Assembly: GCA_947176745.1 (NCBI GenBank)
Contig: CAMWRV010000001.1
Span: forward strand, 44,220-108,219
Reading direction: 5' to 3'
Length of the DNA: 64,000 bases
Source of the DNA: an uncultured Muribaculaceae bacterium
GTDB taxonomy: Bacteria; Bacteroidota; Bacteroidia; Bacteroidales; Muribaculaceae
In this document: positions 1 to 64,000 of the stretch, piece by piece
Layout of the letters: the number at the start of each line of letters is the position of its first letter
Numbering within the stretch: position 1 is the stretch's first letter
Notes under the pieces: generated by a model
Database searches by the model: none
Told to the model about the DNA's origin: nothing
The model's input: only the letters and a program-made list of their open reading frames with translations
Program-made: the position numbers and the translations under genes

Positions 1-599
1 ATCTGAACGAATTCGTAGAGCCCGCACCCTGCCCAGAACGAATCGCGCTGATAGCGGTTGATTTGGTTGAAGGCATCCTTGATGCTCACACCACGTCGTT
101 TCAGCTCCATATGGACAAGTGGCAGACCGTTCACAAGTATCGTCACATCGTAGCGGTTCTCGTAAGCCCCGCCTTCAGGCACATACTGGTTGATGACCTG
201 AAGGTGGTTGTTGTGGATATTCGCTTTATCAATGATGCTGATGTTGGCAGTAGAACCGTCCTCCCGGACAATCGTCTTTCGGTTATCCTCCTGAATGGAG
301 CGGGTCTTCTCAACAATACCGTGGTTAGGGTTGCCTAGATGCTCGGAAAAAAACAATTGCCATTCATTGTCTGTGAACTGTATGTTGTTGAGCCGTTCAA
401 TCTGGCGGCGTAGATTGGCTTTGAGGTCGGCCTCGCTTGTAATATTAACGCACTCGTATGCCTGGCGTTCAAGCTGACGCATAAAGTCTGCTTCCATCTC
501 GGCTTCGCTCTGATATTGGGCGGAGCTGCGATAGCCCGGTTCAAATTCGGCGACGATGGTCGATTCAGGATTCTCCGATATTAGGTCGTAATTTGCCAT
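1..599 (-). CDS. hsdR: Type I restriction endonuclease R subunit (HsdR), N-terminal ~199 codons; the gene runs off the left window edge
   Basis: Absent from the ORF track because it is open at the edge. My own minus-strand translation from the ATG at 599-597 reads MANYDLISENPESTIVAEFEPGY...NRYDVTILVNGLPLVHMELKRRGVSIKDAFNQINRYQRDSFWAGCGLYEFVQ with no stop down to base 1. This is the typical HsdR N-terminal pattern, and the gene lies downstream of hsdM/hsdS on the same strand. Confidence 0.85.
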   Translation of the reverse strand, partial: MANYDLISENPESTIVAEFEPGYRSSAQYQSEAEMEADFMRQLERQAYECVNITSEADLKANLRRQIERLNNIQFTDNEWQLFFSEHLGNPNHGIVEKTRSIQEDNRKTIVREDGSTANISIIDKANIHNNHLQVINQYVPEGGAYENRYDVTILVNGLPLVHMELKRRGVSIKDAFNQINRYQRDSFWAGCGLYEFVQ

Positions 600-603
600 G
601 GAT

Positions 604-694
604 TTTGGTATTTTAGGGTATTTTAGGGTGTTTAAGGGCTTAAGGTCACTAAGGTCATTAAGGGCTTTAAAAGACTTTAGGGTCGCTGAGGGTG
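604..694. repeat. Phased T(T/A)AGG(G/T) repeat array of about 8 copies, mostly 8-10 bp apart, filling the spacer between the four-helix-bundle gene and hsdR
   Basis: Read directly: ggtattttagggtattttagggtgtttaagggcttaaggtcactaaggtcattaagggctttaaaagactttagggtcgctgagggtg. Cores start near 614, 624, 633, 641, 650, 659, 678 and 688. Confidence 0.8.
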
Positions 695-1240
695 TTAGAA
701 TCCTCGGTTCTTGCGTCTGATGGCTGACATTCGCTCAGAGAATCCGCCATTGTTGATAAAGTCGTTTGAGAGTCTTTCCAGTTGCCTGAACAGGAGATAG
801 TCTGCCTGATTAATAAGGATGATGGCCATATTTGCTATAGTTTGAGGAGGTCTGGTCTCGATTAGTCTCATAAAGTAATCAGCCTCATTGTGTTCCCTGC
901 CCAGACGTCGCATGGCCTCAAATTCTGCGCTCCCCTTGTCCCACTGTTTATGTCCTCGTGTTTTAAGATAGTCTTCGTAGTCTTCGAGCAATTCCTTTAG
1001 ACTGGCCTTGGCCACATTGATGAGTTTGATTTCGGTCTTGGCCGAAGTGGATGCCGCAGAGCAACCTTCCACAATATTCTGCTTGCCGCTTCGTGCGGCC
1101 TGTATCATCTGATCGACTGTACGATCACCACGAGTCAGATACTTCTTGCAGAAAAAATATGTGATTTGGTAAATCACATCACTTTTCTGATAGGTAAGCA
1201 GATTCTTGTAATTGCCAATATTCGGAATCAGTTCATTCAT
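695..1240 (-). CDS. Four-helix-bundle protein (family formerly called 23S rRNA-intervening-sequence protein) embedded in the type I R-M operon
   Basis: 181-aa ORF. YQKSDVIYQITYFFCKKYL...QMIQAARSGKQNIVEG...NVAKASLKELLEDYEDYL matches my recollection of this family. It overlaps the hsdS stop by 4 nt. Confidence 0.7.
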   Translation of the reverse strand: MNELIPNIGNYKNLLTYQKSDVIYQITYFFCKKYLTRGDRTVDQMIQAARSGKQNIVEGCSAASTSAKTEIKLINVAKASLKELLEDYEDYLKTRGHKQWDKGSAEFEAMRRLGREHNEADYFMRLIETRPPQTIANMAIILINQADYLLFRQLERLSNDFINNGGFSERMSAIRRKNRGF

Positions 1241-2478
1241 GCGCTCAAGGGTTTGAATGTTAAAAGTTTATTTCGGTAATATTCGTACTGCTCCTTGACT
1301 GCGGCGATTTCTGCGGGCAGACCTTGTGTCAGGTCGTTAACCAAGGTCTCGAAGCGGTCAAGGATAGCAACAATCTTCTCCTGTAGCTCAAGGGGTGGTA
1401 TGGGGAATTGCATCTTCTTAAGTTTCCCCATATCAACGGAAGCAAATCCGGATACATTAGTATTGTTCTTACAAAATTCATCTACAATGAACATATAGTA
1501 ATAGACAAACTTGGGTACAAGTTTATTATCCAGCGATTTACGAACCTTAAGGTTCGTAAATCGCTGATTCGCAAGCGAATCGGCGATTAGCATGGCATGT
1601 TCACCGATTGTTGCTGTAGTTGCAAGGATAAATGAGTTCCTTTTAAAAAGTCCTTTGCCTTTGATGGCTGCCGGGGTGATATGCTGATACGAGTCTGAAA
1701 GAATACGGCCAAAGTCTCTTATATCTTCCATCCTGAACCAAGGAATTGTACCGCCATCCCAAAACACAGGATTGTTTTTGGATGGTGTATAACCGTTACG
1801 CATTTCAAATACCTCGCCCATAGTTTTCCAAACAATTTTGTAACTATGCCCCCCCCAGGTAGTTATCTTTATCTCTTGCTCACCATCGGTCCCGCAGCCG
1901 CAGGCGGAGGGATTGAAGGTGAGTAAGAGATTACGATAATATTCGTATTGCTCCTTACGCGCTTGCAGCTCCGCTTGCAGCTCCGCTTGCAGCTCCGCTG
2001 CATAGTCCGCGAAGCGGTCGAGAATTTTTACTATTTCCTCCTGCACCTCAATCGGCGGTACGGGAATCGGGAACTGTTCGATTGCAGTTCTTGCCAATCT
2101 GGGAATACTTGCTGTTCGAACCCTTGATTTGAGGAATATTTGATTGTTCGAAAGCTGATAATAAACATACTTACTAATTATTTTAGAAGAACATATTATC
2201 GAATAACAATCATCTGCACCCCAATATGGTATAGCACTATATCCGATCTCACCAGCAGCTCCTGCACCTATGACAAAAGTAGTATCAGCATTAAAATTGG
2301 ATTTCGAATAGTAGCCAAGGGGCGTTAGGCTATTTTGATATACTGGAATACTTCCCTCAATCGCAAGGTCGCTTTTAACGACTCTAACACCTCGTTTGAT
2401 TTCAGCTATGTTACCCAACGTAGTATATTCCACCCCATTTGGGCAAAGGTGGTCGATTAGTTCTTTCAGCTTGCTCAT
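1237..2478 (-). CDS. hsdS: Type I restriction-modification specificity subunit HsdS with two target-recognition domains
   Basis: 413 aa. The conserved-region motif is duplicated (EEIVKILDRFADYAAELQ...KEQYEYYRNLLLTF and EKIVAILDRFETLVNDL...KEQYEYYRNKLLTF). It overlaps hsdM by 4 nt. Confidence 0.9.
   Translation of the reverse strand: MSKLKELIDHLCPNGVEYTTLGNIAEIKRGVRVVKSDLAIEGSIPVYQNSLTPLGYYSKSNFNADTTFVIGAGAAGEIGYSAIPYWGADDCYSIICSSKIISKYVYYQLSNNQIFLKSRVRTASIPRLARTAIEQFPIPVPPIEVQEEIVKILDRFADYAAELQAELQAELQARKEQYEYYRNLLLTFNPSACGCGTDGEQEIKITTWGGHSYKIVWKTMGEVFEMRNGYTPSKNNPVFWDGGTIPWFRMEDIRDFGRILSDSYQHITPAAIKGKGLFKRNSFILATTATIGEHAMLIADSLANQRFTNLKVRKSLDNKLVPKFVYYYMFIVDEFCKNNTNVSGFASVDMGKLKKMQFPIPPLELQEKIVAILDRFETLVNDLTQGLPAEIAAVKEQYEYYRNKLLTFKPLSA
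1961..2002 (-). repeat. Perfect 3 x 12-bp tandem repeat (plus a partial fourth unit) encoding AELQ-AELQ-AELQ in the central conserved region of HsdS
   Basis: Plus strand reads gcttgcagctcc gcttgcagctcc gcttgcagctcc gctgca. The protein reads DYAAELQAELQAELQARKEQ. Confidence 0.95.
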
Positions 2479-4043
2479 ACTGTTTCGGCTTCAAGTTCAC
2501 GGATTATCGCGTCGATTTCGGCGCGGAGGCGGTTCTCATGCTCCACGATGCGGGCAATGCGGGCGTTAAGCTCCTTTATGTCGGTCTGCGGACGAGTGTC
2601 CTCGGCTTCGACATAGCTGCTGACCGACAGGTTATAGCCGTTTTCGGCTATGGCGGCATTGTCAACCAAGGCCGAGAAGTGCTTGACTTCTTTGCGGTCG
2701 GCATATTCCGCTACGATGGTGGCTATGTTGTCGGGTGAGAGTTTGTTTTTGTTGCCCTCATGCACAAAAAGGCCGGAGGCGTCGATAAACAAAGTCTTGT
2801 TTTCGCGCTTCGATTTCTTCAGCACAATGATACAGGTGGCGATAGTCACACCGAAAAACAGATTAGGCGGTAACTGAATCACCGTGTCGATATAGTTGTT
2901 GTCAACAAGATACTGGCGAATCTTCTGCTCCTTGCCACTGCGATAAAGCACGCCGGGGAACTCTACTATCGCAGCCGTTCCCTCGGTAGAGAGCCACGAA
3001 AGCATGTGCATGGTAAAAGCAAGGTCGCTCTTGCTCTTAGGTGCGAGTACACCGGCAGGGGCATATCGGGGGTCGTTTATCAGCAGAGGATTGTCGTCGC
3101 CGACCCACTTTGTGGAGTAGGGAGGATTGGAGACTATGGCATCGAACGGCTCGTCATCCCAGTGGTATGGCTCGAGAAGCGTGTCGCCGTTGTGGATATC
3201 GAAATCTGCATAATTGATGTTGTGCAAAAACATATTGATTCGGCACAGGTTGTAGGTGGTGATGTTCAGCTCCTGACCGAAGAAGCCTTTTTTGACATTG
3301 TGTTTACCGAGGACTTTGGCGAACTGCAACAGTAGTGAGCCGGAGCCACATGCAGGGTCATAGACCTTGTTCACATGGTCGCGTCCATGACTCACGATAC
3401 GGGCAAGCAATTCGCTCACCTCTTGAGGCGTGTAATATTCGCCGCCGCTCTTGCCGGCGTTGGAGGCGTACATCGCCATGAGGTATTCGTATGCGTCTCC
3501 GAAAAGGTCAATCCGGTTATCGTCGTACTCGCAACCGAGGTCTATGCCGCCAATATTGTTGAGTATTTTCGTGAGCTGTTCGCAACGTTTCTCTACCGTG
3601 CCACCGAGTTTGTTGGAGTTAACATCAATGTCGGCGAACAGACCTTTGAGGTCATCCTCGCTCTCTGTGCCGATGGCAGATGCTTCAATCGACTTGAATA
3701 TCTCGGCAAGGGTAACATTGAGGTTGGGGTCATTCTTCGCTTTCGCCCTGACATTGCAGAACAATTGCGATGGAAGGATAAAGAACCCTTTTTCTTTGAC
3801 AAGCTGCTCGCGAGCCGACTCCGCTTCTTCATCGGAGAACTTGGCATAGTCGAAACCGCTTTCACCGGCTTCGTGCTGCATCTTGTTGACATAGTTGGTT
3901 ATATTCTCCGAAATAAAGCGATAGAAAAGTATTCCAAGAACATAGCTCTTGAAGTCCCAGCCATCGACCGAGTTGCGCAAGTCCTCTGCAATAGCCCATA
4001 TCGCCTTGAATAGTTCCTGTTTCTGTTGGGTGCTTGTGGCCAT
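2475..4043 (-). CDS. hsdM: Type I restriction-modification N6-adenine DNA methyltransferase subunit HsdM
   Basis: AdoMet motif VYDPACGSGSLL and catalytic motif IVSNPPYS. I place the start at the ATG at 4043 (MATSTQQKQELF...) rather than the track start at 4088. Confidence 0.92.
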   Translation of the reverse strand: MATSTQQKQELFKAIWAIAEDLRNSVDGWDFKSYVLGILFYRFISENITNYVNKMQHEAGESGFDYAKFSDEEAESAREQLVKEKGFFILPSQLFCNVRAKAKNDPNLNVTLAEIFKSIEASAIGTESEDDLKGLFADIDVNSNKLGGTVEKRCEQLTKILNNIGGIDLGCEYDDNRIDLFGDAYEYLMAMYASNAGKSGGEYYTPQEVSELLARIVSHGRDHVNKVYDPACGSGSLLLQFAKVLGKHNVKKGFFGQELNITTYNLCRINMFLHNINYADFDIHNGDTLLEPYHWDDEPFDAIVSNPPYSTKWVGDDNPLLINDPRYAPAGVLAPKSKSDLAFTMHMLSWLSTEGTAAIVEFPGVLYRSGKEQKIRQYLVDNNYIDTVIQLPPNLFFGVTIATCIIVLKKSKRENKTLFIDASGLFVHEGNKNKLSPDNIATIVAEYADRKEVKHFSALVDNAAIAENGYNLSVSSYVEAEDTRPQTDIKELNARIARIVEHENRLRAEIDAIIRELEAETV

Positions 4044-4057
4044 ATCAAATAAAGAGA

Positions 4058-4113
4058 AACCCCGACGTAGCATCTGAAGGCTGACCAAAGCCTGTAACGA
4101 CTACGAAGGGGTT
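4058..4113 (-). terminator. Terminator-like stem-loop followed by a U-rich run. It lies about 130 nt downstream of the catalase stop and ends 14 nt before the hsdM ATG.
   Basis: Arms aaccccgacgtag (4058-4070) and ctacgaaggggtt (4101-4113) pair 6+5 bp with a 2-nt internal mismatch. An inner aggct/agcct hairpin is present. The minus-strand 3' flank reads tctctttatttg. Confidence 0.45.
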
Positions 4114-4245
4114 CTCAAAGTTTTCTCGGCTCTCGCCGTATATCTTTGTGATAATTATCCGGTCATTTTCAGATTAACGTTACTTACCTTGATTACAAAG
4201 ATACATAGAAATTCTGACATGGCAATCGAATATGCCCGGAAACTG

Positions 4246-5751
4246 TTATTTCGCTGTCGTGCGCTTGTCCCAGACAGGATTGGCCGGATCTTCGGCTACG
4301 AGAGCCTCGTCAAGATCTATGCCGAGTGCGGTGGCGAGCATGGCGCCGTATTCCTTGTCGGCGTTGTGACATGCACGGACGTGCCGTTGTCTGATGAATA
4401 GAGGAACGCCCTTCATCTGTGCCGCAGTGTTGTCGCATGTGGCTTTCTTGTCGGCGTCGGTCATCAGACGCCATAGTTTGCCCGGCTGAGTGTAGTAGTC
4501 ATCGTCGAGCTCGCGTTCGTCGTATGTATACGCCGCGCCGTTAAGCTCTAACGGCGGTTCACGGAGTGCCGGATTGTCCTGCCATTCCCCATAGCTGTTC
4601 GGCTCATAGGCTATAGTCGCGCCGTAATTGCCGTCGGTGCGCATCTGCCCGTCGCGGTGGTATGCGTGGAACGGACACCGTGGACGGTTGACGGGAATGA
4701 GATTGTTGTTCACACCAAGACGATAACGCTGGGCATCGCCGTAGGAGAACAGTCTTCCCTGAAGCATCTTGTCGGGCGAGAATCCTATGCCGTCGACAAT
4801 ATTGGCCGGATTGAACGCCGCCTGCTCGATTTCGGCAAAGAAATTCTCAGGATTGCGGTTCAGTTCAAGTATTCCGACATCGCGCAGCGGAAAGTCTTTG
4901 TGATACCACACTTTGGTGAGATCAAAAGGATTGATGCCATATTCTCTGGCTTCTTCCTCGCTCATGAGCTGAACCTGAAGTTTCCAACGGGGGAAGTCTC
5001 CGCGTTCTATGGCTTCGAAAAGGTCGCGCTGGTGCGATTCGCGGTCTTTCGCTATGAGGGCTTCCGCTTCCTGATCTGTCAGATTCTTTATGCCCTGGAG
5101 AGTGCGGAAATGAAATTTCACCCAGGTGCGCCTGTTGTTCTTGTCAATAAAACTGTAGGTGTGGCTTCCGAATCCGTGCATGTGGCGGAAAGAGGCCGGT
5201 ATGCCGCGTGGCGACATGGTGATCGTTATCTGGTGAAGAGCTTCAGGAAGAAGAGTCCAGAAGTCCCAGTTGGCGGCCGGATTGCGCATGCCGGTTCGGG
5301 GATCGCGCTTTATGGCGTGGTTGAGATCCGGAAATTTCAGCGGGTCGCGAAGAAAAAACACGGGGGTGTTATTGCCTACGAGATCCCAGTTCCCTTCGTC
5401 GGTATAGAATTTCATGGCGAAGCCGCGTATGTCGCGTTCGGCATCGGCTGCTCCCCGTTCGCCGGCTACTGTGGAGAATCTGACAAGACACGGAGTCTGT
5501 TTCCCGACTTTGGAGAATATCGATGCCCGGGTGAATTCGCTGATGTCATTGGTGACGGTGAATGTTCCGAATGCCCCCGACCCCTTGGCGTGCATGCGTC
5601 GTTCGGGAATCACCTCTCGGTCGAAATGGGCGATTTTTTCAAGATACCACGGGTTCTGGGCGGTGACGGGTCCTCTGGGGCCTGCTGCCTGTACATTCTG
5701 GTTGTCGGCTACAGCTCGTCCGTTTTCTGCGGTAAGTCTTTTCTTGTCCAT
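4246..5751 (-). CDS. Monofunctional haem catalase
   Basis: 501 aa. Classic catalase motifs are present: [51 protein letters not shown] and [14 protein letters not shown]. Confidence 0.95.
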
Positions 5752-5793
5752 AAGATCAAGTGTTTTGTGATTAGTGTGTTTTCTCTATTTATT

Positions 5794-6621
5794 TTATTTC
5801 GGTGTGTTTACAAGTTCATGCCAGTAGGCCCGGCGCAGTGGCACCACAGAATCGTTATGCTCGATCAGCACGGGAGATCCTGTTTCGGGAGATTCGGGCT
5901 CAAGAAGAACTTCTTCGCCGGGGCGAACCACAAAGCGGTATATGACAGTGTTTGCCGATCCTTCGTTCTCAAGTTCGCCGTCGAGCAGTTGTGCCGGTAG
6001 TCCTCTGAGGTCATTGGCCGGACCGTATACGGCCATGCGGTAGTGTTTCCCTTCCTTGTGGTGTCTGCGTTCACGGGAGTTAGAGTCGACGCGATATACC
6101 TTGCCGTTTCCGTCATTGCGCAGACAGAGCACCGGAAACCATCCCTCGCGTATGCTCGGTTCGATGCTGCGCACCTCTTCGTCGGTCAGGCTGTCAAGCA
6201 TTTTTATCTCTTTTTGTGAAAGATATTGCACATCATACACGCCTTCGTCCACCCAGATGTATTGGCCGTCGTCAAGACTCCATCCTCGCCATCCATATTC
6301 TTTCCAGCGTTCGGGGCCTGCTTTGACAATGACGTTTCGAAGCGAATCGTCGATCATTTCCTTATAGTATGATTTCATCTGATCTTTGCTGTCGATGTCG
6401 TGCAGCGGATATGGCCGTTGAATAGGATAAGTCACAAGTTCTGCGAAGCCGGCACTGTCGTTGTCGGCTACCGCGCGGACAAGGAGTTTGACCGTGGCCG
6501 GGAGGGTATCGCTGTTTTCAACGGCGTCCACTCTTGATTCCGATGATGATGAGTTTCCGCATCCGGCCAATGGAATGCCGGCGACTATTGCCATGAATAT
6601 TGCTGATGCTTTGGTAAACAT
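5794..6621 (-). CDS. Hypothetical lipoprotein
   Basis: The track ORF is over-extended. The internal start at 6621 gives MFTKASAIFMAIVAGIPLAGCGNSSS, a lipobox signal peptide. I recognise no family. Confidence 0.6.
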   Translation of the reverse strand: MFTKASAIFMAIVAGIPLAGCGNSSSSESRVDAVENSDTLPATVKLLVRAVADNDSAGFAELVTYPIQRPYPLHDIDSKDQMKSYYKEMIDDSLRNVIVKAGPERWKEYGWRGWSLDDGQYIWVDEGVYDVQYLSQKEIKMLDSLTDEEVRSIEPSIREGWFPVLCLRNDGNGKVYRVDSNSRERRHHKEGKHYRMAVYGPANDLRGLPAQLLDGELENEGSANTVIYRFVVRPGEEVLLEPESPETGSPVLIEHNDSVVPLRRAYWHELVNTPK

Positions 6622-7307
6622 GCCATCATTTTGTTTGTAGTGAAAAATAATCTGTTCTGGTTCTCGTTGCGTCGCGGCATCTGACTGATCTTCCGTGTGG
6701 GAGCGGGTGCAGTTGTCGCGGGTGCCGAAAGTGCCGGCATCTGGTTCTTCAATTGTCTTGACGCGGCTTCGGGGTCTTTGACAAACAGGGTCTCGAATTC
6801 TTCGATCCGGCGCCTCTGAATCTGCGAATGCACTTTCCCCTGGTATCGGCAATGTGCGATATAATTCTCATAGATGTCGCGGTCGCCGGCTTTCAGTTTG
6901 CTTACGACGGATGATCTTGAGGTTGCACCGCTGCCGATATTGTAGGCGAGCACGCCCAGAAGCAACGAGTCTGCGCCGAACTGGCGGAACACCGCGCAGT
7001 TCTTGAGAAGGTCTTTTCTGAGCAATGCCTCGGCGTCTGCCTCGTTCATCGCCTTTGTGCGGCTGAATGTCTCGCCGGGAAGCACCTTGTGACCGTATCC
7101 TACGAACGGCCAATGCTTCGGCTGGTGCATCCCTTCATATTTCTTTATGATCTGAACGGCCTTTTCGAAATCTGACACCGTCTCGCTTTCAGCCGCGGCT
7201 GAGTCTTCGGGGCTGTTGAGGCTCAGACCATATAGACCTTTCATGCCGAATAGGCTGCTGACTGCCATCAGGGCGATTGAGATAGCTGAGATAAGTTTCA
7301 TTTGCAA
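6585..7307 (-). CDS. Secreted lysozyme-like protein (GH24/phage-type lysozyme fold)
   Basis: N-terminal signal peptide MQMKLISAISIALMAVSSLFG. KKYEGMHQPKHWPFVGYGHKV resembles the catalytic EG...GYGH lysozyme motif. Its 3' end overlaps the start of the lipoprotein gene by 37 nt. Confidence 0.6.
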   Translation of the reverse strand: MQMKLISAISIALMAVSSLFGMKGLYGLSLNSPEDSAAAESETVSDFEKAVQIIKKYEGMHQPKHWPFVGYGHKVLPGETFSRTKAMNEADAEALLRKDLLKNCAVFRQFGADSLLLGVLAYNIGSGATSRSSVVSKLKAGDRDIYENYIAHCRYQGKVHSQIQRRRIEEFETLFVKDPEAASRQLKNQMPALSAPATTAPAPTRKISQMPRRNENQNRLFFTTNKMMACLPKHQQYSWQ

Positions 7308-7469
7308 GTCTTTTTCACATAGTCATGCCTGCGGCGACGGATTTGTCTTCTCGCTGGTTTTGCGCCTATGCTGTGATATATGCGGAGTTCTGCCGAAGTC
7401 CGCTTACACAATAGAAAACGCTTTGCCATACAGATGGTTCAGAACTCTTGTTGCCGGGACACAGATATT

Positions 7470-7507
7470 AAAAACAGGCTGCGTGACTTGCCGTGTCATG
7501 CAGCCTG
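7470..7507 (-). terminator. Rho-independent terminator of the alcohol dehydrogenase gene
   Basis: 13-bp stem, caggctgcgtgac (7475-7487) with gtcatgcagcctg (7495-7507). The minus-strand stem is followed by ttttt (aaaaa at 7470-7474 on the plus strand). Confidence 0.75.
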
Positions 7508-7600
7508 TGTCTGTTTCCGGGATGGAGCCTAAGCTCTCTCTGATTTCGGATAATGAGATCGCCTTTTGTCGATATCTGGATTGAGTGTTCAGCCGGAATC

Positions 7601-8773
7601 CTACAAGCTCTCCCGGAGTATCTCCACGATTTCGGCATGGTCCGGAGTCTTGTATCCACCGGTCAGGACAATTGTCGAATCAGCAATCGCATCAAGCATG
7701 TCGGGGGTGACTCCAAGAGAGGAAATATCGGAATCCGCGCCGATCTCCCTGATCCATGCGCCCAGGGCGTCTATGCCCTCTGAAGCCATCTGTTCATCGC
7801 TCTTTCCATTGGCGGGTATACCCCATACGATCTTCGCGAACCGGGCAAAGCGCTTCACTCCGTATTTCATCATGTGGCGGTAGTAGGCCACTGAAATACC
7901 CGACAGTGTCATGCCGTGCGTGGCATCGGTGTGCGCTCCAATGGCCTGTCCTATCATGTGGACCATCCAGTCCTGAGGCTTTCCTTTGCCGATGAGAGTG
8001 TTGAGTGCCCATGTCGACGACCACATCAGGTTCGAGCGCGCCTCATAGTTTTCAGGATCTTTTACTGCCACACGGCTCGACGCGATGACCGACCGCATCA
8101 GCCCCTCGGCGAGATAGTCTGAAGTGCAGTCATCGTCTCCCGAGAAATACTGCTCCATGATGTGGCTCATGCAGTCGAAAATTCCTGCTACCATCTGCCG
8201 TCGGGGGAGAGAGAACGTGTATCTCGGATTGAGTACGGCGAACCGAGGCATCACCTCCTCGCCAAACACTTTCCCGATCTTCATTTTTGTGTCGGGGTTT
8301 GTGATCACCGAGCCACCGTTCATCTCTGATCCTGTGCCGGCCATGGTGAGAACGGCTCCCACAGGTATGATCCGTTCTCCCGGAGCGGGATCTTCCTGTC
8401 TGATCCAGAAGCGTTCCCAGGCATTCCCCTCGTACCACGCAGATACTGCCACTGCTTTGGCATAGTCGATGGTAGATCCCCCTCCGACAGCAAGAATGAA
8501 GTCTGCATCGTTGTCGCGGGCCACCTTGATTCCTTCTTCGAGTTTCTCTACAGTTGGATTTGGCATTACTCCTGACAGTTCAACCACCTCCTTGTCTGTT
8601 GCCCTGAGGGCGGCCATGACATCGTCGTACACTCCATTGCGTCTGATAGAGCCTCCGCCGTAAATAAGCAGGACTTTCCTCCCGAACGGCATGAGTGCTT
8701 CTGCAAGATTTTTCTGTGCTTCATCCCCAAAATATAGTTTGGTGGGATTGGCGTATACAAAATTTCCTAACAT
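7601..8773 (-). CDS. Iron-containing (group III) alcohol dehydrogenase, butanol-dehydrogenase/YqhD-like
   Basis: 390 aa. GGGSIRRNG, AVGGGSTIDYAKAVA and HGMTLSGI are typical Fe-ADH motifs. Confidence 0.88.
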   Translation of the reverse strand: MLGNFVYANPTKLYFGDEAQKNLAEALMPFGRKVLLIYGGGSIRRNGVYDDVMAALRATDKEVVELSGVMPNPTVEKLEEGIKVARDNDADFILAVGGGSTIDYAKAVAVSAWYEGNAWERFWIRQEDPAPGERIIPVGAVLTMAGTGSEMNGGSVITNPDTKMKIGKVFGEEVMPRFAVLNPRYTFSLPRRQMVAGIFDCMSHIMEQYFSGDDDCTSDYLAEGLMRSVIASSRVAVKDPENYEARSNLMWSSTWALNTLIGKGKPQDWMVHMIGQAIGAHTDATHGMTLSGISVAYYRHMMKYGVKRFARFAKIVWGIPANGKSDEQMASEGIDALGAWIREIGADSDISSLGVTPDMLDAIADSTIVLTGGYKTPDHAEIVEILRESL

Positions 8774-8967
8774 CTTCTTGATTTTTAGAATTTTTAGTTT
8801 GGATTATCTTCAACGCAAAATTAGTAAAAATCGGTTACTCTGTAATACCTGTAATGCGGAAATGAATACCTATATCTCTGTATTTGTCCGCGGTGTGTCT
8901 GGTGTGAATGTATCTGGCGTGCATATTGCCGACCATATAATATGAATACAGAATAAGTATATATAAT

Positions 8968-8983
8968 GTGCTATATATAGCAC
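8968..8983. promoter_or_regulatory. Perfect 16-bp palindrome GTGCTATATATAGCAC in the divergent adh/GNAT intergenic region; candidate operator
   Basis: Read directly. The sequence is its own reverse complement. Confidence 0.4.
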
Positions 8984-9145
8984 TATTGTTATGTATAATG
9001 CCGTCTCTGTCGTTTCCTCCTGTGCGAAAATATGTAATGCAGTCCTGATGGCAGATCTGATGTTGATTACCGTTATATTTTCTGTTATATTTTCCGGTCA
9101 AATCCAAAAATATTTGTTATATTTGAAGGTTAAAAGTCTGTTAAA

Positions 9146-10417
9146 ATGGATCCCAAAGAACTTAAAAGCAAACTCGCTAAGTTATGGAAAGACACTTTCC
9201 ATGACTCTGACGATTATGTCTCGCTGATATTCGACAATTATTATGATCCCCGCTTTTCTGAATGTGAGGAAACCGGAGGCGATGTCGTGGCGGGACTGGT
9301 AGGTATTCCTTATGAGTTTGGAAATGCCTCGCACAAGATACGCGGACTCTATCTTTGTGGGCTTGCCACAAAGCCGCAATACCGTTCCCGAGGCATTATG
9401 ACGCGTCTGCTTGCGCGAGTCAACGACAAGGCGCGCGAGGAGGGTTTCGCGTTCACTTTCCTGATCCCCGCTGACGAGGGGCTGCGCAAGTATTACCGCG
9501 ACCGCGATTATGTCAATGCCTTCTACCGCGTAATAGATAATTATACATCTTTGCACGACTTTGACCGGGAGTATGAGTCCATTCTGATGGAGCAGAAAGA
9601 GAAGGTGGCGGAGCTGAAAAGACGCTATTTCTCGTCGCTCAGGGCATCTGTTTTTGACCGGATGGCCGACAATGCGGAGGAGGTCAGAGAGGGAATCAGG
9701 GCGTTGATAAGAAGTGTCGAGGATGTGCAGCAGGACCTTCAGTTAATTCACAGTGACCGCGACATCCGTCTTCTTATAAATGAAAATGTGATTGACCGGG
9801 GACAGATACATTACGTCTCAAATTCCGACGGCGAGATTACTGCCGTGGCATTCTCGACAGTTTCGGATGGAGCGGTCAAGGTTGCCAAACTTTTCTCTAC
9901 CGACATCGCGAGCAAATACAAGGTGCTTGGATCGGTCAAGACCGCTAATTCCGATCTGGCGATAAGACATTATGTCTCCTCCATCGAAATGGACCGGTCG
10001 GCTTTGTGGATGCGCACCTATGGGTCTTTTATGAAAGACGCGCCGCAGACCGGTGCTGTCTCGATTACCGAACGGGTATATTCTCTCGCTGCCCATGCAA
10101 AAGTTTATGGGATGGTCAGAATTCTCGATTTTTCTGAGATTTTAAAATTTCAGGCCGAGTGTAGGCGTGATCTAAAATATTCGATTCTCGTGAAAGCTGA
10201 TGACGCGGGTTCTTTCGAGCAGATAGAGGTCCGAGACGGCAAGCTTCGGATAAAAAATCTTGCATCCGATTCTCTGACTCATTCTCAGATAGCGCATGTG
10301 ATGTCGAAACGCGACATAGGGGAGATCCTTTTCCGAAGAAGCGATACGGATAATCTTATTACAGAAGCATTCGGCATTCCGTCGATCAATGCCTCGATAT
10401 GTCTGATGCTCGATTAG
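9146..10417 (+). CDS. GNAT-family N-acetyltransferase with a large C-terminal extension
   Basis: 423 aa. LCGLATKPQYRSRGIMTRLLARVNDKAREEGFAFTFLIP fits the acetyl-CoA-binding motif A (Q/RxxGxG/A). Confidence 0.7.
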   Translation: MDPKELKSKLAKLWKDTFHDSDDYVSLIFDNYYDPRFSECEETGGDVVAGLVGIPYEFGNASHKIRGLYLCGLATKPQYRSRGIMTRLLARVNDKAREEGFAFTFLIPADEGLRKYYRDRDYVNAFYRVIDNYTSLHDFDREYESILMEQKEKVAELKRRYFSSLRASVFDRMADNAEEVREGIRALIRSVEDVQQDLQLIHSDRDIRLLINENVIDRGQIHYVSNSDGEITAVAFSTVSDGAVKVAKLFSTDIASKYKVLGSVKTANSDLAIRHYVSSIEMDRSALWMRTYGSFMKDAPQTGAVSITERVYSLAAHAKVYGMVRILDFSEILKFQAECRRDLKYSILVKADDAGSFEQIEVRDGKLRIKNLASDSLTHSQIAHVMSKRDIGEILFRRSDTDNLITEAFGIPSINASICLMLD

Positions 10418-10477
10418 GACCCCATCCCACAAAAATGGAGTGCTGCTCTAAGAACGAAACTTATTAGATAGCTACCG

Positions 10478-10506
10478 GCTTCGGAGATTTCTCCGGAGCT
10501 TTTTTA
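10478..10506 (+). terminator. Rho-independent terminator of the GNAT gene
   Basis: Stem gcttcggag / ctccggagc (9 bp including one G-U pair), loop attt, followed by tttttt. Confidence 0.7.
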
Positions 10507-10512
10507 ATGCCC

Positions 10513-10547
10513 AGACCCCATCCCAAAAAAATTGTGGGATGAGGTCT
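10513..10547. repeat. Hairpin built from the GACCCCATCCCA(C)AAAAA motif that recurs in this window
   Basis: agaccccatccca aaaaaattg tgggatgaggtct forms a 13-bp stem with one mismatch. Half-copies lie at 10418-10436 and, inverted, at 50966-50985. Confidence 0.7.
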
Positions 10548-11474
10548 TATTTCTTTCAGTCTTCCAATGCCTGATATTTTGTCAGGCGTATGCATTATTG
10601 TTGCCGGAATATTCATTTTCATAAGAGAGGCTTCAGGTAATGACAATGAAATTGTGTTGTTCTGTCTGCGCATTCGATTGTATGGTCATATAGACCATCG
10701 TTACCGCCAGATAATACTGCTTTCTTTCTAAAATTGGCTATTTCTGTAGTAAATTATCAATAATTTTAGAATGGGCAATGAGTTGAAATACGTAGATTTA
10801 CTATTGTTTCGAACTGTTTTAAAGGCGTTGAGAATCGCTTGAAATCCGTAATCCCGACAATTCCTCGGGATTTTTAGAATCTCGTAACATCGGGCTTCAG
10901 AAAAATCGGTTGCCCCAAAATCCTTCTCAAAAGTAGGGGAGAGGTGTTTCCTGATCGTTTTCTAAAATTGGTCAAATTGGGATATGAACAGAGAGCAAAA
11001 TTCTGTCCGAATTAACTCTTTGCAAATATGAAATCTCAAAAGCATTCGTATCGTTTTAAATTGTAATATTTGCAATTGTAATTCGAGGTCTCTTTGTCAA
11101 GAATGAAAATAATTTCGATTTGACATATGGAAATTACATTATGAAAATTTACATTTGAATCACGATTGGAAATGTAAATTTATAGCTTTAACATTCTGTA
11201 ACATTAGATTTATATGTCTGAATATGAAGATGATAAGTCTAAATATAAAAGTTGTGACATGTAAAACAGAGCCAAAGCTGGGCATTTGAACATCTGATAA
11301 TAAAATTGAGTTGTATTCTTCTGAAATGTGAGTTCATATAGAGTATTGCTAAAGTATATTTTAACTTGTGGATCAGCAGATTGGTAGCGATTTTGCGGTG
11401 AGGTGTGATGGCTGTTTACAAAATACAATATATGTAAATGTGAAATTTAGTTTGTAAATTTGCAAAATTATTAT

Positions 11475-11482
11475 TACATTTG
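11475..11482 (+). promoter_or_regulatory. Bacteroidetes-type -7 promoter box (TAnnTTTG) for the HTH gene
   Basis: TACATTTG lies 31 nt upstream of the ATG at 11513. Confidence 0.5.
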
Positions 11483-11512
11483 CATCAAGATTACAAAGTT
11501 GAAATTTTAGAT

Positions 11513-12157
11513 ATGGATAACGACAATGTTGCGATTCGTCTAAAAGGGTTCATAGATTCTGAAGGCTTGTCGCACTCTCAGTTTGCCGATAAGTGTGGAA
11601 TACCTAAGCCGAGCCTGTCGCAGTTGCTCAGCGGAAGAAACAAGAAGGTCAGTGATGTGATTATTGGTCAGATTCACCGTGCATTCCCTGATCTGTCTGT
11701 TCTCTGGCTTTTGTTCGGTGAAGGAGGCATGAGAACGGCTGTGTCTTCCCGATCGACAGAGCAGGATACTGCAAGTGAATCGGAAGATTCATTTCGAGCT
11801 GCGCGATTCGGGCATGCCTCGTGTGAATGTTCGGGATCGGGAGACTCTTTTGCGGATGAAGAGGTTGCAGGGAGTGGCCGACTTCCCGAAAATGATTCCG
11901 ACAATGTTTTTTCAGGCTTCAAGGATGCGGGAATTGCGGGGGATTGTCCGGATGTTCGGAATTATTCAAACCTCAGAGCCTTAAATACCCCCTCTAAAGC
12001 ATTGCAAATTGCAGAAAAACAATTGCTTGATGCAGAAAATAAAATTGCGGAATTGCAAATGCAAATAGATAAAATGAGGCAAAATCCACGAAAAGTAACC
12101 CATATAACCGTATATTACGACGATTCTACCTTCGAGACGTTCTATTCGAAGTCTTGA
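11513..12157 (+). CDS. XRE-type helix-turn-helix protein with a disordered middle and a C-terminal coiled coil
   Basis: RLKGFIDSEGLSHSQFADKCGIPKPSLSQLLSGRNKKVSDVIIGQIHRAFPDLSVLWLLFGEG is an HTH_3-like domain. I place the start at MDNDNVAIRL rather than the upstream TTG. Confidence 0.75.
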   Translation: MDNDNVAIRLKGFIDSEGLSHSQFADKCGIPKPSLSQLLSGRNKKVSDVIIGQIHRAFPDLSVLWLLFGEGGMRTAVSSRSTEQDTASESEDSFRAARFGHASCECSGSGDSFADEEVAGSGRLPENDSDNVFSGFKDAGIAGDCPDVRNYSNLRALNTPSKALQIAEKQLLDAENKIAELQMQIDKMRQNPRKVTHITVYYDDSTFETFYSKS

Positions 12158-12170
12158 TTTGCTCGGATAA

Positions 12171-13451
<1,281 letters not shown>

Positions 13452-13470
13452 CATTCCCGGTTGATCAGCG

Positions 13471-14757
13471 TCAGCTGTCGCTGCGGTTCTTCAGTGCTTC
13501 GAGCCTTTCGGCCATCCTTGCCTCCTGCTGGTTATTGCCTGCCTGCCAGAATTCCTTATCGCGGATTCCGTCGGGCAGGTATTGTTGTTTTACATAATTG
13601 TCTGCATAATTATGTGCATATTTATAACCGTCGTGATACCCCATTTCCTTCATCAGACTTGTCGGAGCGTTGCGCAGATGAAGTGGTACAGGGAGGTTTC
13701 CTGATCTGCCGACTTCCTCAAGAGCAGCATCGATTGCGGCGTAGGCAGTATTGCTTTTCGGAGAGTTTGCAAGATAAATGGCGCACTCGGAAAGCACGAT
13801 TCTTCCCTCTGGCCATCCGATCTTGTTTATGGCGTCGAAAGCGGCGTTTGCAAGCAGAAGGGCGTTCGGATTGGCAAGGCCGATATCCTCGGCCGCGAGT
13901 ATGACAAGTCTGCGGGCAATGAATTTCGGATCCTCGCCTCCGGCCACCATCCGGGCGAGCCAGTAGACTGCGGCCTGCGGGTCGCTCCCTCTGATCGATT
14001 TGATGAACGCTGAGATTATATCATAGTGCATTTCTCCGTTACGGTCGTAGGCCGCCGGATTTTCCTGAAGGCTTTCGGTGACGTTGCGGTCATCGATCAC
14101 GACAGGATTGCCAGCCGGAGTCGCCTGTTCGATGAGGTCGAGAATGTTCAACAGTTTGCGCGCATCGCCTCCCGCGTATCTGAAAAGGGCGTTTTTCTCG
14201 CGAATTTCTATGCGTCTGGAGGCAAGAATCTCATCTTTCTTAAGGGCTCGGGCGAGCAGGTGCTCCATGCCGTCGGTGTCAAGCGGTTTCAGGGTGTAGA
14301 CCTGCGCACGCGAAAGAAGCGGGCGTATCACCTCGAACGACGGATTTTCAGTTGTCGCTCCGATCAGCGTGACCGTTCCTTTCTCCACGGCTCCGAGGAG
14401 TGAATCCTGCTGAGACTTGTTGAATCGGTGAATTTCGTCGATGAACAGGATGGGGCGTCCGTTTGCGAAGACACTGCGTGAGTCAGCCTCAGCGCGTTCG
14501 AGCACCTCGCGCACGTCTTTCACGCCCGAAGTCACTGCCGACAGCGTGTAGAACGGCACTTCCGTGCGTGCGGCCGTGATTCTGGCGAGAGTGGTCTTGC
14601 CCACTCCGGGAGGTCCCCAGAGAATAAAGGAATTGACGCGGCGACTCTCGATCATGCGGCGGATGATGCCGTCAGGACCAACCAGATGCTCCTGTCCGAT
14701 ATAGTCCTCCAGAGTGGAAGGCCGCAGTCTTTCGGCCAAAGGTATGGTGTTGTTCAT
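13471..14757 (-). CDS. rarA: Replication-associated recombination protein A (AAA+ ATPase RarA/MgsA)
   Basis: 428 aa. Walker A GPPGVGKTTLA, Walker [13 protein letters not shown], and a conserved MgsA C-terminal region (YDIISAFIKSIRGSDPQAAVYWLARM). Confidence 0.95.
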   Translation of the reverse strand: MNNTIPLAERLRPSTLEDYIGQEHLVGPDGIIRRMIESRRVNSFILWGPPGVGKTTLARITAARTEVPFYTLSAVTSGVKDVREVLERAEADSRSVFANGRPILFIDEIHRFNKSQQDSLLGAVEKGTVTLIGATTENPSFEVIRPLLSRAQVYTLKPLDTDGMEHLLARALKKDEILASRRIEIREKNALFRYAGGDARKLLNILDLIEQATPAGNPVVIDDRNVTESLQENPAAYDRNGEMHYDIISAFIKSIRGSDPQAAVYWLARMVAGGEDPKFIARRLVILAAEDIGLANPNALLLANAAFDAINKIGWPEGRIVLSECAIYLANSPKSNTAYAAIDAALEEVGRSGNLPVPLHLRNAPTSLMKEMGYHDGYKYAHNYADNYVKQQYLPDGIRDKEFWQAGNNQQEARMAERLEALKNRSDS

Positions 14758-15401
14758 CGGTTTCTGAGAATTTCAATTATGCTCTCTGTGTCGACATCGG
14801 CAAGTGTGCCGACACAGCGGTGGCAGAAGTCTCCGATCTGCGATTGCGGAAGCGTGGTGGTGAGTCCGACCACATATGCCCCCGCGGCCTGTCCGGCCTT
14901 GACTCCCTGTGCCGAGTCTTCGAACACCACACATCGGTGCGGATCGGCGTCGAGCAGTCTGGCTCCGAGCAGATAGCCCTCCGGATCAGGTTTCGACCGG
15001 CTGATCCTGTCGGCTGTCACGATGTCGTTGAAGTATGATTCAAGATGAGGTAGTTCTTCTCTGAGATGACGCATCTTCATATCGTTGCTGCTTGTCACCA
15101 GTGCGCACCCAATGCCGAGCGAGCGGAGAGTGTCAAGCATCTCCCGGGCACCCGGAAGCATTCTGTAGCGCATGCGCTGCTCCATGCTGTTGAGCATGTC
15201 GATGACCTTTGAGTGGATCTCCGGGCTGAAATTCGCATTGAGTATCTCGGGGAGGGTCTGGCCTTTTATTCTGATGGCGAAGTTTTCTATGCCGGTCGGG
15301 AAGTGTCGGTCGATCTCCTCCCATATGCGGGTGTACTCAGTCTCGCTGTCTATCAGGACTCCGTCAAGATCGAACAAAAAGCCGATATTGTCATTATTCA
15401 T
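14754..15401 (-). CDS. HAD-family hydrolase (beta-phosphoglucomutase/phosphatase-like)
   Basis: The real start is the internal ATG at 15401: MNNDNIGFLFDLDGVLIDSE (DxDGV motif I), then LVTSS (motif II) and FEDSAQGVKAGQAAG (motif IV). It overlaps the rarA start by ATGA. Confidence 0.85.
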   Translation of the reverse strand: MNNDNIGFLFDLDGVLIDSETEYTRIWEEIDRHFPTGIENFAIRIKGQTLPEILNANFSPEIHSKVIDMLNSMEQRMRYRMLPGAREMLDTLRSLGIGCALVTSSNDMKMRHLREELPHLESYFNDIVTADRISRSKPDPEGYLLGARLLDADPHRCVVFEDSAQGVKAGQAAGAYVVGLTTTLPQSQIGDFCHRCVGTLADVDTESIIEILRNR

Positions 15402-15618
15402 ATTGAATGCAGGTTTCTGGTTGAATGTAGGGTTCTGGATAAGTCGTCTTGCCGACTTCTGTGACCCGATGCCGCAGGCATGTGGCCACTGTGAAAACGT
15501 TTTTTGCGTTTCACTTATTTCAAAATCGGCCGCTTTGTTGCAACTATAGATAAAAAAAGGTAAATTTGTAGGTTGAAACATAACAGCGGCTTCTGATGCC
15601 GCATATGAGAAAGAAACA

Positions 15619-17220
15619 TTGGTCAGAGATATCACAATCAGGGTAGAACCCCGTCTGGCTGCCTCGCGCGACAAGTTGCTCGAAACGGTGGCCAAAGAGG
15701 CCGGAATCCCGGCCCGGTCTGTCAATGACATATGTATTGTCAGACGCTCGGTCGATGCCCGCAAGCGTCCGGTCATGCTCAATCTCACGGTCAGACTCGC
15801 CTCGGGCGAGGACAGTGAGGTCGTGCCTGCATTCCGGCCTGTGGAATACAAAAATGTGCCTGCCGACGCTCCACGTCTCCTTGTCGTTGGAGCAGGACCT
15901 GCCGGACTTTTTGCGGCTCTTGAGGCCATACGTCTCGGCATGCGCCCTATTGTAATCGAGCGGGGGCGTGATGTCGACGCGCGTCGGCTCGATCTCGCAG
16001 CCATAAGCAGGGAGAAAAAGATCAATCCGCAGTCGAACTATTGTTTCGGCGAAGGCGGTGCGGGAGCGTACAGCGACGGCAAGCTTTTTACAAGAAGCAA
16101 AAAGCGAGGATCTGTCGAGGAAGTGTTACAGACATTTGTGCAACATGGTGCCTCTCCGGATATTCTCGTTGACGCGCATCCTCACATCGGCAGCGACCGT
16201 CTTCCTCATGTTATCCGCGAGATGCGCCGCACTATTCTTGAATGCGGCGGCGAAGTCTTGTTCGAGACGTGTGTCGACGGACTTGTGACCGACGGCACGC
16301 GAGTCACCGGAGTAAGATGTGGTGAAGACACAATCCCCGGCGATGCCGTCATCCTGGCCACGGGACACTCGGCCCATGACACGTTCCGTATGCTCGCCGA
16401 TGCCGGAGTCGTGATGGAGGCCAAGGGCATAGCCGTCGGTGTGCGGCTGGAGCATCCGCAGGAGCTTGTCGACCGCATACAGTATCATTCTCCGTCGGGG
16501 CGCGGAAAATATCTTCCGGCTGCCGAATACAGTTTCGTCACTCAGGCCGAAGGACGCGGTGTCTATTCGTTCTGCATGTGTCCCGGCGGGGTGATAGTTC
16601 CGGCCGGAAGTTCGGACGGTGAACTTGTGGTAAACGGAATGTCGGCGTCGGCCCGGGCTGGCAGATGGGCGAATTCGGGTATGGTCGTCGAGATTCATCC
16701 GGGCGATTTTCCGGAGTTTTCATGCCATGGCCCGCTTGAGATGCTTGCGCTGCAGGAATCTTTCGAACGGCGCATGTTTGAGGCGGCAGGCGGCAGCATT
16801 GTCGCGCCCGCGCAGAGGATGCTTGATTTTGTGGAGGGACGAGTGTCTGACTCACTTCCGGCCACCTCTTATGCGCCCGGCTTGATGTCGTGCGACCTCA
16901 ACGCCATTCTTCCCCCGTTTATATCGCGCCGACTCCGCGCCGGCTTCCGCGACTTCGGCAGGAAGGCCCGCGGATTTCTGACTAACGACGCGGTCATGAT
17001 CGGTCTTGAGTCGCGCACATCCTCGCCTGTGAGGGTGATTCGTGACAATCTGTCTCTGCAAAGTGTCGGCATGACCGGACTTTTTCCGGCAGGAGAAGGC
17101 GCAGGATATGCCGGAGGAATAGTGTCGGCCGCTGTCGACGGAATACGTTGCGCGCGTGCGGCCGCAGGCATGACAGGCTCTGATAATTCAAATAAAGAAA
17201 CAGAAAATGACAATACTTAA
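15619..17220 (+). CDS. FAD-dependent oxidoreductase (COG2509-type FAD-dependent protein)
   Basis: 533 aa. Dinucleotide fold LLVVGAGPAGLFAALEA and C-terminal GLFPAGEGAGYAGGIVSAAVDG. The start is a TTG. Confidence 0.8.
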   Translation: MVRDITIRVEPRLAASRDKLLETVAKEAGIPARSVNDICIVRRSVDARKRPVMLNLTVRLASGEDSEVVPAFRPVEYKNVPADAPRLLVVGAGPAGLFAALEAIRLGMRPIVIERGRDVDARRLDLAAISREKKINPQSNYCFGEGGAGAYSDGKLFTRSKKRGSVEEVLQTFVQHGASPDILVDAHPHIGSDRLPHVIREMRRTILECGGEVLFETCVDGLVTDGTRVTGVRCGEDTIPGDAVILATGHSAHDTFRMLADAGVVMEAKGIAVGVRLEHPQELVDRIQYHSPSGRGKYLPAAEYSFVTQAEGRGVYSFCMCPGGVIVPAGSSDGELVVNGMSASARAGRWANSGMVVEIHPGDFPEFSCHGPLEMLALQESFERRMFEAAGGSIVAPAQRMLDFVEGRVSDSLPATSYAPGLMSCDLNAILPPFISRRLRAGFRDFGRKARGFLTNDAVMIGLESRTSSPVRVIRDNLSLQSVGMTGLFPAGEGAGYAGGIVSAAVDGIRCARAAAGMTGSDNSNKETENDNT

Positions 17221-17902
17221 TATTGAGACGTCCGGCAAGATCTGTTCCGTGGCGCTCACCCGCGACGGAGCACTCGAGATGCAGCTCGACGACCGCGAGG
17301 GAATGCAGCATGCCAACCGTCTCGCCCCGTTTGTCGAGCGGTGCATGGCGGAACTTCACCGCAAGGAGGAAAAACTCGACGCCGTAGCCGTCAGCATGGG
17401 GCCCGGCAGCTATACCGGTCTCAGGATCGGCCTGTCGCTTGCCAAGGGGCTTGCGTTCAGTCTCGGTGTGCCCCTCATCGGAGTCGACACTCTGAAGATA
17501 ATAGCGGTCAAAGCCATGTTCAGATCGATGGACTGGACGGGCGACGAGGTGCTCGTGCCGATGGTCGACGCCCGGCGCATGGAAGTGTTTACCGCTCCCT
17601 ATGATTTCGCTCTCAACGCGCTTGCCGAACCCGGCCCGATGATACTTGACAAAGATTCGTTTGCCGACCTTCTCGATTCCGGGCGGCAGCTCTGGTTCAT
17701 GGGTGACGGTGCGGAAAAGGCAAAGGAGGTGATAACACATCCGAATGCCCGGTGGATCGACGGGTTGCTTCCGCAGGCCAAGGATATGCTCGCTCTGTCG
17801 GAAAAAGCCATGCGCGAGGGTGATTTCCTCGACATCGCCTATTCCACACCGAATTATCTAAAGGCATACCAGACCACAAAACCAAGAAACCCGCTGGCGT
17901 GA
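17207..17902 (+). CDS. tsaB: tRNA threonylcarbamoyladenosine (t6A) biosynthesis protein TsaB
   Basis: 231 aa. ILNIETSGKICSVAL... and VSMGPGSYTGLRIGLSLAKGLA are the TsaB/YeaZ hallmark. Confidence 0.9.
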   Translation: MTILNIETSGKICSVALTRDGALEMQLDDREGMQHANRLAPFVERCMAELHRKEEKLDAVAVSMGPGSYTGLRIGLSLAKGLAFSLGVPLIGVDTLKIIAVKAMFRSMDWTGDEVLVPMVDARRMEVFTAPYDFALNALAEPGPMILDKDSFADLLDSGRQLWFMGDGAEKAKEVITHPNARWIDGLLPQAKDMLALSEKAMREGDFLDIAYSTPNYLKAYQTTKPRNPLA

Positions 17903-17931
17903 CGCCACGCCGGGCAAGTCAATCAAAACCG

Positions 17932-18534
17932 ATGAATATGTTACCATACAATACCGATATGGAGCCAGTGCTCCTTCCCGAATACGGACGACACATCCAG
18001 GGGCTCGTGGACTATTGCGTCTCGATTCCTGACCGCGACGAGCGCACGGCATGCGCTTATGCCATAGCCGACACAATGGCCGGCATTTTTCCCGAGCTTG
18101 TCGGAGATTCCAATGATTACTCCAAGATCTGGGATCAGATCAACATAATGTCGCGCTTCGAGCTTGACATCGATTTTCCCTGCGAGGTCATAACCGCTGA
18201 AAAACTGCATCCGAAACCAGCGAAGCTGCCCTACACTTCTTCGGCCATGCGATTCCGTCATTATGGCAAGAACATCGAGAAAATGATCTCTACTGTGGCC
18301 GCTCTCGATGAGGGTGAGGAGCGCGACGTGCTCATATCGATGCTTGCACATCACATGAAGAAGCTCATGCTGCAGCATAACCGCGAGGGGGTCGATGATG
18401 CGAAAATTCTGCGGGACCTCGCACTTTATTCCGAAGGCAGGATCGATCTCGACCCGCAGACATATCTGCTTCATGAATTCCGCGAGATCTCTCAGCCGCA
18501 GCCGCGTAACAATAAAAAGAAAAAAAGAAAATGA
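17932..18534 (+). CDS. DUF4290-family protein (conserved partner upstream of murA in Bacteroidetes)
   Basis: YNTDMEPVLLPEYGRHIQGLVDYCVSIPDRDERTACAYAI plus a K-rich C-terminus. It overlaps the murA start. Confidence 0.7.
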   Translation: MNMLPYNTDMEPVLLPEYGRHIQGLVDYCVSIPDRDERTACAYAIADTMAGIFPELVGDSNDYSKIWDQINIMSRFELDIDFPCEVITAEKLHPKPAKLPYTSSAMRFRHYGKNIEKMISTVAALDEGEERDVLISMLAHHMKKLMLQHNREGVDDAKILRDLALYSEGRIDLDPQTYLLHEFREISQPQPRNNKKKKRK

Positions 18535-19847
18535 GCAGCTTTATTGTCGAGGGAGGTCACTCGCTTCATGGCGAGATCTCGATCAAAGGCGCAAAGAACG
18601 AGGCGCTCGAAGTGATCTGTGCCACTCTTCTTACCTCGGAGAAAGTTATTATCTCGAATCTCCCGCAGATTTCAGATGTGCGCAATCTGATCGCTCTGCT
18701 GGCCGAGATGGGGGTAAAGGTGAAGTATATGACCCCTTCGGAGGTCGAGTTTCAGGCCGATGAGATAGATCTTTCCTATATCACCGGCGATCAGTTTCGA
18801 AAGAAGGCTGAATCTCTGCGAGGCTCGGTCATGGTGATGGGGCCTCTTGTTGCGCGTTTCGGCAAGGCCGTGATGCCTCGGCCGGGTGGCGACAAGATCG
18901 GTCGCCGTCGTCTTGACACTCATTTTGTGGGGCTTCAGAATCTCGGAGCACGGTTCAGTTATAATTCCGATACGCACACCTATCATATCGATGCTCCGGA
19001 GTCCGGCCTCAAGGGTTGCTACATGCTTCTCGATGAGGCTTCTGTGACCGGTACGGCCAATATCATAATGGCGGCGGTGCTTGCGAAGGGTGTCACTACT
19101 ATATATAATGCGGCATGCGAGCCTTATATTCAGCAACTGTGCCGTATGCTTGTCCGCATGGGTGCGGTGATCGACGGAATCGGCTCAAATCTGCTGCGAA
19201 TAACAGGTGTTGCCGAACTCGGAGGCACCGCTCATCAGCTTCTGCCCGACATGATAGAAGTCGGCAGTTTCATCGGCATGGCCGCCATGACGGGGTCCAA
19301 TCTGCTCCTGCGTGATGTCGCCACAGAAGAGCTCGGTATGTTGCCGACTGCTTTCAGCCGGATCGGTGTCAATCTCAAGATCGAAGGGAATGATATCCGC
19401 ATAGACCAGAAGGAGATTTATCGCATCGACGAGTTTATTGACGGTTCGATCATGACCGTCTCCGACGCCCCGTGGCCGGGACTGTCGCCCGACCTTCTCA
19501 GCATATTTCTTGTAGTGGCCACACAGGCCGAGGGATCGGTCATAATTCATCAGAAGATGTTTGAGAGCCGCCTCTTCTTTGTCGATAAACTCCTCGACAT
19601 GGGTGCACGGGTGATCCTCTGCGATCCCCACAGGGCTGTTGTCATCGGTGCGGGAAAATTCCATTCTCTGCGTGCCACCGACATGGTGTCGCCCGATATC
19701 CGCGCAGGTATCGCGATGCTTATAGCGGCGATGGGAGCGAGGGGTACAAGCCGGATACAGAACATAAACCAGATTGACCGCGGATACGAGAATATCGATC
19801 GGCGTCTCAACAAACTCGGCGCCAAAATCATTAGAATAGAAGATTAA
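18531..19847 (+). CDS. murA: UDP-N-acetylglucosamine 1-carboxyvinyltransferase
   Basis: 438 aa. ISIKGAKNEALEVICATLL and PGGDKIGRRRLDTH are present. This is the Asp-type active site (GGDKIG) seen in some MurA proteins. Confidence 0.93.
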   Translation: MSSFIVEGGHSLHGEISIKGAKNEALEVICATLLTSEKVIISNLPQISDVRNLIALLAEMGVKVKYMTPSEVEFQADEIDLSYITGDQFRKKAESLRGSVMVMGPLVARFGKAVMPRPGGDKIGRRRLDTHFVGLQNLGARFSYNSDTHTYHIDAPESGLKGCYMLLDEASVTGTANIIMAAVLAKGVTTIYNAACEPYIQQLCRMLVRMGAVIDGIGSNLLRITGVAELGGTAHQLLPDMIEVGSFIGMAAMTGSNLLLRDVATEELGMLPTAFSRIGVNLKIEGNDIRIDQKEIYRIDEFIDGSIMTVSDAPWPGLSPDLLSIFLVVATQAEGSVIIHQKMFESRLFFVDKLLDMGARVILCDPHRAVVIGAGKFHSLRATDMVSPDIRAGIAMLIAAMGARGTSRIQNINQIDRGYENIDRRLNKLGAKIIRIED

Positions 19848-19875
19848 TAGACCACATCCTACAAAAATAGACGTT

Positions 19876-20409
19876 ATGATAAAAAAGGAGGATATAGTCG
19901 CGATAGGCAAGTTCCAGAAGACGCACGCCTTGAAAGGGGAGCTGAACGCGCTTCTCGACATTGACGGTGATTATGCTGCCGACGGACATCCGCTGATCGT
20001 TGATATCGACGGCATATACGTACCGTTTTATGCCGAGACGGTGAGACCGAAAGGCGCGGAGTCGTTTCTTGTCAAATTGCGCGACATCGATTCTCAGGAG
20101 AAGGCGCAGGAACTCGTAAACAAAGAGATCTTCGGTCTGCGCTCCGATCTTGTAGAATATTTTGATGATCCTGACATGGAGATCGTGGCCGATTTTGTCG
20201 GTTACAAGGTGGTTGACTCCCGTCTGGGAGAAATAGGAAGCATCGAGGATGTCGACGACTCTACGGCCAATGTGCTGTTTGTTGTCGTTACAGACGATGG
20301 CGAAACCGTCTATATCCCGGTTGCCGAGGAATTCATAAACGCGGTCGACGACGAGCGCAAGGTGGTTGAGACCACACTGCCCGAGGGCCTTGTCGATCTA
20401 AATGTATAA
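19876..20409 (+). CDS. rimM: Ribosome maturation factor RimM
   Basis: 177 aa. IGKFQKTHALKGELNA (RimM N-terminal barrel) and a PRC-barrel-like C-terminus. Confidence 0.85.
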   Translation: MIKKEDIVAIGKFQKTHALKGELNALLDIDGDYAADGHPLIVDIDGIYVPFYAETVRPKGAESFLVKLRDIDSQEKAQELVNKEIFGLRSDLVEYFDDPDMEIVADFVGYKVVDSRLGEIGSIEDVDDSTANVLFVVVTDDGETVYIPVAEEFINAVDDERKVVETTLPEGLVDLNV

Positions 20410-20731
20410 GATTATGAGCGAACTTGCAAGATTTGACGAGGATGAGGCGGTAAAATTCATACGTGCCGCTCTATCTGACGGGATAAACTCCCGCATTACT
20501 GACGACGACATCCTGTATGTCATCGACACGATATGGGACTGGTATGAGAAGAACGGTTATCTCGATATCAACGCCGATATCACCGATGAAGAGGAAATGA
20601 AGACAGACGAGCTCACGGCATATGTTGCCAAGGAACTCAGGCGTGCCGGAGAACTTGACATCACGCGCGACGAGCTTGAGGATATAATCAAAGCGGAATT
20701 GCAGTATGAAGAATCGATCGATGAGTTTTAG
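20402..20731 (+). CDS. Small acidic hypothetical protein
   Basis: 109-aa ORF with core-like composition, flanked and overlapped by neighbouring genes. An alternative ATG lies at 20414. No family recognised. Confidence 0.5.
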   Translation: MYKIMSELARFDEDEAVKFIRAALSDGINSRITDDDILYVIDTIWDWYEKNGYLDINADITDEEEMKTDELTAYVAKELRRAGELDITRDELEDIIKAELQYEESIDEF

Positions 20732-21449
20732 ACTTGTTCTGCCGGCTCTGCTTTTTTCCATTGCCGCAGTGCCGTCGGCAGCACAGAACCGCATGACATT
20801 CAAAGTCGGCGAGAGTGCCGCGACCCAGAGCGCGGTAAAATCTGAAAATGCTTCAAAAGGGCATAATGTTGCACAAAGAGAAACGCCCGAGGACCTCGAT
20901 GAACTGAATTTTATCGAGATGGTCAATTCTGTTCCGCTCGACAACAAGAGTGCCGAACTGATCCGCAAGTTTCAGGAGAAGGAAGGCCGCAACAGACTGT
21001 TCAGCCGGGAGTATAATTCGAAGAACAACTGTACGGTCGAGACTTTCAGGAACAAGGAGGTGCTTCTTGTCACAATTCCGGCTGCAAGTCTCTTCGCGCC
21101 CAATGCCACCGAACTCAGACCTGATGCCGCCGCCCTGCTTGCTCCTTTGAAAAGGTATCTGAAAGATCCCGACATGTATCGTGTGCTTATGGTTATGCAC
21201 ACCGACAACACCGGATCCGAGGCATATCGTGATCATCTGACCGAAGAGCGTTCCAAGGCCGTGGCCGACTGGTATGCCGATCAGGGTGCCGATACCACAT
21301 ATCTCTTTCCCTATGCTTTCGGCGATGACATGCCGCTCGTAGAGAACAACTCGATGGGCAACCGCGAGCGCAACCGCAGACTCGAGGTCTATCTCGTTCC
21401 AGGAAAGAAGATGCTTGAGCAGGCCAAGAAGGGTCGCATCGTATTCTGA
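20706..21449 (+). CDS. OmpA-family (OmpA_C-like peptidoglycan-binding) protein
   Basis: Signal peptide. C-terminal HTDNTGSEAYRDHLTEERSKAVADWY...NRERNRRLEVYL is the OmpA_C pattern. Confidence 0.8.
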   Translation: MKNRSMSFRLVLPALLFSIAAVPSAAQNRMTFKVGESAATQSAVKSENASKGHNVAQRETPEDLDELNFIEMVNSVPLDNKSAELIRKFQEKEGRNRLFSREYNSKNNCTVETFRNKEVLLVTIPAASLFAPNATELRPDAAALLAPLKRYLKDPDMYRVLMVMHTDNTGSEAYRDHLTEERSKAVADWYADQGADTTYLFPYAFGDDMPLVENNSMGNRERNRRLEVYLVPGKKMLEQAKKGRIVF

Positions 21450-21457
21450 CCTGTCAT

Positions 21458-22585
21458 ATGGCACGCAACAACGTGATCTCCATCTGCAAGGGTATCGCCA
21501 TAATTCTCATGGTGGCCGGGCATGCCGAACCGCCGACGCTCATCTCCAATTTCATCTACATCTTCCACATGCCGCTGTTTTTCATAACGGCAGGCTATTT
21601 CTTCAGCCGGAAGCATCTCGATGCACCATGGGAGTTCTGTGCCCGACGTTTCAAAAGCCTTTACGTGCCGTTTCTGAAATGGAGTGTGCTCTTCCTTGTC
21701 CTGCACAATCTCTGGTTTGAGATCGGACTGCTCAACGAGCAGTTCGGCAACTGGACCGGCGGTGTGACGCATCCCTACACCTGGAGACAGTTTTTCCAGC
21801 GTCTTTTCATGATTGTCACCTCAATGAGCGGATATGACGAGTTCATGGCCGGGGCATTCTGGTTCTTCAGGGGGCTTCTTGTCGCGAGCATCCTCTTTCT
21901 TGTTCTCAACAGGATGTTTGACAGGCTTCTTGACCGGCATACGGGCCTTTCGCCAGTGTGGGCTGTGATAGCCGTCTGTGTGGCCGCTCTCGCATTCAAT
22001 GCCTATCGTCTTGGATTCGGATTCAGGATCTCGACCATTCCCAACGGCGGTCTGCGCGAGGTGTGGGGTGTCTTCTTCTTCGGCATCGGAGTGCTTTACC
22101 GTCATTATGAGAATGCGATAGGCACGCGCTGGTGGGTCTCGGCCGGATGTCTGGCGGTGATGTGTGTCGGTGCCTGGTTTCACTGGTGCGGAATGAACAA
22201 CAGCGGTCAGCTTCGCGATCTTGTCACATTGCCACTTACGGGTGTGGCAGGATTTCTCCTGACAAGACATGTCGCGTCGCTTGTAGAGGCTGCCGGCGGG
22301 TTTGTGTCGCGCCTTCTTGTCTACATCGGCAGCAATACGCTTTATGTGTTTGTTTTCCACATAATATCTTTCAAGGCAGTGTCGCTGCTCAAGATATGGT
22401 GGTACGGCCTTGATCCTGCCCAGATAGGATGCCACATGGTCATACACTACAATAATCACGAGGATCTTTTCTGGCTGCTATATACTGTGGCCGGCACCGC
22501 GATACCGCTTCTCGGCCTTGAATTGTGGCGTCGCCGCCGGTCCATGTTTGTCCGTTTCTACCGGCCCGCCGCTGACCGGAGCTGA
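21458..22585 (+). CDS. Acyltransferase-3 family integral membrane protein
   Basis: 375 aa, about 10 hydrophobic segments. The N-terminal ICKGIAIILMVAGH...FHMPLFFITAGYF motif is typical of Acyl_transf_3. Confidence 0.8.
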   Translation: MARNNVISICKGIAIILMVAGHAEPPTLISNFIYIFHMPLFFITAGYFFSRKHLDAPWEFCARRFKSLYVPFLKWSVLFLVLHNLWFEIGLLNEQFGNWTGGVTHPYTWRQFFQRLFMIVTSMSGYDEFMAGAFWFFRGLLVASILFLVLNRMFDRLLDRHTGLSPVWAVIAVCVAALAFNAYRLGFGFRISTIPNGGLREVWGVFFFGIGVLYRHYENAIGTRWWVSAGCLAVMCVGAWFHWCGMNNSGQLRDLVTLPLTGVAGFLLTRHVASLVEAAGGFVSRLLVYIGSNTLYVFVFHIISFKAVSLLKIWWYGLDPAQIGCHMVIHYNNHEDLFWLLYTVAGTAIPLLGLELWRRRRSMFVRFYRPAADRS

Positions 22586-22611
22586 TAAGATACTGATGAT
22601 TTCTCACATAG

Positions 22612-22639
22612 GCTGTCTGTTTTTCAGACAGCTTTTTTT
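22612..22639 (+). terminator. Rho-independent terminator of the acyltransferase gene
   Basis: gctgtctg ttttt cagacagc followed by ttttttt. Confidence 0.8.
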
Positions 22640-22703
22640 GTCGCAACTGTAACAGGTGTCTGGTTTTGTGCGTTAAGTAAAAAGAACATAACAACTGTAT
22701 TCT

Positions 22704-23972
22704 ATGTCTGCGAGATCAGGACTTGCCGCGCTCCTGTCGGGAGTGTTTATGATGCTGTCGCCCGTTACCGGGCGTGCCACTGTCGTATTGGATTCAGCCA
22801 CTGCGCAGCCGTTGCCGCGAGCATCCGTATTCGACAGAAAGGGAAAACTTGTCGGATTCTGTTCGGACTCGGGGGTAGTTCCGGTTTTGGATGAAGCATC
22901 CTATCCGCTCGCGGTCCGCGTCATGGGTTACGCCACAGCTGAAGTCGCAAACCCGAGGCAGAAGAGTGTGATTCTGTCGAAGGTTGATTTCGATCTTCCG
23001 GAAGTCGTGGTCGAGTCGAAGAAGCGACAGGTGCTCCACATCACTGCATATCTTCGCGAATACTCCACGCTAAGCACATATTCCGACACGGTGCTTCTGT
23101 TCCGTGAAAAGACCGTGGATTTTATGGTGCCCACAAAAAAAGCGGGAAATTTCAAAGGGTGGCTTGACCCTCGTGTGCTCGCCTCCAGATCATATTACCA
23201 CTTCTCCGGCCCCGATGGCCTCGACAGTGTCAGCAATCATTTCGGACAGCATTTCTCATGGTCGGACTGGATAGGCATATTCCCGTCACGCGAACTGCCG
23301 CAGCGGCTCAGAGATGTGACATTGGCCTCAGATACCGTATATGGACGTTACAGCCCGTCGGTGATTTGGAGTCGTGACGATATGAATGTCAGTCTCGAAG
23401 TCGACATAATGGCCGACAAGGAGAACCGCAGTTTCATGCCCGGGCTGTTCGACCTGTTCGGCAGAAAGGTCGAATTCACACAATTCAACTTACGCTATCT
23501 CTTTTCGGGAGTTGACGGAGACAAAGTATACGCAGATAATCTTGCGCGGATGTCTTTCAATATCGAGTCGAACGGACGCGGTCGCAAAGTGCGCCATCTG
23601 CTCTCATCTGACGGGCCGGCATATGTTGATACATACGCCGAGCTATATGTGACGGATCTCGAATACATCAGCGTGGCCGACGCCTGTCGTCTGGAAAAAC
23701 GCCCTCCTTCAGCCGAAGAGATTGGTATCAATGCCCCGCCAGATGCTCCGGAACTTCAGCCGGCAATCGCCGATTTAGTCTGTCGCGTCGACAATTTCGA
23801 TTACATCGGCCATCGGCTCGTAGAGAAGGCAGATCCGAGATATGCCGGAAAGACCATTCCCGAGCATTTCCAGAAACGCCCCAATTTTGTGGTCAGGGCT
23901 TTGAGATCGATCATCAAAGACAATGTGTGGCCGAGTTCGGGAATGCAGGGAAAGTTTGTTCTCGGGCGTTAG
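22704..23972 (+). CDS. Hypothetical secreted protein with an N-terminal carboxypeptidase-regulatory-like domain
   Basis: Signal peptide. VVLDSATAQPLPRASVFDRKGKLVGFCSDSGVVPV...VRVMGYATAEV resembles CarboxypepD_reg. Confidence 0.55.
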   Translation: MSARSGLAALLSGVFMMLSPVTGRATVVLDSATAQPLPRASVFDRKGKLVGFCSDSGVVPVLDEASYPLAVRVMGYATAEVANPRQKSVILSKVDFDLPEVVVESKKRQVLHITAYLREYSTLSTYSDTVLLFREKTVDFMVPTKKAGNFKGWLDPRVLASRSYYHFSGPDGLDSVSNHFGQHFSWSDWIGIFPSRELPQRLRDVTLASDTVYGRYSPSVIWSRDDMNVSLEVDIMADKENRSFMPGLFDLFGRKVEFTQFNLRYLFSGVDGDKVYADNLARMSFNIESNGRGRKVRHLLSSDGPAYVDTYAELYVTDLEYISVADACRLEKRPPSAEEIGINAPPDAPELQPAIADLVCRVDNFDYIGHRLVEKADPRYAGKTIPEHFQKRPNFVVRALRSIIKDNVWPSSGMQGKFVLGR

Positions 23973-24037
23973 GGCGCGCTCTTGACCGCTCGCCGGAATC
24001 AGAAGGGGAGACCCGCCGGCACGACTTGGAATATATG

Positions 24038-24075
24038 AAAAAAGGGGAATCCGGCGCGTCCGGATTCCCCTTTTT
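24038..24075. terminator. Bidirectional terminator between convergent genes
   Basis: aaaaaa ggggaatccgg cgcgt ccggattcccc ttttt. The stem is 10-11 bp and perfect, flanked by an A-run and a T-run. Confidence 0.85.
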
Positions 24076-24094
24076 CATAGATTGATGATATTTC

Positions 24095-25303
24095 TTAGAA
24101 ATATGTCTCGAGAGCGTAGTTGATGTTCTCCAGAATGTAGTTGACGTCGCTGTCAGAAGGATCGAGGGCCTGAGCGCGTTCAGCCACTGATTTGGCAGCC
24201 TCGAAATAGTTGACTTTCACGTCCTGGCGTTTCTCGGGCTGGTTGCCTTCGATGTTGTTCCAGATCACGGTTCCTGAAGTATATATCTTCTTCGCGGCGT
24301 TCTTGAGAGTCTCTATGTCGGCGTTGTCGAACGATGCGGCCTTGCGGTAGTCGGCGAGCGAAGCCTCGTCGTCGCCTCTGCGGTCGTTGACATATCCGCG
24401 AAGACCGTAAAGAAACGCCATGTCGGGAGTCTTCTCGATCTGCGATCCGATCAGGGCTACCGCGTCATCCTTGCGGTCCTGCTGGAGAAGGGCGTTCACA
24501 AGGTTGTTGAGGAAAAGCGGATTGGTTATGCCGAATTTGTCATAACCGGCACGGGCAATACCCTCGATCTCCTTTTTGGCCGTCTCTTCGAGAGTAGAGT
24601 CGCGGAGAGCGAGGTTCTGCCAGCATGCTATCTCGTAGACATAGTTCTGCGGATCGGTGATACCGGCCTTGCGGGCTTTCTCAAATGCGCCGAGAGCCTC
24701 TTTGAGGGCATTGCCCGAATATGCTCCGATACCGGCGTAATGGTAGGCGAGTGCAACCATCGAGTCAGGCACTGCTTTGACCGCCTTGTCTGCCCAGGGC
24801 TGCGAAGGAATATCGCCGTATATCATGAACGCGTTGTATGCCTCGGGGTAGTAGTGCTTGCTGTTGAACATCTCGCCGCCGAAGTTGAAATAGTCGTTGT
24901 GATGGCCATTGATACGGCTGATCATGTCTTTCGAATGTTTCGGCTTGACCTGACCCTTCTCGTTGGGCACAGAATCAAGAGGAAGAGCCTTGAGGAAGTA
25001 GTTGTATCCGTTCACGAGCTCGTTGCCCATGTCAAGGATATTGACCGCAGGATCATCCGGGTTGATGGCACGTTTCTTGAAACCTTCATCGAAAGCGTCG
25101 AACTCCACCTTGCCAGCCACAAAATAAGTGCGTGCGTCATTGGCAGTCTCCGGATTTGACACCGCCTGACCGATCAGCGCGCGGGCATCGGCGATCTTGT
25201 CGATCTTGCCTGAGAGTTTTGCAGCCTGGTCGACCGCGTCCTTCTGTGCGCTCATTGTGCCTACAGCCGTAAGACAAAGAGCCATGGTCAGAATCTTTCT
25301 CAT
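24095..25303 (-). CDS. Tetratricopeptide-repeat protein with a signal peptide, co-oriented downstream of gyrA
   Basis: 402 aa. MRKILTMALCLTAVGTMSAQ signal and repeated A/Y/L-rich TPR-like helices. Confidence 0.65.
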   Translation of the reverse strand: MRKILTMALCLTAVGTMSAQKDAVDQAAKLSGKIDKIADARALIGQAVSNPETANDARTYFVAGKVEFDAFDEGFKKRAINPDDPAVNILDMGNELVNGYNYFLKALPLDSVPNEKGQVKPKHSKDMISRINGHHNDYFNFGGEMFNSKHYYPEAYNAFMIYGDIPSQPWADKAVKAVPDSMVALAYHYAGIGAYSGNALKEALGAFEKARKAGITDPQNYVYEIACWQNLALRDSTLEETAKKEIEGIARAGYDKFGITNPLFLNNLVNALLQQDRKDDAVALIGSQIEKTPDMAFLYGLRGYVNDRRGDDEASLADYRKAASFDNADIETLKNAAKKIYTSGTVIWNNIEGNQPEKRQDVKVNYFEAAKSVAERAQALDPSDSDVNYILENINYALETYF

Positions 25304-25343
25304 AGTTTTAAGTTTTAAGTGTAAGTATCTGTTTGAATTAGTT

Positions 25344-27947
25344 TTACTGTTCCTCTTCTGTCATGTTGTCGGAAGTGGTCTCGCCGTCGGCCTCAGACTC
25401 TTCTTCTGCCATGATCTCTTCGGCCTCGCGTATCACGCGGTCTTCAGCACGCTCGATGCGGGTTTCTTCAGACTCGGCCTCAAGCTCCTCCTCGATCTCC
25501 TCTTCCGGCTGCGAATCGACCTTGCATACCGATGCGATCGTGTCGCCGCGCTTTCCGAGGTCGATGAGCTTGACTCCCTGGGTGGCGCGTCCCATCACGC
25601 GGATATCGGCCACGGGCAGACGGAGAGTCACGCCGCTCTCGTTGATGATCATCAGGTCGTTCGAGTCGTTGACGTTCTTGATCGACACAAGAGCACCGGT
25701 CTTGTCGGTGATGCTCATTGTCTTCACACCCTTGCCGCCGCGGTTGGTGATGCGGTAGTCGTCAAGAGCCGAACGCTTGCCGTATCCGTTTTCTGAAACG
25801 ACCATGACGGTCTCGTCGGGCGATCCTGTCATGGTGATCATGCCGACCACCTCGTCTCCCTCGTCGAGGGTCATGGCCTTCACGCCTTGCGACATGCGGC
25901 CCATGCTTCTTACGGTCTGTTCGTTGAACCTGATGGCGCGTCCTTTGCGGTTGGCCATGATGATCTCCGAGTTTCCGTCGGTGAGGCGTACGCTGATCAC
26001 TTCGTCATCCTCGCGGATCACTATGGCGTTGACGCCTATGGCGCGGGGACGCGAGTATGCCGAGAGCTGTGTCTTCTTGATGAATCCGCGGCGTGTGCCG
26101 AACACGAGGTTGTGGGTCGTGTTGAATGCAGGGTCTGTAAGCCCTTTGACGCGGATGAAGGCGTTCACCCTGTCATCCTGATCGATCTGAAGCAGATTCT
26201 GGATGGCACGTCCTTTCGAATTTCTCGCACCCTCGGGAATCTCATATACCTTCAGCCAGTAGCAGCGTCCTTTCTGTGTGAAGAACAGCATGTGGTTGTG
26301 GTTCGTGGCCGGATAGATATATTCGATGAAGTCCTCGTCGCGGGTGGAGCTTCCTTTCGAGCCTACGCCGCCGCGGTGCTGGGCGCGGAATTCGCTCAGC
26401 GGAGTGCGTTTGATGTAGCCCAGATGCGAGATCGTGATGATCATCTTGTCGTCGGCATAGAAGTCTTCGGAATTGAAATCGCCCGAGAAGGGGTTGATCT
26501 TCGTGCGGCGTTCGTCGCCATATTTGTCGCGGATCTCCACAAGCTCCTCCTTGATGACCTCGCGGAGCACGTGCTCGTTGCTGAGAATGTCGTTGTAGTG
26601 GGCGATCAGGCGCATCAGCTCGTCATACTCAGCGCGGAGTTTCTCCATCTCCAGACCGGTGAGCTGGCGAAGACGCATCTCGACAATGGCACGCGTCTGT
26701 ATCTCGTCGAGACCGAACCGCTCGGCCAGACGGGTTCTTGCCTCGTCGGTGGTCTCGCTGCCACGGATTATGGCTATCACCTCGTCGATGTTGTCGGTGG
26801 CGATCATCAGTCCTTTGAGAATGTGCGCGCGTTCCTCGGCCTTGCGCAGATCGTAGCGTGTGCGGCGGAGAACCACTTCGCGGCGATGATCCACGAATGC
26901 CTGAAGTATTTCCTTGAGGTTTAGAGTCTTCGGACGGCCGTCGACAAGAGCCACGTTGTTGACGCTGAAAGAAGTCTGCAGCTGTGTCATCTTGTAAAGC
27001 TTGTTGAGCACGACTTTGGCGTTGGCATCCTTCTTTATGTCGATCACTATATTGATCTTGCCGCGTGCCGAGGTGTCGGTCACATCGGCTATGCCTTCGA
27101 TCTTCTTCTCTTCGGCGAGCTGTATGATCGATTTGACAAGTTCTCCCTTGAGTACTCCGTAGGGAATCTCGGAGACGACAATCACATCGTGGTTTCCTTC
27201 GGTCTCGATTTCCGCTTTCGCACGTAGCACGACGCGGCCGCGGCCTGTCTCATATGCGTCGCGCACGCCCTGGAGTCCGAAGATCTCGCCTCCGGTAGGG
27301 AAGTCGGGGGCCTTCACGTGCTCCATTAGCTCGTCGATGGTCATGTCGGGATTGTCGACAAGCGCGATCGAGGCGTTGAGCGATTCAGTCAGGTTGTGCG
27401 GAGGCATGTTTGTCGCCATGCCGACAGCGATGCCCGCCGCTCCGTTCACAAGAAGGTTGGGTATGCGTGTCGGAAGCACCGAAGGCTCATGCAGCGTATT
27501 GTCGAAGTTGGGCACAAAGTCTACGGTCTCCTTGTCAAGGTCGCGCAGAAGTTCCTCTCCCATGCGGGCCAGCTTGACCTCTGTGTATCGCATGGCGGCG
27601 GGTGAGTCGCCGTCGATCGAACCGAAGTTTCCCTGTCCGAACACAAGAGGGTAGCGGAGTGACCATTCCTGTGCCAGTCGCACCATGGTCAGATATATCG
27701 AAGAGTCTCCGTGGGGGTGATACTTACCCATGACCTCTCCGACTATACGGGCGGATTTCTTTGTCTCGCCCGATGAAGTGTTTCCAAGTTCGTTCATTCC
27801 GAACAGTACCCTACGGTGCACCGGCTTGAAGCCGTCGCGCACATCGGGAAGGGCACGAGATACGATCACCGACATCGAATAGTCGATGTAGGCGCTTTTC
27901 ATTTCCGATTCGATATTGATCGGAATAATCTTGTCGTCTCCTTGCAT
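25344..27947 (-). CDS. gyrA: DNA gyrase subunit A
   Basis: 867 aa. MSVIVSRALPDVRDGFKPVHRRVL and AAMRYTE (catalytic Tyr), followed by a C-terminal beta-pinwheel and an acidic tail. Confidence 0.97.
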   Translation of the reverse strand: MQGDDKIIPINIESEMKSAYIDYSMSVIVSRALPDVRDGFKPVHRRVLFGMNELGNTSSGETKKSARIVGEVMGKYHPHGDSSIYLTMVRLAQEWSLRYPLVFGQGNFGSIDGDSPAAMRYTEVKLARMGEELLRDLDKETVDFVPNFDNTLHEPSVLPTRIPNLLVNGAAGIAVGMATNMPPHNLTESLNASIALVDNPDMTIDELMEHVKAPDFPTGGEIFGLQGVRDAYETGRGRVVLRAKAEIETEGNHDVIVVSEIPYGVLKGELVKSIIQLAEEKKIEGIADVTDTSARGKINIVIDIKKDANAKVVLNKLYKMTQLQTSFSVNNVALVDGRPKTLNLKEILQAFVDHRREVVLRRTRYDLRKAEERAHILKGLMIATDNIDEVIAIIRGSETTDEARTRLAERFGLDEIQTRAIVEMRLRQLTGLEMEKLRAEYDELMRLIAHYNDILSNEHVLREVIKEELVEIRDKYGDERRTKINPFSGDFNSEDFYADDKMIITISHLGYIKRTPLSEFRAQHRGGVGSKGSSTRDEDFIEYIYPATNHNHMLFFTQKGRCYWLKVYEIPEGARNSKGRAIQNLLQIDQDDRVNAFIRVKGLTDPAFNTTHNLVFGTRRGFIKKTQLSAYSRPRAIGVNAIVIREDDEVISVRLTDGNSEIIMANRKGRAIRFNEQTVRSMGRMSQGVKAMTLDEGDEVVGMITMTGSPDETVMVVSENGYGKRSALDDYRITNRGGKGVKTMSITDKTGALVSIKNVNDSNDLMIINESGVTLRLPVADIRVMGRATQGVKLIDLGKRGDTIASVCKVDSQPEEEIEEELEAESEETRIERAEDRVIREAEEIMAEEESEADGETTSDNMTEEEQ

Positions 27948-28183
27948 TATTTCTGTGTAATGTAAATAAGTTTAGACAACTTCATTGTCTGTGCAGGGGG
28001 ATTACCCGCGCCCGGCGCGTTCTTTCCTCCAATTGACAAAATTACAAAAAAAATACGACTTTTTACTCTTTTTTCAGCAAAATGAGACAAATAAAATGGC
28101 TCGTTCCCGACAACTGAAATGGCCCGTGCGGTTGTGCCGCCGGGCCATGTTTGTCAAAGTCTTGTCAGAGATCCGTTCCGAGG

Positions 28184-30754
28184 TTATTCCACGGGTCTGT
28201 AATCCAGAGTGAGCCTGTCGTCTTCTTTCTTGTATGTCACGCTTATCATGCCTCCTATCTGCCCTTCTGCCCCGAGTCTGAGCATAAGTTCGGCAAGCTC
28301 GTCTTCGAGATATTTCTGGATGGAACGCTTCAGGGGGCGTGCCCCGAAATTGCGGTCATATCCCTTTTCGGCTATGAAGTCGCGGGCCTCGTCCGACAGC
28401 TCAAGACGGAAACCGAGTTTCTCGACACGGGCGAAGAAGTCGCGGAGCTCGATGTCGATGATGCTGAAGATGGCATCGCGGTCAAGCTGGTCAAACATGA
28501 TTATGTCGTCGACCCTGTTGATGAACTCGGGCGAGAAGGCTCTGTTGAGGGCTTTCGAGATCACGCCGTGCGCCTGCTCTTTGCTTACAGAAGCCGTGTT
28601 GAAGCCGACACCGCCGCCGAAGTCCTTGAGCTGTCGTGAACCGACATTGCTTGTCATGATCAGAATGGTGTTCTTGAAGTCGATCTTGCGCCCGAGCGAG
28701 TCGGTCAGACGTCCTTCGTCCATAACCTGCAGCAGCAGATTGAACACGTCGGGATGCGCTTTCTCGATCTCGTCGAGCAGTACGACCGAATAGGGCTTGC
28801 GGCGCACTTTCTCTGTCAGCTGGCCTCCCTCTTCGTAGCCTACATATCCCGGAGGCGCGCCAACCAGCCTCGACACAGTGAATTTTTCCATAAACTCGCT
28901 CATGTCGACGCGGATCAGGGCGTCTGAAGAATCAAACAGATATTCGGCCAGCTTCTTCGCAAGAAGCGTCTTTCCGACGCCTGTCGGGCCGAGAAACATG
29001 AAGACTCCGATCGGCTTGTCGGGATCCTTGAGGCCGATGCGGTTGCGCTGTATAGCCTTGACAACTTTCTTGATCGCGTCGTCCTGGCCGATTACTGACC
29101 CTTTGAGCGACTCTCCCATCTGTATCAGACGGGTCCCCTCGGCCTGGGCTATGCGCTGTGTCGGCACGCCTGTCATCAGTGCCACGACCTCGGCCACTTT
29201 CTCGTCGTCTACTTCCTGCCTGTCGTTGCTCAGGCTCTCCTCCCAGTTTTTCTTCGCTGTCTCAAGGGCGGCTTTGGTCTTCACGACCTCGTCGCGCAGC
29301 GAGGCTGCTTTTTCGTAGTCCTGTGATTTGGCCGCCGCGAGCTTCTCTTGTGTGAGCGTGTCGATCTTTTTTTCAAGAGTCTCGATCTCTTCCGGCACGA
29401 TTATATTGGTTATGTGTACGCGGCTGCCGGCCTCGTCGAGTGCGTCGAGAGCCTTGTCGGGGAAGTTGCGGTCGCTCACGTATCTCTCGGTCAGGTTGAC
29501 GCAGGCCTCGAGAGCCTCGTCGGTGTATGTGACGTTGTGGTGGTCTTCGTATTTATCTTTCACCTGACGCAATATCTCGAGTGTCTCTTCGGGAGTGGTC
29601 GGCTCGACCATCACCTTCTGGAAGCGGCGTTCGAGAGCGCCGTCTTTCTCAATGTTCTGCCTGTACTCGTCGAGGGTGGTGGCTCCGATGCACTGTATCT
29701 CGCCGCGTGCCAGTGCGGGTTTGAGTATGTTGGCCGCATCCATCGAGCCGGGCGCGCTGCCGGCGCCTACTATGGTGTGGATCTCGTCGATGAAGAGTAT
29801 TATGTCGGGATTTTTGGAGAGCTCGTCGAGCACGGTTTTGATGCGCTCCTCGAACTGGCCGCGATATTTCGTGCCCGCTACCATGCCGGTCATGTCGAGC
29901 CCGATGACTCGCTTGCCGAAAAGCACACGCGACACCTTGCGCTGCACGATTCGAAGTGCAAGCCCCTCGACTATTGCCGATTTGCCGACTCCCGGCTCGC
30001 CTATGAGAACAGGGTTGTTTTTCTTGCGGCGCGAGAGAATCTGGGCAAGCCGCTCGATCTCGTTCTCTCGGCCCACAACGGGGTCAAGACGTCCCTCCGC
30101 GGCTGCTTTGGTCATGTCATAGCCAAACTTGTCGAGAGCCGGAGTGTCGCTTTTGCGCCCCTTGGATTCTCCGCGCTGTGCGGTTTTGCCCTGCTGGCCT
30201 TCGGACGATGATGCGCCGGAAACCGGTGCGCCGGGACCGTCGTTCTCATCTTCGTCTTCCTCTTCGTCATCATCGGTGTCTTTGCCCATCGACGGCATTC
30301 CGCCGGGTGCTCCGAAACTCTGCACCGAGATGTCGAAGTTAAGATATTCATCTTTTATGTGCTGCAGAATCGGCGAGTCCATGGCTCGTTTGTCATGTAT
30401 GAGGGCGAGCAGGATGTGCTCGCTGCCTATCACATGGGCGTTCATCTTGCGTGCTTCAGATGTGGCAAGCTGCAGATGGCGTATGGCGGCAAGGTTGATC
30501 TTGTATTGCTGCTCGAAGAGGGTTGTGGTCTCTCCTGTCTGGTGGGGTTCGGAAAGATATTCCTCGAGCTCGGCGATTATTTTGTCTGTCGGAATGTTGA
30601 GTTGCGACAGTATCTTGAAAGCATATCCGTCCTGCTGTCTCATCGCGCCGAGCACAAAATGCTCCGCCACTATGACAGGGGAATTGAATCGGTTGGCCTC
30701 GCCGAGAGCGATCTCAAGCATAGGCCTGAACTGTTTTGAAAAGTCGTTCTTCAT
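28184..30754 (-). CDS. clpC: Clp/Hsp100 ATP-binding subunit, ClpC-type (double AAA+)
   Basis: 856 aa. Two Clp_N repeats and two Walker A motifs ([13 protein letters not shown] and [12 protein letters not shown]). A UVR-like linker ([32 protein letters not shown]) is also present. Confidence 0.9.
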
Positions 30755-30839
30755 TAATTCTTTTATCGGTTTACCGTATTTATAACAAATCGTGTGCCAA
30801 AGTTATGGAGCTGATACGCGATATTGTCGGAAAATGCAG

Positions 30840-30887
30840 CCGGACTGCCTTGGTGTTTCCTGTAGATGAAACGTGTAGGCAGTCCGG
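30840..30887 (-). terminator. Stem-loop downstream of feoAB; possible terminator
   Basis: 11-bp perfect arms ccggactgcct / aggcagtccgg with a 26-nt loop. The minus-strand 3' flank contains tttt. Confidence 0.4.
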
Positions 30888-30914
30888 ATGATTGTGTCTG
30901 ATGTGTCGGCAACC

Positions 30915-33371
30915 TCAGCTGAACAGCGAGGCTATGTGGTAGGTGGCGAATGCCAGAATCCAGGCAAGCCCCGTGTTGTAGACGAGCGAGAATGCCGTGT
31001 ATTTCCAGCTTCCGGTCTCGCGGGTGACGGCGGCCAGTGTCGCGATACATGGAAAGTAGAGTAGAACGAACACAAGGAACGCAAGTGCCGAGGCCCGGTC
31101 GAACGGTGCTTTGCCGGTTAATTTCGAAGGTGTGCTGAGTCGTTCGGAAAGTGCGGCCGCGTCGTCATCTCCGACGTAGAGGACTCCGAGCGTCGAGACC
31201 ACTACCTCTTTTGCAGCCGCGCCGGCTATCAGCGACACGCAGGTCTTCCATCCGAATTCCATCGGTGCCACGACCGGCTCCACGGCTTTGCCGATATATC
31301 CCAGTATCGAGTGCTCCTGCTGGTATTCTGTAGTCACCATTTCCTCGATGGCTGCGGCGTCGTTTTCGGCAAGTGTTGTGGCCGGCATGTCGGCGGTCAC
31401 CTCTGTACGGTACGTCTCTGGCACTTCTTCAGCCGAATAGTGCGGGAAGTAGGAGAGTGCCCATATGATGATCGACGCCACAAGTATCAGACCTCCCATC
31501 TTCTTGAGATACTGCTCGGCTTTTCCCCACATGTTGCGCATGGTGGCCTTGAGTGTGGGCATGCGGTAAGGGGGAAGTTCCATCACAAAGGGAGTCTCGT
31601 CGGCCTTGAACCAGAACTTGCGCAGCATTTTAGCCGTGAGCACGGCTATGATGACTCCCAGCAGGTAGAGCCCGACAAACACAAGGGCGCCATGCTGCGG
31701 AAAGAATGCTCCGGCAAGCAGCACGTAAATAGGGATTCTGGCCGAACAGCTGATGAACGGATTGATGAGTATCGTGATCAGACGGCTCGACTTGCTCTCG
31801 ATTATCCTTGTCGACATGATGGCCGGAACGTTGCAGCCGAAGCCCATCACAAGCGGGATGAACGACTTGCCGTGTAGCCCCATCTTGTGCATTAGCCTGT
31901 CCATGATGAACGCCACACGCGCCATATACCCGGAATCTTCCATGAACGATATGAAGGCATAGAGTATGAGTATGTTCGGCAGGAATACGATCACACCGCC
32001 TACGCCGCCGATCACGCCGTCGAGCAGAAGGTCTTTCAGAGGGCCGTCGGCCATGTGGGCGCCGATTGTCTCCGAGATCCATCCGACCAGACTTTCTATC
32101 CATTCCATAGGATAGCTGCCGAGCTGGAATGTCGCCCAGAACATCACCCACATCGCTATCAGGAAGATCGGAAATCCGAAGAGCTTGTTTGTGACGAACG
32201 CATCGATTATTTTTGTCGATTTCTCCTCACGGTCGAGCGATCCTTCCATCGTTTCCCTTAGCGCTCCCTGGATGAATCCGTATTTGTCGGCAGAGATCGC
32301 AGATGTCACGTCCTCGCTGAGTTGTGTCTGGATTCTCGCATCCTCTTTGTCGCGCATCTCGACCCACTTCCTGTAGTTGCTGTTGCCGCTCAGCATTGAT
32401 TCGATCTCCGGATCACGCTCCATGAATTTGATTGCCAGAAAGCGGGGCGAGAAATGCTCCGTCACCGTCGGGTCTTTCTTGAACTCCCGGTTGAGGGCGG
32501 AGACCGCCTGTTCGATTTCGGGGTTCATGTTGACATGTATGTGGCGCGTGTCGGGGTTTTTCATCTCGTAGATGTCGATCACCGTGTCGAGCAGTCTGTC
32601 GATTCCCCATCCTGTGGGTGCTATCGTCGGTACGAACGGCACTCCGAGCATCTTGCCGAGCGATGAATAGTCGAGGCTGGCGTTTCCTTTCTGGAGCTCG
32701 TCATACATGTTGAGATCGACCACCATCGGAAGGTTCATGTCGATAAGCTCGGTTGTCAGGTAGAGGTTGCGTTCAAGATTTGACGCCACGACCACATTGA
32801 CTATGACGTCGGGGGTTTCCTCGCGAAGATATCGCATCACGTAGAGTTCTTCTGGCGAATAGGCCGAAAGCGAGTATGTGCCGGGCAGGTCGACTATGTT
32901 GAGCCGATAGCCTTTGTATCTCAGCGAGCCCTCTTTCGCTCCCACGGTCACGCCGGCATAGTTCCCCACATGCTCATGCGCTCCGGAGGCCATGTTGAAC
33001 AGTGATGTCTTTCCGCAGTTCGGATTTCCGATCAGGGCGATATTGATGATCTTGTCGCGGCGCAGCCGCCCGGTTTTATGCTGGTGCGCGTCGGACTCTG
33101 TCACGTCGTGCGCGTTGTCGGCATGTGTGGCAGAGGCATTCCAGTCTTCGAGCAGTTCGACTTCCACGAGATTGGCTTCGGCGCGGCGTAGCGACACCTC
33201 ATATCCCATCAGTGCGTATTTGACCGGATCCTGAAGCGGTGCGTTGAGTATGACACTCACTTCGCGACCCCTGACGAATCCCATCTCCATGACCCGTTTG
33301 CGGAAGGCTCCGTGTCCGAGTATTTTTGTTATGACGCCGGTCTGTCCCGGCTTAAGATCTGACAGTCGCAT
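30915..33371 (-). CDS. feoB: Ferrous iron transporter, FeoA-FeoB fusion protein
   Basis: 818 aa. The N-terminal ~75 aa form a FeoA SH3-like domain (LKPGQTGVITKILGHGAFRKRVMEMGFVRGREVSV). Next comes the G-domain GNPNCGKTSLFN, DLPGTYSL, followed by polytopic membrane domains. Confidence 0.93.
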   Translation of the reverse strand: MRLSDLKPGQTGVITKILGHGAFRKRVMEMGFVRGREVSVILNAPLQDPVKYALMGYEVSLRRAEANLVEVELLEDWNASATHADNAHDVTESDAHQHKTGRLRRDKIINIALIGNPNCGKTSLFNMASGAHEHVGNYAGVTVGAKEGSLRYKGYRLNIVDLPGTYSLSAYSPEELYVMRYLREETPDVIVNVVVASNLERNLYLTTELIDMNLPMVVDLNMYDELQKGNASLDYSSLGKMLGVPFVPTIAPTGWGIDRLLDTVIDIYEMKNPDTRHIHVNMNPEIEQAVSALNREFKKDPTVTEHFSPRFLAIKFMERDPEIESMLSGNSNYRKWVEMRDKEDARIQTQLSEDVTSAISADKYGFIQGALRETMEGSLDREEKSTKIIDAFVTNKLFGFPIFLIAMWVMFWATFQLGSYPMEWIESLVGWISETIGAHMADGPLKDLLLDGVIGGVGGVIVFLPNILILYAFISFMEDSGYMARVAFIMDRLMHKMGLHGKSFIPLVMGFGCNVPAIMSTRIIESKSSRLITILINPFISCSARIPIYVLLAGAFFPQHGALVFVGLYLLGVIIAVLTAKMLRKFWFKADETPFVMELPPYRMPTLKATMRNMWGKAEQYLKKMGGLILVASIIIWALSYFPHYSAEEVPETYRTEVTADMPATTLAENDAAAIEEMVTTEYQQEHSILGYIGKAVEPVVAPMEFGWKTCVSLIAGAAAKEVVVSTLGVLYVGDDDAAALSERLSTPSKLTGKAPFDRASALAFLVFVLLYFPCIATLAAVTRETGSWKYTAFSLVYNTGLAWILAFATYHIASLFS

Positions 33372-33396
33372 GAATTCTTAAGTATGTTTTAACCCA

Positions 33397-33404
33397 CAAA
33401 AATA
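33397..33404 (-). promoter_or_regulatory. -7 promoter box TATTTTTG for feoAB
   Basis: The reverse complement of caaaaata matches TAnnTTTG, about 26 nt upstream of the ATG at 33371. Confidence 0.45.
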
Positions 33405-33442
33405 CAACCAATATCCGACGATGCCAAAACCCTTCGGCAAAT

Positions 33443-33458
33443 TACCCATTTATGGGTA
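33443..33458. promoter_or_regulatory. Palindrome TACCCA-TTTA-TGGGTA upstream of feoAB; candidate metalloregulator operator
   Basis: Read directly. It lies about 40-55 nt upstream of the -7 box. Confidence 0.35.
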
Positions 33459-33473
33459 GAGTCATAATAGAGG

Positions 33474-33504
33474 GGAGGGCGCGCGGTTATTCCGTGCGCC
33501 CTCC
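33474..33504 (-). terminator. GC-rich stem-loop downstream of the S9 peptidase gene
   Basis: ggagggcgcgcgg ttatt ccgtgcgccctcc, a stem of about 13 bp. Confidence 0.6.
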
Positions 33505-33523
33505 TTCGGGATATCCATACCGT

Positions 33524-33563
33524 ATATGATGTATATGACGGGGATATGATGTATATGACGGTG
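33524..33563. repeat. Tandem 20-bp direct repeat (2 copies) immediately 3' of the peptidase stop
   Basis: atatgatgtatatgacgggg / atatgatgtatatgacggtg. Confidence 0.9.
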
Positions 33564-33565
33564 TC

Positions 33566-35674
33566 TTATTTCGCGTTCTTCAGGTGCTTGTCGAGGAAGC
33601 GGAAGAATGTCCGCTGCCAGAGTATTGCGTTCTGGGGCTTCAGCACCCAGTGGTTTTCATCGGGGAAGACGAGCATTTCGGCCTCAAGTCCGTGCATTTT
33701 GGCGGCGTTGAATGCCTGCATGCCTTGAGATGCGAGGATACGGTAGTCAAGTTCGCCGACAGTGACAAGCATCGGTGCTGTCCAGTTGTTGACAAAGCGG
33801 TGGGGGGAGTTGGCGTAGGTGCGCTGTGCGGTGGCGTTCTCCTTGTCCCAGTAGGGGCCGCCGAGGTCGAAGTCGGCAAACCACATCTCTTCTGTCTCCA
33901 GATACTGAGCCTCCACGTTGAAGATTCCCGCGTGGGCTACAAGAGCGGCGAAGCGGCCGTCGTTGTGGCCTGCGAGCCAATACACCGAGAATCCGCCGTA
34001 GCTTGCGCCGATCGCACCCACATGGTCTGCGTCTACATATGGCTGAGACTTGATGTAGTCGGTGGCTGCGAAGTAGTCCTGCATGTTCTGGCCACCGTAA
34101 TCACCTGAGATCTGGCGGTTCCATGCGGTACCGAATCCAGGCACGCCGTGACGGTTGGGGGCGATGATGATATATCCGTGGGCCGCCATGATCATGAAGT
34201 TCCAGCGGTAGCTCCAGAACTGGCTGACGGCCTGCTGCGGACCGCCCTGGCAGTAGAGTATCGCGGGGTATTTCTTGTTCGGGTCGAAGTCGGGCGGAAG
34301 AATCTCCCAACAGGTCATCTGGCCTCCGTCGGTGGTCGGAACTATAACTTTGCGCACGTCTCCGAGCTTAAGCTGGTCAAGAAGCTCCTTGTTGACAGAT
34401 GTAAGCTGTTTTGCCTCATTCGCGCCCTTGGTCACTACAAAAATCTCGTTGGGCTCGCGCATGGAGTGGCGCATGACGATCGCGGCGTTGTCGGCCACTG
34501 GCGTCACGCCAACATAGTCGTATTGACCGTCGGCCACTGTGTCGATGGCACAGGTGTTGACGTCGATGGTGAATACCGGCGATACTCCCTGATAGTAGCC
34601 TGTAAACCAGATCGAGCTGCCGTTTTTCGCCCATGCTATCTGCTCGGGCCAGTAATCCCAGTCGGCTGTCAGGTCGCGGGTCTCGCGGCTCTTCATGTCC
34701 ATTACCATCAGGCGTTTCTTGTCGCTTTCGTATTTGGCTGTAGGCATCGAGAGCCATGCGAGTGTGTTGCCGTCGGGCGAGAACACGGGGTCAGTGTCGT
34801 AGCCCGGGAATCCTTCACCGGTGAGCTGCTCTGTGTTGCCGCTTGCGAGGTCGTAGAGATAGAGGTTGGAGTCTGTCGAGAAGACGTATTCCATACCTTT
34901 GAGTTTGCGGCTTACATACACGAGTTTCGAGCCGTCGGGAGTCCATGCGAATGACTCTGCGCCGCCGAACGGACGCATCGGGCATTCAAACGGCTCGCCG
35001 GCCATGATGTCTTTTGCGTTCTTGACTTCGCCGTCGAGATCGGCCACAAAGGGATGTGGAATCTTGCTCACCCATTCGTCCCAGTGCTTGTAGCCGAGAT
35101 CGTCAACGACGCGGCCTGTGGTTTTGGGAAGTCCTTTGAAAAGCTCCTCGTCGTTCTTGTTGAAGTCATCGATTGCCGATGCGAACACGACATGCTTTCC
35201 GTCGGGACTGATCTTGAAGCATTCTATTCCGTTTTTCTCTGCTGACAGACGCTTCTCACCCGATCCGTCGGCGTTCATGCTGAATATCTGCACTGCGTCT
35301 GTCTCCTTGTCGTGGCGGAGAAACGCGATCTTCTTGCCCTCTTCTATCCACTGGAGGTTCGATTCCGATCCGGCGGTAGTGGTGAGTCTCTTCATCTCCT
35401 TGCCGTCTGCCTCCATGATGTATATCTCGGAGTTGCCTTTGTTCTCCTCGATATCCTCATAGGTGAGGGTGAAGATGATTTTGGTTCCGTCGGGCGACGG
35501 TGTCGCCTCAGAAATGCGCCCGAAGGCCTCGAGAACCTCGGGGGTAAGCATGCCGTTCTCGATCTTGATTTCCGGCTTTTCAATCACTTTGGCATCGCCG
35601 CCGCTTTTGTCGGAGCATGCGGTCAGGGCCAGGGGCAATAGCATTGCACACATTTTTAATCCTGTTTTGTCCAT
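33566..35674 (-). CDS. S9-family serine peptidase (prolyl oligopeptidase / acylaminoacyl-peptidase type) with an N-terminal beta-propeller; lipoprotein signal
   Basis: 702 aa. LALTACSDK lipobox and nucleophile motif GASYGG. The C-terminal region matches the alpha/beta hydrolase pattern (DYRILASQG...VFPDENHWV). Confidence 0.88.
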   Translation of the reverse strand: MDKTGLKMCAMLLPLALTACSDKSGGDAKVIEKPEIKIENGMLTPEVLEAFGRISEATPSPDGTKIIFTLTYEDIEENKGNSEIYIMEADGKEMKRLTTTAGSESNLQWIEEGKKIAFLRHDKETDAVQIFSMNADGSGEKRLSAEKNGIECFKISPDGKHVVFASAIDDFNKNDEELFKGLPKTTGRVVDDLGYKHWDEWVSKIPHPFVADLDGEVKNAKDIMAGEPFECPMRPFGGAESFAWTPDGSKLVYVSRKLKGMEYVFSTDSNLYLYDLASGNTEQLTGEGFPGYDTDPVFSPDGNTLAWLSMPTAKYESDKKRLMVMDMKSRETRDLTADWDYWPEQIAWAKNGSSIWFTGYYQGVSPVFTIDVNTCAIDTVADGQYDYVGVTPVADNAAIVMRHSMREPNEIFVVTKGANEAKQLTSVNKELLDQLKLGDVRKVIVPTTDGGQMTCWEILPPDFDPNKKYPAILYCQGGPQQAVSQFWSYRWNFMIMAAHGYIIIAPNRHGVPGFGTAWNRQISGDYGGQNMQDYFAATDYIKSQPYVDADHVGAIGASYGGFSVYWLAGHNDGRFAALVAHAGIFNVEAQYLETEEMWFADFDLGGPYWDKENATAQRTYANSPHRFVNNWTAPMLVTVGELDYRILASQGMQAFNAAKMHGLEAEMLVFPDENHWVLKPQNAILWQRTFFRFLDKHLKNAK

Positions 35675-35679
35675 GACGT

Positions 35680-37617
35680 TCAGTGTTTTTTGGTATTACG
35701 GTGTTTGTTGTTCATATTGCTGTTTTCTTTAGTGTTTCTGTTTCCTGTCTTGCGGCCACCAGTCTTTCTTTCCGGTCCGCGTGTGCCCCCTCGTCTGGCC
35801 GAGTCGAGACGGTTGCCCGGGTAGAGAGCCTGGATCAGGTCGGGTCTGTGCATCTTGCGCAGTTCGGCCGTGATCGACGCTCTGCTTTCAGGTTTCCACC
35901 AGAAGAAGAACTGGCGCTGTGCCAGCTTCTCGCGTTCGTTCCTTGCAGTATACATCTTCTCGCCGGTGTACGGATGATAGCCCGAGTAGTATATTTCTGT
36001 GGCTACGGTCATCGGCGTTGGGGTAAAATCTTGCACTTGTTCGAGCTGGAAGTTCAGATCTTTGGTTATGGCCGCGAGTTCGGCCATGTGCTCTTCCCGG
36101 CATCCGGGGTGAGACGATATGAAGTAGGGTATGAGCTGCTGGCGCAGACCTGCCTCGGTGTTTGTCTTGTCGAAGATGCGCTTGAATCTGCGGAACTGTT
36201 CGAATTCAGGCTTGCGCATGCACATGAGCACTTCGTCCGACGTGTGCTCGGGTGCCACTTTCAGTCGTCCGCTTACGTGGCTTGTGATCAGTTCTCTAAG
36301 ATAGTCGCGGTTTGTCTTGTCGGTGTCGGCCGATCCGGAGGGAGCCATGGCGAGGTCATAGCGGACGCCGCTGCCGATAAAAGATTTCTTTATGCCGGGC
36401 AGTGCGTCGACCGCATGGTAGACTTCGAGCAGCCGCGCATGATCGTTGTCAAGATTGCGGCAAGGCCTGGGGTGAAGGCATGACGGGCGCGCGCACCGAC
36501 GACAGATCTCTTTGTCGCGCCCTCCCATGGCGTACATGTTGGCCGAGGGGCCTCCGAGATCGGATATGTATCCCTTGAAGTCATCCATCGTGGTCACTTG
36601 TCTTGCCTCGCGGACTATCGACTCTTTCGACCGCGAAGCGATGAATTTTCCCTGATGTGCGGATATGGTGCAGAAAGCGCATCCGCCGAAGCATCCGCGG
36701 TGCATGCAGATGGAATGGCGTATCATCTCGTAGGCCGGAATGGTTTTTCCCTTGTATCTCGGATGGGGGAGTCGTGTGTACGGCAGGTCGAACGATGCGT
36801 CGATCTCTCCAGTGGTCATGGGGGGAAGCATCGGGTTGATGCGCACCATCTTTCCCCTGACCTCCTGCCAGATCGTTGCTCCGTGATATTTGTTGGATTC
36901 CTCTTCTACGTGCCGGAAATTAAGTGACTGGAGTTTTTTGTTTTTCAGACATGACTCGTAACTGTGAAGCACAATATCTCCTTCGGAAGGTGCTCCATTG
37001 GTAATAAAGGCAGTTTGTTGCACATCCGTTATATCTCTGATGTCCTCTCCCCGGTCAAGTCTTGCGGCGATCTCAAGCATGGTGCGTTCTCCCATGCCAT
37101 AGCATATCATGTCGGCAGGTGCGTCGAGAAGTATGGAGGGGCGGAGTCTGTCTTCCCAGTAGTCGTAATGGGCCACGCGCCGGAGAGATGCCTCGATGCC
37201 TCCCGCAATGATGGGGGTGTCCGGATAAAGTTCTTTCAGAATCCGGGAGTAGACTATGGTGGGCATGTCTGGACGCATCCCGTGCCGTCCTCCGGCTGTA
37301 TAAGCATCGTCGTGGCGCAAGCGCCGGTTGGCGGTGTAATGGTTCACCATGGAGTCCATTGCTCCGGCCGACACGCCGAAAAAGAGTCTCGGCTTTCCAA
37401 GTTTGCGGAAATCACGAAGGTCGTCGCGCCAGTTTGGCTGGGGCACAATGGCCACGCGGTAGCCGGCTTTCTGGAGTGTCCTGCCGATCACGGCCGCGCC
37501 AAACGACGGATGATCCACATATGCGTCGCCCGAGAAAATTATTATGTCGGGTCTGTCCCAGCCGAGGGCTTCGGCCTCCTCGCGCGATGTCGGTAGAAAA
37601 TCACTCTTTGACGGCAT
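35680..37617 (-). CDS. ygiQ: YgiQ-family radical SAM protein (UPF0313)
   Basis: 645 aa. FLPTSREEAEALGWDRPDIIIFSGDAYVDHPSFG is the typical N-terminus. The radical-SAM region is HRGCFGGCAFCTI, followed by a basic C-terminal tail. Confidence 0.88.
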   Translation of the reverse strand: MPSKSDFLPTSREEAEALGWDRPDIIIFSGDAYVDHPSFGAAVIGRTLQKAGYRVAIVPQPNWRDDLRDFRKLGKPRLFFGVSAGAMDSMVNHYTANRRLRHDDAYTAGGRHGMRPDMPTIVYSRILKELYPDTPIIAGGIEASLRRVAHYDYWEDRLRPSILLDAPADMICYGMGERTMLEIAARLDRGEDIRDITDVQQTAFITNGAPSEGDIVLHSYESCLKNKKLQSLNFRHVEEESNKYHGATIWQEVRGKMVRINPMLPPMTTGEIDASFDLPYTRLPHPRYKGKTIPAYEMIRHSICMHRGCFGGCAFCTISAHQGKFIASRSKESIVREARQVTTMDDFKGYISDLGGPSANMYAMGGRDKEICRRCARPSCLHPRPCRNLDNDHARLLEVYHAVDALPGIKKSFIGSGVRYDLAMAPSGSADTDKTNRDYLRELITSHVSGRLKVAPEHTSDEVLMCMRKPEFEQFRRFKRIFDKTNTEAGLRQQLIPYFISSHPGCREEHMAELAAITKDLNFQLEQVQDFTPTPMTVATEIYYSGYHPYTGEKMYTARNEREKLAQRQFFFWWKPESRASITAELRKMHRPDLIQALYPGNRLDSARRGGTRGPERKTGGRKTGNRNTKENSNMNNKHRNTKKH

Positions 37618-39709
37618 TGCTGTTTTCCTTTTGAAGTGATGCCTGCAGATCCTGCAGGTTTACAAGTTCGTCGCGCAGTTGTGCCGCCTCGATGAAGTCG
37701 GTGCGGCGTGCGGCGGCTATCATGTCGTGCCGCACGCGTTCGATGCGGCTTTCGATTTCAGGCAGGCTCATGTATTCTATCACCGGGTCGGCGGCATATG
37801 CGGCCTCATGCTCTTCCTCTATATAAGGACGCGGAGCATGCGACGGAGTCTGGGGGCGTGCCGCGCTCTGCTTTTCTCTGACGTTCCTGCGTTCGGCCGT
37901 CTTGCCTCCCTCGTAGATCTCGATAAGGTCGTTGCCGCTTTTCTTTACAATAGGTGTCGGCACGATGCCGTGCTCTATATTATATGCCATCTGCTTGGCG
38001 CGGCGGCGCTCTGTCTCGTCGATGGTGCGCTGCATCGAGTCTGTGATCTTGTCGGCATACATTATTACTTTGCCGTGGACGTTGCGGGCCGCGCGTCCGG
38101 CTGTCTGGGTCAGCGAGCGATGGTTGCGCAGGAAACCCTCTTTGTCGGCGTCGAGTATCGCCACAAGGCTCACCTGCGGAAGGTCGAGACCCTCGCGGAG
38201 AAGGTTGACTCCGATCAGCACGTCATACGTGCCCTGACGCAGATCCTCAAGAATGCGGATGCGCTCAAGTGTGTCGACATCGCTGTGTATGTAGGCCGAA
38301 CGTATGCCCCATTTAATAAGATGTCGGTTAAGTTCCTCGGCCATGCGCTTTGTCAGCGTCGTGACAAGTATGCGTTCGTCGGCCTCGATGCGAAGGCGTA
38401 TCTCCTCCATCAGGTCGTCAATCTGGTTGAGGGTGGGGCGGATCTCGATTTCAGGATCAAGAAGCCCTGTGGGTCGGATCACCTGTTCGGTAAAGACTCC
38501 CTCGGTCTGCAGCATCTCGTAGTCGCCGGGTGTGGCGCTTACGTATATCACCTGCGGGGTCAGACTCTCGAACTCCTCGAATTTGAGAGGCCGGTTGTCT
38601 ATGGCGGCGGGAAGCCTGAATCCATATTCCACAAGGTTCATCTTTCTTGAGAGGTCTCCTCCGTTCATGCCTCTTATCTGCGGAAGCGTGACGTGGCTTT
38701 CATCTATTATGGTGAGAAAATCTTTCGGAAAATAATCGAGCAGACAGAAAGGACGCATGCCCGGCTCGCGTCCGTCGAAATATCTTGAGTAGTTCTCGAT
38801 GCCGCTGCAGTGTCCGAGTTCCTTGATCATCTCAAGGTCGTAGGTGACACGCTCGCGCAGACGTTCGGCTTCAAGAATCCTCCCTTCCCTACGGAAGAAA
38901 TCGCACTGTGCCCCGAGATCGAGGGCTATGCGGTCCACGGCCTGTGCGGTGCGCTCTTTCGACGACACAAATATGTTGGCCGGATAGATATTGAACCCTT
39001 CAAGATCGGTCAGCGGCGTGCCGGAATCCGGATCGACTGTCTGTATCTTCTCGATTTCGTCGCCCCAGAACATCACACGGAGCTGTATCTCCTCGAACGA
39101 CAGCATTATGTCGACCGTATCTCCCTTGACGCGGAACTGTCCGCGCATAAGTTCAGTCTCCGTGCGGCTGTAGAGCGAGTCGACGAGCCTGCGCAGAAAC
39201 GCGTTGCGCGATATGCGGTCGCCCACCGATATGCGCACCACTGTCTGCGCGAAGTCTTCAGGATTGCCCATGCCGTAGATGCAGCTCACCGACGAGACCA
39301 CGATCACGTCGCGGCGTCCCGACAGGAGCGCGGCGGCGGTCGACAGACGCAGCTTGTCGATCTGGTCGTTGATCATGAGGTCTTTTTCGATATACTTGTC
39401 CGATCCGGGTATGTAGGCTTCCGGCTGATAGTAGTCGTAGTAACTCACAAAGTACTGCACCGAATTGTCGGGAAAGAAATTCTTGAACTCCGAATAGAGC
39501 TGTGCGGCAAGGGTCTTGTTGTGCGAGAGTATGAGTGTGGGACGCTGCACCTGCTGGATGACATTGGCCATCGTAAACGTCTTGCCGCTGCCGGTGACGC
39601 CGAGCAGTGTCTGGTGTTTCTGACCGCTGCGTACGCCTTCGGCAAGTTCGGCTATGGCTTCCGGCTGGTCGCCGGTAGGCATGTATTCACTTGTCAGCTT
39701 GAAATCCAT
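37601..39709 (-). CDS. uvrB: Excinuclease ABC subunit B
   Basis: The real start is the ATG at 39709: MDFKLTSEYMPTGDQPEAIAEL. Also GVTGSGKTFTMA, the helicase motifs and a C-terminal UVR domain (IEAAQLRDEL). The track ORF is extended by 53 codons. Confidence 0.96.
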   Translation of the reverse strand: MDFKLTSEYMPTGDQPEAIAELAEGVRSGQKHQTLLGVTGSGKTFTMANVIQQVQRPTLILSHNKTLAAQLYSEFKNFFPDNSVQYFVSYYDYYQPEAYIPGSDKYIEKDLMINDQIDKLRLSTAAALLSGRRDVIVVSSVSCIYGMGNPEDFAQTVVRISVGDRISRNAFLRRLVDSLYSRTETELMRGQFRVKGDTVDIMLSFEEIQLRVMFWGDEIEKIQTVDPDSGTPLTDLEGFNIYPANIFVSSKERTAQAVDRIALDLGAQCDFFRREGRILEAERLRERVTYDLEMIKELGHCSGIENYSRYFDGREPGMRPFCLLDYFPKDFLTIIDESHVTLPQIRGMNGGDLSRKMNLVEYGFRLPAAIDNRPLKFEEFESLTPQVIYVSATPGDYEMLQTEGVFTEQVIRPTGLLDPEIEIRPTLNQIDDLMEEIRLRIEADERILVTTLTKRMAEELNRHLIKWGIRSAYIHSDVDTLERIRILEDLRQGTYDVLIGVNLLREGLDLPQVSLVAILDADKEGFLRNHRSLTQTAGRAARNVHGKVIMYADKITDSMQRTIDETERRRAKQMAYNIEHGIVPTPIVKKSGNDLIEIYEGGKTAERRNVREKQSAARPQTPSHAPRPYIEEEHEAAYAADPVIEYMSLPEIESRIERVRHDMIAAARRTDFIEAAQLRDELVNLQDLQASLQKENSNAVKE

Positions 39710-39931
39710 CTTACAAAAATAATGTATTTTCAGGTAGAATGCAACCGCGACGCCTTTAATAATGTGACTCCCGGTGTTAAAAAAAGTTGAAATGTCTGTT
39801 TTTGTCACCGGAAAAGAGTGATTTTTGCCTCTGTCCCGGTGTTGATATTGAAGTTTAGACGTCTGCATTTTGTTATCACAAGAATTATGACTAATTTTGT
39901 AGGAAAGTTACAGATATAAAATTTTAAGAAA

Positions 39932-40687
39932 ATGAGAAAGAATATTGTAGCCGGCAACTGGAAAATGAACACCACTCTTGAGGAGGGTGTCGAACTCGCC
40001 AACAATGTCAACGCCCTTCTCAAGGGCAAGAAAGCGAACTGCGACGTTATCGTGTGCGTTCCTTTCACCCACCTCACCTCTGTCAATGCCGTTCTTGAGC
40101 CTGAACTCGTCAGCCTCGGCGCGGAGAACTGTTCAGAGCATGCCAAGGGCGCATACACCGGAGAGGTCAGCGCGTCGATGGTGAAGTCGACAGGTGCCGG
40201 ATACGTAATTCTGGGTCACAGCGAGCGCCGTCAGTATTTCGGTGAGAACAACGAGCAGCTTCTCGCCAAGACCAAGATCGCTCTCGAGAACGGTCTGCTC
40301 CCCATCTTCTGTGTGGGCGAGGTGCTTGAGCAGCGCGAAGACGGATCGTTCAACGAGGTTGTGAAGTCGCAGGTCGAGGCTCTCTTCTCTCTCTCTGCTG
40401 AAGACTTCGGCAAGATCGTGATCGCATACGAGCCCGTATGGGCCATCGGCACAGGCAAGACTGCAACTGCAGAGCAGGCTCAGGAAATGCACGCCCATAT
40501 CCGTGGCGTAATCGCCGACAAATATGGCAAAGAGGTGGCTGACAACACTTCGATCCTCTACGGCGGCAGCTGCAAACCCTCGAATGCAAAGGAAATCTTT
40601 GCAAAGCCCGATGTAGACGGCGGTCTCATCGGTGGCGCGGCTCTGAAGGCTGAGGACTTCATGGGCATTATCGAGGCGTTTGACTAA
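39932..40687 (+). CDS. tpiA: Triose-phosphate isomerase
   Basis: 251 aa. [27 protein letters not shown] and YGGS. Confidence 0.97.
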
Positions 40688-40699
40688 TCGGCGGTGAAG

Positions 40700-41221
40700 A
40701 TGGATCTGAAAAACCTGATATTGATACTGGCCGCGGCCGGAGGCATTATGCCTCCGGCTTCGGCTCAGTCTGTTTCCGGAGAAAAAGCGCCGGGACGCTC
40801 CTCGAATCCGGTGGAGCGTATAATGGAGGAATCGGAGGGCAATGTGGTGATCGACATTCCGGCCGATATTCTCGAACGCATTCTCAAAGACGATCAGCAG
40901 TCGCAGAGAAACGGTGGCGCGGTGCTCCGTCCCGGCATCAACAAGATGTCAGGCTTCAGGGTTCAGGTTTTCAGTGACGGTCATAACCAGCATTCGCTTG
41001 AGTCGAGGGCAAAGGCCAGAGGCAGCGCGATAGTGGCCAGATTCCCCAAATACAGAGGACAGGTCTATTCCTTCTCAAGCTCTCCCAACTGGTATACCCG
41101 CATCGGCAATTTCCGCACTTCCGAGGAGGCTTCGGCTGCAATGGCCGAACTCAAGAGGGCGTTTCCGCAGTTTGCCGCGGAAATGCGTGTGGTAAGAAGT
41201 CAGATCGTAGTAATCAAATGA
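40700..41221 (+). CDS. SPOR-domain protein
   Basis: Signal/anchor sequence. The C-terminal FRVQVFSD...WYTRIGNFRTSEEASAAMAELKRAFPQ is a SPOR repeat pattern. Confidence 0.75.
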   Translation: MDLKNLILILAAAGGIMPPASAQSVSGEKAPGRSSNPVERIMEESEGNVVIDIPADILERILKDDQQSQRNGGAVLRPGINKMSGFRVQVFSDGHNQHSLESRAKARGSAIVARFPKYRGQVYSFSSSPNWYTRIGNFRTSEEASAAMAELKRAFPQFAAEMRVVRSQIVVIK

Positions 41222-41225
41222 AGTG

Positions 41226-41816
41226 ATGGCAGAAGTCAGCAGACATGATCCCCGTCTTGTCGGGGAGATAGCCTCTCATTATGAGGCGATATTGCGCCTT
41301 GTGGGCGAGGATCCGCAGCGCGAGGGGCTCATGAAGACCCCGGTCAGGGCGGCAAAGGCGTTGCTCGACATAACGTCGGGCTATCGGCATGATCCGCTCG
41401 CCATAGCGCGGCAGGCTGTTTTCGAACATGCCGGATCGCGGATGGTCATCGTCCGCGACATCGAGTTCTACAGCATGTGCGAACACCACATACTCCCTTT
41501 TTTCGGAAAGGTGTCGGTGGGCTACATTCCCGACGGCAAAATGATCGGACTCTCGAAACTTGCACGTATTGTCGATAATTTCGCAAGACGTCTGCAGGTT
41601 CAGGAGCGTCTCACCGCTCAGGTGTGCGCCCTGCTGTCGGAGGCGATGCCTACAAAAGGAGTCATTGTCAGCTGCACGGCCGAGCATCTCTGCATGAAGA
41701 TGCGCGGTGTTGAGAAGCAGGACTCCGCCACCACGACCTATGACTACAACGGTCTTTTCGAGACAGACGCCTCGCTGAGGATGGAATTTCTCAACCTTGT
41801 CTCCTCTCCGCGATGA
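41226..41816 (+). CDS. folE: GTP cyclohydrolase I
   Basis: REGLMKTPVRAAKAL, FYSMCEHHILPFFGKV and RLQVQERLT. Confidence 0.96.
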   Translation: MAEVSRHDPRLVGEIASHYEAILRLVGEDPQREGLMKTPVRAAKALLDITSGYRHDPLAIARQAVFEHAGSRMVIVRDIEFYSMCEHHILPFFGKVSVGYIPDGKMIGLSKLARIVDNFARRLQVQERLTAQVCALLSEAMPTKGVIVSCTAEHLCMKMRGVEKQDSATTTYDYNGLFETDASLRMEFLNLVSSPR

Positions 41817-41852
41817 CAGCAACAAGCCAGACATACTCCGTGACATAAGAAG

Positions 41853-41885
41853 GCCGCGTCCGTATCAGGGCGCGGCTTTCCTTTC
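41853..41885 (+). terminator. Terminator after folE (convergent with the TonB-dependent receptor gene)
   Basis: gccgcgtcc gtatca gggcgcggc followed by tttcctttc. Confidence 0.7.
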
Positions 41886-41906
41886 AAATCAACCACCCGG
41901 CCTGGT

Positions 41907-43769
41907 TCAGAAGCTAAGCCTGAAGCCTCCCATTGCCGTGAAGCCGGGCATGTCGTAACCCCGGTTTATCATGTAGCGTGCGTCCGTAATGTTTTCAAGC
42001 CGGCAGAACAGAGATACATACCGGCACACATCCCATGTGATCTTGAGGTTCACAAGCGCGTAGCTCTGGTGGTCGATCCCGTCGGCCACATACAGGCCGC
42101 CGGTGCCTTTCAGATCAGCATCTATTCCTATGAAACTCCAGGGACGCCACTGCACTCCGAGATAATACTGGTTCTTCGGAGCCCCTGTCAGATTGTCGAG
42201 CGAGGTGTGAAGATAGCTGTAAGTGGCCTGAATCCACAGGTTGTCAAACGGATGACTGCGGGCAGAGACCTCGATCCCTTTGTTGATGAAGCGGCCGGTG
42301 TTCATGTTTTTCATGTCGACCTGCTGAATCAGGTTGTCCCCCTTGCTGTAATAGGCGGTGAGTTCCGCTGACAGGTATCTGGAAAATGATTTTGAGACCG
42401 AGAGCTCGTAGTTCATCATCTTCTCCGGCTGCAGGTCCGGGTTGGCCATGCGGTAAAGGTAGAGCTCGCGGAACGACGGATTCCTGTATCCCATGGCGAG
42501 GTTTCCCTTGAAGGTCAGTCCGTAGCCGGGATTCAACGAGAATCCGAACTGCGGAATCCATTGTGTGTCGAACATGTCGCTGTTGGCCATGCGCAGACCG
42601 GCGTTGAGACTCACTGCGTCGTCAAGCAGCGTCTGCGACAGTGTCAGGTAAGGGGAGTATTCTGTTATGCGTTTGCGCGACATGGTGCTCAACGAGCCTT
42701 CCGTATGCGCGTTTCCTCCCGACATCGGTATCTCTCCCGAATAGCTGTCGAAGTCAAATCCTAACGTAGCCGAGGCGTCTCTCCATGGCCTGAAGTTCTG
42801 ATATAGCATCACCCCGAGCCTGTCATCCTTGCTGTGGAAGTGGCGCGGATCGTCGACATAGTGATTCCCGTAGTTGTAATATACGCGTGCCGATCCTGAA
42901 GTCGTGCCGTAATTGTTGGTGACAGTCGCACCTGCTTCTCCCCTGACTATGTTCTGCCTGTATATGTCGGTTGATTCCGGATCTGAGAGAGTGGGGTAGA
43001 TCGGGTCATTTCCCCTGAAATTCATAAGCGTGTAGTCAGCATAAGCCTTCCAGTTGTCAGAAAAATCGTAGCCTGCTTTCGCATAACCGTCGGCCTGGCG
43101 GAAATCGAAGTTGTCGGTTGTGCCGTCTGTCCGGTTGTAGGATAGAGACACGAGCGACGAGAACTTGCCGGCGCGAACCATATTGGTGGCCGATGACAGC
43201 CATGTGTTGTACGACCCGTACTGCGACTGGACTGTAGTGCGGACTCCGTCATGTCTGGCGGATTTTGTGATCACATTTATCGCGCCTGCCATGGCGTTTG
43301 AGCCGTAGAGCACCGATCCCGGGCCGCGTAGCACCTCCACGCGCTCCACATATTCCTTGTCATAGAAATCGGCAATGTGGTGTGAATATATACCGGCGAA
43401 CTGGGGCTGCCCGTCAACCATCATGAGCACCGCGCTTGCACGGTCGCCGCCGACTCCGCGCAGTTTTATGTGCCCCGATCCTCCGTTGCTGACGCCGAAT
43501 CCGAAAATGCTCCGTTGCGATACGAACAGACTCGGAACCATGCCGCTTATTGCGGAAAGCACCTGAGTCTGGCCTGACGCCTCAAGCCGTCGGTTGTCTA
43601 TGACTGATACGGTGTAGGGGAGTAGTCTCTGCTGCACTCCGCTGTTGGTGCCTGTCACCACCACTTCTTCCAGAACGCGGGTGGTATCTACAGTTTCGGC
43701 TCCTGATGAATCAAGAGCCGAAACCGACAGTATGGAAGCTATCGCTCCCGCAATTGCCTTGTAGTTCAT
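41907..43769 (-). CDS. TonB-dependent receptor, compact (620 aa), BtuB/haem-receptor size class
   Basis: Signal peptide and plug domain (VVVTGT...RLEASGQTQVLSAISGMVPSLFV). The 22-strand-type barrel ends in GGFRLSF, with the C-terminal Phe. Confidence 0.85.
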   Translation of the reverse strand: MNYKAIAGAIASILSVSALDSSGAETVDTTRVLEEVVVTGTNSGVQQRLLPYTVSVIDNRRLEASGQTQVLSAISGMVPSLFVSQRSIFGFGVSNGGSGHIKLRGVGGDRASAVLMMVDGQPQFAGIYSHHIADFYDKEYVERVEVLRGPGSVLYGSNAMAGAINVITKSARHDGVRTTVQSQYGSYNTWLSSATNMVRAGKFSSLVSLSYNRTDGTTDNFDFRQADGYAKAGYDFSDNWKAYADYTLMNFRGNDPIYPTLSDPESTDIYRQNIVRGEAGATVTNNYGTTSGSARVYYNYGNHYVDDPRHFHSKDDRLGVMLYQNFRPWRDASATLGFDFDSYSGEIPMSGGNAHTEGSLSTMSRKRITEYSPYLTLSQTLLDDAVSLNAGLRMANSDMFDTQWIPQFGFSLNPGYGLTFKGNLAMGYRNPSFRELYLYRMANPDLQPEKMMNYELSVSKSFSRYLSAELTAYYSKGDNLIQQVDMKNMNTGRFINKGIEVSARSHPFDNLWIQATYSYLHTSLDNLTGAPKNQYYLGVQWRPWSFIGIDADLKGTGGLYVADGIDHQSYALVNLKITWDVCRYVSLFCRLENITDARYMINRGYDMPGFTAMGGFRLSF

Positions 43770-43776
43770 GTGGTGG

Positions 43777-44763
43777 TTATCTGTCCTTCCCGGCGGTTAT
43801 GTCAATAAGGTCATAGTTTTTAGTGCCAAGGCCAATCTTTTCGGCATAGTCCACAATGTGTGTTCCGTGGCGGCTCTCTATCCGCTCGATGAGTGGACGG
43901 TTGTCGTCGCCTTCGCTGTGCCCGTGACCGAATACAAGGTCAAGACATGCCTTGTCGAGTGCGACCGGATCGAGCGACGCGAGTATGCCGATATCTTTCA
44001 TCTTCGGTGCGTCGGGGTGTCCGTTGCAGTCGCAGTCTACCGAAAGATTGTTCATTACGTTGATATAGACCACCCCTTTCCTGTCGGCGAAATAGTCGTG
44101 TACTGACTGAGCCGCTCCGGCCATGGATTCGAGAAATGCGTCCTGTCCGAAGGGTTGCTCGAATGCATGCGCAGTGTCGGAATATGCGCCTGCGGTGTGG
44201 ATCCGCGCTTTGCCGTCGGCCGACGCTATGCCGATGCTCTGGTTCTTGAGCACACCTCCGAATCCACCCATCGCGTGCCCTTTGAAGTGGGCGAGATTGA
44301 TGAGAAAGTCATAGCTGGCAAGGTGATCGCCCACAAGGTTGCCGGCAAACCAGGTCGTGTCTTTCATCGGCAGAACCATCTCCCCGTCGGCATCCATGAT
44401 GTCGACAGTGGCGATCTTGCCGTAGCCGCGCTGCTCTATGGCTCTGCGATGGTCGGCGGTTGTCGACCGGTTGCCGCCGTAGGCGGTGTTGCATTCCACG
44501 ATAGTGCCGTTCACATCTTTCACAAGTTTCCCGATAAGCTCCGGCCGGAGATGGTTGCTCTTCTCGGATTCCCCGGTGCTGATTTTTACGGCCACATTCC
44601 CCTGCGGTTCGACTCCTAAGGTCTTGTAGATAGAAAGAAGTGATTCCGGCGATATTTCAGACGTGAAGTATACTTTTGCCGGTGCGGACGGAGTCTGAGC
44701 CATAGCGGCAAGTGCCAGACCGAGTGTCAGTGATGTCAGTGTTCCTCTTTTCATTGTAAGCAT
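43777..44763 (-). CDS. Secreted DUF362-domain protein, co-transcribed upstream of the TonB-dependent receptor
   Basis: 328 aa with a signal peptide. VAVKISTGE, LINLAHFKGHAMGGFGGVLKN and a CDCNGH motif match my recollection of DUF362. Confidence 0.65.
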   Translation of the reverse strand: MLTMKRGTLTSLTLGLALAAMAQTPSAPAKVYFTSEISPESLLSIYKTLGVEPQGNVAVKISTGESEKSNHLRPELIGKLVKDVNGTIVECNTAYGGNRSTTADHRRAIEQRGYGKIATVDIMDADGEMVLPMKDTTWFAGNLVGDHLASYDFLINLAHFKGHAMGGFGGVLKNQSIGIASADGKARIHTAGAYSDTAHAFEQPFGQDAFLESMAGAAQSVHDYFADRKGVVYINVMNNLSVDCDCNGHPDAPKMKDIGILASLDPVALDKACLDLVFGHGHSEGDDNRPLIERIESRHGTHIVDYAEKIGLGTKNYDLIDITAGKDR

Positions 44764-44939
44764 GATGTTGTGTTATGGATGCGAAATTACAGCTTTTTAT
44801 CCGGATGTGAATTATACATTTTCCGGAAATGTCAACCATTATTGCGGTTGTCTATTCTCCGCAGGCTGCAGTCTCCTTGCAATACATTTCCGCTTCCTGT
44901 CGTTATTAACGCGTGAACGGTCTTCGACTCATATCTGTC

Positions 44940-45953
44940 ATGCTGACAATTTCTGCCGTGGCTTTCTGCGGGAGAGCTTTCTCATTTTCGGCTGACTCGA
45001 TAGCTGCAATGGGCCGTTTCCCGGCATTTTGTGTGAATGTATACAGAAATGTAGACCGTTTTATAAATTCCACAGACTCGGCATATGTGTGTCCGTCGGG
45101 ATACGCCATGAACGTAAAACTGCGTTCAGCCGGCTGGACAGATTTCAATTCCTTCTATTTTGACGGTGATGACCAGATAAGACTCCATCTTCCGTTTACG
45201 GCCACTGTCGGATGCGAGGCGGCTTTTATGGGTCTGAGTCTCGGGTATGACATAAGTGTCAACAGACTGTTCGGTGCCGTTGACCGCGCGAAGTTGAGAA
45301 TTAATTTCGAGTTCTCGTCTGCTTTGCTGGCCGGACGTTTCTATTCGATGCGCAACGCCGACGGCATGAGGCTCAGTTATCTGGCCGGCAGCCGCGACAT
45401 AGACTGCTATTTCAACGGAATGGAGACCGACACCTGGGGGCTTGAGGCATTCTATTTTTTCAATTCCCGGAAATATTCTTACGCCGCCGCCACAACCTAT
45501 GGCAGAATCCAGAAGAAGAGTCAGGGATCGTTCATAACCGGTCTGGCATACCAGCATCAGAAACTCGACTTCGATTTCAGCCGTCTGCCTGAATCGCTCA
45601 AACCTTCTCTGCCTGAGGAATGGCGCAACCTTCGTTATGCCGCCGACGGCGATTCTTTCTCTATCGCCGGAGGATACGGCTTCAACTGGGTGCCGCGTCA
45701 GAAATACAATGTCGGCATCATCGCAGTGGTGATGCCGACATTGAATTATGGTTTTCTGAACTCAGCCCGCCGTAATTATTCCTTCCGTATAAATTACCGT
45801 CTCACCATGTCGGCGATCTACAATCACGACCGATGGTTCGGCGGCGTAGTGGTCAAAAGTGACCTTGCCAACATCTATTCGCGTCATTCAACTCTCACCA
45901 GTGCGCTGTGGGTGATAGAGGCAAAGATCGGGTGGCGGTTCAATATCCGGTAG
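44940..45953 (+). CDS. Hypothetical outer-membrane beta-barrel-like protein (possibly DUF4421-like)
   Basis: Signal peptide MLTISAVAFCGRAFSFSADS, alternating aromatic/polar beta-strand pattern, ends ...KIGWRFNIR. The family name is from memory only. Confidence 0.5.
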   Translation: MLTISAVAFCGRAFSFSADSIAAMGRFPAFCVNVYRNVDRFINSTDSAYVCPSGYAMNVKLRSAGWTDFNSFYFDGDDQIRLHLPFTATVGCEAAFMGLSLGYDISVNRLFGAVDRAKLRINFEFSSALLAGRFYSMRNADGMRLSYLAGSRDIDCYFNGMETDTWGLEAFYFFNSRKYSYAAATTYGRIQKKSQGSFITGLAYQHQKLDFDFSRLPESLKPSLPEEWRNLRYAADGDSFSIAGGYGFNWVPRQKYNVGIIAVVMPTLNYGFLNSARRNYSFRINYRLTMSAIYNHDRWFGGVVVKSDLANIYSRHSTLTSALWVIEAKIGWRFNIR

Positions 45954-45969
45954 TTTCCCGGCTTTGCGG

Positions 45970-46410
45970 TCAGTCGTCGTAGCGCAGGAACTGGCCTGCC
46001 TTGTTGAACTTCATTTCTATTCCGTTGGAGAGCTCCACATCGTAGCCTGAACGCTCCTTGTCAATGCCGACGATGCGGGCGCCGCTGTGGTTCTTGCTTA
46101 CGAAATCTCTTATGCCTTGCGGCACGAAAGCATTGGGTACCGACGAGGTGTTGGCGGTCTCGATATTGTCCCAGTTGCCGTCGCGGTCAAATGAGATCTC
46201 AGTTCCGTCGGAAAGGATCACCTCATATTCGCTGACCCGTCCGAAATCCTTGTCGATCTTGACGACACTGACTTTCGACTTGAAATTGTTGGCGAGCACT
46301 GTCTGTGCAGCTTTGGGCAGTACGGAGGCATCGTGCGCGTAAGTGTCACGCGCGCAGGCGGCTGCCGCCATCATGGCTACGGCCGCGAACAATATCCATA
46401 TCTTTTTCAT
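45970..46410 (-). CDS. PepSY-like (DUF2874-type) periplasmic protein
   Basis: 146 aa with a signal peptide. Two repeats of the pattern ...YEVILSDGTEISFDRDGNW... / ...YDVELSNGIEMKFNKAGQF... Confidence 0.75.
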   Translation of the reverse strand: MKKIWILFAAVAMMAAAACARDTYAHDASVLPKAAQTVLANNFKSKVSVVKIDKDFGRVSEYEVILSDGTEISFDRDGNWDNIETANTSSVPNAFVPQGIRDFVSKNHSGARIVGIDKERSGYDVELSNGIEMKFNKAGQFLRYDD

Positions 46411-46781
46411 ATTTCCGGTTTTTATTTATTTTCTCTGTTTGGATTCCTCTTCCGACAAGAAGTTTAATCTCAACTTCCTGTTTTAGAAACGTCCGGACAT
46501 TCATAATGTTTTGAGCATTATTCGGCTGGCGGTGTCGATTTCCAAAATTAAAAAAAATTTCGTAATTTTGCAATGCGGTTCACAAAGAGTCGCATGCAGA
46601 TGACCACTATATACTTGTTTGTTATAGACACTGTCCCGTCGATATTGCACTGGGGCGTACTTGAAAACTGGAAGAGCACCGCAACGGGTCTCCGATTCTT
46701 ATTTTCTGCATCCCGGCACGGGTAAGGCGGAAAGATTTTATCCGGACTAATTTCCAACATCATAATTTTTACCGTTTCCTT

Positions 46782-48101
46782 ATGAACAATCACCGATTGC
46801 TCACAGGATTGCTGTCTGCGATCCTGTTGGGCGGCGGAGTGTGCGCTGTGGGACAGACACGACAGGTCTTCACTATGGAAGAACTGTTCGAGGTCGCAGA
46901 GTCCAACAGCGTCCAGCTCCGGCCATCAGTAGACGCCGAGGAAGTTGCCCGGCGTGAGATCAGTGTGGCCAACAGTCAGTGGCTTCCTGATATAAACGCT
47001 TCATTGTCGCTTAGCTATATCGGCAATGGTTTCATAACCCGCCGTGACTTCTCGGGTTATGAGAAAGCTCCCATACCGCATCTTGGCACCGGTCTCGGTC
47101 TCAATGTCTCCCAGCCGGTCTACACCGGAGGCGCGATCCGCAACAGCATCCGTATGGCCGAGCTTAAGCTGACCGCTTCGCGTTATGCCACTGAACTCCA
47201 GCGTGACAACATACGCTTCACGCTTGCCGGATTCTATCTTGACATCTACAAGTATGGAAATCTCCGAGATGTGGTGACCGGCAATCTTGCGCAGGCACGC
47301 ATGGTTCTTGATGAGATGAAGGCCCGCTATGAGCAGGGTCTCGCGTTGCAGAACGACATCACCCGTTACGAACTTCTTGTGTCGGATCTTGAACTGCAGC
47401 TTATCAAGATCTCAAACACTCTCGACATTCTGAACAACAATCTTGTAGTCACCGCCGGTCTTCCGGCCAATACCGTGATTGTGCCCGATTCCACCATTCT
47501 GTCGCGTGCGCTCCCGTCTGAGAGCGAGAGCTGGTGGCAGAGCGAGGCCTCAGGCAATGCTCCCTCGCTCAAACTCGCTCGCAGTGGTGTCGACATTAGC
47601 CGGAAAGCAGAGGATCTCGTGAAAAGCGAACGTATGCCTAAAGTCGGAGTGCAGGCCGTATGGACCATGGATGGTCCGATCCTTGTCGAGATTCCTCCGA
47701 TCAACAGGAATCTGAGCTACTGGTATGTCGGTCTCGGCGTGAGCTACAATATCTCGTCGCTCTACAAGACCAACAAGGCTCTTGCAAAAAGCCGGGCTGC
47801 CACGCAGGAGGCTCTCGTCCGGCTCGACGCCGCCGCAGAGAATGTCAGTCTCGGCATACGCGCGGACTACATCCGCTATCTTGAGGCATACGAGGAGCTC
47901 CGCACCCAGCAGAAGAGTGTCGAGCTTGCCGACCGCAATTACTCCACGGTCTCGACACGCTATTCGGCGGGAATGGCTCTGATAACCGACATGCTCGACG
48001 CCGCCAACTCAAAGCTTGATGCCGAGCAGAGACTTGTCAATGCCCGTATCGATATCATATATTATTATTACAAACTTCTATTTACTTCAGGAAAGATATG
48101 A
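46782..48101 (+). CDS. TolC-family outer-membrane efflux protein
   Basis: 439 aa with a signal peptide. Duplicated OEP repeats (LPDINASLSLSY..., coiled-coil regions). Confidence 0.88.
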   Translation: MNNHRLLTGLLSAILLGGGVCAVGQTRQVFTMEELFEVAESNSVQLRPSVDAEEVARREISVANSQWLPDINASLSLSYIGNGFITRRDFSGYEKAPIPHLGTGLGLNVSQPVYTGGAIRNSIRMAELKLTASRYATELQRDNIRFTLAGFYLDIYKYGNLRDVVTGNLAQARMVLDEMKARYEQGLALQNDITRYELLVSDLELQLIKISNTLDILNNNLVVTAGLPANTVIVPDSTILSRALPSESESWWQSEASGNAPSLKLARSGVDISRKAEDLVKSERMPKVGVQAVWTMDGPILVEIPPINRNLSYWYVGLGVSYNISSLYKTNKALAKSRAATQEALVRLDAAAENVSLGIRADYIRYLEAYEELRTQQKSVELADRNYSTVSTRYSAGMALITDMLDAANSKLDAEQRLVNARIDIIYYYYKLLFTSGKI

Positions 48102-49132
48102 ACCATCGTGCTAAGAAAATAATCTCATATGTCATCACCGTCGCTGTCATAGCAGTAGCCGCCGCATGGGTGTGCGGTAAATTTCTCCGTCTCGGCGATG
48201 TCGAGTTCACCGACAATGCCCAGATATGCCAGCAGATTGTGCCCGTCAACAGCCGTGTGCAGGGGTATATACGCGAAATCCGTTTCAAAGAGTTCGAACC
48301 GGTCCGCAAGGGTGACACTCTTGTAGTGATCGACGATGCCGACATGCGTCTCCGCCTCGCGCAGGCCCGCGCCGACTGGCAGAATGCCGTTGCCGGCAGG
48401 GGAGTGGCCGACCGCAGTGTCGGCGTCGCATCCGCCAATGTCGCTGTCACTGAGGCTTCGATCGCCGAGGCCAAAGTCGTGATGGATCTCGCGGCCACAG
48501 ATTTCGCCCGCTATGAGAAACTGATGGCTCTCGACGCCGTGACGCGTCAGCAGTACGACGCGGCCAAGACCGATTACGAGGCAAAGAAGGCAAGATATGA
48601 GACGCTGGCGCGCCAGCGTTCGGCAACCACTTCGGTGGTGGCCGAGACAAAAGGACGTATCGCTCAGAACGATGCAGGAATCGAGCTTGCCAAGGCTCTC
48701 GTAGAGACTGCCGAACTCAATCTCTCTTATTGTGTCATCACTGCTCCCTGCGACGGTTTTGCGTCGAGAAAGGAGATACAGATCGGTCAGCTTGTGCAGC
48801 CGGGGCAGACTCTTCTCGACATTGTCGATTCCTCCGATATCTGGGTGACTGCAAATTATAAGGAGACTCAGCTCCGTCACATCGCTCCCGGCAGCGAGGT
48901 CGAGATCAAGGTAGATGCCGTGCCCGACGTGACATTCAAGGGCAAGGTGGTATCGCTCTCGAAGGCTACGGGCGCATCGCTGTCAATACTCCCTCAGGAT
49001 AACTCCGCAGGCAATTTCGTGAAAGTGCGCCAGAGGGTTCCGGTCAGAATCGAGTTCTCAAAAGATAATCCTGCGGCCGACATGGAGCGTCTGCGTGCGG
49101 GAATGAATGTCGAGTGCGAGATCAGATATTGA
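48098..49132 (+). CDS. HlyD/EmrA-family membrane fusion protein
   Basis: 344 aa. N-terminal TM, biotinyl-lipoyl-like VQGYIREIRFKEFEPVRKGDTLVVIDD, a coiled coil, then ITAPCDGFASRKEIQIGQLVQPGQ. Confidence 0.9.
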   Translation: MNHRAKKIISYVITVAVIAVAAAWVCGKFLRLGDVEFTDNAQICQQIVPVNSRVQGYIREIRFKEFEPVRKGDTLVVIDDADMRLRLAQARADWQNAVAGRGVADRSVGVASANVAVTEASIAEAKVVMDLAATDFARYEKLMALDAVTRQQYDAAKTDYEAKKARYETLARQRSATTSVVAETKGRIAQNDAGIELAKALVETAELNLSYCVITAPCDGFASRKEIQIGQLVQPGQTLLDIVDSSDIWVTANYKETQLRHIAPGSEVEIKVDAVPDVTFKGKVVSLSKATGASLSILPQDNSAGNFVKVRQRVPVRIEFSKDNPAADMERLRAGMNVECEIRY

Positions 49133-49133
49133 T

Positions 49134-50744
49134 ATGGCTGACTGGCACGCTCCGCAGGGACCGTTCGATGTCCCCGATGTCTATGGCTTCATCCCGCGCC
49201 GCCTGAAGCCCTGGCTTTTCATTCTCTTTGTCCTTATAGTCCAGTTCTCCGGTGGAGTCTATCTCGCCGCAGCCTCCGACATGGTCGGCACGACGGCCCT
49301 GATGCAGGAGGATATACTAATGGCAGGATATGCGTCGCTGGTCGGAATGGCTATAAATTTCGCTGTCATGTTCCGAATCAAGTTCCGCTTCACCACCCGC
49401 ACCCAGCTTCTGGTGTCGGGGGCGGTGCTGATTGCGGCCAATCTCATATGCGCCAACACTGATTCGGTGCCGCTTCTTGTGGCTGTCTGCTTTGTGGCGG
49501 GATGGTTCAGGATGCAGGCCACGTTCGCATGCAACTCCACCATCCAGCTGTGGCTGACACCGGCACGCGACATGGCCATATTTTTCTGCTACGTCTATAT
49601 TGTGGTCGACAGCGTCATACAGCTCAGCGGCATTGCGTCGGTCTACACCGCATTTTTCACACAGTGGGAATACATGCAGTGGATCATGACGGCTCTCCTC
49701 GCGCTGATGATGCTTCTGACCATTGTCTGCCTTCGGCCTGTAAGGGCGCCACTCTTCATCCCGCTGCTCGGAATCGACTGGATCGGCGCCGCACTGTGGG
49801 CTGTATTCATGCTCTGTTTCACATTCGTGTGCGTATACGGCAACTTCTACGACTGGTGGGATTCGGGCGAGATATGCCTCGCCTCGCTGCTTGGACTCGC
49901 GTGTCTGGCCATAAATCTATGGCGGGCCACCTTCCTGCACCATCCCTACATCTCTCTCCCGGCCCTGACAAACCGCAACGTTGTGAAAGCCACGCTCGTC
50001 TATCTTGTCTTCTTCACCCTGCTTGCCACAGAACACGTTTTCGAACATGCCTACGCAGCCTCGATACTCGGTTTTGACGAGACAAACCTTATCGACCTCA
50101 ACTGGTATGTATTCGCAGGCATAATCGCAGGATGCGCGTTCACGTATTACACGTTCGCGCTTCGCAAGTGGCGATACAAGACCATGACTGCTATCGCTTT
50201 CGCTCTCGCCATTGTCTATCTCGCATATTTCTATTTCCTCATAGACTATGGCGTCGAGAAAGAGATGCTTTTCATTCCTCTCTTTTTCAGAGGTGCGGCA
50301 TCGGTCATCATTTCCATTGTATATCTGACATCGGTTGTGCAGAGCGGACTGCCGTTCCAGGTGTTCCCCCAGGCTCTTACCGTCAACGGTTTTACCGGAG
50401 CTGTCATGGGAGCGACTCTCGGTCCGGCACTGATAGGGGAGTTTCTGCGGCGCACCATGGCGTCTAATGCCGCGCTTCTCGGCGCACCGCTGACAGACTT
50501 CAATCCTGCGGCAACCCATATACCGTTTGGAAATCTATACGGCATGGTGTGGCGTCATGCGCTCGCGGTGTCGGTAAAGGAGATCTACGGCTGGCTGTTG
50601 ATCGCGGCCATTGTCTCACTCGTCCTGATCGCCGTGAGCTACAGCAACGTGCGTCCCTGGGCCATATTTCCGAAATGGCGCACAGTGCGCCGGGTTCTTC
50701 GCCGCCTCGTCCGTCAGGAGATTCGCGAGCAGCCCGACATCTGA
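49134..50744 (+). CDS. MFS-type efflux permease (EmrB-like position in the operon; divergent)
   Basis: About 536 aa and about 14 hydrophobic segments. It directly follows the HlyD gene, with the stop and ATG adjacent. Confidence 0.7.
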   Translation: MADWHAPQGPFDVPDVYGFIPRRLKPWLFILFVLIVQFSGGVYLAAASDMVGTTALMQEDILMAGYASLVGMAINFAVMFRIKFRFTTRTQLLVSGAVLIAANLICANTDSVPLLVAVCFVAGWFRMQATFACNSTIQLWLTPARDMAIFFCYVYIVVDSVIQLSGIASVYTAFFTQWEYMQWIMTALLALMMLLTIVCLRPVRAPLFIPLLGIDWIGAALWAVFMLCFTFVCVYGNFYDWWDSGEICLASLLGLACLAINLWRATFLHHPYISLPALTNRNVVKATLVYLVFFTLLATEHVFEHAYAASILGFDETNLIDLNWYVFAGIIAGCAFTYYTFALRKWRYKTMTAIAFALAIVYLAYFYFLIDYGVEKEMLFIPLFFRGAASVIISIVYLTSVVQSGLPFQVFPQALTVNGFTGAVMGATLGPALIGEFLRRTMASNAALLGAPLTDFNPAATHIPFGNLYGMVWRHALAVSVKEIYGWLLIAAIVSLVLIAVSYSNVRPWAIFPKWRTVRRVLRRLVRQEIREQPDI

Positions 50745-50776
50745 TCTCTGCCCCCAATCATCCCCGCTTCAATGCC

Positions 50777-50815
50777 AAAAGGAGTGCAGCCGTCATGGCC
50801 GCACTCCTTTTTTAG
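50777..50815 (+). terminator. Rho-independent terminator of the efflux operon
   Basis: aaaa ggagtgcagcc gtcat ggccgcactcc tttttt. Confidence 0.8.
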
Positions 50816-51125
50816 TTATTTCACAAGAGCGTGGCCGGTTCTGAAATCACCTCTGGTCCCGTATATCCCGACCGCTTTTTGGCCTGCTCCTCAATCGTGT
50901 ACATAAAGTACACTCCATCGTCACAGGTCAAAAATCGTCGCAAGCCATACGACCCTGACGGCAACATTTTTTGTGGGATTGGGTCTTTATCGAAACAAAA
51001 GACGAGCTTCTGTATCAATACGCGGTTTGCAACACGCTTTGCATTGATTGTCGGAGATTCTTATAAAAATATTGTTTACCTAAAATTTTCCATAACCTGT
51101 ATCGTGCTTTGATACATCACCATTC

Positions 51126-51133
51126 TACCTTTG
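51126..51133 (+). promoter_or_regulatory. -7 promoter box TACCTTTG
   Basis: Matches TAnnTTTG, 60 nt upstream of the ATG at 51194. Confidence 0.4.
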
Positions 51134-51193
51134 CATCGAACAATCGCTTTAGCGCTTTGCCAAAGCAAAGAAACATTAAAAACACCAAAAGAT

Positions 51194-51394
51194 ATGGAAC
51201 CTATTACAAGTAATGATTTCCTTAACTCAGTTCTCGAAACTGAGGCATGGAAAGAGGTCTCTCAGAGCGGGAGCCTCAGCATGACGATGATTGAGAAGTT
51301 TGCCGACAAACTTGACTGGGAAGAAGTCAGCGGCAACAGTAATGTCATCTGGACGGTGGAGGGCATCATCATCTTTTGCTTTAACCATCTTTGA
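51194..51394 (+). pseudogene. Probable 5' remnant of a repeat-protein gene, truncated where it runs into the 3' end of the FtsZ-like gene
   Basis: MEPITSNDF...MIEKFADKLDWEEVSGNSNVIWTVEGI shows about 1.3 units of a xIEKFxDKLDWxxxSxNxxxxWT repeat. It then reads into unrelated IIFCFNHL* and overlaps the convergent gene by 14 nt. Confidence 0.35.
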
Positions 51395-52118
51395 TTCCCT
51401 GACATCTCCAGACCTCCTTTTCTGCCAATATTGCGGACAATTTGATTTCATCGCCATTTAGATTTTCGTCACTGTTAACCGACCAAATTACGTTGACTGT
51501 TTCCGGAAGTTCTGATATCAGTTGCTGTATGCTTGCCATTTCACTCATCGCCAATGGAGTTGAACGATTTGGATTATAATAGAGATGTATGGACAAATAA
51601 TCAACACAGCTAAAATCCAATTCGTTAAAAGCAGATCCCAATTTTTTAGCAGCTTCTTTAATATCATTACCTGACGTTGATTTTACCGTGAAGTAATCGG
51701 AATCTCGGAATATGGTACTCAGGTCATTGAAGTCGAATGATATCATACACGAGGTGACAATGGGCTGCAGGAGAGCCTTTATTATTTCCGGATATTCATT
51801 GCGCGACTCACATAACATTATACTGTCGTAACAAGAAGGATCAGCATCCTCTGAAAACCCGAGAGTCAGAACCCCGGCATCGTGAAATGTATTGGCTATT
51901 CTATTTGCCGTTTCTTCTAAGTCAGTAAAGATTATTATTGCAAGTTTGTCCTCGTTGTTAGGAATACATTCATAGGGAGGTCCTGCAATTTCAGCAGAAA
52001 CGCCGTCTAATCCCAGTGAGTTGATCTTATTGATAACTTCTTCGATTCCTGTTCCGACACCTATCACTCTGAATGAGGCCGGCAATATTTGCAGATGATC
52101 TGAGTTATAATATTCCAT
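51381..52118 (-). CDS. Degenerate FtsZ/tubulin-fold protein lacking the GTP-binding signature loops
   Basis: By-eye full-length alignment to FtsZ: [17 protein letters not shown] / [43 protein letters not shown] / [47 protein letters not shown] / [38 protein letters not shown] / TVVIGTSLDPDMNDELRVTVVATG. Start is the ATG at 52118 or the TTG at 52142. It overlaps the upstream gene's stop. Confidence 0.6.
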   Translation of the reverse strand: [245 protein letters not shown]

Positions 52119-53172
52119 TATGATTTGGTGATTTAATAGCAATTATTTGAAGTGCAACTTCGTCTCTTAAATTTTCATCAGTTCCTTTGATAAGTGAGGG
52201 AACTATGTCTCGGAGTATAAACGTTGGCTCAAAGGCAGTGTACAGTCGGTTATCTTCTTCTTCTGTTAAAGGACTTTCTTTACCTGAGTAGACTACCATA
52301 ATAATATCATCGGCATCCTTACATAAATCATCCAATACTGGATGAAATTTTAATAACAGATCTGTTATATAGTCTATGCGGTCAGCTTTTCCATAAACGT
52401 GTGATTCACGCCATGTCTCATATATTTCTCCTGCATTTAAGATCTGATATTCTATCATTTCCAATGGGACATTCGTATGTTTGATGATACTATTTATCAA
52501 ATGCTGACGTTTATCAAGTTTTTTTAGACTCTCCATTCGTGATCTTATACGATAGTCTCGTTTACGCTTACTGCGATTCATACGCATACGACGTTTACTT
52601 AGTTCATGCCATTCTCTCCCGGAAAGATAGATTGACATACAATCAGGCTCATCTTTTAACTGTTGTTTCAAATCTCTTCGTGTTTCAGGTGAGACATAGG
52701 GCAGGATGTTTTTAACTTTAAGTTCTTTTACTTGATAACCGTATTTAGTATATGCGAGATTTCCGATTTCGCAATGCAATGTTTCCTTTGTTTGTCGAGG
52801 AGTAAAACCATAGAACGTCATTCCCCACAGTATAGCACCTGCAAGTTCTGCATCTGTAAATGAGTTACTATCAGGTTTAACAATAGTCTTTCCTGCTATG
52901 TTTTCCCAATAATCTCCTTCGACATTATCGGCAAATAAAGGGAGATTACCAAATAAAAAACACTCTTCTCTTAGAATCATGTCAAACGTCACTTCACCGC
53001 CATCGCCGTTAAATTCAGTATTCCTGATTATATCAAAAGCCTCTTTATAACCATAAAGACATGATACTGAATCCTCGTTTCGATGGGTATTTTTTAAAGC
53101 ATTGACAATTTCGTCAAAACTAAGGGAGTTGAATAATTCTTTTACCGTAATTGCAATTTTATTTTCTGGCAA
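52105..53172 (-). CDS. Hypothetical 355-aa protein, translationally coupled to the FtsZ-like gene
   Basis: Long AT-rich ORF. The only possible start is the TTG at 53172-53170, six codons after an in-frame TGA. It has a central basic segment (KRRMRMNRSKRKRDYRIRSR). No family recognised with confidence. Confidence 0.55.
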   Translation of the reverse strand: MPENKIAITVKELFNSLSFDEIVNALKNTHRNEDSVSCLYGYKEAFDIIRNTEFNGDGGEVTFDMILREECFLFGNLPLFADNVEGDYWENIAGKTIVKPDSNSFTDAELAGAILWGMTFYGFTPRQTKETLHCEIGNLAYTKYGYQVKELKVKNILPYVSPETRRDLKQQLKDEPDCMSIYLSGREWHELSKRRMRMNRSKRKRDYRIRSRMESLKKLDKRQHLINSIIKHTNVPLEMIEYQILNAGEIYETWRESHVYGKADRIDYITDLLLKFHPVLDDLCKDADDIIMVVYSGKESPLTEEEDNRLYTAFEPTFILRDIVPSLIKGTDENLRDEVALQIIAIKSPNHNGIL

Positions 53173-53385
53173 ATTTAGATTTACGGTGTATCAGATTTGG
53201 TGACAACCTGAAAAATATTCACAATATTCAAAAGAAGTCAGATTTGAGCATCGAGAGCACGCTTCCCATGTTTTTCTCCCTCAAACGAGTAGTACAAGGT
53301 AAATAGCGAGCATACCCTACACTGCATACGCTGGAACGCCGTGCATTGGCCGTCTCAAAATCTATTGCTGCAAAGTCGGTCATTC

Positions 53386-54291
53386 TCAGTCGTTTTTATA
53401 CAGTTGGTACATATCAGAAATCCACCCTTTCATAGTTCTGCGTAAATGAGTCGGTTCAATCACCTCGACCATTGAGCCGACTTGAAGCAGCTTCATTACA
53501 AAATCGTAAGTCGGAGCCAGAAAAAGCTCAAAATCCGCATACTCCCCGACATCCTCAATCAAACGCTGACTATGATGAAGAGGCAACGATTTAAGATAAT
53601 GCTTGTGGTCTTCATTAGCCCTTATAATGATTTTCTCCGGTTTCTCTCCTGTTCCTACTACTATACCGTATGCTGTGGAAAAGTATTCCTCTGCATTAAA
53701 ATCCTTTGGGAGTTTGAATGTTTCTGATGTTACTTCAACATTCTCCATGCGGTCAAGACCGTAAAGACGAATATCACCATAACGGATGTTATGAGCCAGT
53801 ACATACCAGCGATTCTCAAAGAGTCTCACACAATATGGCTCAATTGGAAAGGTATAGCCATGCGATTTCTTGAAAGGACGATAAGTTATAGTTACGATGC
53901 GATTATCTTTCATTGCCTCCAGGATGGTAGTGAGATGATCGCGTCCGGAAGGTATCTCTTCAACCAATATACGATCCTTTAATGACAGATTCTCCCCGAT
54001 GACATTGCCAACCGCATAAGAGTCAAGCATCCACTTTTTGAGTTTGTCCTCCTCAATATCCTGAGGATTGGCAATGAAATATAAGTAGCCACCGGTCTTC
54101 TGACAATCTATCATGATGCTGAACTGGTCATAAATAGCCTCTCTCCACCGGTTGAATGTAGCACGGTGGAGCGGACGGCAATCGCTCAGTTCCTTGTGGC
54201 GTTGCCACTTATCGGAAAGATCCTTATGAGAAATCTTTCCGGCACGGCGGATCGTTTCAATCAGCCATGTGTATTTCGGCAGTTGGTTCAT
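53386..54291 (-). CDS. WYL-domain transcriptional regulator (wHTH-WYL-WCX architecture, BrxR/CapW-like)
   Basis: 301 aa. N-terminal wHTH (YTWLIETIRRAGKISHKDLSDKW). WYL core ITYRPFKKSHGYTFPIEPYCVRLFENRWYVLAHNIRYGDIRLYGLDRM. C-terminal extension ...VEVIEPTHLRRTM. Confidence 0.85.
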   Translation of the reverse strand: MNQLPKYTWLIETIRRAGKISHKDLSDKWQRHKELSDCRPLHRATFNRWREAIYDQFSIMIDCQKTGGYLYFIANPQDIEEDKLKKWMLDSYAVGNVIGENLSLKDRILVEEIPSGRDHLTTILEAMKDNRIVTITYRPFKKSHGYTFPIEPYCVRLFENRWYVLAHNIRYGDIRLYGLDRMENVEVTSETFKLPKDFNAEEYFSTAYGIVVGTGEKPEKIIIRANEDHKHYLKSLPLHHSQRLIEDVGEYADFELFLAPTYDFVMKLLQVGSMVEVIEPTHLRRTMKGWISDMYQLYKND

Positions 54292-55139
54292 GTTAATGAT
54301 TTAATTATGTCGTCAACTAAAGCTTCAAAATGAGTTTTAAAATACTCACTTCTTTGTCCGCGAGTAGATGGATGAATTGTACGGGCTGCATATTTCACCC
54401 CGGGGATATTAATTCGATCAAGAAACAATCCTTCCCTTATCTGATGGAAAGAGTCATCAGACAGACCAAATTTTTCTTTTATGTCGTTGTCTGCATAAAA
54501 TCCTGTTAGAAAGATTATGATATCCGGTTTAAGTATTTTCACTTCTTCCCTAACAACATTGAAATACCTACATTCTATTTCGCGAATTTCTGGTGTGGGC
54601 TTTCCACAACATTGACCAAAGTCTTTGCCACCCCGGCTAATCTTTGATATATTATTCCATACGACTCCTATATTATAATTAACAAGACGATATGCCAACT
54701 GCTGAATCAACTGATCCTGACGACGGGTAAATATAGACTTTCTAATTCCACTTTCCTCATAGCAGTAGCCATGATAAATGTCTCCCAATCCATAGTACTC
54801 TTCTTCTCCGTCAATATGTCTACCCATAATTTCGGTAACAATATCATCGGAATTACGGAGATTGAAATTATAACTGCCAAATGGATATTTACTGCGATTA
54901 TACTTGTCGTTCCAGTTATTCGTTTCTCTACCGAAAACCATCACACGCAGATCGGCGTTCTCATACGATCCGTCATCGTTGAGTTCAATAAGCAGCGGTA
55001 ACGCAGGTTTGATAGCCTCAGGATCATCGAACAGAGGTTTTACAGCCGAATAAAGTCCCGGAATTTTGGAAGCGTAGAGATTAACTAATTTGTCGTTTAG
55101 TGACTTCTCTTCAATTGGGATGTATTCTATATCTTTCAT
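54288..55139 (-). CDS. Divergent uracil-DNA-glycosylase-superfamily protein (family-4-like motif layout)
   Basis: 283 aa. LRVMVFGRETNNW sits at the motif-A position (GExxG-like). VVWNNISKISRGG...GKPTPEIREIECRYF...LKPDIIIFLTG resembles the N-x-x-K...P-x-x-E-x-x-C...P-x-I-I-x-LG segment. ARTIHPSTRG sits at motif B (HPS). It overlaps the WYL gene by ATGA. Confidence 0.55.
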   Translation of the reverse strand: MKDIEYIPIEEKSLNDKLVNLYASKIPGLYSAVKPLFDDPEAIKPALPLLIELNDDGSYENADLRVMVFGRETNNWNDKYNRSKYPFGSYNFNLRNSDDIVTEIMGRHIDGEEEYYGLGDIYHGYCYEESGIRKSIFTRRQDQLIQQLAYRLVNYNIGVVWNNISKISRGGKDFGQCCGKPTPEIREIECRYFNVVREEVKILKPDIIIFLTGFYADNDIKEKFGLSDDSFHQIREGLFLDRINIPGVKYAARTIHPSTRGQRSEYFKTHFEALVDDIIKSLT

Positions 55140-55164
55140 GATAAAGGGGATTTGTTATCGCTTA

Positions 55165-55172
55165 CAAAGTTA
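55165..55172 (-). promoter_or_regulatory. -7 promoter box TAACTTTG for the UDG-like/WYL pair
   Basis: The reverse complement of caaagtta lies 26 nt upstream of the ATG at 55139. Confidence 0.45.
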
Positions 55173-55242
55173 ATATTTTTCTGTATCATTTTACGTTACA
55201 CTTTCTGTTGATTTCTAACTTCAGACATCCAATTCCTCAATT

Positions 55243-57129
55243 TCATCTAATGTGAGGTCTCTCCGTTAGTTCTCGCCAGTTTTTAATCATGTTGACGAGG
55301 CAGCTTGCCACAAAGTATTCGGGTGTGGTCGGAGGAAATCCCATCCATGGATCATGCCGGCGTAAATCGCGGACTTTGGTCGCAAGGCATGTTGTCCATG
55401 CTTCTCTCGTGATAAAAAAATCCTCATGATGAAGAATGGAATCGTCAGATACATACGAATCATGAACAGCAAGGAATCCACCTTTATCCTCATAGGGATT
55501 ATGGTTCACTTCCCTTGACAATTCTTTTAGTTTTACAAAAGTCAATTCGCACTCCGCCAGCTGATGGTCATAATACTCTCGTTCATTCTTTCTGATAAAT
55601 TTTCGGACTTTGTCCCAGTTTGTGTATCGGAAATAGTATTCCAGCCTCATATCTATGTCAGTAAGATCATCATCATTTATCTGGTTACAATGGATACCTC
55701 TGTTGAGCCGGAGTAATTCATCAATCTCAGATCTATTCACTAAGGAATCAGGCCGGGATACAACGCTCAAAGCTGAGTGCTGTGGAAGATATATCGATTT
55801 AATGGGATTGCAGGAGCAGTCAAGGTGGGTGAGGTTAGGACAGTGGCGTAAATCCAATTTCGTTAGTTCGTTGTCTCTACATACTACTCCTGTAAGAAAA
55901 TCTTTCCGATAAGAGCCCGGTGTAAGGTCGAGATTGGTAAGGCACTGTCCGACGATTGATAATTTCCTGAGTCCGGTACAATCGCCTAAATAAATAAAAT
56001 GCAGTTGACGGGGATAGCGACTGAAATCAAAGCCTTCGATAATCTTTTCCCATAATGATTCAATGTTGATTGTATATGTTCCCGGCTGAGAGTAAGAGTG
56101 ATGGCATGTAACGCTTCCCGTCTTGTCCGAGTCTCCATATTTATCGCAAGTTCCGTCTCCCCAGTCAACAATCAGATGACAATAAGGAGCAATTTCTAAT
56201 GAGAATTCGCAAACAGAATTGTCAGATTTTATCTCAACTTCCAATATCATCCAATCATGTTTCATAATTCCGCGCCGATGAAGCATACACTGTTGACGCA
56301 TCTTTTTTATAAAATGATCGTTGTCGTTGATGTATGGACTTTCAAGGTACTTTATATATAAATCGAATTGTTTGATTTTGCTTTCATAGCGACCATATAG
56401 GTCGCCCAGAGACCAATAGACTTCTGGTTCAACACAACAATACATATCGTAATATCTCTCAAGATATTCTCTGGCAAGCTCATGATTCTGCTTTGTGCCG
56501 TGTCCGTAATAATACATTAGTCCGAGGTATTTCGCTGTATGATCATCTTTCAAATTTTTTAAAGTATTGAAGGCCGACTCATATTCTTCCGATTCATAGT
56601 AATATGTTCCCAACGTGAATGTATGCCGAAAATCTCCTTCGGATGCTTTCTTTATATAATACTCACGCACCGCAGGATTGTGAAGCAATTTCGAAAGTCC
56701 ACACCCTATAGTTGCACTACACCCAACAATTATTTCTACAAATTCACGATCGGTCCAGTCAAGCCTGCGTTCAGCGATATCTTTCCCGAGCTCGCATGTT
56801 AGTATTTTGGCCAATGCGTTATTGCAGTTCTCATATCCGACATTCTTCCACTCAGTTAAGCGGTCAATGGAATATTGAAATTCCTCTTTACTCACATTAC
56901 TTAAGAAAAATGTCAGATTCATAACATTCATCGAGATAAACGAAGTGCCAAACTCGTCTGTCAGCCTATTGGCAATCCGAAGATACTCCTCGATGCAATC
57001 AAGTCCTTCGATTAGCTGCGGACGAATCGAACCATCCGAATTCCATATTTTTTCTCTGAGTGGCCTTAATATTCCTGATGCCTTTTTGACTAAGTCCCGG
57101 GCTCTCTTTTCATTATCTTCTCTTTTCAT
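55243..57129 (-). CDS. Large signal-less multidomain protein: unknown N-domain, Sel1-like repeats, PKD-like domain, leucine-rich repeats, unknown C-domain
   Basis: 628 aa. AKYLGLMYYYGHGTKQNHELAREYLER is a Sel1 repeat. VDWGDGTCDKYGDSDKTGSVTCHHSYSQPGTYTINI is a PKD signature. LRKLSIVGQCLTNLDL...NELTKLDLRHCPNLTHLDCSCNPIKSIYL are LRRs. The N-terminus MKREDNEKRARDL has no signal peptide. Confidence 0.65.
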   Translation of the reverse strand: MKREDNEKRARDLVKKASGILRPLREKIWNSDGSIRPQLIEGLDCIEEYLRIANRLTDEFGTSFISMNVMNLTFFLSNVSKEEFQYSIDRLTEWKNVGYENCNNALAKILTCELGKDIAERRLDWTDREFVEIIVGCSATIGCGLSKLLHNPAVREYYIKKASEGDFRHTFTLGTYYYESEEYESAFNTLKNLKDDHTAKYLGLMYYYGHGTKQNHELAREYLERYYDMYCCVEPEVYWSLGDLYGRYESKIKQFDLYIKYLESPYINDNDHFIKKMRQQCMLHRRGIMKHDWMILEVEIKSDNSVCEFSLEIAPYCHLIVDWGDGTCDKYGDSDKTGSVTCHHSYSQPGTYTINIESLWEKIIEGFDFSRYPRQLHFIYLGDCTGLRKLSIVGQCLTNLDLTPGSYRKDFLTGVVCRDNELTKLDLRHCPNLTHLDCSCNPIKSIYLPQHSALSVVSRPDSLVNRSEIDELLRLNRGIHCNQINDDDLTDIDMRLEYYFRYTNWDKVRKFIRKNEREYYDHQLAECELTFVKLKELSREVNHNPYEDKGGFLAVHDSYVSDDSILHHEDFFITREAWTTCLATKVRDLRRHDPWMGFPPTTPEYFVASCLVNMIKNWRELTERPHIR

Positions 57130-57131
57130 TG

Positions 57132-57482
57132 CTAATATGACTCAAAAATATCTTCTTCATCGGCGCGTTCTTCCGTTGAAATATTCAAATAACTATTGCA
57201 ACACACTTCATCCTGCCATAGAATAATGTCGCTTACGGTTAGAGTTCCATCTGGAGTCTGTATAATGAAATAATATTCGTACTCTGTAAAATCTAACTGA
57301 ATATATAATTGCAGGTAATCTTCATGTTCTGTCAATTCGATTCCCATAATAGCAAGCCACATTTCCTGAGCCTTAATGAAGTCGGCAAACGAAGTATATT
57401 CCTCCGCTACTGCCGAAAAATATGCCTGCCGCTTACGCATCATTTCAATGCGCTCTTTAGTGGACATAGTTGTTAAATCCAT
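57132..57482 (-). CDS. Small acidic hypothetical protein immediately upstream of the Sel1/PKD/LRR gene (2-nt gap)
   Basis: ORF 57132-57509. I prefer the ATG at 57482 (MDLTTMSTKER...) because a TAATTTTG -7 box at 57507-57514 overlaps the upstream TTG. Confidence 0.5.
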   Translation of the reverse strand: MDLTTMSTKERIEMMRKRQAYFSAVAEEYTSFADFIKAQEMWLAIMGIELTEHEDYLQLYIQLDFTEYEYYFIIQTPDGTLTVSDIILWQDEVCCNSYLNISTEERADEEDIFESY

Positions 57483-57520
57483 ACGAAACTTTTTAAATTT
57501 TGGAAGCAAAATTATTTCAG

Positions 57521-57590
57521 AGCTGACGCATTTTGCGGTACACCATAAAAATTATCAAAAATAATAGCTGACGCATAAAATGATACACCA
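57521..57590. promoter_or_regulatory. Two 25-bp imperfect direct repeats (45-bp period) in the divergent promoter region of the island
   Basis: agctgacgcattttgcggtacacca (57521-57545) and agctgacgcataaaatgatacacca (57566-57590). -7 boxes lie at 57507-57514 (minus) and 57597-57604 (plus, TACCTTTG). Confidence 0.6.
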
Positions 57591-57621
57591 AAGCATTACC
57601 TTTGCGATAAAAATAGAAAAC

Positions 57622-58215
57622 ATGAAAATCCTTCACCTTTCCGACACTCACAACTGCCATCATCGACTCCGGGATTTACCCGAAGCGGACGTGGTCGTTC
57701 ATTCCGGCGATTTCTGTATGGTCGGAACCGAACAGGAAGCCCTTGATTTCCTTAACTGGTTCTGTGACTTACCATACAAACACAAGATCTTTATCTGTGG
57801 CAACCACGATGAATGCCTTTATGGAGCGAACATAGAAGGTCTGGACTCAAATGTTTACTTTCTATGCAATTCGGGCGTTGAGATTGAAGGTATTAAATTC
57901 TATGGCATACCTATGTTTTTGAGCGACTGTGTTACAGAACGTCAAAACCAAAACTATGCTAAAATTCCGGATGATACTGATGTGTTGATAACACATTCTC
58001 CGGCATACGGTATTCTTGACTTTGATGATAATATCCACTATGGTTCCGAAGAACTACTTGAAAAAATATCTACGCTCAATCTTAAAGCACATCTGTTTGG
58101 ACACATTCATGCTCAGCGTGGATTGGAAATTATAGACAACGCATTATTTTCTAATGGAGCCATTCTTGACGCTGACTATATAGCGACCTCATCTCCCAAT
58201 GTGATTACAATATGA
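57622..58215 (+). CDS. Small calcineurin-like metallophosphoesterase
   Basis: All MPE motifs are present: LSDTH, HSGDF, GNHDE, ITHSP and GHIH. I place the start at MKILHLSDTH. Confidence 0.85.
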   Translation: MKILHLSDTHNCHHRLRDLPEADVVVHSGDFCMVGTEQEALDFLNWFCDLPYKHKIFICGNHDECLYGANIEGLDSNVYFLCNSGVEIEGIKFYGIPMFLSDCVTERQNQNYAKIPDDTDVLITHSPAYGILDFDDNIHYGSEELLEKISTLNLKAHLFGHIHAQRGLEIIDNALFSNGAILDADYIATSSPNVITI

Positions 58216-58247
58216 TCTTTGGGAACTTTTGGGAACAAATAATCTTA

Positions 58248-58301
58248 TAATACAAAAGTAAGCATACAGATAATTAATACAAAAGTAAGCATACAGATAA
58301 T
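58248..58301. repeat. Perfect 27-bp tandem duplication at the right edge of the island
   Basis: taatacaaaagtaagcatacagataat x 2, read directly. Confidence 0.95.
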
Positions 58302-58468
58302 GCTATCATAGTCGATAGCGTAATCCTCACCAATGTGATTGTTGAGGGTATTAGATTTATGATTTTGTTATGGTACATTATTGCTTGTTTTCCGAGAAGT
58401 TACAGTAAACATAAACAACCATAACTAAATCATAATCTCAAAGTTCCCGGTTTTATAATTGTAGATAT

Positions 58469-58511
58469 AACAAAATATGGTGCAACTCGTTGAGTTACAC
58501 CATATTTTGTT
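58469..58511 (-). terminator. Rho-independent terminator of dnaK
   Basis: aacaaaatatggtgcaactc gtt gagttacaccatattttgtt, a stem of about 20 bp with one mismatch. It is A/T-rich at both ends and lies 18 nt downstream of the dnaK stop. Confidence 0.75.
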
Positions 58512-58528
58512 ATTGATTATTATGTGTC

Positions 58529-60421
58529 TTACTTCACTTCCTCGAAGTCGACGTCAGTCACGTCTTTTTCGTTGTCGGGCGCTGCTCCGGGCTGAGGGCC
58601 GGCCGCGCCGGCGCCTGCGGCGTTCTGGGCGTTGTAGATGTCCTGTGCTGCCGCCTGGAACGCGTCGGTCACCGCTTTGACCGCAGAGTCAACATCCTCT
58701 ACAAGCTGGTTCTTGTGAACCTCTTTCAGTTTTGCAAGTGCTGATTCGACATTGGCTTTCTTGTCGGCCGGAATCTTGTCGCCGAGTTCATTGAGCTGCT
58801 TCTCGGTCTGGAAGATCACGGAGTCGGCGTGATTGAGTTTGTCGGCACGCTCCTTGGCCTTGCGGTCGGCTTCCTCGTTGGCCTTCGCCTCGTCGCGCAT
58901 GCGCTGGATCTCGCTGTCGCTAAGACCGCTCGAAGCTTCGATGCGGATTGACTGCTCCTTGCCTGTGGCCTTGTCTTTGGCTGTCACGTTGAGGATACCG
59001 TTGGCGTCAACCTCGAATGTAACCTCGATCTGCGGAACGCCTCGCGGTGCGGGTGCGATGCCGCCGAGGTTGAACTCGCCGAGCAGTTTGTCGTCGGCTG
59101 CCATCGGACGCTCGCCCTGAAGCACACGGATCGTAACCTCGGGCTGGTTGTCGGCCGCTGTCGAGAATGTCTCGCTCTTTCGTGTAGGAATTGTAGTGTT
59201 GGCGTCGATAAGCTTGGTCATCACGCCGCCCATTGTCTCGATACCGATCGACAGGGGCACCACGTCAAGAAGAAGCACATCCTTCACGTCTCCGCTGAGC
59301 ACGCCGCCCTGGATTGCCGCGCCGATTGCCACCACCTCGTCGGGATTGACACCCTTGTTGGGCTCCTTGCCGAAGATCTCTTTCACTTTGGCCTGGATGG
59401 CAGGAATACGGGTCGAACCGCCGACAAGAATCACCTCGTCGATCTCGCTTGCCGACATTCCGGCGTCCTTAAGCGCGTTGATACAGGGCTGAGCCACAGC
59501 GTCGATGAGTTTCGACGCCAGAGCCTCGAATTTCGCGCGGGTAAGCACTTTCTCAAGGTGTTTGGGGCCGGTGGCGGTAGCGGTGATGTAGGGGAGTGCT
59601 ATGTCGGTCGAGGTTGAGCTTGAAAGCTCGATCTTGGCTTTCTCAGCGGCATCCTTGAGTCGCTGCATGGCCATGGGATCCTGACGGAGATCCACACCTT
59701 CGTCTGCCTTGAACTCGTCGGCGAGCCAGTCGATGATCACATTGTCGAAGTCATCGCCGCCGAGGTGGGTGTCGCCGTTGGTCGATTTCACCTCAAACAC
59801 GCCGTCGCCCAGCTCAAGGATCGAAATATCGAATGTGCCGCCTCCGAGGTCGAACACCGCGATCTTCTGCTCCTTGGTCGATTTGTCAAGACCGTATGCA
59901 AGCGCGGCGGCAGTAGGCTCGTTGATGATACGCATCACCTTCAGACCAGCGATCTCTCCGGCATCCTTGGTGGCCTGACGCTGTGAGTCGTCGAAGTATG
60001 CCGGCACTGTGATGATAGCCTCGGTCACGGGCTGGCCCAGATAATCCTCGGCTGTCTTCTTCATTTTCTGGAGTATCATGGCCGATATCTCCTGCGGCGT
60101 GTAGTCGCGGCCGTCGATGTCGACCTTGGGCATGTCGTTCTGGCATACCACCTTGTAGGGAACTCGTTTGATCTCGTCGGTCACCTGATCGCACTTCTCG
60201 CCCATGAATCTCTTGATCGAGTAGATGGTGCGCGTCGGGTTGGTGACAGACTGTCTTTTGGCGGGGTCGCCTACTTTTCTCTCGCCGCCGTCTACAAACG
60301 CGACAACCGACGGAGTCGTGTTACGTCCTTCATTGTTGGGGATCACAACAGGATCCTTGCCTTCAAGCACAGCCACACATGAGTTGGTCGTTCCCAGGTC
60401 AATGCCAATAATTTTTCCCAT
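58529..60421 (-). CDS. dnaK: Molecular chaperone DnaK (Hsp70)
   Basis: 630 aa. [25 protein letters not shown] and [14 protein letters not shown]. Confidence 0.98.
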
Positions 60422-60831
60422 GATTCTATATTTCTTTAAGTGTTAATAATTCTATCGTTTCCGTCACGTTGCTGACGGGGCAGGATGCGGGCGGTCATGT
60501 CCGCATGCCCTGCATTTGACTTATTAACAAATAATGTGCTAATTGGGTTGAAACGTTTCGGCATCCACGGCTGAAATTCCTTAAAATTGTGGCTCTCTGA
60601 TTCTTGTGAATATCGTCAGCAAATCGACACATGTGTCACTGGCGTGACAAAAATGACATTTTATCAATTAAATCTGACCAAAATTCGGCATTGTCACATA
60701 TTATTATTAATTTTGTAGCCTGATTTTAGATGAACATGCGGGCGGCACTCCCTTCCCGTGTTCGGGTCCGGTCGGTGATCCGTGATTTTATCAGGATTCC
60801 TGACGTGCCAATTATAACGATTTCACAAATT

Positions 60832-62022
60832 ATGAAGCCCTTACAACAGAAACTTTCGGCTTACGATGCGCCCCAGCGCGCCAAGGCGGCCGGTGTTTAT
60901 CCTTATTTCCGAGCCATTGAGAGTGAGCAGGACACTGAAGTCATCATGAATGGCAGGAAAGTGCTCATGTTCGGCTCTAACAGCTACATGGGTCTGACAA
61001 ATCACCCGAAAGTGATCGAAGCGGCCGTGGAGGCTACTAAAAAATATGGAACAGGACTCGCCGGTTCTCCTTTCCTCAACGGCACGCTCACTATCCATAA
61101 GGATCTTGAAGCCCGCCTCGCCGACTATGTCGGCAAGGAAGACGCCATGCTCTATTCCACAGGGTTCGGCGTCAATCTCGGAGTTGTCTCCATTCTGACA
61201 GGCCGTGAAGACTACGTCATTCTCGACGAGCAGGATCATGCCTCGATCATCGAGGGACGCCGTCTCTCTTTCTCCAACTATCTGAAATACCGTCATAACG
61301 ACATGGCGTCGCTCGAGACTCAGCTCCGCAAGTGCGATCCCGACAAAGTGAAGCTCATCGTAACCGACGGTGTCTTCTCCATGGAAGGCGATGTGGCCGA
61401 TCTTCCCGAGATAACGCGTCTTGCCAAGCAATACAACGCGGCTGTGATGGTCGACGAGGCCCACGGACTCGGTGTGTTCGGCGAGGGTGGCCGCGGCACC
61501 TGCTTCCACTTCGGAGTGCAGGACGACGTAGATCTCATAATGGGAACATTCTCGAAGTCGCTCGCTTCGCTCGGTGGCTTCCTCGCTGCCGACAAGGTCA
61601 TAACCAACTATCTGCGCCACCATTCGAGATCTTATATATTCACCGCGTCGATCACGCCCGCATCCACCGCTGCAGTCAACGCCGCGCTCGATATCATTCT
61701 GGCCGAGCCCGAGCGTCAGGAGCATCTGTGGGAGATCACCAGATTTGCCCTTGAAAACTTCAAGGCCATGGGATGCGAGATTGGACATACGTCCACACCC
61801 ATCATTCCCCTCTTCATCCGCGACGACTACAAGACATTCCAGGTTACACACGACCTTCTTGAGGAGGGAGTGTTTGTAAATCCGGTGGTCACTCCGGCTG
61901 TAGGTCCTCACGACACACTGATCCGCTATTCTCTGATGGCCACCCACACCAAAGAACAGGTGGAGCGCTCGCTCGAAGCCATAGAAAAGGTGTTCAGAAA
62001 GTACGGTCTGCTCAACCGCTGA
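60832..62022 (+). CDS. spt: Alpha-oxoamine synthase, serine palmitoyltransferase-type (Bacteroidetes sphingolipid synthesis)
   Basis: 396 aa starting from MKPLQQKLSAYDAPQRAKAAGVYPYFRAIES. PLP-lysine motif GTFSKSLASLGGF. It closely resembles my recollection of Bacteroides SPT rather than BioF. Confidence 0.8.
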   Translation: MKPLQQKLSAYDAPQRAKAAGVYPYFRAIESEQDTEVIMNGRKVLMFGSNSYMGLTNHPKVIEAAVEATKKYGTGLAGSPFLNGTLTIHKDLEARLADYVGKEDAMLYSTGFGVNLGVVSILTGREDYVILDEQDHASIIEGRRLSFSNYLKYRHNDMASLETQLRKCDPDKVKLIVTDGVFSMEGDVADLPEITRLAKQYNAAVMVDEAHGLGVFGEGGRGTCFHFGVQDDVDLIMGTFSKSLASLGGFLAADKVITNYLRHHSRSYIFTASITPASTAAVNAALDIILAEPERQEHLWEITRFALENFKAMGCEIGHTSTPIIPLFIRDDYKTFQVTHDLLEEGVFVNPVVTPAVGPHDTLIRYSLMATHTKEQVERSLEAIEKVFRKYGLLNR

Positions 62023-62047
62023 CGACTTCACGCAAATTATTCACAGA

Positions 62048-62080
62048 CGGAAATCCATCATGGATTTCCGCCTGTTTTTG
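62048..62080 (+). terminator. Rho-independent terminator of spt
   Basis: cggaaatcca tca tggatttccg followed by cctgttttt. Confidence 0.8.
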
Positions 62081-62254
62081 CGTTATGCGGAAGCGTCCGC
62101 ATTCGGTTAGAGGCAGTGTACGGCCGACAGGTAATTTTTTTTCAAGAAAATTTGTCTGCTACTTGCACATATAGTAAAAGTGAATTAAATTCGCGTTGTT
62201 TTTCGGGACGCATATGTGCGCCGCATATTAACTCAGGATTACTTAAGATAAAAA

Positions 62255-62803
62255 ATGGTATATAGGTTTAAACTCGTAAGCGATGAGGTGAGCAACTTCA
62301 GCCGCGAAATCGAAATCGATTCGGAAAATACATTTCTGCAATTGCGCAACGCGATTCTGGAAAGTGTGAACTTTACCAAGGATGAACTCGATTCTTTCTT
62401 CCTATGTAACGACGACTGGGAGCGAGAGGAGGAGATCACTCTTGAAGACATGGGCACTTCTGCCTCCGATCAGGATCTCTGGCTCATGGAGAGCACGCCT
62501 CTCAGCGAGCTTATTGAAGACGAAGGCCAGAAGCTGTCGTTTGTATTCGACTATTTCACTGAGCGCTCATTCTTTCTTGAGCTTAAGGAGATGATTCCCT
62601 CGCGCAGTCTTGTGGAACCAATCTGCACGATCAAGCGAGGCAAGGCTCCGTCGCAGACCGTCGACATGGCTGAATTCGACAAGGCCATCGACGCCAAGGC
62701 GTCGCAGTCGGTGATTGACGACATAGATATCGAGCCAATCGAGGGCGGTGCTTTCAACGAAGAGGATCTTGAAGACGGATTCGATATTCTCGACGACATG
62801 TAA
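62255..62803 (+). CDS. pRiA4b ORF-3-like (PF07929-type) domain protein with an acidic C-terminus
   Basis: MVYRFKLVSDEVSNFSREIEIDSENTFLQLRNAILESVNFTKDELDSFFL has the N-terminal pattern of that family. The call is from memory. Confidence 0.5.
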   Translation: MVYRFKLVSDEVSNFSREIEIDSENTFLQLRNAILESVNFTKDELDSFFLCNDDWEREEEITLEDMGTSASDQDLWLMESTPLSELIEDEGQKLSFVFDYFTERSFFLELKEMIPSRSLVEPICTIKRGKAPSQTVDMAEFDKAIDAKASQSVIDDIDIEPIEGGAFNEEDLEDGFDILDDM

Positions 62804-62810
62804 GCCGTCA

Positions 62811-62880
62811 CACAGATGACCGGATACAATTATCCCCGACCGTTTTTGCGGCCGGGGATAATTGTATCCGGTCATCTGTG
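62811..62880. terminator. 28-bp perfect inverted repeat (14-nt spacer) between convergent genes; bidirectional terminator or other structured element
   Basis: cacagatgaccggatacaattatccccg (62811-62838) and cggggataattgtatccggtcatctgtg (62853-62880). Confidence 0.7.
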
Positions 62881-62916
62881 ACACTTTAAGGTGCCAATAT
62901 CTTGAATATGCATGCG

Positions 62917-63282
62917 TCACAGGTCAATGTCATCTTCGCCGCGTCCGAAGATCGCATCAAAAATGCTCCTTCTTTTCTTTTCGGCCGGACGGAAATGAAC
63001 CGACATGTTGCTGTCTCTCTTGCTGAAAAAAAGAATGTGCGACTGGAATACAAACGCAACGTTGCGGTCGAACTCAAGCACTGCGTACAGTCCACGCTTC
63101 AGAAACCGGCGGAACGGACTGAATTCCTCCTCGCTCTCCACAACGACCTCCATGTCATCTACCGTAAGGCGGTGATGAGGCCGGAGCAGCTCGACAAAGT
63201 AGGGGAGATTTAGGTCTTCCTCGTTCTTGCACGGCTTGTTGTAGCTCTTGTAAATCTCACTTATGACTTCTTGTGTGATCAT
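62917..63282 (-). CDS. Conserved-looking hypothetical protein
   Basis: 121-aa ORF with core-like composition and good coding appearance. No family recognised. Confidence 0.5.
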   Translation of the reverse strand: MITQEVISEIYKSYNKPCKNEEDLNLPYFVELLRPHHRLTVDDMEVVVESEEEFSPFRRFLKRGLYAVLEFDRNVAFVFQSHILFFSKRDSNMSVHFRPAEKKRRSIFDAIFGRGEDDIDL

Positions 63283-63491
63283 ATCGTTTTCAGGATGAAA
63301 AGAATGTTCTGTTCAAGATCCCGAAGAGGTCTTTATTATTATAACCGTTCACAAGGAGAAAGGTTTTATGATTTGTAAACTTTTTTTAAGAAATGCACGA
63401 CAGGCATTCTGTCGGACTCCGTGACCGGAGCCGTAGAATGCCTGTCAGTAAAACAAAATCTGAAGTGCCAGCCGGATGCAGGCACTGATTG

Positions 63492-64000
63492 TTATCCGAG
63501 GAAACTGAGCAGTACGCCCGCTGCCACTGCCGATCCGATCACACCGGCCACGTTGGGGCCCATCGCGTGCATCAGCAGGTAGTTTGTCGGGTCATATTCG
63601 AGTCCCATGTTGTTCGATATGCGGGCTGCCATAGGCACCGCCGACACTCCGGCATTGCCGATGAGCGGATTGATCTTCTTGCCCGGCTTGAGAAGCAGGT
63701 TGAAGAGCTTCACCGAGAGCACTCCCGTGCTCGAAGCGATTATGAACGCCGCGAAGCCGAGTCCGAAAATCAGAAGAGTGTCGAGGTTGAGGAATTTGTC
63801 GGCCTGGGTTGATGCTCCCACTGTCAGACCGAGCAGTATGGTGACGATATCGGTCATGGCGTTGCTTGCGGTTTTGGCCAGACGGGTGGTGACGCCGCTT
63901 TCCCTCAGAAGGTTGCCGAAGAAGAGCATGCCAAGCAGTGGAATGCCCGAAGGCACTACAAAGCAGGTGAGCAGAAGGCCGACAACGGGAAATATGATCT
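63492..64000 (-). CDS. Sodium-ion-translocating decarboxylase beta subunit (OadB/MmdB family), C-terminal part; the 5' end lies beyond the right edge
   Basis: [16 protein letters not shown]...[28 protein letters not shown] is the conserved OadB C-terminus. My translation shows the frame stays open upstream of the track start ([25 protein letters not shown]) to base 64000. Confidence 0.85.

Follow-up and report, generated by a model that had tools for sequence, protein, structure and literature searches.

Locus organization and composition

Positions 50816-58467 of the window (64,000 nucleotides of an uncultured Muribaculaceae bacterium, GCA_947176745.1, contig CAMWRV010000001.1) hold an AT-rich island of seven genes, flanked by the terminator of an efflux operon on one side and by that of dnaK on the other. 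The G+C content is 0.394 (39%) in the island and 0.526 (53%) in the remaining window, and the island is the strongest tetranucleotide outlier of the whole window. In a windowed profile the G+C content drops from 0.54-0.57 to 0.34-0.45 across about 50.8-58.5 kb, and GC3 is 0.26-0.46 in the island genes versus 0.63-0.72 in tolC, hlyD, MFS, dnaK and kbl. A preliminary description of this DNA had reported an AT-rich block between two terminators and proposed a windowed G+C and codon-usage profile as a check; the values given here agree with it. The borders are marked by the following features:

50777-50814, forward strand: terminator of the tolC-hlyD-MFS efflux operon, a hairpin with a T-run that bounds the low-G+C block on the left (inverted repeat 50777-50791 / 50797-50811, 93% complementary)
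50876-50969, no strand: short highly repeated stretch at the left edge of the island, seen in mouse-gut metagenome assemblies
58248-58301, no strand: perfect 27-bp tandem duplication, single copy in related strains
58457-58513, reverse strand: right border; from 58457 on, the R-M-carrying allele L084 is again homologous (blastn)
58467-58513, reverse strand: dnaK terminator hairpin, 95% complementary

At the duplication, four of four metagenome runs have a 27/28-nt deletion at 58248. The stretch 50876-50969 reaches an assembler word depth of 750-1650 versus 10-60 alongside (metagenome runs X2, X6 and X1), and metagenome contigs break at 50969 and at about 50876-50898. It gave no match in Pfam, Rfam, plasmid or IMG/VR searches, has no second copy in the window or among 181 loci, and may have been left behind by a repeated or mobile element. 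Searches of the window for tRNA or tmRNA genes and for integrase-like ORFs, and a search for direct repeats flanking the island, found none, as the preliminary description had noted.

Genes and gene products

The genes and gene remnants of the island are:

51194-51371, forward strand: remnant of a 171-aa gene, about 60-70 codons of its 5' part, 85% amino acid identity to residues 1-72 of L137:18649-19164
51381-52118, reverse strand: g253, 245 aa, predicted minimised FtsZ-fold protein (AF2 pLDDT 88; Foldseek)
52105-53172, reverse strand: g355, 355 aa, DUF6557-containing (Pfam E 1.5e-7), optional cassette directly upstream of g253
53315-53383, reverse strand: remnant, first 23 codons of an RNase T/DEDDh exonuclease gene (tblastn, 87% identity to residues 1-23 of the L094 RNase_T)
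53386-54291, reverse strand: WYL-WCX regulator, 301 aa (Pfam WYL E 1.6e-15, WCX E 5.6e-6)
54288-55139, reverse strand: g283, 283 aa, predicted UDG-superfamily protein (AF2 pLDDT 92; Foldseek), translationally coupled to the WYL gene
55243-57129, reverse strand: g628, 628 aa, cytoplasmic repeat protein (Pfam LRR_4 and Sel1) with a conserved C-terminal domain
57132-57482, reverse strand: g125, small acidic backbone protein of the cluster, 116 aa when started at ATG 57482
57622-58215, forward strand: metallophosphoesterase (MPE), 197 aa (Pfam Metallophos E 9e-14; PADLOC PDC-S10 E 3.3e-75)

None of the seven ORFs is disrupted, and dN/dS values of 0.05-0.18 show purifying selection. The genes from WYL through g125 are covered by metatranscriptome assemblies, a contig-based coverage that may include carried-over DNA. 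The tight spacing drawn in the preliminary description was recovered, with a gap of 2 nt between g125 and g628 (57129 | 57132), an overlap of 4 nt between g283 and the WYL gene (54288-54291), and an overlap of 14 nt between g355 and g253, given the start of the public gene call for g253, ATG 52118. ATG 57482 and ATG 57622 are the likely true starts of g125 and the MPE gene, respectively. The start codon of g355, predicted as TTG, is uncertain.

The top 50 Foldseek matches of g253 in the PDB are all FtsZ (E 3e-14, TMq 0.61-0.75), and its family profile matches FtsZ-sized proteins with E 1e-11 to 1e-15. D129 and D132 align with D209 and D212 of FtsZ (hhalign) as a conserved T7-loop-like D..D, and the GTP-binding glycine signature is absent from the family alignment. 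As modelled, g253 has an FtsZ fold and is predicted to be GTPase-dead. Homologues of g355 (41-51% identity) lie immediately upstream of g253 homologues in 22 loci.

The closest solved structure of the WYL protein is PafBC (PDB, E 6e-5); no significant sequence match to the solved BrxR or CapW structures was found. Its N-terminal wHTH was assigned by eye only. It is the predicted master regulator of the island. For g283, which the preliminary description had called a DNA-glycosylase-like enzyme, the top 50 Foldseek matches in the PDB all belong to the UDG superfamily (SMUG1, UdgX, family 4 and TDG; best E 2e-5), with large insertions relative to these structures (TM 0.3-0.5). The motifs FGRExNNW and RTIHPS are conserved, and sequence searches did not link g283 to any characterised UDG family (no match in Pfam or NCBIfam; family-profile PDB search E ~1). 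The structural model supports the earlier call and gives g283 a uracil-DNA-glycosylase fold. PDB matches of g628 are to the internalin-J LRR (E 1.6e-7) and to SEL1L-like structures; a PKD-like beta domain besides Sel1/TPR and LRR is read from its sequence. Profile searches with g125 gave no family match; the homologue in L088 shares 70% identity. The divergent metallophosphoesterase of the preliminary description is confirmed by its Pfam match, and its closest solved structure is MPPED2 (E 2e-19).

Promoters and putative palindromic operator

TAnnTTTG boxes occur 40 times in the window versus 23.4 expected. The boxes and composite promoters of the island are:

51095-51133, forward strand: hybrid promoter before the truncated 171-aa gene; palindrome 51095-51119, 6 nt, TACCTTTG box 51126-51133; PWM 16.4 bits; aligned with homologous promoters
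55165-55203, reverse strand: hybrid promoter of g283-WYL; palindrome 55179-55203, 6 nt, TAACTTTG box 55165-55172; PWM 19.5 bits
57507-57604, no strand: divergent control region of g125 and MPE; palindromes 57521-57545 and 57566-57590; PWM 34.7 and 22.7 bits
57507-57514, 57556-57563, 55165-55172 and 53170-53177, reverse strand, and 57597-57604, forward strand: TAnnTTTG boxes beyond the TACCTTTG box

The preliminary description placed such a box before each gene pair. This holds for g125 and g283; the box at 53170-53177 cannot serve the start of g355 as drawn because it overlaps the predicted TTG codon. A PWM scan found no operator for g355, and its promoter is unclear. In the divergent control region, palindrome 57521-57545 stands 6 nt from box 57507-57514 on the reverse strand, toward g125, and palindrome 57566-57590 stands 6 nt from box 57597-57604 on the forward strand, toward MPE, and 2 nt from the reverse-strand box 57556-57563. 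The region also holds a direct repeat (0.12 expected by chance).

The 25-bp palindrome has the consensus TGCTGTATCGCAAAATGCGACACCT and four matches in the window, every one within the island. At a threshold of at least 16 bits, 289 matches (269 distinct sites after merging) were found in 1.37 Mb of cluster loci versus one in 1.21 Mb of same-family control loci; the PWM was seeded from loci later counted, a circularity that the control set and the window-wide scan mitigate and do not remove. Of the 269 distinct sites, 218 precede a cluster gene start by no more than 150 bp, and for 43 of these the gene is WYL. The TAnnTTTG box begins exactly 6 nt past the palindrome in 244 of 282 oriented matches, and within 0-12 nt of 0.85% of random positions; spacer and flanks show no conservation. 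The R-M allele L084 lacks the motif. The REase-ARP operon bears it, and within 7 kb of two sites in L087 there is no WYL gene. Each transcription unit has the same hybrid promoter; therefore the cassettes form one regulon and are exchangeable. The palindrome-tagged modules are probably run by the WYL protein, although the palindrome could instead be read by a different regulator or by an alternative sigma factor.

A modular cluster of gut Bacteroidales

At least 80 loci of gut Bacteroidales share these genes and their order (81 found through g253). No earlier description of the cluster was found in the literature. The full cluster reads:

MPE (divergent), RtcB-138-70-g125-{g628 TPR/LRR + g283 UDG-fold}-WYL-RNaseT-(tubulin-like/131/DUF6140)-{DUF6557 or HAD-SAK protein}-g253 FtsZ-like-MoxR-vWA-YgjP-PLD

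Among 44 complete loci, WYL is kept in 43 (77-82% amino acid identity), each time together with g253, PLD in 37, RtcB in 35, g125 in 29, MPE in 24, where it forms the outer end of the cluster, and g628 in 5, so that g125 mostly occurs without g628. In 42 loci a bpMoxR-vWA pair directly follows the g253 homologue; MoxR-vWA is missing from the window copy. The order is also kept in L088, at another chromosomal site, and in L185. Homologues of g628 and g283 adjoin in L087, L152 and L153, and are separated by a 248-aa gene in L088; the g283-WYL link is seen again in L088, L185 and L182. A cluster locus holds up to about six palindrome sites. The partner modules RtcB, RNase T, HAD-SAK, DprA-like and YgjP/WLM-like are of repair type, and a damage-response regulon fits equally well.

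In other genomes the intact 171-aa gene is found at the distant end of the full cluster; in metagenome contigs it runs on past 51368, whereas nucleotide homology of 51081-51371 to L129 (90.7%) ends at 51371. The remnant in the window marks a deletion that fused this gene to the 3' end of g253. In full clusters WYL is followed by the RNase T/DEDDh exonuclease gene. The island is a deletion-reduced copy of this widespread modular cluster; since about half of the modules are lost and two pseudogene fragments are kept, its function may be partly gone.

Alleles at the dnaK site

Contigs with identical DnaK carry three types of cargo at this site: the same island; MPE, REase-ARP, WYL, HAD_SAK, g253, PLD and GmrSD; or a type III R-M system with an AAA ATPase. 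Contigs of the other alleles end inside the island, so the left end of the hotspot is not defined there. Homology breakpoints lie at 58457 and 57622. Nucleotide identity is 97.8% for WYL (to L083) and 93% for g253 versus 89% in the core, and dS between lineages is 0.08-0.13 in the island genes versus 0.66 in kbl. Further metagenome alleles lack g355 or g628-g283. In a Muribaculaceae lineage of the mouse gut, the region downstream of dnaK is a replacement hotspot, and the block is a strain-variable accessory island that was recently exchanged there. The comparison with related genomes that the preliminary description had called for accords with its view of horizontal acquisition, the site holding alternative cargo and not a fixed block.

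Comparison with known systems

In the defence island of pEFER, the WYL repressor BrxR occupies inverted repeats at two sites (PMC9122601), and CapW lets go of dsDNA upon binding ssDNA (PMC11662680). The island resembles both in having a WYL and WCX protein with a ligand-sensing type of domain in a variable island, and palindromes before its own operon and other island operons. It differs in that BrxR homologues are mainly from Proteobacteria and the island protein is from Bacteroidota, and in its many operator-tagged cassettes with a rigid 6-nt register to the -7 box, by which the palindrome looks more like an integral promoter element. PafBC works on hybrid promoters without a -35 element (PMC8635444). 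It shares with the island the WYL family and an upstream element at fixed spacing replacing the -35/-33 region (PMC8635444, PMC11804915), and is triggered by ssDNA, a cue that the island protein may share by analogy. PafBC is a heterodimer of two HTH-WYL-WCX chains governing a chromosomal damage regulon in Actinobacteria, whereas the island has one 301-aa protein, a palindrome and a Bacteroides sigma-ABfr-type -7 box, activation being one of two options.

UDG-fold and other glycosylases are anti-phage effectors (PMC11078745; bioRxiv 2025.10.29.685425). Like Brig1, integron Dag and UDG-like proteins, g283 has a predicted UDG-superfamily fold in a defence-type island; unlike these, it is coupled to WYL and often to the 628-aa TPR/PKD/LRR protein. 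Rare FtsZ/tubulin-superfamily effectors are known from MoxR-vWA conflict systems (Kaur et al. 2020, PMC7159879), which g253 resembles in its modelled fold and in the position of its homologues upstream of bpMoxR-vWA. Unlike FtsZ, it has 245 aa only, with the T1 and T4 glycine-rich GTP-binding loops replaced; the T7-like D..D is invariant. The phosphoesterase matches the PDC-S10 model along nearly its entire length. A literature search found no published phenotype for PDC-S10, a candidate system of a single gene; the island gene belongs to a multi-gene cluster and lies on one side of a divergent promoter under operator control. The preliminary description knew of no named system matching the gene pairs. 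This stands as far as PADLOC reaches, with matches to PDC-S10 and generic WYL models only; PADLOC-DB 2.0.0 dates from 2023, and later systems such as Brig1 fall outside it.

Interpretation

The preliminary description also saw gene company typical of defence islands, which the allelic type III R-M system, REase-ARP, GmrSD, PLD and the PDC-S10 match strengthen. As the unit of organization, its three pairs are not supported. Three autonomous two-gene systems (g125 + g628, g283 + WYL and g355 + g253) merely accumulated beside a solitary phosphoesterase would explain the tight coupling within each pair, and the g283-WYL and g355-g253 pairs are seen elsewhere too; but g125, a backbone gene, is far more frequent than g628 in complete loci, g628 pairs with g283 and not g125 in L087, the array order is kept across genera and the promoters share one palindrome, which makes this reading very doubtful. 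Somewhat less improbable, though still unlikely, is the decaying cargo of an integrative mobile element that lost its integrase, with genes that serve or served the element in competitor exclusion or anti-defence and are in part relics. A tyrosine integrase lies 1.8 kb past MPE in L176 (a viral contig in IMG/VR), in L022 and L056 the MFS operon is immediately followed by integrases of the same family, and the two pseudogene remnants and the highly repeated 70-95-bp stretch at the left border would fit. However, integrase, att-like repeats and tRNA are all missing from the window, ordinary FecR and TonB-dependent-receptor (SusC-like) genes come after the integrase in L022, the L088 and L185 clusters have no integrase in the 7-9 kb of flank examined, and the operators are intact, as are the seven ORFs, which are under purifying selection.

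A more serious contender, yet one we hold to be improbable as an exclusive explanation, is an accessory SOS-like nucleic-acid damage-response or repair regulon that is not anti-phage, with WYL sensing ssDNA or damaged RNA. Its repair enzymes would be the UDG-like glycosylase and the phosphoesterase, joined in full clusters by RtcB ligase, RNase T, HAD-SAK, a DprA-like protein and a WLM/YgjP protease. The WYL proteins PafBC and SiwR govern DNA-damage regulons (PMC8635444, PMC11804915, PMC10693628), PafBC is the closest solved relative of the island protein, the partners include RtcB, RNase_T, HAD_SAK_2, DNA_processg_A and YgjP-like proteins, and L137 has a second WYL + RtcB + RF-1 module next door. 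Against it speak a strain-variable, AT-rich and recently exchanged block that is allelic with type III R-M, GmrSD and REase-ARP flanking or within the block, the latter with the same operator, the match of the phosphoesterase to a PADLOC defence candidate, and a window copy without any RNA-repair module. The damage-response and defence readings are compatible and not mutually exclusive.

We regard it as fairly probable that the island is a hotspot allele, a reduced copy of a modular cluster organized as one palindrome-tagged regulon with a putative defence role. A wHTH-WYL-WCX dimer on the palindrome would control every promoter, that of its own g283-WYL operon and the divergent MPE/g125 pair among them, with the WYL domain sensing a nucleic-acid cue such as ssDNA, like CapW, BrxR and PafBC. 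The protein might be a repressor occupying the -33 region, or a PafBC-like activator on promoters without a -35 element. Together, g283 and g628 may recognize foreign or modified DNA and excise its bases, the PDC-S10 phosphoesterase would be a further effector in the window, and the putatively GTPase-dead FtsZ-like g253 with the DUF6557 protein may interfere with cell division or monitor it. For the gut Bacteroidales that carry it, the cluster most likely serves in defence against phages or in other nucleic-acid conflict.

Composition and borders of the island

The source genome of the window is a mouse-gut Muribaculaceae, and positions 48529-64000 are 100% identical to contig JAIDVX010000055 of GCA_029059465.1 (15.5 kb of overlap compared). 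The AT-rich island lies between the tolC-hlyD-MFS efflux operon and the genes dnaK and kbl. It encodes a metallophosphoesterase (MPE, plus strand) divergent from the minus-strand genes g125, g628, g283, WYL, g355 and g253. Its borders are two terminators:

50777-50811, efflux-operon terminator, left border
58467-58513, dnaK terminator, right border

The preliminary description reported a sharp drop in composition between two core terminators and proposed windowed GC and codon profiles as a check. Both the drop and its position are borne out by the profiles. The G+C content of the island is 0.394 versus 0.526 in the rest of the window, with a fall from about 0.55 to 0.34-0.45 at 50.8-58.5 kb; GC3 is 0.26-0.46 in the seven island genes versus 0.63-0.72 in tolC, hlyD, MFS, dnaK and kbl; and the block is the strongest tetranucleotide outlier of the window. 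Gene layout, junctions and TAnnTTTG boxes (the Bacteroides promoter -7 element) stand as first described, except that the starts of g125 and MPE are revised, most likely to 57482 (g125 then has 116 aa) and 57622, and that the box ascribed to g355 (TAAATTTG, 53170-53177) overlaps the predicted TTG start of this gene at 53172, with no ATG in the next 64 codons. By its composition and by its replacement at the same site in close relatives, the island is a horizontally acquired, strain-variable block. As first noted, scans of the window detected no tRNA, no integrase-like ORF and no flanking direct repeat or classic att repeats; an Rfam scan of the whole window gave no RNA family.

At the left edge, a stretch of about 70-95 bp (50876-50969) shows 20-40 times the surrounding assembler depth in three mouse-gut metagenomes, with contig breaks on either side. 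It resembles a piece of some highly repeated element; searches of Pfam, Rfam, plasmids, IMG/VR and the compared loci gave no match. Between MPE and the dnaK terminator there is a perfect 27-bp tandem duplication (TAATACAAAAGTAAGCATACAGATAAT twice, 58248-58301), which is single copy in all four metagenome runs examined. A second low-GC stretch of the window (about 9000-12200; 0.40-0.45 in 2-kb windows) comprises a 423-aa ORF and a kilobase devoid of ORFs (10418-11479), and no Rfam family was found there.

Replacement at the site next to dnaK

Contigs that encode exactly the same DnaK protein carry several types of cargo at this site. One (L081) has the arrangement of the window. The allele of L082, L083 and L085 combines MPE, REase-ARP, a 164-aa gene, WYL, HAD_SAK_2, a g253 homologue, PLDc_2 and GmrSD, the L085 contig stopping after the REase-ARP and 164-aa genes, and L084 holds a type III R-M system with an AAA_15/21 ATPase and no MPE. 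Mouse-gut metagenomes add an allele with the order MPE-g125-g628-g283-WYL-g253, from which g355 is missing, and another in which a junction 54291->57397 removes g628-g283; each of these two adjoins dnaK. Four alleles are counted next to an identical DnaK.

The core flanks of the identical-DnaK contigs share 88-89% identity with the window, compared with 97.8% for the WYL gene and 93% for g253. Similarity is lost at position 57622, the start codon of MPE, or at position 58457, the dnaK terminator. Synonymous divergence is 0.078 for WYL, 0.10 for MPE and 0.13 for g253, versus 0.66 for the core neighbour kbl. The site is a hotspot of replacement, and exchange there has been recent. Purifying selection acts on every island gene (dN/dS 0.05-0.18, with a single exception of 0.54 for g253 in the closest comparison). 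The DnaK protein itself is 100% identical among L082-L085 and the window (58529-60421), although dS is 0.16 for dnaK and 0.66 for kbl, which points to extreme purifying selection together with codon constraint on dnaK.

A comparison of empty sites across species was rejected. Downstream of the efflux operon, which is conserved in 80 other species of Muribaculaceae, neither dnaK nor any island gene is present; in one relative, whose MFS is 82% identical, a hybrid two-component system and a PUL take this place. The best cross-species match of the MFS protein is 83%, and an exact-protein look-up returned the window's own genome only. Because dnaK never lies downstream of the operon in those 80 species, the MFS-dnaK junction is comparable only in very close relatives. 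The comparison of related genomes suggested at the outset thus shows the block to be replaced and exchanged in close relatives, while an empty junction is not definable across species. The left border of the alternative alleles lies beyond their contigs, which end inside the island.

A modular gene cluster

The island was first read as three gene pairs; conserved order across loci and a shared palindrome show instead that its genes form one modular cluster. A scan with the g253 alignment gave 80 metagenome loci and one IMG/VR locus, whose gene order was compared with a tblastn panel. The recurrent order begins with MPE(-), [REase-ARP-like 324, 235, 233, DprA-like (-)], RtcB, 138, 70, g125, {g628, g283} and WYL, continues with RNase_T, (131 / tubulin-like 227 / DUF6140), {g355 or HAD-SAK}, g253, bpMoxR and vWA-like 444, and ends with YgjP-like, PLDc_2, GmrSD(-) and, further on, a 171-aa gene(-).

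Gene content of the 44 loci flanked by 6 kb or more on each side
WYL, 43 of 44
PLD, 37 of 44
RtcB, 35 of 44
RNase_T, 34 of 44
g125, 29 of 44
MoxR-vWA-YgjP, 29 of 44
MPE, 24 of 44 (often just beyond the flank)
g355, 12 of 44
tubulin-like, 12 of 44
g628 + g283, 5 of 44

WYL of the window shares 77-82% identity with the human-gut loci. The MoxR AAA+ ATPase and vWA genes are absent from the window; in 42 related loci they directly follow the g253 homologue (bpMoxR by Pfam; the vWA match is weak). At another chromosomal site, between a GNAT gene and Lys_export, L088-L093 have MPE followed by 82-aa, g125 (70%), g628 (74%), 248-aa, g283 (60%), WYL (59%), g253 (67%) and PLDc_2 genes, and L185 has MPE followed by RtcB, g125, 190-aa, g283, WYL (4-nt overlap) and g253-like genes. 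A minimal set (140-aa, WYL, 256-aa, g283) occurs in L182, and in L087 homologues of g628 (55% identity) and g283 (68%) are adjacent, with no WYL, g125 or MPE nearby.

Two gene remnants were found in the window:

53315-53383, opening 23 codons of RNase_T, immediately downstream of WYL, 87% identity
51081-51371, promoter and first 60-70 codons of the 171-aa gene, nucleotide identity up to 90.7%

The second is fused tail-to-tail to g253, and the intact gene runs past 51368 in metagenome contigs. These remnants indicate that the island is a deletion-reduced allele of the larger cluster.

Other modules were seen around the related clusters. Beyond MPE in L137 (709-3614), a distinct WYL-WCX regulator (358 aa) is divergent from a pair of RtcB (516 aa) and RF-1-domain (PrfH-like) genes, an RNA/ribosome-repair module adjoining the cluster. 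Next to PLDc_2 in L176 (12201-20065) are a 1423-aa Sacsin/HATPase-like and SF1 helicase protein and a 1198-aa RecD-like helicase, probably another defence-type module. The content beyond Lys_export differs among L089-L093 (197/104-aa genes, 203/280-aa genes, or 631-aa and TerD genes), which suggests a second variable spot nearby.

Proteins of the island

MPE (197 aa) is a calcineurin-type phosphoesterase whose closest solved relative is MPPED2. It matches the PADLOC single-gene defence candidate PDC-S10 (model PDLC04908, E 3.3e-75; residues 11-210 on model positions 6-215 of 223). The regulator WYL (301 aa) has WYL (Pfam E 1.6e-15; PADLOC E 5.6e-30) and WCX (E 5.6e-6) domains, with PafBC as closest solved relative; its N-terminus has no Pfam HTH match, and an HTH_11-like pattern at residues 5-75 approximately was recognized by eye alone. 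PADLOC, one of the checks proposed for a defence island, matched these two proteins; for g253, g355, g283, g628 and g125 no match was obtained with PADLOC, PHROGs or NCBIfam. The protein g125 has no recognisable domain. Sel1/TPR repeats, internalin-type LRRs and a conserved C-terminal domain are present in g628, together with a PKD-like segment by our reading of the sequence; no signal peptide is apparent by eye. DUF6557 is carried by g355, for which, as for g283, PDB sequence searches gave nothing useful. In L083 a HAD-SAK protein takes the place of g355; the two were judged not to be homologous, since BLASTP aligned a single short motif only (E 0.09).

The description of g283 as DNA-glycosylase-like holds at the level of the fold. 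Its AlphaFold2 model (pLDDT 92) has only members of the UDG superfamily (SMUG1, UdgX, family 4, TDG) among its top 50 Foldseek matches in the PDB (best E 2e-5, probability 1.0, TM 0.28-0.50), and all 24 weak matches of a family-profile search of the PDB are family-4 or UdgX proteins. On the modelled structure, g283 is a protein of the UDG alpha/beta fold. Pfam, NCBIfam, PHROG and PADLOC models gave no match and phmmer against the PDB found nothing. UDG enzymes have catalytic motifs A (e.g. GQDPY or GEAPG) and B (HPS...). In an alignment of 40 family members the motifs FGRExNNW and RTIHPS are invariant or nearly so: F69-G70-R71 is invariant, E72 near-invariant and followed by N74..W76, and R253-T254-x-H256-P257 is followed by S258, conserved in most members. 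They sit at the places expected for UDG motifs A and B (B by HMMER alignment, A by our reading of the family alignment), with sequences unlike those of all characterised families.

The most unusual protein of the island, g253 (245 aa; AlphaFold2 pLDDT 88), has the two-domain fold of FtsZ, which accounts for all of its top 50 Foldseek matches (E 3e-14, TMq 0.61-0.75). Run against a library of 1.8 billion proteins, its family profile picks up proteins of FtsZ size with E values of 1e-11 to 1e-15; the score against TIGR00065 is 19 bits versus a cut-off of 295 bits. Invariant D129 and D132 align in hhalign with the T7 synergy-loop residues D209 and D212 of E. coli FtsZ. The tubulin signature of the T4 loop is GGGTG[ST]G. 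This signature and the glycine-rich T1 loop are absent from g253, where the family alignment reads GVGxGIE and (F/I)xDxExxAN, and about 45 residues of the N-terminal domain are missing in our comparison with E. coli FtsZ. This makes g253 a protein derived from FtsZ and probably GTP-blind. In 12 of 44 loci the g253 homologue is closely preceded by a second gene of the tubulin superfamily, 227 aa long, whose Tubulin/FtsZ GTPase domain is still recognisable (Pfam E 8e-9):

L137 8892-9575, 227-aa tubulin-like gene, also in L118, L130, L133, L149, L152, L153 and others

The two proteins could form a split GTPase/T7-loop pair, and a stretch of 29 aa at 53229-53315 of the window may be a trace of the tubulin-like gene.

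Palindrome and promoter

The region between MPE and g125 contains two copies of a 25-bp element. The exact repeat does not occur verbatim in other loci; the family was revealed only by a PWM from related sites (consensus TGCTGTATCGCAAAATGCGACACCT, inverted half-sites around an A-rich centre). At a threshold of at least 16 bits the 64-kb window has four matches, all inside the island.

Palindromes of the window and the TAnnTTTG boxes with which they pair
57521-57545, 34.7 bits, box 57507-57514(-)
57566-57590, 22.7 bits, boxes 57556-57563(-) and 57597-57604(+)
55179-55203, 19.5 bits, box 55165-55172(-)
51095-51119, 16.4 bits, box 51126-51133(+)

In the cluster loci there are 289 matches of at least 16 bits, or 269 distinct sites in 1.37 Mb, versus one in 1.21 Mb of 80 control loci of the same bacterial family; the PWM was derived from the loci in which these sites were counted, and the control set and the window-wide scan serve as safeguards. 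Most distinct sites (218 of 269) are at most 150 bp upstream of a cluster gene start, distributed over '233' (48), bpMoxR (46), WYL (43), RtcB (37), HAD-SAK (14), the 171-aa gene (12), MPE (11), g125 (10) and g283 (9). Of 282 oriented matches, 244 are followed at a distance of exactly 6 nt by TAnnTTTG, compared with a box within 0-12 nt at 0.85% of random positions. Since neither the 6-nt spacer nor the flanks of the palindrome are conserved, this register reflects constraint and not shared ancestry alone.

By the shared element, MPE, g125-g628, g283-WYL and the truncated 171-aa gene appear to be tied into one regulon. In the L083 allele the palindrome is found upstream of WYL and of the REase-ARP operon as well; L182 and L185 also have it, and the R-M allele L084 lacks it. 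Such sharing would explain how cassettes are exchanged while common control is kept. No palindrome is attached to the box of g355, so that g355-g253 may be read through from the g283-WYL promoter. Mouse-gut metatranscriptome contigs span the genes from WYL to g125, with the g628/g283 and g125/g628 junctions among the covered stretches. This is consistent with transcription of these genes, though part of the signal may come from carried-over DNA.

Possible functions and alternative explanations

A literature search yielded no description of the cluster, of its palindrome or of the protein families to which g253 and g283 belong. To our knowledge, WYL-regulated defence islands have been described chiefly in Proteobacteria, and little has been charted of how gut Bacteroidota regulate their defences. 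We class the island with the WYL-controlled defence or conflict islands; it has several uncharacterised components and a promoter architecture of unusual rigidity.

A regulon for damage response or repair would account for the modules RtcB, RNase T, HAD-SAK, DprA-like and YgjP and for the resemblance of WYL to PafBC, and is compatible with a defence role too. A decayed integrative element is suggested by the gene remnants, by the highly repeated 70-95-bp stretch at 50876-50969 and by a tyrosine integrase (Arm-DNA-bind_5 + Phage_int_SAM_5; L176 2497-3702) located 1.8 kb beyond MPE on the IMG/VR contig; against it, the window has no mobility gene. In two further species of Muribaculaceae, integrases of the same family immediately follow the MFS efflux operon (L022 12128-13021, L056 4421-5617). 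As evidence for an integration site they are weak, because ordinary FecR and TonB-dependent-receptor (SusC-like) genes come next in L022.

On the favoured reading, that of a WYL-controlled defence island, we take WYL as a dimeric binder of the palindrome because it is the only regulator that travels with the motif. It might repress by occupying the -33 region, with binding of ssDNA by the WYL domain relieving repression; in a defence island, BrxR occupies two sites made of inverted repeats (PMC9122601), and CapW lets go of dsDNA when bound to ssDNA (PMC11662680). Or it might activate hybrid promoters without an upstream sigma element, as described for the sigma adaptation by PafBC (PMC8635444; PMC11804915). 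Sensing of ssDNA by the WYL domain is known for CapW and PafBC and is predicted here by analogy. The rigid spacing favours a promoter-integral role of the palindrome.

Together, g283 and g628 would recognise foreign or modified DNA and excise bases; glycosylases are established anti-phage effectors (PMC11078745; bioRxiv 2025.10.29.685425). Translational coupling of g283 to WYL suggests that g283 could itself generate the ssDNA or AP signal. MPE, as a PDC-S10 phosphoesterase, is a candidate effector. As for g355-g253, the putatively GTP-blind homologue of FtsZ keeps its T7 face intact and could act on FtsZ filaments as a cap or a monitor. Rare effectors of the FtsZ/tubulin superfamily were noted in MoxR-vWA systems by Kaur et al. 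2020 (PMC7159879); these ternary conflict systems have MoxR and vWA beside the effector, as do the 42 related loci but not g253 of the window.

In its fullest form, the proposal is a 'plug-and-play' immune or stress regulon of gut Bacteroidales, with interchangeable cassettes tagged by a 25-bp palindrome-N6-TAnnTTTG promoter that lacks a -33 element. On sensing ssDNA, WYL would read this promoter by PafBC-like sigma adaptation, the first case outside Actinobacteria and on the Bacteroidota housekeeping sigma factor; the UDG-fold enzyme would make the ssDNA or AP-site signal from non-canonical invader DNA, and the GTPase-dead FtsZ homologue would cap or monitor host FtsZ and arrest division. That all of these parts hold together we regard as rather unlikely.

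If the reading as a WYL-controlled regulon is right, the palindrome-N6-TAnnTTTG rule would find members of the whole regulon in Bacteroides and Muribaculaceae genomes and flag candidate effectors, including the pseudo-FtsZ, DUF6557 proteins, the divergent UDG-fold family and its TPR/PKD/LRR partner. The island would then offer a case in which WYL control built into the unusual promoter of Bacteroidota can be tested, and an example of defence or repair cassettes shuffled among gut species at recombinase-free hotspots, and would bear on the phage susceptibility of abundant gut commensals.

Follow-up and report, generated by a model that had tools for sequence, protein, structure and literature searches.

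Introduction

What can an FtsZ relative do once its nucleotide pocket has been dismantled and its catalytic loop has been kept? Proteins of the FtsZ/tubulin superfamily are defined by nucleotide-dependent head-to-tail polymerization. At the FtsZ filament interface, H10, S9, H8 and T7 of the upper subunit face the H6-H7 loop, T5, T3 and H1/H2 of the lower subunit, and the growing end of the filament exposes T7 (bioRxiv 10.1101/2021.11.29.470395). We analyzed a stretch of 64,000 nucleotides (the window) from an uncultured Muribaculaceae bacterium that encodes such a relative. A preliminary description of this DNA had reported the protein together with a coupled 355-aa partner and an upstream WYL regulator, and knew of no described defense or toxin system built on a degenerate FtsZ. 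Our search of the full-text literature likewise found no description of an FtsZ family lacking the nucleotide pocket, of DUF6557 or of this cassette. The nearest mentions are the divergent FtsZ-like families FtsZl1 and FtsZl2 (Makarova and Koonin 2010, PMC2875224) and the "rare FtsZ/tubulin" effector domains in MoxR-vWA ternary systems (PMC7159879).

An FtsZ homolog with a dismantled nucleotide pocket

The protein, here called blind FtsZ, and its T7 loop are encoded as follows.

51381..52118, minus strand: FtsZ derivative, predicted to be GTP-blind, 245 aa from ATG (253 aa from a TTG at 52142); sequence, profile and AF2 evidence
51723..51740, minus strand: T7-loop codons S127-F-D129-F-N-D132, aligned to N207-V-D209-F-A-D212 of E. 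coli FtsZ

The ATG at 52118 is the likely start, since homologs are 238-245 aa long. With the single sequence, Pfam gave no match (neither Tubulin nor FtsZ_C), the best phmmer match in the PDB had an E value of 0.22, and NCBIfam ftsZ matched at 5.8e-4. Significant matches to FtsZ came only from family profiles and the AF2 model; single-sequence searches are nearly blind to this protein. The 36 best PDB matches of the family profile were all FtsZ chains (best E 1.3e-6); three weaker matches, at E 0.5-1.3, were unrelated proteins. By hhalign, residues 15-243 aligned with residues 21-336 of Bacteroidota FtsZ (probability 97.9%, E 5.2e-13). The AF2 model had a pLDDT of 87.7 and a pTM of 0.85, and its best 50 Foldseek matches in the PDB were all FtsZ (E ~2e-13, TM 0.6-0.74).

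AF2, Foldseek and hhalign agree on the two-domain FtsZ/tubulin fold, with a Rossmann-like N-domain, H7 and a C-terminal S7-H9-S8-H10-S9-S10 domain. In the model and the alignment, an N-domain reduced to five strands is followed by helix H7, the T7 loop and an FtsZ C-terminal domain that is complete. Blind FtsZ is a true FtsZ homolog and a member of the FtsZ/tubulin superfamily by descent. The alignment by eye over both domains in the preliminary description was borne out by the profile search and by Foldseek, the checks it had proposed. The closest full-length relatives are the Bacteroidota FtsZ proteins P0357 and P0374. Homology to Bacteroidota FtsZ covers the whole globular core, including H7-T7-H8, the C-terminal domain and the DxxD pair of T7, and the motifs LDFND, LYF(N/S)RE and V(I/D)VIW(G/S) are nearly identical.

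In the profile alignment, T1 reads GVGTGIEE compared with GVGGGGDN in Bacteroidota FtsZ, and T4 reads TDLEE, with a 4-residue deletion, compared with GMGGGTGTG. Family-wide, the third and fourth glycines of T1 are lost and T4 is D-x-[ED]-[DE]. The functional-GTPase motifs GGGxG (T1) and GGGTG[ST]G (T4) are absent. About 40 residues, comprising T2/H2/S3/T3/H3, are missing. The preliminary description had recognized the altered glycine loop, the replaced tubulin signature and the missing T2/T3 segment (put at ~45 residues); deletion of H5 and H6 is new. Because of these deletions the N-domain has ~105 residues, compared with ~175 in FtsZ, and the nucleotide/interface loops T2, T3, T5 and T6 are not retained. 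The lost motifs suggest that blind FtsZ cannot bind GTP. Intermediates exist between FtsZ and blind FtsZ: P0353 retains T1 without T4, and P0352 retains T4 without T2/T3.

The T7 loop, SFDFND, corresponds to NLDFND of Bacteroidota FtsZ and to the NxDxxD motif, and it keeps both aspartates, as had been noted. D129 and D132 are invariant in 37 of 37 close relatives and conserved in 89% and 96%, respectively, of 206 family sequences. They are the best-conserved polar residues among ~200 relatives, and both rank among the top positions by information content in 94 representatives (50% identity clustering). The Asn position (N207 in E. coli) is variable across the family, and ~10% of members lack D129. 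The T7-H8 block is near host-like, with the family consensus ISYDFNDLxTxLRDS compared with INLDFNDVxTTLRNG in FtsZ.

Blind FtsZ ends ~10 residues past S10, with no linker and no tail peptide to bind membrane anchors. Unlike a cell-division FtsZ, it has no disordered linker and conserved C-terminal peptide for FtsA/ZipA/SepF, and its gene lies outside the dcw cluster, in a mobile island behind a WYL regulator. The donor elements of the filament interface are kept, namely T7 with both catalytic aspartates, H8, S9 and H10. Nearly all of the receiving side is gone, with T3, T5, H2 and the H6-H7 loop lost, and so is the protein's own pocket (T1 and T4).

The cassette in the window and in related loci

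The neighbors of the blind-FtsZ gene in the window are listed below.

51131..51394, plus strand: truncated copy (87 codons) of a 171-aa repeat-protein gene
53386..54291, minus strand: WYL+WCX transcription regulator, 301 aa
54288..55139, minus strand: 283-aa protein, weak UDG-superfamily match, recurrent cassette member
55243..57129, minus strand: 628-aa Sel1 / PKD-like / LRR protein, recurrent cassette member
57132..57509, minus strand: 125-aa protein, no family assigned, recurrent cassette member
57580..58215, plus strand: metallophosphoesterase, divergent orientation, PADLOC candidate PDC-S10 (E 3e-75)

The co-oriented WYL gene upstream was confirmed. Its product has a WYL domain (PF13280, E 1.6e-15) followed by a WCX domain (PF25583, E 5.6e-6) and matches the PADLOC WYL model (E 5.6e-30), and residues 1-115 have no Pfam match. 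The best PDB match is PafBC at E 6e-5, so it is only distantly similar to characterized WYL proteins. The regulator is the most constant neighbor of blind FtsZ, present in 30 of 34 informative loci (those with 3 kb or more of upstream sequence). The minimal widespread form of the cassette is WYL-blind FtsZ-p77, in which the blind-FtsZ start codon lies 3 nt after the WYL stop. p77, a 77-aa protein with two TM segments, is a conserved downstream neighbor, translationally coupled to blind FtsZ in the sequence of related loci and absent from the window. The PDC-S10 phosphoesterase was found in 24 of 38 loci. A PKD-like+LRR module like that of the 628-aa protein is fused to the T2/T3-deleted FtsZ of P0352.

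The AT-rich island of the preliminary description is real (GC 0.36-0.42 compared with 0.52-0.58), and its setting resembles a defense island. Related islands carry two GmrSD copies, a reverse transcriptase, Mrr-like and type-I-like restriction genes, HsdM and a bpMoxR-vWA module. Conjugation-type genes (PcfK/PcfJ, DUF6140, a Sno-like AAA_34 helicase and LPD23) occur in L006-L008. The window has no mobility or conjugation genes, and the 10-kb flanks of the loci examined have no integrase or tra gene. Blind FtsZ is a large Bacteroidales family found behind a WYL regulator in mobile, defense-type islands.

At the island ends, a search for att-like direct repeats returned only short, chance-level repeats. 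Hairpins at 50777-50811 and 58467-58513 resemble terminators of the flanking MFS and dnaK genes. The window contains no tRNA and no host ftsZ. The locus had no match in a plasmid collection, one unannotated 5.9-kb faecal fragment in a phage collection and one contig in IMG/VR; these searches give no support to a phage or plasmid origin.

The 355-aa ORF and the 213-nt gap

Between the blind-FtsZ gene and the WYL gene lie the following features.

52105..53172, minus strand: 355-aa ORF, optional cassette member, DUF6557 core at residues 87-132 (Pfam)
53170..53177, minus strand: TAAATTTG, Bacteroidetes-type -7 box, overlapping the ORF caller's TTG start of the 355-aa ORF
53187..53205, minus strand: 19-nt motif TGTCACCAAATCTGATACA, candidate operator or -33 region (conservation)
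53232..53315, minus strand: internal fragment of a mini-FtsZ gene (residues 108-135, 54% identity, in-frame stop)
53315..53383, minus strand: first 23 codons of a DnaQ/RNase_T-type exonuclease gene (96% identity to L007), remainder deleted

The 213-nt gap had been described as carrying a -7 box. The box stands, and it is kept ~18-20 nt upstream of the DUF6557 gene start in six other loci. The gap itself is no plain intergenic region; it is a deletion scar in which the start of the DnaQ-like exonuclease gene is fused to a piece of the mini-FtsZ gene. Nine other loci, some of them lacking DUF6557, keep the 19-nt motif upstream of the [DUF6557]-blind-FtsZ unit.

The 355-aa ORF passes DUF6557 (PF20194) with 32.5 bits compared with a cut-off of 27.8, over residues 87-132 only (profile positions 90-135 of 144). 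Its N-terminal region combines this core with a basic long helix (NRSKRKRDYRIR). The C-terminal ~150 aa appear to have an FtsZ H7 plus C-domain-like topology, and the best 50 Foldseek matches of the C-terminal half were all FtsZ (E 3e-5, rmsd 3.1-3.6 Å over 113-121 columns). By hhalign, the family gave no sequence signal with the blind family or FtsZ (E 0.28 and 0.4), and its profile had no match among PDB sequences. The evidence for homology of this half to FtsZ is therefore structural. The canonical start of the ORF (ATG ACG GTA AAA in homologs) is ATT here, at 53149-53151.

The overlap of the blind-FtsZ gene with the 355-aa ORF was found as reported (14 nt from the ATG, 38 nt from the TTG). 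The coupled partnership was not upheld. A DUF6557 gene adjoins the blind-FtsZ gene in only 7 of 38 loci, and the DUF6557 family is also found without blind FtsZ. By the preliminary description's own standard, conservation as a pair, the pairing is refuted; the blind-FtsZ gene itself is unaffected.

Blind FtsZ as a possible donor-face mimic of host FtsZ

Judged by its anatomy, blind FtsZ would most simply bind the nucleotide face of an FtsZ-type partner. Blind FtsZ is constant in the cassette and the FtsZ-like partners there are optional, which favors a target present in every host. Tentatively, we favor the reading that blind FtsZ may be a pseudo-GTPase derived from Bacteroidota FtsZ and a WYL-controlled, donor-face-only mimic by which host FtsZ is sequestered or capped. 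Division would then probably stall as blind FtsZ docks onto the genuine protein. Further points in favor are descent from FtsZ with intermediates, the retention of donor elements against the loss of pocket and acceptor elements, the conserved T7 aspartates, the near host-like T7-H8 block, purifying selection on the gene and the WYL linkage.

The protein would bind no GTP and would not be extended by a further subunit. Its T7 face would dock onto the GTP-bearing top face of real FtsZ. Docking would sequester free FtsZ-GTP monomers, which join the growing filament end through their top face, and/or would cap the nucleotide-exposing filament end; it might also provoke futile GTP hydrolysis. By analogy with other WYL proteins, activation of the regulator by ssDNA or another nucleic-acid signal (damage, DNA entry, infection) would delay or block division. 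The WYL activators DdaA of Acinetobacter and DriD of Caulobacter switch on division inhibitors upon ssDNA, including incoming DNA (PMC13010146, PMC13004042).

Several points count against docking onto host FtsZ. N207 is not conserved and some members lack D129, selection on blind FtsZ is relaxed compared with the WYL regulator, the usual downstream p77 is left unexplained, and mini-FtsZ often adjoins in intact cassettes as an alternative partner. In addition, work by Du and colleagues in 2018 reportedly found E. coli FtsZ mutants defective in the top face to be much less toxic than bottom-face mutants, so a donor-only protein may be a weak inhibitor.

Mini-FtsZ as a possible alternative partner

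The mini-FtsZ of intact cassettes has 226 aa, with a GTP pocket and an acceptor face, no T7 loop and no C-domain. It passes Pfam Tubulin (38.9 bits compared with a cut-off of 33). T1 (GNGGYN), T4 (GGMTGS) and T5 are intact and the T3 loop is degenerate; the match to FtsZ stops near residue 170, around FtsZ residue 178. The losses in mini-FtsZ and blind FtsZ are exactly complementary. The mini-FtsZ gene lies directly upstream of blind FtsZ, or of DUF6557 plus blind FtsZ, in eight loci (L006, L019, L021, L023, L024, L033, L038 and L039). Remnants occur in the window, L007/8 and L013, and a second paralog lies elsewhere in L004, L014, L020, L027 and L030.

This complementary protein and the apparent FtsZ C-domain-like fold of the 355-aa protein change the earlier picture. 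Acceptor-face-only, GTP-binding mini-FtsZ, donor-face-only, nucleotide-free blind FtsZ and the DUF6557 protein could conceivably form a three-part dismantled FtsZ toolkit of gut Bacteroidales mobile islands. The toolkit would be either a non-polymerizing tubulin-fold GTPase switch with a composite active site or a matched pair that caps host FtsZ filaments at both ends, deployed by the WYL regulator as a nucleic-acid sensor during DNA entry or infection; we regard this as doubtful. If true, it would be the first natural system of one-faced tubulin-superfamily subunits.

It is also unlikely, in our judgment, that blind FtsZ completes the active site of mini-FtsZ to give a closed, non-polymerizing heterodimeric GTPase switch that is independent of host FtsZ and to which the DUF6557 protein may add a second FtsZ-C-domain-like module. 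The Pfam match and intact T1, T4 and T5 of mini-FtsZ, its position in the eight loci with remnants or paralogs in others, the complementary losses and the Foldseek match of the DUF6557 protein (E 3e-5) are all consistent with such a switch. Isolated FtsZ N- and C-domains are said to reconstitute GTPase activity in trans (Oliva, Cordell and Lowe, in 2004). However, most blind-FtsZ loci have no mini-FtsZ detectable within 10 kb, the minimal widespread form of the cassette is WYL-blind FtsZ-p77, and purifying selection on blind FtsZ persists in lineages without mini-FtsZ. Moreover, T3 of mini-FtsZ is degenerate, whereas H8 of blind FtsZ is host-like. Since the mini-FtsZ gene is deleted in the window, the module would be broken here.

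Decay and selection in the window

Although the window cassette is a decayed remnant, its blind-FtsZ ORF remains whole, and purifying selection acts on it. Deletion has removed the exonuclease, mini-FtsZ, p77, the helicase or MoxR module and PLDc_2. In intact cassettes the 171-aa repeat-protein gene lies beyond PLDc_2/DUF6140; its truncated copy here, together with a YgjP 3'-end scar at 51368-51400, indicates deletion of p77, the helicase or MoxR module, PLDc_2 and DUF6140.

These losses, the deletion scars on both sides, the ATG to ATT change in the 355-aa gene and the lack of mobility genes in the window would fit two functionless leftovers of a decaying mobile island. We consider this improbable for this genome. 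Both ORFs are full length, without frameshift or internal stop, and dN/dS is ~0.3, with 0.30 against L009, which likewise lacks p77, and 0.24-0.36 against others. The range for blind FtsZ is 0.23-0.36, and the value for the WYL regulator is ~0.06. Near-identical proteins occur on many contigs (22 member sequences in the P0001 cluster, 24 contigs for P0002), and the conserved promoter/operator motifs are kept.

Defense context

Blind FtsZ might instead mimic the FtsZ surface attacked by phage division inhibitors, under a BrxR/CapW-like WYL repressor. Binding of the inhibitor would protect real FtsZ or trigger an effector, for example the 2-TM p77 or neighboring cargo. The context fits, with PDC-S10 and the GmrSD, RT, restriction, HsdM and bpMoxR-vWA genes of related loci, and the WYL+WCX architecture fits PADLOC models of CRISPR-associated WYL signaling. 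The T7 face and C-domain are conserved, SulA binds this face (PDB 1OFU is among the Foldseek matches), and p77 is a small membrane protein coupled to blind FtsZ. Such a decoy or sensor is nevertheless very unlikely in our estimate. No effector is consistently linked, with p77 missing both here and in the L009 lineage; strict conservation of catalytic aspartates goes beyond the surface shape that a decoy needs; and no phage protein that inhibits FtsZ of Bacteroidales is known to us. Neither blind FtsZ nor the 355-aa ORF had a match in PADLOC or PHROGs, which also led us to reject a known defense system or phage family. We likewise discarded TubZ-like segregation of the element, since a canonical filament cannot be built from a protein that lacks a nucleotide pocket and an acceptor face.

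Comparison with known systems and significance

SulA, MciZ, Kil and CbtA are stress-induced or encoded by mobile elements, and their folds are unrelated to FtsZ. The outcome proposed for blind FtsZ is like theirs, in that the longitudinal FtsZ interface would be blocked and Z-ring assembly stopped. SulA and MciZ bind the T7 (bottom) face of FtsZ, whereas blind FtsZ, itself derived from FtsZ, would sit on the other side, at the nucleotide (top) face. Engineered one-faced FtsZ mutants, with one competent longitudinal face, act as chain terminators or sequesterers, by the logic proposed here for blind FtsZ. Those are laboratory point mutants that retain GTP binding and were used to define filament polarity; blind FtsZ, in contrast, is a natural, heavily deleted family conserved in hundreds of sequences.

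FtsZl1, FtsZl2, TubZ, PhuZ and CetZ all retain the GGGTG(S/T)G nucleotide loop, unlike blind FtsZ, and none of them has been reported without the nucleotide pocket yet with T7. FtsZl1 has the N-domain without T7 and the C-domain, so it resembles mini-FtsZ and not blind FtsZ. In alpha/beta-tubulin one chain gives the catalytic T7 residue and the other the hydrolyzable GTP, which parallels a blind-FtsZ/mini-FtsZ pair, but both tubulins bind GTP and polymerize, whereas blind FtsZ and mini-FtsZ each lack one face. In DriD-DidA of Caulobacter and DdaA-AciT of Acinetobacter, as here, a WYL regulator adjoins or controls a gene expected to hinder division, although DidA and AciT are small proteins unrelated to FtsZ.

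A natural family that has only the inserting face and T7, with the pocket discarded, is a new architecture for the FtsZ/tubulin superfamily, and blind FtsZ would be a ready-made reagent specific for one filament face. If host FtsZ is the target, blind FtsZ would be the first FtsZ-derived FtsZ inhibitor, and it would offer a natural way to test models of filament polarity in a gut phylum that is abundant and little studied. It would also extend WYL-coupled control of division by nucleic-acid signals to mobile, defense-type islands. If blind FtsZ is paired with mini-FtsZ, the pair shows that splitting a cytomotive filament protein can yield a closed GTPase switch. In both cases a structural assignment and hypotheses open to testing become available for three sizeable unnamed Bacteroidales families, which at 90% identity comprise at least 213, at least 309 and at least 534 clusters.

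Layout of the locus

In the window, the block from ~50.8 to 58.5 kb has a GC content of 0.36-0.42, compared with 0.52-0.58 on either side. This low-GC island is flanked by an efflux operon (outer-membrane factor, HlyD-like protein and MFS pump) and by dnaK. Its main features are:

51381-52142 (-), blind FtsZ ORF, 253 aa with a TTG start, 245 aa with the ATG start at 52118
52105-53172 (-), 355-aa ORF, its stop overlapped by the blind FtsZ start
53386-54291 (-), WYL regulator gene, 301 aa (Pfam WYL+WCX), upstream of the 355-aa ORF
55243-57129 (-), 628-aa protein gene (Pfam LRR, Sel1 and PKD-like signals)
57580-58215 (+), metallophosphoesterase gene, 211 aa (Pfam calcineurin-like)

Upstream of the WYL gene lie genes of 283, 628 and 125 aa, followed by the divergent 211-aa gene. 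The Pfam scan gave no match for the 245-aa protein and, for the 355-aa protein, a short one to DUF6557. PADLOC matched only the WYL protein and the phosphoesterase, the latter to candidate PDC-S10 (E 3e-75). An exact 27-nt tandem duplication (58248-58301) is found near the right end of the island, and GC-rich hairpins at both borders (58467-58513 and 50777-50811) resemble terminators of dnaK and the MFS pump gene. A search of the island ends in the window for att-like direct repeats found none.

The blind FtsZ family descends from FtsZ

The resemblance to FtsZ, proposed by eye in the preliminary description, proved to be real. A single-sequence NCBIfam scan matched residues 121-240 of the blind FtsZ to TIGR00065 (ftsZ) with an E value of 5.8e-4. 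When a profile of 37 sequences was compared with PDB sequences, the 36 best matches were all FtsZ chains (top E 1.3e-6). Aligned with hhalign to the Bacteroidota FtsZ P0374, residues 15-243 matched residues 21-336, the entire globular core, with 97.9% probability and an E value of 5.2e-13. The AF2 model (pLDDT 87.7, pTM 0.85) was searched with Foldseek, and its best 50 PDB matches were all FtsZ (E ~2e-13, TM 0.6-0.74); phage tubulins and FtsZs gave poorer scores than these.

Relatives of the blind FtsZ form at least 213 clusters at 90% identity. All are 230-260 aa long, all are unnamed or "hypothetical", and their sources are metagenomes of Muribaculaceae, Duncaniella and further Bacteroidales. 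Exhaustively scanning 1.8 billion representatives with a profile (E<=1e-3) returned 513 proteins. The match list grades smoothly from ~120 short-architecture clusters (50% identity) to genuine Bacteroidota FtsZ. Two intermediates were seen: P0353 (294 aa) keeps T1 (GVGGAG) and has lost T4, and P0352 keeps T4 with T2/T3 deleted. This gradation and the intermediates indicate that the family is a descendant of FtsZ, most likely of the FtsZ of its own host phylum.

P0352 (673 aa) carries a PKD-like/LRR module fused to its T2/T3-deleted, T4-intact FtsZ, with a weak ZapA-like stretch between them. This N-terminal module of P0352 has a homologue (E 8e-8) in the PKD-like (WGDG...HxYSxxGxYTI) and LRR module that the 628-aa island protein carries. 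Such a fusion is a hint that the LRR protein and FtsZ-like domains are functionally connected.

The blind FtsZ retains one face of the subunit

The elements of the blind FtsZ and FtsZ were compared by a profile alignment with FtsZ and a 211-sequence family alignment.

Table. Altered and missing elements of the blind FtsZ
T1: GVGTGIEE in the blind FtsZ, GVGGGGDN in FtsZ
T4: TDLEE with a 4-residue deletion in the blind FtsZ, GMGGGTGTG in FtsZ
T2/H2/S3/T3/H3: ~40 residues missing in the blind FtsZ, present in FtsZ
H5 (after T5): missing in the blind FtsZ, present in FtsZ
H6 and H6-H7 loop: missing in the blind FtsZ, present in FtsZ

The N-domain of the AF2 model has 5 strands and only helices H1 and H4, which accords with these deletions. 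The linker and the C-terminal peptide are also missing. H7, T7, H8 and the complete C-terminal domain (S7-H9-S8-H10-S9-S10) are retained. T7, SFDFND, aligns with N207-V-D209-F-A-D212 of E. coli FtsZ. Its aspartates D129 and D132 are invariant across 37 close relatives; of 206 family sequences, 184 have the former and 198 the latter. Among 94 representatives (<=50% identity), the positions of highest information content include D129, D132, D98, G22, W212 and D217. Both alignments thus confirm a dismantled pocket (T1, T4, T2/T3) with both T7 aspartates kept. All earlier sequence observations on the 245-aa ORF held, and the losses of H5 and H6 add to them.

High-resolution filament structures of FtsZ place H10, S9, H8 and T7 of the top subunit against the H6-H7 loop, T5, T3 and H1/H2 of the bottom subunit, and the T7-exposing end is the growing end (bioRxiv 10.1101/2021.11.29.470395). 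Mapped on these contacts, the blind FtsZ has all four donor elements. The nucleotide is gone, and of the acceptor elements essentially only H1 is left. This pattern, sharper than "GTP-blind", marks it as a one-faced subunit.

The island carries deletion scars

The gap that separates the WYL gene from the 355-aa ORF is a deletion scar that holds gene pieces (53232-53383, -). A DnaQ/RNase_T exonuclease gene begins directly after the WYL stop, and its first 23 codons are left, 96% identical to the related locus L007. Joined to them are 28 codons from the interior of the mini-FtsZ gene, with an in-frame stop. The mini-FtsZ gene is intact elsewhere, e.g. at L006:8212-8892 and L039:6243-6923. The sequence directly after the blind FtsZ stop (51131-51400) holds the 3'-end scar of YgjP, along with 87 codons (+) of a truncated 171-aa repeat-protein gene. 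In intact loci these two genes sit several kilobases further downstream of the blind FtsZ. The two remains mark the loss of p77, a helicase or MoxR module, PLDc_2 and DUF6140, and the island in the window is a remnant.

The -7 box TAAATTTG noted earlier is present and conserved, and the TTG chosen by the ORF caller for the 355-aa gene falls within it. The canonical start (53149-53151, -) reads ATT, where homologues have ATG ACG GTA AAA (MTVKEL). Translation initiation of the 355-aa gene in this genome is therefore uncertain.

The 355-aa protein family is well conserved (at least 309 clusters, ~341 aa). Its AF2 model (pLDDT 80.5) gave only FtsZ among the best 50 Foldseek matches (E 3e-5 to 2.6e-4, rmsd 3.1-3.6 A, 113-121 columns). 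The match lies in the C-terminal ~150 residues, where a basic helix of 33 residues precedes H-E-H-E-H-E-E, the topology of H7 plus C-domain. This part has no DxxD at the T7 position, and comparison of the family with FtsZ and the blind FtsZ gave no support at the sequence level (E 0.28 and 0.4). With a match in structure and none in sequence, homology to FtsZ is plausible but unproven.

Conservation of the cassette

We placed 26 reference proteins on 37 related loci and the window; some of these loci are near-duplicates. The backbone reads:

Metallophos(-) ... RtcB ... [p125] [p283] WYL - RNase_T - [mini-FtsZ] - [FtsK-like] - [DUF6557] - blind FtsZ - p77 - [Sno-like AAA_34 helicase + LPD23, or bpMoxR + vWA + YgjP] - PLDc_2 - DUF6140 - p171 - (PcfK, PcfJ)

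A WYL regulator is near the blind FtsZ in 30/38 loci, or in 30 of the 34 informative ones with at least 3 kb upstream, which bears out the WYL link. The phosphoesterase, placed divergently, is found in 24/38 loci and so belongs to the conserved framework. The 355-aa protein had been taken for a coupled partner, but DUF6557 proteins lie beside the blind FtsZ in only 7/38 loci. Among loci fetched through the DUF6557 protein, L038/39 have all three genes in the order mini-FtsZ - DUF6557 - blind FtsZ, and a 17-nt overlap like that of the window; L040/41 have a DUF6557 homologue with no FtsZ-like neighbour. The 2-TM protein p77, near the blind FtsZ in 24/38 loci, is the more constant partner. Its gene adjoins or runs into the 3' end of that of the blind FtsZ (e.g. 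L007:10714-10947, L036:10678-10911, L039:8735-8962). A minimal form, WYL - blind FtsZ - p77, is found beside metK and pheT (L036/37), where the blind FtsZ begins 3 nt past the WYL stop.

The 19-nt motif TGTCACCAAWTCTGATACA (window 53187-53205, -) and the -7 box precede the [DUF6557]-blind-FtsZ unit in ten loci: the window, L007, L008, L017, L019, L024, L032, L033, L038 and L039, some of them without DUF6557. The 19-nt motif may serve the WYL regulator as operator, or it may belong to the promoter.

The variable DNA of related loci contains GmrSD (twice), a reverse transcriptase, Mrr-like and type-I-like restriction genes, HsdM and a YobI ATPase (L025:10932-15385 and 19731-20672; L021:15673-20660; L006:17886-20492; L038:13974-15029). 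With recognised defence genes as variable cargo, the framework behaves as a defence-island hotspot. Insertion sites differ across genomes. Variable cargo and differing sites indicate that the cassette is a mobile, defence-island-type framework, and some copies are contiguous with conjugative-element genes. In the plasmid and phage collections searched, the cassette had no counterpart among plasmids and essentially none among phages. One copy, L017 (JAETSI010000066.1), lies in a MAG labelled Oscillospiraceae and is 77-93% identical to those from Bacteroidales. The label probably stems from a binning error; otherwise it points to inter-phylum transfer.

Proposed function

The blind FtsZ would dock with its T7 face onto an FtsZ-type partner, at the partner's nucleotide face. 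Our tentative working proposal is that this partner is host FtsZ, and that the blind FtsZ sequesters FtsZ-GTP monomers, which need their top face to join the growing end. Alternatively or in addition, it would cap the nucleotide-exposing filament end. Host FtsZ is favoured by the blind FtsZ being the constant cassette member and by its almost host-like T7-H8 block.

The partner could instead be the mini-FtsZ, the two forming a closed heterodimer as a split FtsZ. The 226-aa mini-FtsZ exceeds the Pfam Tubulin GTPase-domain cut-off, has T1 GNGGYN, T4 GGMTGS and T5 PYGFEG, and its alignment with FtsZ stops at about residue 178. It is thus predicted to be GTP-competent and has neither T7 nor C-domain, which makes it the precise opposite of the blind FtsZ. 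Its family is large (at least 534 clusters, all 226-227 aa, unnamed). It adjoins the blind FtsZ in 6/38 loci, with remnants in the window, L007/8 and L013, and a second, diverged paralogue occurs in 5 further loci. We consider a split FtsZ unlikely.

That the blind FtsZ and the 355-aa ORF are a simple relic in this genome is quite unlikely. Both ORFs are uninterrupted in the window, and pairwise dN/dS is 0.23-0.36 for the blind FtsZ, 0.24 for the 355-aa gene and 0.06 for WYL. Against L009, which also has the p77 deletion scar, the blind FtsZ gives 0.30, so it has been retained in the absence of p77, of mini-FtsZ and of most of the cassette. That the blind FtsZ acts as a decoy for division inhibitors of phages, or as a sensor of them, with p77 (74-77 aa, two TM helices, acidic C-terminal tail; absent from the window) as effector, is distinctly improbable.

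If host FtsZ is the target, the WYL regulator would control deployment of the blind FtsZ. The WYL activators DdaA and DriD turn on division inhibitors upon ssDNA, including DNA taken up from outside (PMC13004042). They offer a precedent for the regulatory logic only, and the likeness of the cassette WYL protein to them is an analogy.

Within the literature searched, we found no description of an FtsZ family that lacks the nucleotide pocket and retains T7, of DUF6557 or of the cassette, and the anatomy and context of the blind FtsZ are unreported there. The FtsZ inhibitors SulA, MciZ, Kil and CbtA are unrelated in fold to FtsZ. SulA and MciZ bind the FtsZ face opposite to the nucleotide face proposed for the blind FtsZ. 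TubZ, PhuZ, CetZ and BtubAB keep the nucleotide loop. FtsZl1 and FtsZl2 keep it too (PMC2875224), whereas the blind FtsZ does not. By descent, the blind FtsZ belongs to the FtsZ superfamily, and it lacks the GTPase features that define it.

Follow-up and report, generated by a model that had tools for sequence, protein, structure and literature searches.

Among WYL proteins, BrxR and CapW act as repressors, with BREX, CBASS and defence islands as their targets. BrxR operators are inverted repeats that are imperfect, have 5 bp between their arms and a better conserved second arm; they occur as two R-boxes per island and also mediate autoregulation (PMC9122601). Other WYL regulators work on promoters of unusual build. 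PafBC promoters follow the pattern tGTCgg(N10)tA(N3)T, in which a −26 element is present and a −35 element is missing (PMC8635444), and SiwR likewise uses a −26 element (PMC10693628). DriD recognises an AT-centred pseudo-palindrome and regulates its own gene along with a regulon that includes the division inhibitor DidA (PMC10853764). Among glycosylases with the uracil-DNA glycosylase (UDG) fold, an anti-phage role has been recognised only recently; the proven effectors are Brig1 (PMC11078745), which excises α-glucosyl-hmC, protects against T-even phages and belongs to a family defined by PSI-BLAST, Brig2 (10.1101/2025.10.29.685425) and Brig3 (10.64898/2026.02.25.707755). A WYL association has been reported for none of the three, and a literature search for WYL plus UDG, or for RtcB-WYL islands in Bacteroidales, found no paper.

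In a gut Muribaculaceae genome, representatives of both protein types are encoded side by side in a low-GC island of 7.6 kb with five predicted promoters, located at about 50.8–58.4 kb of the window, i. e. the whole 64-kb stretch of DNA that was analysed (Table 1). A first-pass annotation had singled out two genes for proteins of 283 aa (hereafter UDGL) and 301 aa (hereafter the WYL protein) as a candidate self-regulated glycosylase module, with the WYL protein as master switch of the whole island as the alternative. The two reading frames, their ATGA overlap, the motif series VMVFGRETNNW, WNNISK, PDIIIFLTG and TIHPSTRG of UDGL and a −7 box belonging to the pair are all present in the sequence; the TGA stop of UDGL shares bases with the ATG start of the WYL gene (minus strand ...TTAACATGAACC...). 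The suggested defence setting is likewise supported by the low GC content and by cargo typical of defence islands. The best reading of the locus is that of an inducible, hypervariable defence or nucleic-acid-damage island in which UDGL is cargo.

Table 1. Features of the island (positions refer to the window).
Feature	Position	Strand	Basis or details
Fifth operator-promoter	51098..51133	plus	TGTATC-N7-GATACA, 9 nt, TACCTTTG; faces small ORF
DUF6557 protein and 253-aa weakly FtsZ/tubulin-like protein, cargo	51381..53172	minus	ORF/domain matches
DUF6557-gene operator-promoter	53170..53205	minus	TGTCAC-N7-GATACA, 9 nt, TAAATTTG
DEDDh exonuclease gene remnant, 23 codons	53315..53383	minus	MTDFAAIDFETANARRSSVCSVG, 21/23 identical to cluster c15 N-terminus
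301-aa wHTH-WYL-WCX transcription factor, closest to DriD/PafBC	53386..54291	minus	Pfam, profile, fold
ATGA stop/start overlap UDGL/WYL (translational coupling)	54288..54291	minus	sequence
UDGL, 283 aa, divergent UDG-fold protein	54288..55139	minus	ORF, AF2, Foldseek, conservation
UDGL-WYL operator-promoter	55165..55200	minus	dyad TGTAAC-N7-GATACA (55200->55182), 9 nt, −7 box TAACTTTG (55172->55165)
p125 (~116 aa from 57482) and 628-aa Sel1/PKD/LRR protein, cargo upstream of UDGL	55243..57509	minus	ORF/Pfam
p125-LRR628 operator-promoter	57507..57542	minus	TGTACC-N7-GCGTCA, 9 nt, TAATTTTG
PDC-S10 metallophosphoesterase operator-promoter	57569..57604	plus	TGACGC-N7-GATACA, 9 nt, TACCTTTG
Calcineurin-like metallophosphoesterase, PADLOC defence candidate PDC-S10	57622..58215	plus	PADLOC E=3e-75, match from residue 11

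Membership of UDGL in the UDG superfamily, whose families 1–6 have in common an α/β fold built around a central parallel sheet, was borne out at the level of the fold. With its AF2 model (pLDDT 92.9, pTM 0.91) as query, the top 49 Foldseek matches in the PDB all belonged to this superfamily (SMUG1, UdgX, TDG and family 4). The best of them was SMUG1 (5h93; E=1.2e-5, probability 1.0), while TM-scores were only 0.30–0.49. With the Pfam model UDG (PF03167), the score of 16.1 bits (E=0.012) remained below the gathering threshold of 24.3; independent relatives of UDGL recurrently scored 17–23.4 bits, also below it. Since neither the UDGL sequence nor two family profiles yielded a significant match among PDB sequences, the assignment rests on the fold, and within the superfamily UDGL has diverged very far. 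There was no match to NCBIfam. A PADLOC search, which had been proposed as a check, recovered the PDC-S10 neighbour and left UDGL itself unmatched (0 families of PADLOC-DB v2 at E<=1); eight wider relatives gave no PADLOC match either, except that in two fusion proteins the ATPase half was matched. In the Foldseek viral library, only weak UDG-domain matches in phage DNA polymerases and UDGs were found, and tblastn retrieved no phage relatives, only 25%-identical Arcobacter plasmid matches. Some wider relatives are fused to PtuA-like ATPases or adjoin genes for PvuRts1I-like SRA, AbiEii or GmrSD proteins.

The non-canonical motif A that had caught attention early on is genuine: UDGL contains FGRETNNW and no GEAPG. 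In UDGs, motif A comes after β-1 and supplies the residue that activates the water or acts on the leaving group; in the AF2 model of UDGL, FG(R/Q)ET follows strand 64–69. In the wider family, which comprises ~1000 uncharacterised representatives, the motifs read FG(Q/R)ETNxW, WNNxxK and (R/K)T-x-HP. Invariant in the Muribaculaceae UDGL clade are M67, F69-G70-R71, N74, W76, W161-N162-N163, K166, R253-T254 and H256-P257; across 65 sequences down to 25% identity, E72, W161-N162-N163, K166 and H256-P257 are invariant or at least 90% conserved. Candidate catalytic or recognition residues would be E72 (motif A), N162/N163/K166 (WNNxxK) and H256-P257 (motif B). The sole hhalign match to validated E. 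coli Ung (ADiKVMIFGQET vs GDVKVVILGQDP), which is weak and local with a probability of 5.6%, places E72 on D64. In the UDGL family, a conserved Glu hence appears to sit where family-1 UDGs have their catalytic Asp, with the base-recognition Asn and the motif-B His kept. The N-terminal ~65 residues, previously described as extra, are no add-on, as they are conserved throughout the wider family with Y22 and P48 invariant. What sets the Muribaculaceae clade apart are ~40 inserted residues at about positions 78–118.

A motif A unlike that of every characterised family, with Glu in place of Asp or Asn, and the low TM-scores could also be expected of a UDG-fold protein without catalysis, whose sole role would be to bind DNA or a flipped base, perhaps in sensing or blocking. 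Yet, conservation across the ~1000 representatives reaches at least 90% for the acid after β-1, the Asn on β-2 and the motif-B His-Pro, and one clade member (P0109) has Asp at the Glu position (FGRD), as expected of a functional acid, which renders a dead protein improbable. Most likely, UDGL would be an active monofunctional DNA glycosylase with a predicted specificity for a base other than uracil.

Comparison with the known glycosylase families did not sustain the initial label "family-4-like". Family 4 enzymes (UDGa) carry a GE(A/G)PG motif A where UDGL has FGRETNNW (FGQETNxW in the wider family), and they possess four Cys, whereas no Cys is found among the invariant or near-invariant columns of either UDGL alignment; therefore, a 4Fe-4S cluster is not expected. 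The closest structural matches are SMUG1 (5h93) and UdgX (6io9/8iin), along with 1l9g and 4zby. SMUG1 (family 3), which is marked by GMNPGP(F/W) with a catalytic Asn and by HPSPRN, was rejected despite being the best fold match on account of its different motif-A chemistry, and phmmer and hmmsearch found no match between UDGL and SMUG1 chains. UdgX resembles UDGL in that its TVHPS aligns with HPS of motif B and its TNAV strand with WNN, but UDGL is without the KRRIH loop. From all of these families UDGL is set apart by its motif A (G-R/Q-E-T-N rather than GMNPG or GE(A/Q)PG), the clade-specific insertion and a score below the Pfam UDG threshold.

A specific tie to Brig1, which had been cited early on as a precedent, was not supported. 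With the Brig1 sequence from the supplement of PMC11078745, the hhalign probability was 1.5% and the best BLASTP match had E=3.8; Brig1 possesses a GLNPG-type motif A with N145/E147 and no detectable sequence relationship to UDGL, so that UDGL was rejected as a member of the Brig1 family. For Brig3, the comparison covered its published description, according to which it is a homologue that can be aligned with Brig1 and has D127 as catalytic and N225 as wedge residue. What UDGL has in common with the three Brigs is the superfamily fold, a small single-domain format, a low-GC defence-type island as genomic setting and annotation as hypothetical. It would also plausibly share the predicted activity, i. 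e. excision of a modified base to give abasic sites.

The genomic linkage between the two genes turned out to be one-sided. A WYL gene adjoins UDGL in 18 of 24 UDGL-anchored loci, following it in 15 and preceding it in three, and the 4-nt ATGA overlap recurs in 11 of these 15. Together with the coupling and the common promoter seen in the window, this adjacency would suit a dedicated two-gene defence module, in which the regulator exists for the glycosylase. The reverse test gave a different picture: UDGL was present in none of 87 WYL-anchored loci (0/80 metagenome loci, 0/7 loci of the nearest WYL relatives), not even beside WYL proteins 93–96% identical to that of the window. Hence, in the neighbourhood statistics that had been called for, WYL genes were frequent next to UDGL while the converse failed, and the dedicated pair is already largely refuted. 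Further points against it are a WYL family ~15 times larger than the UDGL family (2078 vs 138 proteins), six UDGL loci without WYL, a wider UDGL family mostly devoid of WYL neighbours, and occurrence of the same operator ahead of a further four transcription units of the window as well as of 28 gene families overall, which leaves such a module highly improbable. In loci L017–L020, the identities of UDGL and WYL proteins to those of the window are uncoupled. UDGL thus appears to be one cargo gene, inserted between the WYL gene and the predicted autoregulated promoter of the latter. In most UDGL-free islands, the operator-promoter lies ~46 nt upstream of the WYL gene itself; most loci related to the UDGL-WYL locus keep a TAnnTTTG box in the equivalent place.

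For the partner protein, the predicted wHTH-WYL-WCX architecture was confirmed by Pfam (WYL PF13280, E=1.6e-15; WCX PF25583, E=5.6e-6) as well as by profile and fold matches. The N-terminal wHTH had no Pfam match. The AF2 model shows helices at residues 4–17, 22–31 and 43–57 plus short strands within residues 1–60 (pLDDT ~70–85), and full-length Foldseek alignments to DriD extend over 336–353 columns with E values down to 5e-12. The model was built with low-diversity database homologues and is of medium confidence (mean pLDDT 69), and the presence of a winged HTH is therefore supported with moderate confidence. Profile searches against the PDB ranked PafBC (3e-14) and DriD (~1e-8) before CapW (3e-3) and BrxR (4e-3 for 7qfz, 0.076 for 7t8k), the BrxR match covering only the WYL domain. 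Foldseek gave the order DriD (5e-12), PafBC (1e-9), CapW (5e-7) and BrxR (1e-5), so that both approaches place DriD/PafBC ahead. Of the ssDNA-contact residues of DriD, Y168, Y192, R204 and W206 correspond to Y137, Y163, R176 and Y178, whereas the intercalating Y240 and R207 are not conserved, with V211 and G179 in their places. Unlike the PafB/PafC heterodimer, the WYL protein is of the homodimer type encoded by a single gene. Assignment to the BrxR family was rejected in light of the weak E values and the absence of BREX; CBASS is likewise missing, and PDC-S10 is the only known candidate defence neighbour.

The predicted promoters of the island share a composite element that consists of a 19-bp dyad with the consensus TGTAtC-N7-GAgACA exactly 9 nt upstream of a −7 box. 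At the UDGL-WYL unit, the −7 box TAACTTTG is situated 25 nt ahead of the ATG at 55139. All five composite sites of the window fall into the island, each facing a gene start, and none lies outside; the other ~69 T[AT]nnTTTG boxes of the window are without a dyad arm. The three intergenic regions nominated earlier for footprinting (55140–55242, 53173–53385 and 57483–57621) each contain a predicted operator-promoter. Some gene starts have to be reconsidered. The listed ATG of the PDC-S10 gene (57580) is located inside the operator and the true start is therefore likely 57622, p125 likely begins with the ATG at 57482, and the listed TTG start of the DUF6557 gene (53172) falls within the −7 box. 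Behind the fifth site follows a small plus-strand ORF (51131–51394, likely start 51194).

Beyond the window, 38 composite sites were found in the first 380 kb vs 0.17 expected, and a further 202 in 939 kb of WYL loci, which amounts to ~240 in related islands. The left dyad arm is 92–98% conserved though absent from the search pattern, and in 181 of 238 operator-only matches a T[AT]nnTTTG box occurs at exactly 9 nt. According to prediction, 28 gene families are driven from the site, including WYL, which is the first gene behind it in 45 loci. UDGL loci with WYL have the site in 17 of 18 cases and those without in two of six; loci L006 and L007 retain it with no WYL gene nearby. An alternative-sigma (ECF) promoter was ruled out as source of the conserved element, as the latter is dyad-symmetric and the downstream element is an ordinary TAnnTTTG box. 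A terminator hairpin of the upstream gene was dismissed because the element is also found between divergent genes and its register with the −7 box is constant. At the sequence level, both the operator architecture and its restriction to the island are clear, and the co-occurrence of site and gene suggests that the WYL protein binds the dyad. With an operator-promoter ahead of all five predicted transcription units, the master switch that had been put forward as the alternative is favoured.

At all five predicted promoters, the dyad spans roughly −40 to −22 and the normal −33 element is absent (−33 TTTG in 0/191 sites overall). Because the dyad overlaps the region of the would-be −33 element, the WYL protein could act as a BrxR/CapW-type repressor that occludes the core promoter until released by a ligand, and the island would then be de-repressed instead of activated. 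Several traits of BrxR operators are indeed encountered here, i. e. imperfect inverted repeats with one better conserved arm, more than one box per island and (predicted) autoregulation by a WYL regulator within a defence-type island (PMC9122601); moreover, CapW binds ssDNA too (PDB 9c5g). On the other hand, the rigid 9-nt phasing and the lack of a −33 element are as expected of activator-dependent hybrid promoters, while occlusion would require neither. In addition, five boxes strictly phased with the core promoter differ from one or two boxes downstream of or over it, and among WYL regulators BrxR and CapW match the WYL protein least well. A repressor is thus a possible but doubtful explanation. 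Activation in the manner of DriD, PafBC and SiwR, the favoured reading, would agree with the shared wHTH-WYL-WCX architecture, with promoters that lack −35/−33 and have a dyad or −26-type element at a set distance from the −10/−7 box, and with autoregulation and a multi-promoter regulon (here predicted from the sites). The differences are another phylum and sigma factor (Bacteroidota −7/−33 promoters), an operator unrelated to ATACGAC-N7-GTCGTAT, and a regulon that is local to a hypervariable island of mobile appearance rather than made up of core repair genes.

The composition of the islands bears on their function. PDC-S10 phosphoesterase is encoded divergently from the cassette in 38 of 80 WYL loci, the slot of p125/LRR628 is taken by a KAP P-loop NTPase in seven other loci, and homologues of the DUF6557 and FtsZ/tubulin-like proteins recur in related islands. 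The exonuclease remnant behind the WYL gene derives its identity from cluster c15, an RNase_T, PDC-S48-like DEDDh exonuclease that normally follows WYL (61/80 loci). RtcB ligase is found in 57 of 80 loci, and metallophosphoesterase, MBL/RMMBL nuclease and DprA/SLOG proteins are recurrent as well. Much of this recurrent cargo (RtcB, exonuclease, phosphoesterase, MBL nuclease) suits a repair response as well as defence. No att-like direct repeats flanking the island were found.

Conceivably, the island could primarily be an SOS-independent response to nucleic-acid damage, a Bacteroidales counterpart of the PafBC or DriD regulons with UDGL as repair glycosylase for damaged bases instead of an anti-phage effector. 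The kinship of the WYL protein, a promoter architecture like the PafBC −26 type (PMC8635444) and the commonest cargo point in this direction, and the small FtsZ/tubulin-like proteins could inhibit division as DidA does in the DriD regulon (PMC10853764). However, no site is found at core repair genes, all of them belonging to a low-GC, hypervariable island of patchy distribution, cargo turns over between near-identical WYL regulators, and UDGL itself is rare and no core gene. Furthermore, cargo in related islands matches defence candidates or type IV restriction (PDC-S10, KAP/PifA/PDC-S20, PDC-S48-like DEDDh, ShosA-like SLOG, GmrSD + PLD). A primary role in damage response and repair is accordingly regarded as unlikely.

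From fold, conservation, gene linkage statistics and the island-specific operator architecture, a binding protein, a direction of regulation, a ligand, an enzymatic activity and a substrate may be proposed for the favoured reading. The WYL protein would bind as a homodimeric wHTH-WYL-WCX factor to the dyads of all five predicted promoters. A nucleic-acid signal, probably ssDNA from phage replication or DNA damage, could then enter the WYL/WCX pocket, upon which the regulator would recruit or re-programme RNA polymerase at the hybrid promoters, similar to the "sigma adaptation" of PafBC at −26 promoters or to DriD. In this way, UDGL, PDC-S10 phosphoesterase, the LRR/Sel1 protein, the DUF6557 protein and the FtsZ-like protein may be switched on jointly. 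Induced UDGL would excise a non-canonical base, and the resulting abasic sites would either block phages with modified DNA or be part of damage processing. As a whole, this reading of a divergent UDG-fold cargo protein in a cassette island switched by a DriD/PafBC-like WYL factor via a shared dyad is about evenly poised between right and wrong.

A broader version is more tentative and, taken in full, somewhat unlikely. It holds that small, hypervariable cassette islands of this kind are widespread in gut Bacteroidales, that their hybrid promoters, with a dyad at about −26, a −7 box and no −33 element, are read only with a single DriD/PafBC-like WYL factor encoded by the island, and that UDGL founds a new UDG family. 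An ssDNA-triggered switch in the style of sigma adaptation would then work through the housekeeping sigma factor of Bacteroidota and turn on a varying set of nucleic-acid enzymes together, among them UDGL, which would use Glu as catalytic acid and remove a modified phage base.

If active, the UDGL family, with its ~1000 representatives, Glu-based motif A and no Pfam, NCBIfam or PADLOC model, would extend the anti-phage UDG class, and a DNA modification used by gut Bacteroidales phages could come to light through its substrate. The 19-bp dyad, which keeps a distance of 9 nt to the −7 box at ~240 promoters of 28 gene families (predicted), provides a concrete cis-code for whole-island co-regulation in Bacteroidales, human-gut lineages included, in which little is understood of how defence and stress islands are controlled, and the operator can serve as a search key for new cargo genes. 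Should the WYL factor activate these −33-less promoters, the PafBC/DriD mechanism would be extended to a phylum whose sigma factor differs greatly.

UDGL, a 283-aa uracil-DNA glycosylase (UDG)-like protein, and WYL, a 301-aa wHTH-WYL-WCX regulator, are encoded in a low-GC block at ~50.8-58.4 kb (GC ~39% versus ~54%) that is bordered by a gene for an MFS-like membrane protein on one side and by dnaK on the other. The first-pass annotation had described both ORFs, their stop/start overlap, a -7 box and a series of UDGL motifs, all of which are found in the sequence. At the junction, the minus strand reads ...TTAACATGAACC..., with the TGA stop of UDGL sharing bases with the WYL start ATG, while the -7 box TAACTTTG lies at 55172->55165, 25 nt ahead of the UDGL ATG. 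A Muribaculaceae MAG contig carries an identical (100%) copy of the UDGL gene, whose close homologues all stem from Muribaculaceae or other Bacteroidales.

In genome loci anchored on UDGL, a WYL homologue is adjacent in 18/24 cases, downstream in 15 and upstream in 3, and 11 of the 15 downstream arrangements show the 4-nt overlap. As this set had been found through the UDGL gene, a reverse test was started from WYL by scanning its alignment across metagenome contigs, which confirmed at least 534 relatives. UDGL was present in none of the best 80 loci among these relatives (70-81% identity; 0/80), nor in seven further loci with a WYL 93-96% identical to that of the window (0/7). The dedicated, self-regulated glycosylase pair that had been the main proposal is therefore rejected. 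Family sizes differ likewise, with 2078 WYL members (E<=1e-10) versus 138 in the UDG-like clade (E<=0.001). A WYL of 77-80% identity is found, for example, in cultivable Muribaculum/Duncaniella or Bacteroides strains. In L017-L020, the UDG-like protein is ~51% and WYL 75-81% identical to the window's counterparts, and these uncoupled identities imply separate histories of the two genes. Moreover, the slot ahead of WYL is occupied by a 137-aa ORF in L120, the locus with the closest WYL (96% identical), and a 23-codon remnant (MTDFAAIDFETANARRSSVCSVG; 53315-53383, minus strand) of a DEDDh/RNase_T exonuclease gene directly follows the WYL stop. Such a DEDDh gene follows WYL in 61/80 related islands; in the window, its remainder appears to have been replaced by a DUF6557 cassette with its own promoter. 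Based on the reverse test, the family sizes, this slot turnover and the DEDDh remnant, UDGL is a swappable cargo gene that happens to sit within the WYL transcription unit.

Two loci, L006 (2199-3108) and L007 (7952-8855), carry the operator-promoter described below upstream of a UDG-like gene without a WYL gene in the fetched flank; these promoters are either orphaned or served in trans by the regulator encoded at another place. In L006, a gene for an EamA-like membrane protein directly follows the UDG-like gene. Genes characteristic of conjugative elements in Bacteroidales (Toprim_Crpt, Hc1, DUF6926, Helicase_C_4 and LPD23) flank the island of L120 (323-2676 and 13113-16888), which hints that some WYL islands ride mobile elements; for the window's island, which lies between the MFS-like gene and dnaK, the stretch examined showed no genes of this type. 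At the right edge of the window's island, a 27-nt sequence is perfectly duplicated in tandem (two copies of TAATACAAAAGTAAGCATACAGATAAT, 58248-58301) in the gap that separates the phosphoesterase gene from dnaK; each copy has a minus-strand TACTTTTG box but no obvious gene behind it.

Alignment of the UDGL upstream regions revealed AAAATGA(G/T)ACA directly upstream of the TAnnTTTG box. The first 380 kb yielded 38 matches to the derived composite pattern, TG[AC][GT][AT]CA-N9-T[AT]nnTTTG, where 0.17 were expected, and 202 more matches in 939 kb of WYL-anchored loci bring the total to ~240 copies. Within the 64-kb window, five of the 74 T[AT]nnTTTG boxes carry the element, all inside the low-GC island, each in an intergenic gap and facing a gene start; none was found in the window outside the island.

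Coordinates of the two ORFs and of the composite operator-promoter elements in the window
Feature	Position	Composite-pattern start	Strand	Length	Source
UDGL ORF	54288..55139		minus	283 aa	
WYL ORF	53386..54291		minus	301 aa	
Element ahead of small ORF	51098-51133	51110	+		pattern search
Element ahead of DUF6557 gene	53170-53205	53193	-		pattern search
Element ahead of UDGL-WYL	55165-55200	55188	-		pattern search
Element ahead of p125-LRR628	57507-57542	57530	-		pattern search
Element ahead of PDC-S10 phosphoesterase	57569-57604	57581	+		pattern search

A left arm outside the search pattern (T 0.95, G 0.98, T 0.92, A 0.66, C 0.84) emerges in a logo built from 191 unique sites and mirrors the right arm to give the dyad TGTAtC-N7-GAgACA with an A-rich center; perfect palindromes such as TGTCTCA-N5-TGAGACA in L016 exist. 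In the five elements of the window, the dyads occupy 51098-51116, 53205-53187, 55200-55182, 57542-57524 and 57569-57587, and operator variants include GAGACA, GATACA and GCGTCA. When the operator was searched without requiring a box, the box followed exactly 9 nt downstream in 181 of 238 unique matches, and at a nearby spacing of 5, 7 or 10 nt in nine. A -33 TTTG at normal spacing was found at 0/191 sites. The element is predicted to drive 28 gene families, the first gene starting at a median of 17-29 nt past the box for most of them, and copies are concentrated in the few kb around WYL. UDGL-anchored loci contain it in 17/18 cases with WYL and in 2/6 without. In 45 loci, the element is directly followed by WYL as first gene, an arrangement that indicates putative autoregulation.

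In the divergent gap between p125, an ORF of ~116 aa, and the phosphoesterase gene, two operator copies (AGCTGACGCATTTTGCGGTACACCA and AGCTGACGCATAAAATGATACACCA; 57521-57590) form a 25-nt direct repeat 45 nt apart and are phased to -7 boxes on opposite strands from one another. Four mechanically listed starts (ATG 57580, TTG 53172, TTG 57509 and TTG 51131) are probably not true starts, since they fall within an operator or a -7 box. Likely better choices are 57622 for the phosphoesterase, 57482 for p125 and 51194 for the small ORF; in the DUF6557 gene, the first in-frame ATG lies 64 codons downstream of the listed start.

The assignment of the 301-aa protein as a WYL regulator is confirmed. 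Its profile matched PafBC (E=3e-14), DriD (~1e-8, covering WYL and WCX), CapW (3e-3) and BrxR (4e-3 and 0.076) in the PDB. An AF2 model of medium confidence (pLDDT 69) with an N-terminal three-helix, winged-HTH-like domain gave, in its fold matches, the same order except that DriD ranked first (DriD 5e-12, PafBC 1e-9, CapW 5e-7, BrxR 1e-5). PafBC-dependent promoters, tGTCgg(N10)tA(N3)T, lack a -35 element and feature a -26 element with contacts from -23 to -28 (PMC8635444), and SiwR likewise requires the -26 region (PMC10693628). The trigger of PafBC is single-stranded DNA (ssDNA; PMC8635444, PMC11804915). DriD, which regulates its own gene along with a regulon, binds an AT-centered pseudo-palindrome (PMC10853764). 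If TAnnTTTG spans ~-12 to -5, the better conserved proximal arm of the window's element falls at ~-28 to -22, much like the PafBC -26 element, and both promoter types lack a -35/-33 motif. Owing to this arm position, the rigid 9-nt phasing and the missing -33, we favor WYL as a putative activator similar to PafBC and DriD. It may instead repress by occlusion; the repressor BrxR recognizes imperfect inverted repeats whose arms are separated by 5 bp, with two boxes in its island (PMC9122601). As for ssDNA sensing, the picture is mixed: WYL has counterparts of the DriD contacts Y168, Y192, R204 and W206, but none of Y240 or R207, and CapW has also been crystallized with ssDNA (PDB 9c5g, among the fold matches). 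We infer this direction of regulation, as we do a WYL ligand and the enzymatic activity and substrate of UDGL. With a specific and statistically strong cis-element behind it, the alternative of the first-pass annotation, that WYL may be the master switch of the whole island, is favored over a dedicated pair.

Sequence methods barely touch the question of what UDGL is. Pfam UDG matched below its 24.3-bit cutoff (E=0.012, 16.1 bits), searches of NCBIfam and PADLOC and phmmer against the PDB gave no match, and two family profiles yielded only non-significant matches to PDB chains. Nearly all weak matches of the first profile were nonetheless to chains of UdgX or family 4, and their register was consistent ('TIHPS' over 'TVHPS', 'WNN' over 'TNAV'). 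The structure prediction settles the issue: for an AF2 model built from a 42-sequence alignment (mean pLDDT 92.9, pTM 0.91), the top 49 Foldseek matches in the PDB were all UDG-superfamily enzymes (probability ~1.0), led by Geobacter SMUG1 (E=1.2e-5) and including UdgX, TDG and family-4 UDGs. The predicted model thus confirms the UDG fold and the proposed superfamily assignment, while TM-scores of just 0.30-0.49 mark UDGL as a remote member. The family-4 likeness of its motifs does not hold up, as GEAPG and conserved Fe-S cysteines are absent, and a family-4 identity is rejected. The N-terminal region of ~65 aa is present but family-wide among UDG-like relatives and hence not an extra; what sets the clade apart is an insertion at residues ~78-118.

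Invariant residues in the closest clade comprise M67, F69-G70-R71, N74, W76, W161-N162-N163, K166, R253-T254 and H256-P257. In a set of 65 sequences with identities as low as 25%, K166 is invariant and E72, W161, N162, N163, H256 and P257 are >=90% conserved. With the E. coli Ung sequence, validated against entries such as 1lqg (E=8e-160), hhalign aligned only the motif A segment, ADiKVMIFGQET on GDVKVVILGQDP, a weak local match that places E72 on catalytic D64 of Ung; one clade member has Asp at this position.

UDG-fold enzymes can defend against phages with modified bases, as established for Brig1 (PMC11078745), Brig2 (10.1101/2025.10.29.685425) and Brig3 (10.64898/2026.02.25.707755), the last published as an alignable Brig1 homologue. 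None of the three papers mentions WYL. A further set of UDG-like proteins is formed by the 11 integron clusters of Getz et al. The Brig1 link suggested earlier found no backing, since comparison of the UDGL family with the Brig1 sequence from the supplement of PMC11078745 revealed no relationship (hhalign probability 1.5%, best BLASTP E=3.8).

An exhaustive profile search retrieved 1043 representative proteins (E<=0.001), mostly ~235-250 aa, with the consensus ADIKVMIFGQETNxW ... WNNxxKIGK ... ILKPD ... RTYHP; several reach just under the Pfam UDG threshold and cover nearly the whole model. In P0230 (892 aa) and P0247 (725 aa), the UDG-like domain is N-terminally fused to PtuA-like (Septu) AAA_21/AAA_15 ATPases. 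Other distant genes adjoin integrases, toxin-antitoxin pairs, AbiEii, an SRA enzyme resembling PvuRts1I, or GmrSD accompanied by a further WYL regulator. The composite element is absent from these distant loci. A conserved 158-aa ORF always lies immediately upstream in the P0132 group (L105-L110), and L112 contains two back-to-back UDG-like paralogues near a WYL-WCX gene, PLDc_2 and GmrSD_N.

Besides UDGL, the window's island carries the PDC-S10 phosphoesterase, a PADLOC defence candidate (E=3e-75), a 628-aa Sel1/PKD/LRR protein (LRR628), p125, a DUF6557 protein and a weakly FtsZ-like protein. Related islands encode RtcB, a DEDDh exonuclease (PDC-S48-like), an MBL/RMMBL nuclease, a KAP NTPase (PDC-S20/PifA/QatA-like), a DprA/SLOG protein (ShosA-like), PLD plus GmrSD, tubulin-like proteins, HAD_SAK_2 and a MoxR-type AAA protein. 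In seven loci (L004, L005, L007 and L010-L013; e.g. L012 2548-4500), the LRR628 slot holds the KAP P-loop NTPase (580-685 aa; Pfam 2.5e-43, PADLOC PDC-S20 and PifA ~1e-31), which exemplifies the replacement of a cassette at a fixed position. In L019, a 695-aa ORF (5838-7925) opens with ~80 residues sharing 50% identity with the HTH-containing N-terminus of WYL, followed by an LRR628 homologue; this is a fusion or else an artefact produced by ATG-only ORF calling. Small FtsZ/tubulin-like proteins of 173-253 aa are frequent cargo (window 51381-52142, minus strand; L120 9400-10089; L117 3878-4399); the window's protein matches NCBIfam ftsZ (E=5.8e-4), and relatives match Pfam Tubulin. That they may inhibit division upon induction, like DidA of the DriD regulon, is pure speculation. 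In many WYL islands, a second, divergent RtcB (35-37% identical) adjoins a second WYL paralogue (24-26% identical), as in L032-L038, L046, L047, L052, L053, L058, L059, L062, L073-L075 and others (e.g. L032 2-2600). This looks like a recurrent RtcB-WYL pairing in Bacteroidales, possibly a counterpart of RtcR-RtcBA, of which we found no published description in the literature.

On balance, we favor an inducible, defence-type island. A damage-response island is a live alternative, given the repair flavor of RtcB, the exonuclease and the phosphoesterase, as well as the affinity of WYL to DriD and PafBC. Both readings are compatible, because phage replication, too, yields ssDNA.
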